Source of the DNA: an uncultured virus (IMG/VR IMGVR_UViG_3300008110_000044)
Lineage: Duplodnaviria; Heunggongvirae; Uroviricota; Caudoviricetes
Reading direction: 5' to 3' (one strand)
Length of the DNA stretch: 20,000 nucleotides
IMG/VR virus record: IMGVR_UViG_3300008110_000044
This document shows positions 1-20,000 of the stretch, in pieces; position 1 is the first letter of the stretch; the number at the start of each line of letters is the position of its first letter. The position numbers were made by a program, and so were the translations under genes. The notes under the pieces were generated by a model that saw only the letters and a program-made list of their open reading frames with translations, was not told where the DNA came from and did not search any database.

Positions 1-352
1 GTAGTTCTTCAGAGCCATCTAGAGAAGTTGTGCTTCTGATCAAAGGACCGTGATAACCTTGCATAAAGATTGGCATCTTTTCCTTTGTTCTTTTAATCTT
101 ACAATCAGACTTTATTCCAGTACAACATGCCTCTACTTTATCTACTTCTTTAAGTTCCACAAAATCCATAGTCTGGGCAATACCTGAAAATCCTAAAAGT
201 TTATTTTTACTATCCTCACGTTTCATTAACCACTTTGTATGTTTTAATACAAAGGCGTAAATAGCCCTATCAGTTAAAAACGCGTCTTGTCTAACGGCTT
301 TTACCTGAGTACGGATTCTTGAAATAATATTTCCTATGGTAGTTCTGGCCAT
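1..352 (-). CDS. Partial (runs off the left edge) virion structural protein, crAss-like ring/tail-tube protein family
   Basis: Not in the ORF track. My translation from ATG at 352 is open to the window edge: MARTTIGNIISRIRTQVKAVRQDAFLTDRAIYAFVLKHTKWLMKREDSKNKLLGFSGIAQTMDFVELKEVDKVEACCTGIKSDCKIKRTKEKMP... The QTxxxVELxxVDxxxxCC...CxIxRTxxKxP pattern resembles Crassvirales ring proteins as I recall them. Overlaps the upstream gene by 19 nt. Confidence 0.7.
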   Translation of the reverse strand, partial: MARTTIGNIISRIRTQVKAVRQDAFLTDRAIYAFVLKHTKWLMKREDSKNKLLGFSGIAQTMDFVELKEVDKVEACCTGIKSDCKIKRTKEKMPIFMQGYHGPLIRSTTSLDGSEEL

Positions 353-939
353 GGTTGCTCTAAATTAAATTCATCATACTCCTCAAGAAGCTGCTGAGTA
401 AGATCTTCTTTATATTGTTTAAATTTCTGCTTACGAAAGATTCTGCTTATCCTTACAAGATTGTCTACCATCACATATTTCTTCCACTCTTGAGGATAAG
501 TTTTACCTAATGATCTTTTAAAATCTCTAACACCGGTAAATCCCCATAAGTCATTATGTTTAAACCGGTATTTAGTTTCGTAGTTTGTGTAGAATATCTT
601 AGCCATGTAGTTATCTGAGTCCCAGTTCTGATGCTGTAATACAACACCATGCTGTATACTCTTTCCAAAATCTACATTGCTTTTCTTTCTTGGGCAAGTG
701 CCTATAAAAATAAATCCCAATTGCTCTGGAAGTTCTACTCCATCTCTATCTGATATTACAGTATTCCAAACTTTACCATTAAAGGTTGATATTACTTCCT
801 TAAACTTATCTAAGGAAATAGAACCAAACCTAGGATTATCCTTTACAAACTGCTGATGAAAGTCAATGTTTGTAAAGTTTAGTTTCTTAGGTCTATACCT
901 AGGAGCATTTAGATCTGGTTTTTTATAGGCTTTAGCCAC
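334..939 (-). CDS. IHF/HU-like DNA-binding protein (crAss-like phage type)
   Basis: 201 aa, basic, GTG start. A helix followed by DGVELPEQLGFIFIG resembles the HU/IHF 'V.L.GFG.F.V' strand, and the later YRFK...WGFTGVRDFKRSL resembles the HU C-terminal 'F.....LK' segment. IHF-like genes next to tail/ring genes are a conserved Crassvirales arrangement. Confidence 0.6.
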   Translation of the reverse strand: MAKAYKKPDLNAPRYRPKKLNFTNIDFHQQFVKDNPRFGSISLDKFKEVISTFNGKVWNTVISDRDGVELPEQLGFIFIGTCPRKKSNVDFGKSIQHGVVLQHQNWDSDNYMAKIFYTNYETKYRFKHNDLWGFTGVRDFKRSLGKTYPQEWKKYVMVDNLVRISRIFRKQKFKQYKEDLTQQLLEEYDEFNLEQPWPELP

Positions 940-944
940 AATGA

Positions 945-962
945 TCTACATTAATAATTTAC
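945..962 (-). promoter_or_regulatory. Putative phage-specific promoter motif GTAAATTATTAATGTAGA
   Basis: Intergenic, just upstream of the GTG at 939. A near-identical motif lies in the 8633-8757 intergenic region. Confidence 0.45.
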
Positions 963-1000
963 GAAAAATCTATGAGGTTTCCTACTTAAACTTCTAGAGT

Positions 1001-2317
1001 TTAAGCAGTATAGATAAACTCGGACACCTTACCTTTAGAACGGTCATGAATCTCCATAATAGCCTGACGCTTAGCTCCAGTGAACTTATTATGATAGTGC
1101 CAGTAATCTGACTTGGAAAGACTAGGTAACTGCTTTATGGCAAAACCATGAACCTCATTTTCGGTAATATATTCCATGGTCTTTTTTCTATGCCAGTGTC
1201 CGGTATAGCAGGTACGATAATGTGTTGATCCCCATTCCTGTGGAAACTCTGTAGCATATACCAGTGCTGTATTTTTAGAGTTTACATCTCCATGCTCAAA
1301 AGCAAAAAAGTTACTACCATAGGTAATAACTTTACGTTCAGCATATTCTACATCAAAAACTATATTTGAACTTCCTTTAAAGCATTTAGATAGAGCATGA
1401 GCCATATGATATGAGCTTAATCTATCATGGTTACCAGGAAGGTAAACTACATGAAGCTCTTCACAAAACTGCTTAATAAAGTTTATACTCCAATACAAAG
1501 AGTCAAATGCCACATTGTAAGCATCCTGAGCTCTAAGGTCGTTATCTACAGGAGTGCCCTTAGTAGTACTACCACTAAAAGTATCCATGTTTAAAAGATC
1601 TCCACCAAAGACATATACTATCTTATCTAAGTGATGACTCTTATACGACTTGTATATCAGAGTAGAAACAGCTTCACGGAAGTCTTTTGCTACAGTGTCA
1701 TTTCCCTCCTTTCCAAAGTGAAGGTCCTGAATACTCAGAACCCCCACTGTAGGAAATGTGAATGTGTCATTCAAATGCACCTCTGCAACGGGTGTATAAC
1801 TAGGATTAAAATTATCTAGGGTTTCTTTTAAAAGGTCTTTAGCCTCTGTGGTCTTTTGAGTGACCATAGCTGAAATAAGCCAGTATTCTTTATGTTGTTT
1901 ATTCCAGTAAGAAGATAGCTTCCATTTCTCAGTATCTATCTTTAGAATACGGATTATCTCTTCCGGACTCTTGGGTTCAGCAAACGCAACTCCTTTTATC
2001 TCAGCAGTACCTGTTTCCAGATTTTCTTTCCACTCAACTACTTTTTCTTTCTGCTGATTTATTGCTTCAACTAGCTGATCTTCAAGCTGGGATATATATT
2101 GATTTTTAATAGTTTCATCATCAATAAGTTCCAGCATTCTTTTACCAGCTAAGTCAACCAAACTAGTATCTAGTTCAGTTTGTAAAAGCTCTCTAGTTTG
2201 TAAAATTTGTCTCTTGATTTCTTGGTATTTTTGTAAAGAAACACCTAACTTTGTGGCACAGAACTCATCAGTTTTTTTCCATCTGAGAGATCCATATACC
2301 AGGTGAATTAGACTCAT
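1001..2317 (-). CDS. Calcineurin-like metallophosphoesterase with N-terminal helical/HTH-like extension
   Basis: 438 aa with all five metallophosphoesterase motifs in order: DLH, GDL, GNHD, (E)HGD, GHWH. The N-terminal 'EFCATKLGVSLQKY' is HTH-like and is followed by a coiled coil. Confidence 0.85.
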   Translation of the reverse strand: MSLIHLVYGSLRWKKTDEFCATKLGVSLQKYQEIKRQILQTRELLQTELDTSLVDLAGKRMLELIDDETIKNQYISQLEDQLVEAINQQKEKVVEWKENLETGTAEIKGVAFAEPKSPEEIIRILKIDTEKWKLSSYWNKQHKEYWLISAMVTQKTTEAKDLLKETLDNFNPSYTPVAEVHLNDTFTFPTVGVLSIQDLHFGKEGNDTVAKDFREAVSTLIYKSYKSHHLDKIVYVFGGDLLNMDTFSGSTTKGTPVDNDLRAQDAYNVAFDSLYWSINFIKQFCEELHVVYLPGNHDRLSSYHMAHALSKCFKGSSNIVFDVEYAERKVITYGSNFFAFEHGDVNSKNTALVYATEFPQEWGSTHYRTCYTGHWHRKKTMEYITENEVHGFAIKQLPSLSKSDYWHYHNKFTGAKRQAIMEIHDRSKGKVSEFIYTA

Positions 2318-2401
2318 AGGGATTGGGTTGGGTATATGGTGTATAAAGTTAGTTTATTATTTAATATTAGTTATCTTTTTATACACATTATTTTAACATT
2401 T

Positions 2402-2439
2402 AAAAAAGTAAGCCCCCAGTATAGAAATACCAGGGGCTT
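2402..2439 (-). terminator. Rho-independent terminator ending the structural gene block
   Basis: Minus-strand RNA AAGCCCCUGGUAU-UUCU-AUACUGGGGGCUU forms a 13-bp stem (two G-U pairs that only work on this strand), followed by ACUUUUUU. Lies downstream of the 2484..3248 stop. Confidence 0.8.
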
Positions 2440-2445
2440 TGTTAT

Positions 2446-2478
2446 GTCAGGGAAACCAACAAAACCACTGACTTTTTT
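2446..2478. other. Second hairpin in the 3' UTR (GTCAG..CTGAC, U/G-rich loop); possible plus-strand terminator or RNA element
   Basis: GTCAG (2446-2450) pairs with CTGAC (2468-2472), with extra GG/CC pairing inside. It is followed by T6 on the plus strand. The minus-strand loop reads UUUUGUUGGUUU. Confidence 0.4.
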
Positions 2479-2483
2479 ATTAA

Positions 2484-3248
2484 TTATTGAAACTGATTTC
2501 CTCCACCTCCACCACCAGCACAGTTCTGAGCTGTATTACAATCTCCAAAAAACCCAGTAGAGTTTCCTTCAGCCATGTGATTAACAACAGGACTGTTATC
2601 AGTTACATATCCATCTGCCACATGCAGGATTAAGTAAAGACCATTAATAAGTACTACTTTATTATTAAATACACCAGCAGCCAAAGGTTCAGGTGAACTT
2701 ACTAAAGTATAGTTATAAACATATCCAGATACAGGATCGCCATTACAATTTTGACAACGTCCTGCATTATAGATATAATATGTAGCAGCTGCTGATTGAC
2801 AGGCTGTACAAGAATCATTTGCAGTTAGACCGGAAAGAACAACATCATAACTAGCAGGTGCTGGACTAAGTGTAGTTTCTACTCTCCAAGAATATCCACC
2901 ATAATAATAGTGTTTACCTGCTGTTAATGTATTTGTAGAGAGAGCAGCATATGCACCATTTGTTCCTATCTGAGCACAACTATTATCACAATCAAATTTA
3001 GATACCGTATAGTAATTATACGTTGGAGGAGTATAACTAACAGTTCCTGAAGCAGAAGTAGTACAAGATCCTGTTGAAGTAACAGTAATAGTTGGATACT
3101 CACTAAATATATCCATTCTATACCCAGCAAGTAATTGTGCTCTTGTAATACCTGATACAAGAGTATTATTATTATTGTCCTTTATTGTAAAAGGACCAGC
3201 ATCTGTTCCTGCTGAAGATAAAGTTACAACTACGTCAAGTACTGGCAT
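2484..3248 (-). CDS. Cys/Thr/Ser-rich putative virion surface protein (beta-rich N-domain + two Cys-containing repeats, poly-Gly tail)
   Basis: 254 aa. N-terminal 'TLSSAGTDAGPFTI...SGITRAQLLAGY...ITVTSTGSC' domain, then two similar units (YNYYTVSKFDCDNSC...LTAG...SCTAC; YYIYNAGRCQNC...LAAG...DCNTAQNC). Ends CAGGGGGGNQFQ. Confidence 0.7.
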   Translation of the reverse strand: MPVLDVVVTLSSAGTDAGPFTIKDNNNNTLVSGITRAQLLAGYRMDIFSEYPTITVTSTGSCTTSASGTVSYTPPTYNYYTVSKFDCDNSCAQIGTNGAYAALSTNTLTAGKHYYYGGYSWRVETTLSPAPASYDVVLSGLTANDSCTACQSAAATYYIYNAGRCQNCNGDPVSGYVYNYTLVSSPEPLAAGVFNNKVVLINGLYLILHVADGYVTDNSPVVNHMAEGNSTGFFGDCNTAQNCAGGGGGGNQFQ

Positions 3249-3259
3249 ATTAAATTAAA

Positions 3260-4198
3260 TTATAAACATGAAGATTGATAAGCTCCTACAGCACCAGTTG
3301 AGGTGTTATAACTGTAGATAGCTGTTGGTGCTGTCCAGGTTGGTCCAATTTTATCTCTTACAAGAGTATTAGTAAAAGGTGTTGTGCCAGCAGCATTTTG
3401 GAATATAGAAAGAACTCCAAATATATTATTAGGATCAGGTAAATAGTATGCCGCTACAGGTGCACCAGCACAGCTTGCACCAACAGTATTACTAAATACA
3501 AAACGTTCATCTGAATATAGTAAACCATTCTGACCTGGCTCTGGTACAAATTCAGCAACTGTTAAAGTACCTAGTGTACAACTAAGTGCACTACCACAAG
3601 CCAAACTAACTGACCAAGCATCAAAAGGAGAATCAGCTACAGTAGAAACTTTTAAACTATAAGTCTTTGCAGAGTTATATGTAAAAACTAAAGTTCCTGA
3701 GTTAATAGTACTTCCTGAAGTTGTTACATCAGTACTATCAGTTACATTAAGTATAGTAAAGGTATTGTACCTAACTGCAGGATTATAAGAAAGTGTAATC
3801 TGGCTACCATTAGCTACGCCAGTAAAATCAATAGGAATATTAGGATAGTTATAAGCTCCGCTTCCAGAATAGTTTCCAGAAAATCCGCATCCACATTTAA
3901 GTTTGTATCCAACACCTGTAATGGTAGTAAGTGTAGCTGTACTAGTAACACTTCCACCACAAGAAGCCTGTACAGATATTGTAAGATCATCACAAGCTGG
4001 AACATTAGATATTGAAACTGGAGAAGCTGTAGGATTAGGAGTAACTTGAGTATATGCACTATCTGCATCTGCCGATTTCTTCCATTTAACTATATATCCA
4101 CCAGATGGTGCTGGGGTAGGTGCAGTAAATGATACGCTTACTGTTCTTGTATCAGAACAAGTAGTACATGAACCGGAGCCTGTTGGAGTAATTGCCAT
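3260..4198 (-). CDS. FN3-like domain-containing virion protein
   Basis: 312 aa. 'VSVSFTAPTPAPSGGYIVKWKK...VSISNVPAC..LTISVQASC' has an FN3 B/C/E/F strand pattern, followed by two further beta-rich domains. Confidence 0.7.
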   Translation of the reverse strand: MAITPTGSGSCTTCSDTRTVSVSFTAPTPAPSGGYIVKWKKSADADSAYTQVTPNPTASPVSISNVPACDDLTISVQASCGGSVTSTATLTTITGVGYKLKCGCGFSGNYSGSGAYNYPNIPIDFTGVANGSQITLSYNPAVRYNTFTILNVTDSTDVTTSGSTINSGTLVFTYNSAKTYSLKVSTVADSPFDAWSVSLACGSALSCTLGTLTVAEFVPEPGQNGLLYSDERFVFSNTVGASCAGAPVAAYYLPDPNNIFGVLSIFQNAAGTTPFTNTLVRDKIGPTWTAPTAIYSYNTSTGAVGAYQSSCL

Positions 4199-4217
4199 TT
4201 ATATCTATTTTTTACTT

Positions 4218-4688
4218 TTATGCTTGTACACCTAAGCAAACATTTCCTCTCATATATCTACCTCCACTTACTGTACCATCTTGTGCACATACACTACGAG
4301 AAACCTGAGGATTAGTAGCAACATTATATACACTAGAAGCTTGACTTGCACCACATGGCGTATATGTATAAGTTGCTGTATCAAGAAGTTCAAATGTATA
4401 ACATGCTGACGCTGATGATGTAATAGCAAAACTTACAGGATTACTTAGTGAACCACTTCCGCAATCTGCCTGAATAGTTCCTTCTATATTATAACAAGAA
4501 GGAATATTAGTAATATAAATAGGATTACCATATTTATTAGGCTCTGTAGTATAAGCAGTAGCTGAACCTGCAATTCTCCATTTTACTACGTAACCATTTT
4601 GTGGTTCAATAGCAGGAGAAACGTAAGTCAAAGTTAAAGTGCTATACGAGTTACAGCCTGGATCTAATTCTTGTGGAGGAAGTGCCAT
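4218..4688 (-). CDS. FN3-like domain virion protein, paralogous to the 3260..4198 N-domain, with a small Cys domain
   Basis: 156 aa. 'LTLTYVSP..PQNGYVVKWR...PIYITNIPSC..IEGTIQADCG' aligns by eye with the neighbouring gene's N-domain. Confidence 0.7.
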   Translation of the reverse strand: MALPPQELDPGCNSYSTLTLTYVSPAIEPQNGYVVKWRIAGSATAYTTEPNKYGNPIYITNIPSCYNIEGTIQADCGSGSLSNPVSFAITSSASACYTFELLDTATYTYTPCGASQASSVYNVATNPQVSRSVCAQDGTVSGGRYMRGNVCLGVQA

Positions 4689-4700
4689 ACATTATTGGTT

Positions 4701-5330
4701 TTATACTATTGTACCTGTTCCTGATACTTTTACAGGAGATGTCGCAAAAGCTTTAAAGGACTGAGGAAAGTTTTTTAATACGTTTATAGTAAACTGCTGA
4801 TGATTAGACCCTGTAGCTTTTACTACAGTTTGGCCACCACTAAGAGCAGTTGTTGGTGCACTTGATACAGTAAAGGTTGTAGCACTTGGAATAGAAAGAA
4901 CTGTTGTGTTAGCTGCAAAAGCTCCAGTTCCGGCAGTTACTTCTACTGACATTCCTACTGCAATACCTGTTGTTGAACCTACTGTAATAGTTGTTCCTGA
5001 ACTAGTTGCTCCTGCTGTAGAAGTGTATACTGGTCCAAGATCTAAATATGTAACAACCAAAGGAGCTGGATTAGTTCCTGTTCCGGTATTAGTTGCAACA
5101 TAAGTTTGCCTAGTAATAGTTGGACTAACTAGACCATTTAATACTTTATGCAATTTAAACAAGACAGTATTTAGTCTATCACCATTTAAAATACCTAAAG
5201 CAGGTAAATTAGGACCTACAAAATTTGTACAGTCAGCTTTTATTAATTCCTCACAAGGTTCCCCACCAGGACAATCTGGTAAGGTTGTAGCATTTACTGG
5301 AGGACAATCCGCACAAGGATTACATGACAT
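4701..5330 (-). CDS. Cys-rich N-terminal virion/fibre-associated protein
   Basis: 209 aa. MSCNPCADC...C..VGPNLPALGILNGDRLNTVLFKL N-domain shared with 6878..8110. The central 'TTITVGSTTGIAVGMSV...NTTVLSI..ATTFTVS' is a small beta-barrel module common in phage structural proteins. Confidence 0.7.
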   Translation of the reverse strand: MSCNPCADCPPVNATTLPDCPGGEPCEELIKADCTNFVGPNLPALGILNGDRLNTVLFKLHKVLNGLVSPTITRQTYVATNTGTGTNPAPLVVTYLDLGPVYTSTAGATSSGTTITVGSTTGIAVGMSVEVTAGTGAFAANTTVLSIPSATTFTVSSAPTTALSGGQTVVKATGSNHQQFTINVLKNFPQSFKAFATSPVKVSGTGTIV

Positions 5331-5341
5331 ATTTTAACTTT

Positions 5342-6868
5342 TTATAAATTAATGTTTGATTCAAAATCTGCACTTAAACTAGTTACTGGAGGACAAGGAA
5401 CATATCCACAATCAGTACTATTACTTTCATATAAGTTTCCTGCTCTAGTTGTATTATAAGTTGCAGAACAAGGATTAGTATCTATTTCTTGATAATGCTT
5501 ATTAACACCTACACAATTATAGTATTCAGATATACTTCTTTGTACCCAATTGGCAGTACTACTAGTTAAACTTAAACTAGAAGCTGTTGATGTTTCGCTA
5601 CCACAAGTTCCTGTAACAACAACTCTATAAGTATATGTTATACTTGTTTCATTAGCAGCTAGAGTATAACTTGCAGATGTAGCATTGGTTATATTATTCC
5701 ACGAGTCACCATCGTTTCTTTGCCACTGATAGGTCAAACCTGATCCCGTTGCTACAACAGTAAATGTTGCATTAGCTCCATCACAAACAGTTTGATCATT
5801 AGGCTGTTGTGTAATAATAGTATTTGCTGTTATAGAAAGAGTACCTGCTGCTGATATTATTTCAGGACCACACGTACTATTTACTTTTGCTCTATACTTC
5901 TTACTGCTATCTCCAGATGCTACAGTAAAAGAATAAGTTCCTGCTGTAGCACCTGTAATATTGTTATATGTAGTTCCACCGTCAGTACTTACTTGCCACT
6001 GATAGGTAACATTTCCACCACCTGCTGTGACTCCAAAGGTTGCAGTACCACCAAGACAAGCATTATTATTTGCTGGCTCTACTGTAATATTTGTATCAGG
6101 TAGCAAACTAACTGTTACAGCATTTGTATCGACAGTAGCACATTCGTTTGTAGCTTTTAATTTATAGCTTCCTAAGTTAGTACCAGCATTTGCTATTACT
6201 AAACTCTGTGTAGTTACACCAGAATAATCACCAGTATTTGTAAGAGCTACAGTACCTTTGTACCATTGATAACTACAACCAACACAAGTATATACAGCTG
6301 TTAGAGTAATTGTTTGATCATCACAAGCTGCTTGGTTTATAGGCTGTGTAGTTACCACAGGACTATTAGGTTTACTTGTAAAGGATACTGCTGAACATGC
6401 TTTTGTTATAGTATCAGCTTTAGAAATAACCTTTATCTTATATGCTGTTGATGCAGTCAACCCGGTAAAACTACCAGTTACTGTTGCTGCAGCAACTTTT
6501 GTTTGAGTAGATATAACAGCATCAGCATTGCTTAAAAGCTGAATATCATAGTTATTTACATCCCCTCCAACTTGAGCAAAAGAATAGTTTACTATTCCAT
6601 CGCAAGCTGTTGTTACTGTAACTGGAGAAGGACAAGTTAAACTTGCAAACTCTATTACAGCTGAATCCTTTGGAAAACCATCAGTACAAAAACCTTTTAT
6701 CTTAAACTGTTGAATCTTATTATCGGCAACACCTACAACAGAGTAAGTAGTTGTTGAACCATCAAGTGTGGCAATCAGATTCCAAGAGCCACTATATTTA
6801 GGTTTAAGATATAGTTCCTGTTGGTATGTTCCTGCGGCAACACTCCAAGTCAATGAAAAATTTGCCAT
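5342..6868 (-). CDS. Multi-Ig/FN3 virion surface protein (2 FN3-like + 3 I-set Ig-like domains + Cys-rich tail)
   Basis: 508 aa. FN3 motif 'FTGLTASTAYKIKV'. Three Ig repeats of the form 'IT.QP....C.G..ATF.V.A.G..TYQWQ...G......YR..V...CG'. C-terminal 'DTNPCSATYN...ESNSTDCGY' module. Confidence 0.85.
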   Translation of the reverse strand: MANFSLTWSVAAGTYQQELYLKPKYSGSWNLIATLDGSTTTYSVVGVADNKIQQFKIKGFCTDGFPKDSAVIEFASLTCPSPVTVTTACDGIVNYSFAQVGGDVNNYDIQLLSNADAVISTQTKVAAATVTGSFTGLTASTAYKIKVISKADTITKACSAVSFTSKPNSPVVTTQPINQAACDDQTITLTAVYTCVGCSYQWYKGTVALTNTGDYSGVTTQSLVIANAGTNLGSYKLKATNECATVDTNAVTVSLLPDTNITVEPANNNACLGGTATFGVTAGGGNVTYQWQVSTDGGTTYNNITGATAGTYSFTVASGDSSKKYRAKVNSTCGPEIISAAGTLSITANTIITQQPNDQTVCDGANATFTVVATGSGLTYQWQRNDGDSWNNITNATSASYTLAANETSITYTYRVVVTGTCGSETSTASSLSLTSSTANWVQRSISEYYNCVGVNKHYQEIDTNPCSATYNTTRAGNLYESNSTDCGYVPCPPVTSLSADFESNINL

Positions 6869-6877
6869 AGGTGTTCA

Positions 6878-8110
6878 TTATGATAAGGTTGCAGTAACGC
6901 CAGTAATAATAGGACAAGGTGGAACAACAGTCTTCGTTGCAGTTTTATTACAAGTCTGACCACTCTTCACAAGACATCCTTCAACAGTTACTGTATAAGT
7001 AAGTGAAGGATTCAAGCTTGCTCCAGATACTGTAAATGTTACACCATCAGCATCTGAAACAGCTGCTACTAAATCCACATATCCAATAAAGGTATTATTT
7101 GCAGAGTCTTTAATAGTTACTTTAGATCCAAGTTGATTACAGTTTGTAAACCCAGAAGGAACTGTTAGTAAACCTTGGAAGAATAAAGTAACTTGAGTTC
7201 TAGCTTCGTTTGCAGCAGCATTGAAGTTAAGAACAAACTGAGAACAGTCAACAACGTTTGTAAGACTTTTAAGATCCGCAATAGCAGCTCTCATATCACA
7301 AACAGTAATCCAAAGATTCTGAAAAGACTGAGCCATATTAGATACTGTAGCATTCCAGCCTGTAAGACTACTTAGTGTACCAGTTTGACTTAAAGCAGGT
7401 TGTGCTCCTAGTGCAGCACACTGTTGAGCAGCCGCAGCTGTAAGTGAAGCATTAGTTCCAAGTACAGCTCTTAAGTTACAATACTGAGCTTCTAGTTCAT
7501 CAAGAACCAGATTCATGTCAGTAGGAACATTAGGAGTAAGAATACAGTTAGGAGTTACTTTAGGTAGAGCAGCAGCTGTTGCATTTTCAAGAACAGTTAC
7601 TCTTGTACCTAAACTAGTAATCTGAGAACCTTGAGTAGTTACAGTTGTCTTTAAATCACAAAACTGATTAGCAAGTCTTAAAGTTGCTGATCTGTGCTGT
7701 AACTGAGTAATAGTCTGACCTGTTGCAGGATCTGTAAACTGTAAACAAGAAGGAAGATTAATATTAGGTTCTGTATAAGAACCACCACCGCCAGGACTAA
7801 TAGCATCAACTTTAGCATTTAGTCCACAAACCTTCTTAACAATATAATCCAATACTGCTAACAGGGTCTTCGTAGTTGGAGCAGGGCCAACAGAAGAGGC
7901 AAATGAGACCAGGCAAGATAAGTCCAGGGAGGACAGCCCAAGCTCTGCCTGTAAGGTACAGAGCTTTTCTGCTACCTTGTAGACTACGTCCGAAACAGTG
8001 TCACCGTTGCAGAGGTTAAGGCAGGCAATATCAGGGCCTTGCCAAATGACACAGTTAGAAGAAACAGGAGAACAACCCTGATCAGCAGTATTGGATTTTA
8101 CAGGTAACAT
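6878..8110 (-). CDS. Cys-rich coiled-coil/fibre-like virion protein with C-terminal FN3-like domain
   Basis: 410 aa, 18 Cys by my count. N-domain CVIWQGPDIACLNLCNGDTVSDVVYK, repeated C..helix..C-x-L/M units, coiled coil 'ITSLGTRVTVLE', FN3 signature 'LNPSLTYTVTV'. Confidence 0.7.
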   Translation of the reverse strand: MLPVKSNTADQGCSPVSSNCVIWQGPDIACLNLCNGDTVSDVVYKVAEKLCTLQAELGLSSLDLSCLVSFASSVGPAPTTKTLLAVLDYIVKKVCGLNAKVDAISPGGGGSYTEPNINLPSCLQFTDPATGQTITQLQHRSATLRLANQFCDLKTTVTTQGSQITSLGTRVTVLENATAAALPKVTPNCILTPNVPTDMNLVLDELEAQYCNLRAVLGTNASLTAAAAQQCAALGAQPALSQTGTLSSLTGWNATVSNMAQSFQNLWITVCDMRAAIADLKSLTNVVDCSQFVLNFNAAANEARTQVTLFFQGLLTVPSGFTNCNQLGSKVTIKDSANNTFIGYVDLVAAVSDADGVTFTVSGASLNPSLTYTVTVEGCLVKSGQTCNKTATKTVVPPCPIITGVTATLS

Positions 8111-8134
8111 AATTATTTGGGTATCAATGAGTTA

Positions 8135-8632
8135 TTAACAATCTACAACATTAGCTTCACCAAAGAGATCTTGTAGTTTAGCTTTAAGTTTACCATAACC
8201 AAATGCAAAAATATCTACATCTTCAGCTTGTGACATATCTGGTACAATAGAGACAGTAGTTTGTTCTACATCCTGCTCTTGCATTTCAGTAACTATTCTT
8301 GTTTCCATGATTGGATTACCATCTGCGTCATTAGATCCAGTAGAAACTTCTCTTTCTACCTGTATAGGAACCATCTGTTTTACAATAGTTGTATTAGATA
8401 CTTCTTTAGTCATAGGGCTATAAAGATTTTCTCCAATCTGTTGATTACGAGCAGTTCCCATTGTAGGAGAAGGATTACGACCTAATCCAGGAATATCATT
8501 TTCTGACATATACAGTTCAACACGGAAATCAGCATTACCATATTTACTAATACGATAGTCTGAAATTCTAACATAAGCTTCTGAAGTTATACCTTTATCG
8601 GTACCAATTTGTGTAGTGATCTTAAGTGCCAT
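8135..8632 (-). CDS. Small phage tail-associated protein (possible fibre assembly factor)
   Basis: 165 aa. 'MAL......T..GI....AY.RI' start and 'Y.KLK.....VVDC' end resemble small accessory proteins found beside phage tail-fibre genes. Function inferred from context only. Confidence 0.55.
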   Translation of the reverse strand: MALKITTQIGTDKGITSEAYVRISDYRISKYGNADFRVELYMSENDIPGLGRNPSPTMGTARNQQIGENLYSPMTKEVSNTTIVKQMVPIQVEREVSTGSNDADGNPIMETRIVTEMQEQDVEQTTVSIVPDMSQAEDVDIFAFGYGKLKAKLQDLFGEANVVDC

Positions 8633-8660
8633 GGTTTATATAAGTTTAATGTTTACATAG

Positions 8661-8677
8661 TCTACAATATAATATAC
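8661..8677 (-). promoter_or_regulatory. Putative phage-specific promoter motif GTATATTATATTGTAGA
   Basis: Immediately downstream of a terminator and upstream of the 8632 ATG. Matches the 945-962 motif (GTAWATTAT-W2-3-TGTAGA). Confidence 0.5.
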
Positions 8678-8691
8678 TGAATTTTTGGAAC

Positions 8692-8726
8692 AAAAACAAA
8701 AAACCACCCCGGGTTAGTAGGGTGGT
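8692..8726 (-). terminator. Rho-independent terminator after 8758..9267
   Basis: Minus strand ACCACCC-TACTAACCCG-GGGTGGT followed by TTTTTGTTTTTG. Confidence 0.8.
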
Positions 8727-8757
8727 CTTAGATATATAGAAACCGTGAACGGACAGG

Positions 8758-9267
8758 TTAGATAGGCACTACCTTAGTTTCTTCAGTTTTAATAAGCTTG
8801 AAGAAAGTTACATAGTTCTCTCCAGTCTCAACCTTTTCAAAATCAGCCAGTTTAAAAGCAGTATATTCCAACTCTTTTTCTGTCTGAAGAAGCTCGTTGA
8901 ACTCCTTCTCAAACTGCTGAAAATCAGGGTTTAACTTCTTTCGAGTAACTTCATTACCTTCAGAATCTGTATCTTTTACAGGGTTTCCGTCAGCGTCAGT
9001 CTCGTCTACTACCATTGGGATAGAGATAGAACCACGCTCATCTTCTTTACCATACTTCTTAATAAGGTCATTCTTGAGTTCTTCAATAGAAGCTTTCTCA
9101 GCTGATACCTTCTTAGAAAGATCGGTCAACCAGTACTTGGTCACAAGAGATAATTTTTCTTGGAGTAAACCAGAGCTAACCTTTTCACCGGTTTGCTGGT
9201 TTGTCATACCACTGAGTTCTGCCTCCAAATTGTAGAACTCATAGAGTTTTAATGAAATTTTTTCCAT
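8758..9267 (-). CDS. Charged helical phage protein (DUF1617-like; possible tail-fibre chaperone)
   Basis: 169 aa, E/K-rich, no Cys. Pattern 'KYWL..L.K.V..E....EE....LIKKYG..D..G...F..E..ELL..E.EL' resembles DUF1617-like proteins found beside fibre genes. Assignment from memory. Confidence 0.55.
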   Translation of the reverse strand: MEKISLKLYEFYNLEAELSGMTNQQTGEKVSSGLLQEKLSLVTKYWLTDLSKKVSAEKASIEELKNDLIKKYGKEDERGSISIPMVVDETDADGNPVKDTDSEGNEVTRKKLNPDFQQFEKEFNELLQTEKELEYTAFKLADFEKVETGENYVTFFKLIKTEETKVVPI

Positions 9268-9286
9268 GGGTTTAAGATTAATCTAT

Positions 9287-9345
9287 TACGAATATAGTTA
9301 CTTATACAATATTCGTACCAAATGACATATTAACAGGTGTTAATA
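9287..9345. repeat. Two perfect inverted repeats (operator-like)
   Basis: TACGAATAT(9287-9295)-N13-ATATTCGTA(9309-9317) and TATTAACA(9328-9335)-GG-TGTTAATA(9338-9345). Confidence 0.7.
9289..9322 (-). promoter_or_regulatory. Bacteroidota sigma70-like promoter (-33 TTTG / -7 TATATTCG)
   Basis: Minus strand TTTG-N22-TATATTCG versus consensus TTTG-N19-21-TAnnTTTG (one mismatch, spacer slightly long), about 20 nt upstream of the 9267 ATG. Confidence 0.45.
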
Positions 9346-9346
9346 A

Positions 9347-10882
9347 CTAAGCAAATCCACCACCACCTGGGCCAGGACCTGTACAACCAGAACTATATAA
9401 ATAAGCTGGACCGAAGTTCATACTATAAGCACAGAAGGTATCACCAGGCTGGAAGTAAATATATTGACTGTTACCGCTACAGTCTGTATAAGATACATAA
9501 CCGTAATCAGAAACTGAATATGTACTGCAAACTTGACAGTTTGGAGAGTTATATTCTACTGTTGTATATGTTCCACAACTTCCATCTGCATAAACCCTAT
9601 TCCAAGTTGAGCCATCACAGAATTGTTCTAAAAGAGTACCGTTTGCAGGACAAGACGCATTTCTCACATAAGTTACAGATGAATATGGTCTTACATTAGT
9701 AACAGCATAAAAACTAGCTCCGTTGTCCCCCGAGACATACATAGCTCCTCTGACGCTATCATTATTAGCAGCATAGATTGTTGCTGCATTTGAACTTACA
9801 GCAAGTCCTGTCCAAGATCCATTAACATTATTGTTATTAGGATATATACCTGTATAGCCCCAAGACCAAGACCAGTTGTTATAGTTTACAGCTCCACCAA
9901 TAAAGTTCTTTATAATAAAACTAATATTACCATAAGCAGCTCCTGGTTCTATAGTAGCTACTGTATTATTGCCAAGATTATCTGTAGCAATATTAGAAAA
10001 GTTAAATGGACTACTTATATTTCCTATACCAGGTACATTAATAGTAATTGGCACTTGAGCAAAAGTAGCTCCACTATCTGTTGATAAATAAAGATGCGAG
10101 TTATTTCCTGCTATCCAGATTACTGATCCACTAGCATTCATTGTAATAGACGTCCATGAAATACCTGACGTACCTGTATTAGATTGTGTCCAACTATTAC
10201 TTGCACTTATCTGTGAAAGTGATGACCTCCAAACTGTACCATCAGCAGCAATGGCTACCATAAGGGTTCCTGAAGTATTCATAGCAACACCTTTCCAGTT
10301 TCTTATACCTGCACTTGTTGAGGCTCTAAAATTATCACCAGCCGGAAGTGGTTGAATATTATGATAAATATATGCAGAAGTACCTACTACTACATAATAA
10401 CCATTTTGACTCATCGCAAGACAAGTTGGGTTATGTGTACCAGATATACCATTTGATATATTATTAAAAGTTGCTCCTGAATCTGTAGAAAGCTCTACTT
10501 TTCCACCACCTTCGGGTATAACAAGATTTCTAATAGCTACTATATAACTACCAGTACTATTAGATTTAATATCTATCCAATCTCTACCTAATGTATAAAA
10601 AGGATTAAAGCCTGTGCTATTTTCACCTCTTGATGCTTCAATTATTCCTGTACCGTATCCAGATGTCGTAGCTAAAACACTACCAGGACCTATTGGACAA
10701 ATGTTATTAATTGAAGAAACTAGACCATTGCTAACTGTAATATAGTTACTACCTTGTGTAAGATAGTTAAAGGAAGAATATATACCATTTGGTGCTGCAG
10801 TAGTCCTTTCAGGATCTGTCCAAACAGGACATCCCACATTAAGAGTAGAACAGTAAGAAAATAATATTGCGTTACTTGCCAT
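9347..10882 (-). CDS. Asp-box (BNR) beta-propeller virion protein with Cys-rich terminal modules; putative receptor/glycan-binding protein
   Basis: 511 aa. Asp-boxes STDSGATF (x2) and SGDNGASF. Blade repeats 'W..IAMN.SG..I.A'. Cys modules at both termini. Ends GCTGPGPGGGGFA. Confidence 0.8.
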   Translation of the reverse strand: MASNAILFSYCSTLNVGCPVWTDPERTTAAPNGIYSSFNYLTQGSNYITVSNGLVSSINNICPIGPGSVLATTSGYGTGIIEASRGENSTGFNPFYTLGRDWIDIKSNSTGSYIVAIRNLVIPEGGGKVELSTDSGATFNNISNGISGTHNPTCLAMSQNGYYVVVGTSAYIYHNIQPLPAGDNFRASTSAGIRNWKGVAMNTSGTLMVAIAADGTVWRSSLSQISASNSWTQSNTGTSGISWTSITMNASGSVIWIAGNNSHLYLSTDSGATFAQVPITINVPGIGNISSPFNFSNIATDNLGNNTVATIEPGAAYGNISFIIKNFIGGAVNYNNWSWSWGYTGIYPNNNNVNGSWTGLAVSSNAATIYAANNDSVRGAMYVSGDNGASFYAVTNVRPYSSVTYVRNASCPANGTLLEQFCDGSTWNRVYADGSCGTYTTVEYNSPNCQVCSTYSVSDYGYVSYTDCSGNSQYIYFQPGDTFCAYSMNFGPAYLYSSGCTGPGPGGGGFA

Positions 10883-10885
10883 ATT

Positions 10886-11653
10886 TTAACATTGTATACA
10901 TCCACAGTTACCGTCACCACCACAAGCGTAATAAGCATTATTTACATCATAACAGTTGTCATAAGTATATGCTATTAAAGAATATGCTTTAACAACATAA
11001 GTAGTATTGTACTGAACTGTAAATGTATGACTTAAACTTTGTAAGTTAGGACCATTATAAGGATACTTCCATAATGTCTGATTAGTAATTAGTGTACCAT
11101 TAGCGTATATTTGAAGCTTACCTATACCAGGTGCTTCCCATCCCCATGTAGATCCTTCTGGAGCATTGAGTCCAAAGTTTGCTTGTACAAGAACATTATT
11201 ACCTACTTTTATAGAAGAACTCATTTGTGGACTATATTGTGGTCCTCCAAAAAACATACCATCTAAATTATTAGTAGGATCTAGTCTAAGAATATTACCA
11301 TTTACATAACCAAATAGATCACAGTTAAGATAGGGATTACCTTCTTGATTCATCTCAAAAGTTATAGAACTTGACCTAATAGCATTAATCTGCTCATATT
11401 TAGGCAGCCAATTTGGAGAAGGTCCTATTACACCAAAACCATTCTCGTCTGTATAGTTATATAAAGGAAGATAATTCTCTCCGGCTGGTGTACCCGTAGG
11501 ACCAGCATATACCCAGACTCTGTCATTTATTTCTTTGCCTGTAAGACAACGATTAGTATTAGGGATACTCTGTCCGGCTTTTATGGCTAGGAGTTTATCA
11601 TTAACCATGCCTTGAAGCTCTTGTCCTGTGACAGCAAAACCATTACTTCTCAT
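10886..11653 (-). CDS. Putative fibre-tip/adaptor protein coupled to the upstream S74 fibre
   Basis: 255 aa. Start overlaps the fibre gene end by 11 nt. Beta-sandwich-like C-half ('HTFTVQYNTTYVVKAYS'). Cys-rich tail ACGGDGNCGCIQC. Confidence 0.6.
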   Translation of the reverse strand: MRSNGFAVTGQELQGMVNDKLLAIKAGQSIPNTNRCLTGKEINDRVWVYAGPTGTPAGENYLPLYNYTDENGFGVIGPSPNWLPKYEQINAIRSSSITFEMNQEGNPYLNCDLFGYVNGNILRLDPTNNLDGMFFGGPQYSPQMSSSIKVGNNVLVQANFGLNAPEGSTWGWEAPGIGKLQIYANGTLITNQTLWKYPYNGPNLQSLSHTFTVQYNTTYVVKAYSLIAYTYDNCYDVNNAYYACGGDGNCGCIQC

Positions 11654-14600
11654 CTTCTAGCTGTTTTATTCTGGCTTCTAATTCCTGTACAGCTTTAATC
11701 AAAAGACCTATAGTGCTATTAGCATCCATTACATTTTTGTCTTTTGTAGAAAGTTCTACAGGAGTGTCTTCCGCAATAAAACCTATGCGTCTGTTTTCCA
11801 GATCTGTTTTATAATAAAAGGAAACTACATTTGTTCTTTTCAGAATATCTAATGCTGATTCTGTGTAAGGGTTAACATCTGTCTTTAGTAATCTACTAGA
11901 AGACTGAAAGAAACCAGCAGCTGTTAAGTTAGCACTAGCATCTCTTAGAGCAATAGTGTCAGCAGTTGAAGCTGTAGTAATTGTTTTAGTTACACTAAAG
12001 GTTGTACCACTAAGTGTCAATCCTGCCCCAGCTGAATAAGTTGTATTAGTATCTGTATCAGCATCGTCACGCCATCCAGGATTACCATTAGCATCTGTCT
12101 TCCAAACTTTATTGGCTATTGCTCCAGGAGCTGTTACATATCCATCTTGTGTTTTAGTATTAGCCTGCCAAGTATTAGTGTCAGTATCTGCGTCATCTCT
12201 CCAACCTGGATTACCAGCACTATCAGTCTTCCATACTTTGTTTGCTACAGCACCTGGTGCTGAAACATAACCGGCAGCATCTTTTGTATTGGCTACCCAA
12301 GTATCTGTATCTGCATCTGTTCTCCAACCAGGTACTCCATCAGCATCAGTTTTCCAAACCTTACTTGCGTTACCAGTACCTTTAGTTACATAACCATCAT
12401 TATCTTTAGTATTTGCTTGCCAAGTGTTCGTATCTATATCAGCACCCCACACCGCTGTACCATCTGCTGACCATCTAAGTATTTCACCAGCTGCTCCACC
12501 AGCAGGAATATGTTTATTACCAGCTGTTGTTGGATGCACATAAACAGTATCTGTGTCTGCATCATCACGCCATGCTGGTGCACCAGTTCCATCTGTCTTC
12601 CATACCTTATTTGCATTACCTGTACCTGCTGCTACATAGCCAGCATTATCTTTACTATTAGCAACCCATGTATTATTATCAGCTGCCCATGTACCATCCG
12701 CTCTTAAAAACTTTGCCTGATCTCCTGCCGCAGGCCCTGGAACAAGACCACTAGACCCCGCTGCACCTGCTGATGCTCCGCCAAATACAGAATAAGTAGT
12801 ACCTACTGGAATACCCCATGTACCATTACCTTGTAAAAATCTACTCTGTTGACCTGCAGCTGGTGCTGGTACAAAACCTATTGACCCAGCAGCATCAGCT
12901 GTTGCACCACCAAAAACACTAGTTATTAAAGCTACCCAAGTAGCATCCCCTCTAAGAAATCTACCTTGCTGCCCAGCTGCAGGGCCTGGTACTAATCCAG
13001 ATGTACCTGCATCATTTGCAGTAGCTGCACCAAAAACACTATAAGTGGTGTCAGCATCTACTCTCCAAGCTGGATTACCGTTTGCATCAGTTTTCCATAC
13101 TCTATTAGCTACTGCACCTGGAGCAGCAACATATCCTGCATCATCTTTGGTATTAGCTATCCAGGTGTTTGTATCTGTAGGTGTAACCCAAGTACCATCA
13201 CCACGTAAAAACTTTGCATTATCAGCTAGAACTGCTGGAGCTGGCACCAAACCATTTACTCCTGCAGTTACTACACCACCTGGGTTAGTAGCTGCTGTAA
13301 ATACCGCATAAGTTGTGTCACTAGAAACAAACTGGAATACCCCAGCAGTGGTTTCTGTAATAGCAACATTTGTACCTGCACGTAGTGTGATATTTCCTGT
13401 TCTATACGTTGTGCCACCGGTTGTACCATCAGCATCTATTCTTCTGATCTGAGTTATAGTATCAGTATCTACATAAGTAGAATTAATTGTTATCTCATCA
13501 CCAGATCTTCCTAAAGTTACATTAGTACCTGCAACAAGAGTAACATCATCTGTAGTACTATCTGACCCAGTAAGTCTTATTACTTTCTTTCCTGTTGTAC
13601 CATCTGCTGCACTAACTGAGTAAGTAGTATTTGTATCTGTAAAAGAAGAAGCTATTTGATATACTCCTGCTACAGGTTCTGTAATAGTAACATTGTTTCC
13701 AGGTCTTAAAGTAAGATCCCCGCTTCTATAGGTACTAGGATTAGTAGCTCCATCTGAATCTACTCTTCTTAATCTTGTTACCGTGTTTGTATCTATGTAA
13801 GAAGAAGCAATAGTTATTTCTGTGGCACTAGTTCTTGTAATAGTAACATTATCACCAGCTGTTAAAGTAATATCTGAGTTTACAGCATCACTTCCAGATA
13901 GTCTAATCTTTGTTGTAGCATTAGGAACAGTAAGAGAGTAATTAGTATTAGTATCTGTGTAACTAGAAGAAAGTACACCATTTGCATCAATAGAAAGGTT
14001 TGTACCAACTTTGATACCCCCAAGCACTGAGGCTGAGGCAGTTGGTAAAACATAACTATTACCTGCTGATAGAATTCCGTCTGCGTCTATAGATAAGTTG
14101 GCACCTACTTTAATACCTCCTAATACAGAAGCAGAGGCTTTTGGCAAAGTATAAATAGGTAAGGTTTGCCAAGTTTTATCACCTCTCCAATATTGTGCTG
14201 TAGTTCCTGCAGTAATAGCAGGTTCTTTAGTACCTATCAAAGTTGTAATGGTTGTGGCAAAATTAGCATCATCACCTAAAGCAGCTGCCAACTCATTAAG
14301 AGTATTAAGAGTTGTTGGGGCAGAGTCTACTAGATTAGCTACTTGTGTAGTAACATATGTTTCTGTGGCATAACCTGTAAGATCTGTAGAGTAATTAGGT
14401 ATATTCAATACTCCGTTTACATATGTAGCGGCACCGTTTGTTCCAGTAGTTGTAATACTAATAGCAGCTCTTGCTCTAGCTGTTGTAAAGTAAAGGTTAC
14501 CACTTTCCGTTATCTGACTAGTCAGATAGTCTCCTGTCTGACTAGTTACTGCACCAATTCTTCCAAATACAGAAGTTACCGCACTTTCTGACGCGGTAAG

Positions 14601-14750
14601 CTGATCTACAGTAGCAGTAGATATCTGACCATCTGGACCAGCTACTAATACGGTTGTACTAGTGCCAGGTATAGTAGGTATATTTTTTAGATATACCCCT
14701 GACGGTAGATGCAGATTATACTGACCATCTATATTAAAGAAGTTATCCAT
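11643..14750 (-). CDS. Long repeat-rich tail fibre with C-terminal intramolecular chaperone (peptidase S74) domain
   Basis: About 1035 aa from ATG 14750 (the track starts one codon earlier at TTG). Fibre motif 'APTTLNTLNELAAALGDD.NFATT', many G/T/D-rich repeats, C-terminal 'SSRLLKTDV...RIGFIAED...LLIKAVQELEARIKQLE'. Confidence 0.9.
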   Translation of the reverse strand: MDNFFNIDGQYNLHLPSGVYLKNIPTIPGTSTTVLVAGPDGQISTATVDQLTASESAVTSVFGRIGAVTSQTGDYLTSQITESGNLYFTTARARAAISITTTGTNGAATYVNGVLNIPNYSTDLTGYATETYVTTQVANLVDSAPTTLNTLNELAAALGDDANFATTITTLIGTKEPAITAGTTAQYWRGDKTWQTLPIYTLPKASASVLGGIKVGANLSIDADGILSAGNSYVLPTASASVLGGIKVGTNLSIDANGVLSSSYTDTNTNYSLTVPNATTKIRLSGSDAVNSDITLTAGDNVTITRTSATEITIASSYIDTNTVTRLRRVDSDGATNPSTYRSGDLTLRPGNNVTITEPVAGVYQIASSFTDTNTTYSVSAADGTTGKKVIRLTGSDSTTDDVTLVAGTNVTLGRSGDEITINSTYVDTDTITQIRRIDADGTTGGTTYRTGNITLRAGTNVAITETTAGVFQFVSSDTTYAVFTAATNPGGVVTAGVNGLVPAPAVLADNAKFLRGDGTWVTPTDTNTWIANTKDDAGYVAAPGAVANRVWKTDANGNPAWRVDADTTYSVFGAATANDAGTSGLVPGPAAGQQGRFLRGDATWVALITSVFGGATADAAGSIGFVPAPAAGQQSRFLQGNGTWGIPVGTTYSVFGGASAGAAGSSGLVPGPAAGDQAKFLRADGTWAADNNTWVANSKDNAGYVAAGTGNANKVWKTDGTGAPAWRDDADTDTVYVHPTTAGNKHIPAGGAAGEILRWSADGTAVWGADIDTNTWQANTKDNDGYVTKGTGNASKVWKTDADGVPGWRTDADTDTWVANTKDAAGYVSAPGAVANKVWKTDSAGNPGWRDDADTDTNTWQANTKTQDGYVTAPGAIANKVWKTDANGNPGWRDDADTDTNTTYSAGAGLTLSGTTFSVTKTITTASTADTIALRDASANLTAAGFFQSSSRLLKTDVNPYTESALDILKRTNVVSFYYKTDLENRRIGFIAEDTPVELSTKDKNVMDANSTIGLLIKAVQELEARIKQLEDEK
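12055..14150 (-). repeat. Mosaic of intragenic fibre repeat classes
   Basis: Approximate spans: 2x 'LP.ASASVLGGIKVG.NLSIDA.G.LS' (13965-14150); 4x 'DT...AG/PG.NV.I' in ABAB alternation (13320-13960); 4x 'G.VP.PA.....FL.G/ADG/ATW'; 5x 'NTW.AN.K...GYV......KVWKTD..G.P.WR.DAD'; 1x 'YVHP..AGNKHIPAGG...ILRW'. Confidence 0.85.
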
Positions 14751-14762
14751 CAAAGAATTTTA

Positions 14763-14945
14763 TTAATGTACTGGTGGTCTATCAGGTGCAACAATAGTAT
14801 CATAAGGATTAGATACTGTATTTAGAATACGGTAATTACCAATACTTGTTGCGGGTGTAAATGTAGCCAAAGAGATAACTGTATAAGCTATCAAAAGTGC
14901 TACAATAAATCTAATAGATTGTCTGTAAGAAATTGTGTAAGTCAT
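14763..14945 (-). CDS. Small hypothetical protein with one hydrophobic helix
   Basis: 60 aa filling the gap between the two fibre cassettes with about 10-nt spacers and an A/T-rich start context. Hydrophobic stretch FIVALLIAYTVISLATF. Confidence 0.55.
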   Translation of the reverse strand: MTYTISYRQSIRFIVALLIAYTVISLATFTPATSIGNYRILNTVSNPYDTIVAPDRPPVH

Positions 14946-14955
14946 ATATTATAGT

Positions 14956-15816
14956 TTATGATGGTGTTCTACCTTGTAAAGCTGCTCCAATAGTACTAAG
15001 ATCTCCAGTTGATAAATAAGAATTATATATTGCTACATAACTAAAGTCTGCATTTATCCAGTTGTTATAACGTAATCCTAAAAAGAATCCCCAACCACTA
15101 AGACCTGTTATACTACAAGAAGTAGAAGCTCCTGCTCCTGAATAAAGCGTTGAGTTTTTATATACATGAACTTGTTGGGAAGTTCCGTTAGATCTTAAAA
15201 AATAAGTTGACCATGCTCCTATGCCTGTATTAGAAGGATAGTTTAAATAATCAAATCCATTGCTTCCACAGTTAAGATCTCTCCATACTGAAGATCTACT
15301 ATTATCTCCATCTAAGTACCATGATAGACCTTGAGTGTCACTACCATGACCAAGTATACCAGGATAGTTACCATTATAAGAATAACCTTTAGGTTTCATA
15401 TGTACTACAAAAGTAAAAGATGCAGTACCTGTTGGTTTAAGAGCATCTGGTATTCTTACTGAAAGTTGAGCACTAGATCCAGGTAAATTAAGAAATCCAG
15501 ATCCACTATACCCACTAACTGTTGTAGCAGATCCATTACCAGTACCTGTACTAAAGGTTCCATTATTACCATTACCGCTAAGATCCGCTATACTTGTTCC
15601 ACTATTAGAATAGTAACTAGTTCTTGAAAAGTCAAAAATAAGCTGGGGAGAACCATAAATATAAGCTCCAGTACCAGTATAACCATAGAACTCACTCATA
15701 GCATCTGGTGTAGATTTACCAGCTGCAGCACTAAGTGTTCTCAGACTATATGAACTACTGCCTAGTTCTGTTTTAATTTGACTTATGCTTATAGCACCAC
15801 TACTTTGTAAGGCCAT
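14956..15816 (-). CDS. Putative fibre-tip adhesin: conserved N-terminal docking segment + LamG/ConA-like lectin domain
   Basis: 286 aa. N-terminus MALQSSGAISISQIKTELG...MSEFYG is typical of genes directly after S74 fibres. LamG-like signatures 'FDF.....Y..SGT.I.DLSGNGNNGT' and 'VAIYN..LS'. 17-nt overlap with the fibre gene. Confidence 0.75.
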   Translation of the reverse strand: MALQSSGAISISQIKTELGSSSYSLRTLSAAAGKSTPDAMSEFYGYTGTGAYIYGSPQLIFDFSRTSYYSNSGTSIADLSGNGNNGTFSTGTGNGSATTVSGYSGSGFLNLPGSSAQLSVRIPDALKPTGTASFTFVVHMKPKGYSYNGNYPGILGHGSDTQGLSWYLDGDNSRSSVWRDLNCGSNGFDYLNYPSNTGIGAWSTYFLRSNGTSQQVHVYKNSTLYSGAGASTSCSITGLSGWGFFLGLRYNNWINADFSYVAIYNSYLSTGDLSTIGAALQGRTPS

Positions 15817-18800
15817 CTAATTTATTTTTAAGTTCTTCAATTTGTTTCTGTTGTTCTTTAACGGCTTCAATCAATACTGCAGTAAGACCTTGATATCTTA
15901 CTGACATGAATCCATCATCATTAGTTCTAGCCAACTCAGGCAGTACTTTTTGCACCTCTTGGGCAATCACACCTACGTCCTCTTTAATATTAGCAAGGGG
16001 ATCTATAGTATTCCAGTCAAATCTATAACCAGTAAGACTCATAACTTTTGAAAGAGCATTAGGAATTATTTCCTTAACTTTCTTTAGTCTAGCATCAGAA
16101 GGAGAACCATAAGCCACAACATCACCACTAGATGTAAGAGTACCAGATGCATTTATTTCAAGTCTTATTGAACTATTTACACTAAATAATAATTTATCAC
16201 TAGAACCATTATGGGTATATGCTATACGACCTACTATAGCATTATCAGAAGTATTAACAAAATGCAAACCTTGGTCATATCCGTCTGGACTAGAAAACAA
16301 CAAATAAGCATGACTATTTCTAGTGATATGAACAACATTATTCATATCACTTGTTGTATAACTTGCACTACCACTATTACCATGTATTCTTAACTGGCAA
16401 TCCCATTGAGAATCTGTATCTCCTATAGTAGTTTTACCTGTTGAATGCTCATATGCAGCATATGTCCTAACGCCAGGTTCTCTAAATATAAAGTTATCAT
16501 TGCTATGATACCATGCCCAGTCTCTATTATTAGAAGCTCTAGAACGTATAGTATAATCATTACTTGGATGCTTAAACACCGCAGCTTCAGTATCTGAACT
16601 TCTAGCTGTTACATACACACCACCAGCAGGTATCTCTAGTTGACCGTTATAAACAATTGCATTCTGTCTTCCATCAGTAGATATCCACTGTGTATGATGT
16701 GGAGAACGAGGCATATCTACAGAAGAACTACTATGATTTGTATAAGTAAATGGTCCGTGAGTCATACTCAAATCTGAATACTTAACTTTTACTGTATAGT
16801 ACTTTCCTGCACCACAAGACGGATTAACTATTAGTTTTAAAACATAGTTATTTGCAGGGTCATCACCATAAACACCACGCAATCCATATTGGTTAGTACC
16901 ATTCCATAGACCAACATTATTATCAGAACCTGCTGATGCTACCAAGTTTGACGATATTCTATCTCCTACCCATACTATCCACTTTTTATACTCAACATAT
17001 CCTGCAGGAGTATATCCACGATGTGAACCAAATACTTCAATTTCTATAAAACTTCTGTAACTTCCTCCACCACTTAGCGTTCCAATAGTGTATATCCTTG
17101 CTTTTTCTGTACATGAAGGATAATCATCAGGAGTTGATATATTACCACTATATTCAGTAGTAGGAACTGTACCTGTACTATGCCTTAAATAAGTATTTGT
17201 ATCTAACCCCCCAGAAGATATAGTTACATTTAATGCTTGCGATATTGTTAGTCCTAAAGCATTATCCCCCCTTCTAATCTCATAGTTTTCTGAATTATAT
17301 GTACCTACTAACCATTTATCTACTCCATTATGTTTATATCTTACTCTAACATCTGCACCGCTTGTAGTATCCATTGAAATCAAGCAGTTATCAGATGATA
17401 TTAAATTAAGAAGTCCATAACCACCAACATGAGATCCTTTAACATGAAGTATGCCATTTGCTGATGTATCACCTATTGCAAATCTTCCTCCGTTGTTAAT
17501 ATAGTTTGTTTCTGTAGAATTAGCTGTAAAGTCATGCGTAGTTGTACCGTTAGACTTAAGTTTTATGTAGCCTACTTCAGAGCTACCTGAAGTTCTATCA
17601 CCCATTTCAATAAATGTATAACTTGGACCTGCCATGTTAAGTCTTGGAGAATCAAGACCCGTACCGTTTATTGTTAAAGTTCCTGTAGTTGTAAAGTTTA
17701 CATAAGACCTAACCTCATCTGATTTAAAGCCTATAATCTTAGTCCATCCTGATGAATATATACCAAATGCTCTACTAGAACTTGTATGAATACCCATTCC
17801 GTATCTTCCAAATACTCCATTTGTAGTATTTGCTTTAATAATACCTTCATCCCATCCATTAGAAGTATCAGCTGCTCCAAATCTTACATATGGCCATTCA
17901 GTAGTATCAGCATTTGTAAATGGAAACTGTACATAAGTGCCACTTAAATATACACTACCGTTAAATGTTACATTAGAACTTGTCGACGCTCCTCTTCCTG
18001 TAACTGTAGCTAAAGTATCAGTCAAAGAAGTTATAGCATATGAACTTATATTACCACTATGTAATAACCTATACCAACTACCCCAAGTACCCGCACTATC
18101 TCTATGACGTAAAGCAAATATACCAGTAGGATCTACATCAGTATAAAATTGTGTTACATATCCACCACCTGTCCATCTCCAAGCTTGAATATAACCATCT
18201 CCACCACCAGTAGAAGATGTTACAATATAACTAGCTGTTTGATTAAAACCCGGGAATGCATCATTTTCTGCAACAGCTGTGGTGTTCATCACTTGAGAAC
18301 CTGTAATACTAATACCCCACGTACCACTTGCTCCACCACCTGTTAAAGTTGGAGAGTAAGAGTTATAGTTTGCTTCATGAAGTACAGCTCTATATACAGA
18401 ACTAATATATAACTTTAAAGAACCAATACTAGTTGTTCCTTCAGGTGCAGCACTTGTTGCATATATTCTTAATTCATTAGTTGGTTGATGATAATATACT
18501 CTAGCAGAACCACTACCAGCACCTTGATAGTATAATCTAAAGTCATTAGAATCAGTATTATAAATATTTACAGCACCTGATAATGTAATAGCCGTGCTTG
18601 TTGTTGCACCACGACCAGTTACAGATGCCAAAGTATCTGTTTCTGTGTAAGAACTTAACTTACTATTTAACTGAGTTTGAATAGAGCTAGTAACACCTTT
18701 TACATAACTAAGTTCTGTAAGAGATGGATATGTTGCTGTCAAAAGAGAACTAATAGTACCACCACTCCAATACGCAATAGTATCATCGGTACCTGATAAA

Positions 18801-19966
18801 GTACCTAATTGTTTGCCACTAGCGTACACCATTTTATTACCAGTAGCAAAAGTTGTAACTTCTATGTTTGTAGCTGTTAGCAAACCACTAACTGTTATGC
18901 CCGCAGTTGTTGTAGCTCCTCTAGATGTAACTGTAGCAAGAGTATCTACTTCAGTATAACTAGTAATAAATGCAGGAGCACCTGTAATTTTAGACCATGC
19001 TAAAGTTGTAATCCAAGAAGGATTAGAGTATGTACTAGTAGTATATACTAAACTATCTGTAATACCGTATCCTGCTATAGTAGTAGGGGTACCTGTTACT
19101 TTAGACCATGCTACATCTGTTATCTGAGCATTTCCTACAGAAGAAAGAGTAGCTAAAGATCCAAGCCCAAGGTTGGTACGACCATACCCTTGCTGAGTAG
19201 ACGTAAGACCTTGAGTATTAATATCTATTCTTAGTCTGTTACTAAGAGCCGTAGATACTGTAGTAGCAAAGTTTGGATCGTCACCAAGAGCTGCCGCTAA
19301 TTCATCAAGAGTATCAAGTAAACCAGGGGCTCCTGATACTAGATTATTAATTTGAGTAGATACATATGACTGAGTTGCATAAGAGTTAGCAGTTAAATAA
19401 GTTCCTACGCGGGCGTCTGTGTAATACAGATTGGTGCCTTCTACCAGATTAGTTGTACTCTTAGTAGCAAGTCTTGTATCAAAGTCACTATTTACTCTAG
19501 CAGTAGTATAGTAAAGATTGGTACCTTCAGATAAATTAGTAGTTGACTTAGCTGTAAAAGCTGTATCAAAACGAGCCTGGGTATAATATAAGTTTGTACC
19601 CTCAGCTACGGCTGTGGTATTAAGAGTTTGGAAAGACTTGTCTCCTCTCCAGTACTGAGATGTGGTACCCGCTGTAATAGCTGGTTCACCACCTAGTCCT
19701 GATAATGTATAAGTAGGTACATTAAGTGTATTACTTACCAGTGTTGCGGAACCACTTGACCCTGTAGCAGTAAGAGTAAGAGCCCCTTGATAGCTAAGTC
19801 CGGTAACATAAGTACGAACCCAAGAAGTACTTGGGATCTTATTTGTGTTATCAGAACTATGCGGGTTCTCTCCTACAGTAAGCGTAGCTGGTAGCGCCAC
19901 GTGCCCGTTAGCATCATACTGTACTATGTTGACTATATGTGAGGTCTTCCTACCTTTGTTATTCAT
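15800..19966 (-). CDS. Long tail fibre with C-terminal intramolecular chaperone (peptidase S74) domain
   Basis: 1388 aa. Fibre motifs 'APGLLDTLDELAAALGDDPNFATT', 'PTTIAGYGITD', 3x 'EGTNLYYT.AR', 3x 'DTLA.VT.RGA.T'. C-terminal 'SDARLK...GVIAQEVQKVLPE...VRYQGLTAVLIEAVKEQQKQIEELK'. Confidence 0.92.
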   Translation of the reverse strand: MNNKGRKTSHIVNIVQYDANGHVALPATLTVGENPHSSDNTNKIPSTSWVRTYVTGLSYQGALTLTATGSSGSATLVSNTLNVPTYTLSGLGGEPAITAGTTSQYWRGDKSFQTLNTTAVAEGTNLYYTQARFDTAFTAKSTTNLSEGTNLYYTTARVNSDFDTRLATKSTTNLVEGTNLYYTDARVGTYLTANSYATQSYVSTQINNLVSGAPGLLDTLDELAAALGDDPNFATTVSTALSNRLRIDINTQGLTSTQQGYGRTNLGLGSLATLSSVGNAQITDVAWSKVTGTPTTIAGYGITDSLVYTTSTYSNPSWITTLAWSKITGAPAFITSYTEVDTLATVTSRGATTTAGITVSGLLTATNIEVTTFATGNKMVYASGKQLGTLSGTDDTIAYWSGGTISSLLTATYPSLTELSYVKGVTSSIQTQLNSKLSSYTETDTLASVTGRGATTSTAITLSGAVNIYNTDSNDFRLYYQGAGSGSARVYYHQPTNELRIYATSAAPEGTTSIGSLKLYISSVYRAVLHEANYNSYSPTLTGGGASGTWGISITGSQVMNTTAVAENDAFPGFNQTASYIVTSSTGGGDGYIQAWRWTGGGYVTQFYTDVDPTGIFALRHRDSAGTWGSWYRLLHSGNISSYAITSLTDTLATVTGRGASTSSNVTFNGSVYLSGTYVQFPFTNADTTEWPYVRFGAADTSNGWDEGIIKANTTNGVFGRYGMGIHTSSSRAFGIYSSGWTKIIGFKSDEVRSYVNFTTTGTLTINGTGLDSPRLNMAGPSYTFIEMGDRTSGSSEVGYIKLKSNGTTTHDFTANSTETNYINNGGRFAIGDTSANGILHVKGSHVGGYGLLNLISSDNCLISMDTTSGADVRVRYKHNGVDKWLVGTYNSENYEIRRGDNALGLTISQALNVTISSGGLDTNTYLRHSTGTVPTTEYSGNISTPDDYPSCTEKARIYTIGTLSGGGSYRSFIEIEVFGSHRGYTPAGYVEYKKWIVWVGDRISSNLVASAGSDNNVGLWNGTNQYGLRGVYGDDPANNYVLKLIVNPSCGAGKYYTVKVKYSDLSMTHGPFTYTNHSSSSVDMPRSPHHTQWISTDGRQNAIVYNGQLEIPAGGVYVTARSSDTEAAVFKHPSNDYTIRSRASNNRDWAWYHSNDNFIFREPGVRTYAAYEHSTGKTTIGDTDSQWDCQLRIHGNSGSASYTTSDMNNVVHITRNSHAYLLFSSPDGYDQGLHFVNTSDNAIVGRIAYTHNGSSDKLLFSVNSSIRLEINASGTLTSSGDVVAYGSPSDARLKKVKEIIPNALSKVMSLTGYRFDWNTIDPLANIKEDVGVIAQEVQKVLPELARTNDDGFMSVRYQGLTAVLIEAVKEQQKQIEELKNKLDGLTK
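19410..19615 (-). repeat. Three tandem 'T(T)..EGTNLYYT.AR' fibre repeats
   Basis: Visible in the translation: TTAVAEGTNLYYTQAR / STTNLSEGTNLYYTTAR / STTNLVEGTNLYYTDAR. Confidence 0.85.
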
Positions 19967-20000
19967 AGGTTATTACTTATTTATCAATTGTTTTACTAGA

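Follow-up and report, generated by a model that had tools for sequence, protein, structure and literature searches.

The question raised by this locus is whether two adjacent genes of an uncultured virus, which share a reading frame and are kept apart by a double stop, are the pieces of one broken gene or encode two proteins that hold an FN3 domain in common. By the window we mean the whole stretch of DNA that was analysed, 20,000 nucleotides in length. The gene pair and the parts of it needed for the argument are these:

6878..8110, minus strand: gene of the 410-aa donor protein (open reading frame)
6881..6922, minus strand: donor tail of that protein, residues 397-410 (PPCPIITGVTATLS), a putative FN3 A strand preceded by Cys399 (models, motif conservation)
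6869..6880, minus strand: gene boundary within the A-B loop, reading TAA, TGA, ACA CCT, then ATG (sequence)
5342..6868, minus strand: gene of the 508-aa protein (open reading frame)
6635..6868, minus strand: acceptor domain FN3a, residues 1-78, B strand first (Pfam on orthologues, predicted complex)
6365..6634, minus strand: complete domain FN3b, residues 79-168, with its own A strand, CPSPVTVTT (Pfam, alignment)

The 410-aa protein ends in ...KTVVPPCPIITGVTATLS, of which the tail stretch is ...PPCPIITGVTATLS, with the Cys399 codon at 6916-6914 and the stop TAA at 6880-6878. Downstream of this stop a TGA occupies 6877-6875, followed by ACA CCT and by the ATG of the 508-aa protein at 6868. The second protein begins with MANFSLTWSVAAG and ends in ...GYVPCPPVTSLSADFESNINL, where the codon of Cys492 is at 5395-5393. 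A first-pass annotation, made from the letters of the DNA, had read the end of the 410-aa protein as an orphan A-like strand, the start of the next gene, in the same frame past TAA-TGA-ACA-CCT, as a B strand (MANFSLTW), the segment CPSPVTVTT with its Cys at 6634 as the opening of the internal FN3 of the 508-aa protein, and the end of that protein as a further orphan strand of the CPPVTSLSADF type. Translation of the open reading frames and their coordinates agree with each of these readings, the Cys at 6634 being Cys79 (6634-6632). Because the adjacent genes divide an FN3 between its first and second strands, it is most likely that the tail of the 410-aa protein, 12 residues long, plugs into the 508-aa head, and we think it likely that the two are separate chains united by one FN3 domain built from both.

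The most direct alternative is that there is only one protein, made by read-through, by a frameshift or under a variant code, or that the double stop is a sequencing error or the lesion of a pseudogene. The two window ORFs are indeed in the same frame and would give a seamless FN3 if read through. However, both the TAA and the TGA would have to be read, and TAA is the stop of 13 of the window's 16 genes. The cut itself is present in 21 of 80 related viral loci, where a homologue of 405-417 aa ends PCPxxxxVxAxL and the next ORF opens M(x)xxTLxW. The gap from stop to ATG is 1 nt at 17 of these loci, 6 nt at 2, 3 nt at 1 and 8 nt at 1 (the window has TAA TGA plus 6 nt), so all three frames occur, with the second ORF in frame +1 at 17 loci, 0 at 3 and +2 at 1. 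Programmed read-through or frameshift was tried as a candidate and rejected, given that gaps of 1, 3, 6 and 8 nt, and genes that are non-adjacent in distant relatives, do not keep a fixed frame relation. In those distant relatives (L028, L031, L042, L049, L055, L065, L098, L099 and L103) a gene of about 180 aa intervenes between the donor and acceptor genes, which makes fusion by recoding impossible there. Additionally, 18 representative clusters (50% identity) were independently called as proteins that start at the B strand. We consider a single protein, or a damaged one, to be highly improbable; the earlier argument for two separate polypeptides as opposed to a sequencing artefact is upheld by the recurrence of the split in relatives and in three frames.

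From its N-terminus, the 410-aa protein has a conserved region rich in Cys (SSNCVIWQGPD), then long helices and a C-terminal beta-sandwich, which is followed by the donor tail. In the AF2 monomer model the helices span residues 39-56, 83-102, 139-176, 199-217 and 259-283, and the sandwich spans 297-395 with a pLDDT of about 90. Residues 396-410 are coil when the protein is modelled alone, and the last 10-residue block has a pLDDT of 57. One collection of viral contigs holds 362 relatives of this protein. It has no Pfam or PHROG family and no tblastn match among 50,697 phage records, and blastn of positions 5300-8200 gave no match to the same records. A fold search of the model against viral structures returned one real match, to an uncharacterised protein of an uncultured virus; the other matches were generic FN3/Ig sandwiches that gave no functional lead. 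As a side observation, the matches of the neighbouring exonuclease are all below 27% identity.

The end of this protein is well kept among its homologues. The column of Cys399 holds Cys in 36 of 41 aligned rows, and a donor-like pattern is found in the last 24 residues of 21 of the 24 short homologues (up to 430 aa), against a background of 180 in 20000 random 24-residue windows taken from ORFs of the same loci. The terminal CP motif, then, proved to be conserved. The long homologues (>560 aa) have a contiguous FN3 at that position, and a donor end was seen in 0 of 24.

The 508-aa protein opens with the A-less FN3 and continues with a complete one; three Ig-like domains follow, and after them come a small module rich in Cys and the C-terminal tail. 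Pfam recognises Ig_7, Ig_3, PKD and I-set within residues 170-456, the PHROG matches are to a tail protein and to Hoc-like proteins, and the homologues are P0057, P0062, P0143, P0035, P0066, P0086 and P0107. The Pfam model fn3 (PF00041) matches FN3b at residues 95-152 with 21.2 bits, under the gathering cut-off of 25, and it gives no match to the window's own FN3a (residues 1-78). The FN3 label of residues 1-78 is for this reason taken from orthologues. The first domain of P0035, which is 50% identical to the window's 508-aa protein over 172 residues, scores 31.9 bits over residues 3-68 from profile position 15 of 84, and a 184-aa protein of locus L001 scores 40 bits over residues 3-72 from profile position 16 of 84. 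A seven-strand FN3 with an N-terminal strand A is not found here in one chain and appears as a two-chain composite in the predicted complex only. Cys61 (6688-6686) is the sole cysteine of FN3a, and exactly one Cys, at column 61, is present in 30 of 31 aligned sequences. In FN3b, Cys79 ahead of the A strand and Cys158 are both invariant in the alignment.

The position of the cut within the fold can be judged from proteins that lack it. The spacing from Cys to Trp is 19 across the window's cut, and a value of 19 or 20 is seen for 54 of the 56 matches of the same profile to intact domains of giant FN3 proteins. Among the best 150 representatives found with the acceptor profile, 18 have the B strand at residues 1-5, and the donor pattern stands at the end of 12 of these 18 as compared to 1 of the other 132. 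An acceptor-type ORF lies downstream at 28 of the 37 loci with a donor-like end and at 4 of the 33 without one (70 unique loci). These calls were made by regular expression, which on inspection by eye misses acceptors in L049, L055 and L073 and takes L036 and L063 as false donors, and the Fisher value of 6.7e-08 is not to be read as a probability because the loci are related. The relation of donor to acceptor is not one-to-one: L022 and L035 each have three acceptors to a single donor, L062 has an acceptor-type ORF without a donor end, and L039 has a donor-like end with no acceptor within the stretch examined. A scan of viral contigs with the single 508-aa acceptor confirmed no relative. Scanning with a 3-row acceptor alignment gave 17 loci, and it is blind to fused forms because the seed patterns took in the start Met. 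Sequence comparison thus shows the conservation of the cut, the Pfam register, the spacing and the co-occurrence of plug and socket, and the donor pattern itself is more frequent than chance would give.

These patterns also bear on the possibility that gene fission or the swapping of modules left the tails behind as inert remnants that do no joining, with the six-strand domain stable alone or held to the fibre by other contacts. Phage fibre genes do recombine where domains meet, the monomer models leave both tails disordered, and in longer homologues the counterpart of the 508-aa tail is a plain internal linker. Against this, the 12-residue sequence, the preceding Cys and the exact length are kept across homologues of 40-67% identity, the tails co-occur with A-less acceptors, and the acceptor retains a lone invariant Cys that has no partner in its own domain. 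We consider it unlikely that the tails are such inert remnants, a judgement to which the predicted complex described below contributes by being both confident and specific with respect to its controls.

The complex of residues 288-410 of the 410-aa protein with residues 1-85 of the 508-aa protein was predicted in three runs, together with 3 controls. The ipSAE values were 0.67, 0.66 and 0.67, compared to 0.01 for the best control. The mark that it passes is attained by 116 of 157 solved complexes but also by 2 of 215 mismatched pairs, counts that are only a rough guide here because our own alignments were fed to the runs. At least 98% of contacts are common to the three runs, and the partner pLDDT is at least 88; the predicted docking of the 410-aa tail on the N-domain of the 508-aa protein is a confident one. 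The interface is formed by residues 396-410 on the one side and by residues 2-14 and 53-76 on the other. The best pairs (406:7, 405:8, 408:5 and 407:6) correspond to an antiparallel A-B pairing, further pairs (402:69, 405:72 and 407:74) lie on the side of strand G, and in the model the donor Cys399 contacts the acceptor Cys61 with an expected error of 1.0 A. Such a pass may reflect likeness, the pieces being two halves of a fold that is abundant among solved structures. The prediction would have the pieces form an FN3 and is silent on binding by these particular copies, on its tightness and on its stoichiometry.

In the joint that we favour, the final 12 residues of the 410-aa protein (Cys399-Pro400 followed by IITGVTATLS) would supply strand A, and residues 1-78 of the 508-aa protein strands B to G. 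The tail would lie along the sheet edge, antiparallel to strand B and in touch with strand G as well, and from this placement it would follow that the 508-aa protein is stacked on the terminal beta-sandwich of the 410-aa protein, like one nicked tandem array. Both the docking geometry and the proximity of the cysteines are those of the model. Because the model places Cys399 beside the lone Cys61, a disulfide lock is possible; it would need an oxidising setting, and the bond probably forms once the particle is outside the cell, at which point the joint would be locked. The pair would be part of a modular fibre kit of the phage group, in which a conserved stalk (the 410-aa family) bears the plug and variable downstream proteins bear the socket at their very N-terminus. 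We infer that the 410-aa tail binds the 508-aa head in vivo and that the split serves to make the distal parts exchangeable, and the neighbouring tail-fibre genes, on which this placement depends, suggest the tail fibre region as the place in the virion. The first-pass annotation had proposed that the C-terminal strand of the 410-aa protein completes the A-less FN3 of the 508-aa protein; in silico, the cut, the Pfam register, the spacing, the free tail and the docking support this well.

A joint of this kind, if real, would be a new way of coupling separate phage fibre proteins: a single FN3 would be shared by two genes and perhaps locked covalently. The order of genes in a large group of uncultured phages, with the 362 stalk relatives of the one viral collection among them, would then be accounted for, as would the way in which the distal, probably receptor-binding parts can be exchanged as whole genes with the stalk left untouched. 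For annotation it would mean that pairs of FN3 genes which seem frameshifted or broken are intact and that short ORFs starting in mid-domain are real. Protein engineers could find a candidate set of orthogonal connectors in the many evolved variants of this 12-residue tag and its 80-residue partner.

Joints of this general type are known elsewhere, and the comparison helps to define what is different here. In chaperone-usher pili (Pap, Fim), as described in PMC9046445, each Ig-like subunit is without one edge strand, which is supplied by the terminal extension of a neighbour, and the tip, adaptor and terminator subunits differ in being donor, acceptor or both. That account and ours are alike in that a short terminal extension joins separate proteins into a fibre. 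According to PMC9046445, however, pili lack the C-terminal G strand and use an N-terminal donor, whereas here the A strand is missing and a C-terminal tail is the donor, and pili require a periplasmic chaperone that fills the groove first, and an usher. Pfam found no chaperone or usher family in 15 window proteins. The fold here is also FN3, the genes are those of a phage, and a disulfide lock is possible.

Closer in one respect are the type V pili of Bacteroidota (FimA, Mfa1), where the C-terminal strand of a subunit fills the groove left by the absent N-terminal strand of the next (PMC9046445; see also PMC13655056 and PMC8512630). Here a C-terminal strand filling a groove is a feature of the model only, with residues 396-410 of the 410-aa protein at the A-strand position. 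In type V pili a protease cuts the N-terminal strand off a lipoprotein precursor and so exposes the groove, while here the gene itself opens at the B strand. The acceptor ORFs start 1-4 residues before the B strand, and in the window there are in-frame stops two and three codons upstream, so the acceptor has no pro-segment. The type V fold is the FimA-type pilin, as against FN3 here, and no sequence relation was found by Pfam or PHROG. The pilus analogy drawn in the first-pass annotation thus holds for the principle of the donor strand and fails for membership of the family. There is a weak hint that the host phylum is also Bacteroidota. It comes from contigs of MAGs and from a giant FN3 relative whose T9SS sorting domain stays under its cut-off.

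The nearest published phage precedent is a solved one, the baseplate tripod of the Lactococcus phage Tuc2009, where a C-terminal extension of BppU completes the beta-sheet of a small beta-sandwich of BppA to give a composite titin-like (Ig/FN3-like) domain (PMC4742702). An extension that completes the Ig-like sheet of another protein is, at our locus, seen in the model only. In Tuc2009 the donor is a hairpin of BppU and the partner is domain 2 of BppA (PMC4742702), in contrast to one strand of about 10 residues here. Here, moreover, the acceptor is at the very N-terminus, so that the two genes meet precisely within the A-B loop, and the kit recurs, with several sockets, sometimes two plugs and a conserved Cys pair. 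We found no sequence relation to BppU or BppA, with the 410-aa protein returning nothing from PHROG, Pfam or tblastn against the 50,697 phage records. In the sheaths of contractile injection systems and phage tails, terminal strands of a subunit extend the sheets of its neighbours; according to PMC13266070 this is a homo-oligomeric mesh that augments complete domains, whereas here one domain is divided between two gene products. TasA fibres of Bacillus subtilis are built by donor-strand exchange without a chaperone-usher machine and are a bacterial biofilm matrix homopolymer of a different fold (PMC9674648), as opposed to the phage proteins considered here. A literature search, to which subscription journals were mostly inaccessible, found no description of an FN3 split between phage genes.

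The joint could also continue outward. An extension of our explanation, and not a replacement for it, would make a second plug of the C-terminal end CPPVTSLSADF... of the 508-aa protein. Its socket would be either the A-less N-domain of the 156-aa or the 312-aa protein, which would give stalk, shaft and tip, or the first domain of another 508-aa copy, which would give a polymer. The features concerned are:

5345..5395, minus strand: C-terminal tail of the 508-aa protein, residues 492-508 (CPPVTSLSADFESNINL), candidate second donor strand (donor pattern)
4218..4688, minus strand: 156-aa protein, candidate acceptor (alignments A6, A7)
3260..4198, minus strand: 312-aa protein, candidate acceptor (orthologue comparison)

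The FN3-like N-domain of the 156-aa protein starts at about residue 16 (TLTLTY); the short lead before it is variable but holds an invariant Cys12, and in alignments A6 and A7 its FG-position Cys76 is invariant as well; some orthologues have only 7 residues ahead of the B strand. In the 312-aa protein the B strand of the FN3-like N-domain is at about residue 18 (RTVSVSF), and orthologues open directly at the B strand (MANQLTINF), the window's copy having a 17-residue lead.

The 508-aa tail shares with the 410-aa tail the inward-facing pattern C-x-x-V/I-T-x-L/V-x-A-x-F/L, which is also present in the homologues P0057 and P0062, and residues 484-508 are coil with a pLDDT under 50 when modelled alone. 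All 9 of the relatives of about 185 aa among the 18 A-less representatives have a Cys-led donor-like end (8 match the regular expression and P0111 is a near miss), and this unit of about 185 aa corresponds to one FN3a-FN3b repeat of the giant proteins, cut in the A-B loop. On the acceptor side, members of the family of the 156-aa and 312-aa proteins have 2-10 residues ahead of the B strand and an FG-position Cys that does not vary, and at L024 an acceptor of the 156-aa/312-aa type (MATLTINF) starts 3 nt after a donor end of the 410-aa family. Several points speak against a second plug. The matching segment is internal, with more domains after it, in P0035, P0066, P0086 and P0107 (4 of 8 aligned sequences of the long type), and the tail may be a mere linker left by truncation. 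The leads of 15 residues (156-aa) and 17 residues (312-aa) might provide a first strand of their own. The profile comparison of the 156-aa type with FN3a keeps the register and is weak (probability 20.6%, E 0.0011), and structure models are unlikely to tell related plugs apart. We hold the second plug as a tentative proposal, with the chances leaning somewhat against it.

A wider reading is that the window encodes a chaperone-free, self-assembling, disulfide-locked fibre kit, with a plug on the 410-aa protein, sockets on the 508-, 156- and 312-aa proteins and a second plug on the 508-aa protein (the 184-aa FN3a-FN3b unit in relatives). With plugs and sockets on several proteins, chains, branches and even homopolymers could be built, and tips swapped as whole genes. 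This reading we consider doubtful in its full form; if true, a tag-and-catcher system of natural origin would be widespread among uncultured phages whose hosts are probably Bacteroidota.

One more protein belongs to this part of the gene order:

4701..5330, minus strand: 209-aa protein, between donor and acceptor genes (BLASTP, gene order)

No donor or acceptor feature was found in the 209-aa protein. Its residues 30-64 match residues 16-50 of the 410-aa protein by BLASTP (E 4e-05), an N-terminal motif being common to both, and the position of its gene is retained in relatives.

The window is a phage structural cluster whose genes are all on the minus strand. The two genes discussed here and the two large fibre genes of the cluster are:

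5342-6868, minus strand: 508-aa ORF (the acceptor), N-terminus MANFSLTWSVAAGTYQQELYLKPKY, C-terminal end ...DCGYVPCPPVTSLSADFESNINL
6878-8110, minus strand: 410-aa ORF (the stalk, or donor), C-terminal end ...GQTCNKTATKTVVPPCPIITGVTATLS
11643-14753, minus strand: large fibre protein with a Peptidase_S74 chaperone domain
15800-19966, minus strand: large fibre protein with a Peptidase_S74 chaperone domain

The triplets TAA, TGA, ACA and CCT separate the end of the 410-aa ORF from the ATG of the 508-aa ORF, whose second domain starts at Cys79 with CPSPVTVTT. An ORF and sequence check of the window found all the coordinates of the first-pass annotation to be correct. Intergenic spacings of 3-24 nt are the norm in the window and its genes stop at TAA (13/16) or TAG (3/16), so in spacing and stop usage this boundary resembles any other gene boundary. 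The 508-aa protein contains Ig-like domains (Ig_7, Ig_3, PKD and I-set in Pfam) and its PHROG matches are tail and Hoc-like proteins, while the 410-aa protein matched no Pfam or PHROG family. Sequence searches of phage records found no cultured-phage match to the window. The stalk family is widespread in uncultured viruses, with 362 confirmed relatives on viral contigs. A DNA repair exonuclease gene lies downstream in the window. The fibre protein at 11643-14753 (1036 aa) has a TTG start overlapping the next gene and contains, ahead of its C-terminal intramolecular chaperone domain, numerous repeats of a roughly 40-residue motif (…NTKD.AGYV.APGAVANKVWKTDA.GNP.WR.DADTDT…). Between the fibre genes and the stalk sits the gene of a 511-aa protein (9347-10882, minus strand) with a Gly-rich C-terminus; its match to a BNR/YCF48-type beta-propeller is weak, at 20.2 bits where the cut-off is 27.

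From sequence comparison, the tail of the 410-aa protein and the first domain of the 508-aa protein appear to be a single FN3 domain with no part absent. Pfam fn3 matches the orthologous first domains above cut-off, starting only at profile position 15 or 16 of 84. In P0035, an 862-aa orthologue that is 50% identical to the window over 172 residues, the match scores 31.9 bits (residues 3-68 on profile 15-79), and in the 184-aa protein of the related locus L001 it scores 40 bits (residues 3-72 on profile 16-82). The intact domain in giant covalent relatives reads, for example, CNIPSGLSSSAVSNLAATLSW, and in 54 of 56 matches its Cys and B-strand Trp lie 19 or 20 positions apart. Counted across the cut in the window, from Cys399 to the end of the stalk and then from Met1 to Trp8, the same distance is 19.

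Structure prediction was applied to this first joint. The monomer model of the 410-aa protein (41 aligned sequences, mean pLDDT 74) has long helices and a confident C-terminal sandwich at 297-395 (pLDDT about 90), after which residues 396-410 are coil and the last block has a pLDDT of 57. With 410-aa residues 288-410 and 508-aa residues 1-85 as input, the predicted complexes scored 0.67, 0.66 and 0.67, and the best control scored 0.01. Of the solved complexes 116 of 157 reach the score mark, as do 2 of the 215 mismatched pairs; this benchmark is valid only roughly here because the analysis used its own alignments. Contact agreement in the complex runs was at least 98% and partner pLDDT at least 88. 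The predicted interface places residues 396-410 (with 336 and 371) of the 410-aa protein against 2-14 and 53-76 of the 508-aa protein; its top residue pairs (406:7, 405:8, 408:5 and 407:6) correspond to the antiparallel A-B pairing of FN3, and there are contacts to the G strand at 402:69, 405:72 and 407:74. The first-pass annotation had proposed that the stalk tail completes the A-less FN3 of the 508-aa protein, and the confident predicted docking and A-B pairing agree with this. The pass may derive from likeness to solved FN3 domains, since the pieces are halves of a very common fold, and the model says that the two pieces fit together as a domain without implying that they bind in the cell. 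It is unlikely, in our view, that the tail is an inert leftover, and taken with the sequence evidence the predictions make the first joint computationally well supported.

The model also places Cys399 of the tail against Cys61 of the first domain, with an expected error of 1.0 A. In 30 of 31 aligned sequences the only cysteine of the A-less first domain is the one at column 61. The complete second domain carries two cysteines, Cys79 ahead of strand A and Cys158; the columns of Cys61, Cys79 and Cys158 are all invariant, and 36 of 41 stalk sequences have Cys in the donor column. If, as this arrangement suggests, a Cys that precedes strand A is bonded to one close to the F-G turn of its own domain, the disulfide of the first domain would be intermolecular.

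That the two pieces are made separately is supported by the comparison of related loci, which covers 80 loci out of the 362 stalk relatives. The same cut is found in 21 of the 80, where a homologue of 405-417 aa (40-67% identical) ends PCPIISSVTATLT or in a near variant and the next ORF opens at the B strand (MNVTLAWTPG, MASFTVTW, MASATINW, MATLTINF). The gap from stop to ATG is 1 nt in 17 loci, 6 nt in 2, 3 nt in 1 and 8 nt in 1, which puts the second ORF in frame +1, 0 or +2. The stalk of more distant relatives, at about 490-515 aa, has one complete FN3 between its 410-like part and a tail such as PCPPPTSVTAVIATI, and the acceptor gene (MAPVPATITVNFTS...) is separated from the stalk gene by a gene of about 180 aa. 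An acceptor profile searched against 1.84 billion representative proteins gave 9736 matches at E up to 0.001; among the best 150 of these the unit is internal in 132 long multi-FN3 proteins, and in the remaining 18 profile positions 1-6 match at residues 1-5, all of these N-termini being a Met and 1-4 residues followed by the B strand. Read-through, frameshift, a variant code, sequencing error and pseudogene decay are excluded as general explanations by these comparative data, because the cut is conserved in varying frames, the distant relatives have an intervening gene and 18 proteins start at the B strand. It is thus highly improbable that the window encodes one protein through recoding, or that the split is an artefact, and the earlier claim of separate polypeptides is upheld by the recurring cut, the three frames and the non-adjacent genes. 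The first-pass annotation had also asked whether the split is conserved or fused in relatives. Both occur, as stalk homologues longer than 560 aa have a contiguous FN3 at the cut position, followed by other domains. Homologues of 735-756 aa (L032, L041, L044, L053 and others) have the stalk, a complete FN3 and a region with a DxSxS-like motif, and none is followed by an acceptor-type gene; L032 has matches slightly under the respective cut-offs both to fn3 (19.5 bits) and, in the DxSxS-like region, to VWA (22.8 bits against the Pfam cut-off of 23.8).

Across the loci, donor-like ends go with short stalks and with acceptor-type genes, as counted here.

Donor-like ends by stalk length, and acceptor-type ORFs downstream in unique loci
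Stalks up to 430 aa, donor-like end: 21/24
Stalks of 431-560 aa, donor-like end: 9/29
Stalks longer than 560 aa, donor-like end: 0/24
Loci with a donor-like end, acceptor-type ORF downstream: 28/37
Loci without a donor-like end, acceptor-type ORF downstream: 4/33

The search patterns behind these counts are crude, missing acceptors in L049, L055 and L073 and calling false donors in L036 and L063, and the Fisher value for the co-occurrence is not a probability because the loci are related. True exceptions are L062, an acceptor without a donor, and L039, a donor-like end without an acceptor. Donors and acceptors are not one to one, with a single donor gene and three acceptor genes in L022 and L035. 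Downstream of the single donor-ended stalk gene in L022, L035 and L098 lie two or three distinct genes whose products begin at a B strand, an order that suggests alternative or multiple tips per stalk.

We consider it probable that the stalk and the 508-aa protein are made separately and joined by the tail on the open domain edge, possibly with a disulfide. The two would be translated as separate chains, and the tight spacing of their genes suggests coupled expression. The open edge of the six-strand domain would then take up the free stalk tail, the joined pair would act as a nicked tandem array, and a disulfide may form after release. The benefit could be that distal modules are exchangeable as whole genes.

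The first-pass annotation had compared this arrangement to pili. The principle stands, as chaperone-usher pili use donor-strand complementation and type V pili use strand exchange, but the defining features of both families do not carry over (PMC9046445). In chaperone-usher pili the G strand is absent and the donor is N-terminal, whereas in the window the A strand is absent and the donor is C-terminal; those pili require a chaperone and an usher, and Pfam found neither among the 15 window proteins scanned. In type V pili the groove is opened by proteolytic removal from a precursor, whereas here the gene starts at the B strand, and the fold is the pilin fold in pili and FN3 in the window. The nearest published phage case we found for a composite domain is the Tuc2009 tripod, in which a 25-residue C-terminal hairpin of BppU completes the sheet of BppA domain 2 and the composite is similar to a titin domain (PMC4742702). 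In contractile systems, too, sheath subunits swap terminal strands (PMC13266070). Full-text literature searches turned up no account of phage genes that share one FN3. Related cases also include engineered split FN3 and tag-catcher pairs. The assembly principle is known, and an FN3 shared by two phage genes would, from the sequences and models, be a variant of it.

A chain might continue through the tail of the 508-aa protein, a tentative reading that we hold at somewhat under even. From Cys492 this tail has the donor pattern, with the spacing of inward-facing residues equal to that of the 410-aa tail, and the close homologues P0057, P0062 and P0143 end alike. The nine units of about 185 aa found among the A-less representatives all have a Cys-led donor-like tail (8/9 fit the pattern, with P0111 narrowly missing it). 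A model of the 508-aa protein alone, made from 8 aligned sequences (mean pLDDT 77.5), shows residues 484-508 as coil, at a pLDDT below 50, beside a confident Ig domain. However, in P0035, P0066, P0086 and P0107 the matching segment is internal with more domains after it, and the 156-aa and 312-aa proteins of the window have leads of 15 and 17 residues that might form their own first strand. The partner of the tail could be either of these proteins, another 508-aa copy, or none. Just before the tail, at 5393-5548 (508-aa residues about 441-492), lies a small Cys-rich module, W..R.I..YY.CVG..K.YQ.IDTN.CS.TYN.T..G.LY..NS.DCG, for which no family was found and which is modelled with moderate confidence; it occurs once in the 508-aa protein and in several tandem copies in longer homologues (P0086, P0107).

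Downstream, the 508-aa gene is followed by three further genes, those of the 209-aa (4701-5330, minus strand), 156-aa and 312-aa proteins. An N-terminal motif, C..W/F.GP.l..l.l.NGD.l..V..K (E 4e-05), is common to the stalk and the 209-aa protein and may be a shared anchor domain of two different fibres. The 156-aa and 312-aa families start 2-10 residues ahead of the B strand (MANQLTINFTAASPAPSGGYLVRYW; M..C..YKTLTIQY...GYTVQWK), and a Cys at the F-G position is invariant in both. Compared by profile, this domain type and the N-terminal domain of the 508-aa family align in the same register, with a weak match (probability 20.6%, E 0.0011), and in L024 an acceptor of this type directly follows the stalk donor end with a 3-nt gap. 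In relatives including L028, L031 and L042 the gene after the stalk (about 180 aa) always has a very Cys-rich lead (MACNCSKCSSKCGC...). The 254-aa protein (2484-3248, minus strand) starts with MPVLDVVVTLSSAGTDAGPFTIKDN, similar to MQAIFVKLNTAGGDTGPFMIYSN in an ORF of L025, and its N-terminal domain differs from the FN3 acceptor type.

In the prokaryote genome collection the stalk family is found only on 9 contigs of metagenome-assembled genomes, 4 of them labelled Bacteroidota, and the best match is to an uncultured Lishizhenia (41% identity). P0003, one of the giant proteins related to the acceptor unit, has 30 fn3 stretches by Pfam and a T9SS sorting domain at 24.5 bits, below the cut-off of 27. 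With Bacteroidota labels on 4 of the 9 contigs and a T9SS domain below cut-off, a Bacteroidota host for the phage is a hint, no more. Giant proteins of 1400-7300 aa (P0002-P0034 and others), with 8-42 matched stretches, are built from repeats of the pair that the first two FN3 domains form in the phage proteins, and the phage unit of about 185 aa looks like a single such repeat excised at the A-B loop.
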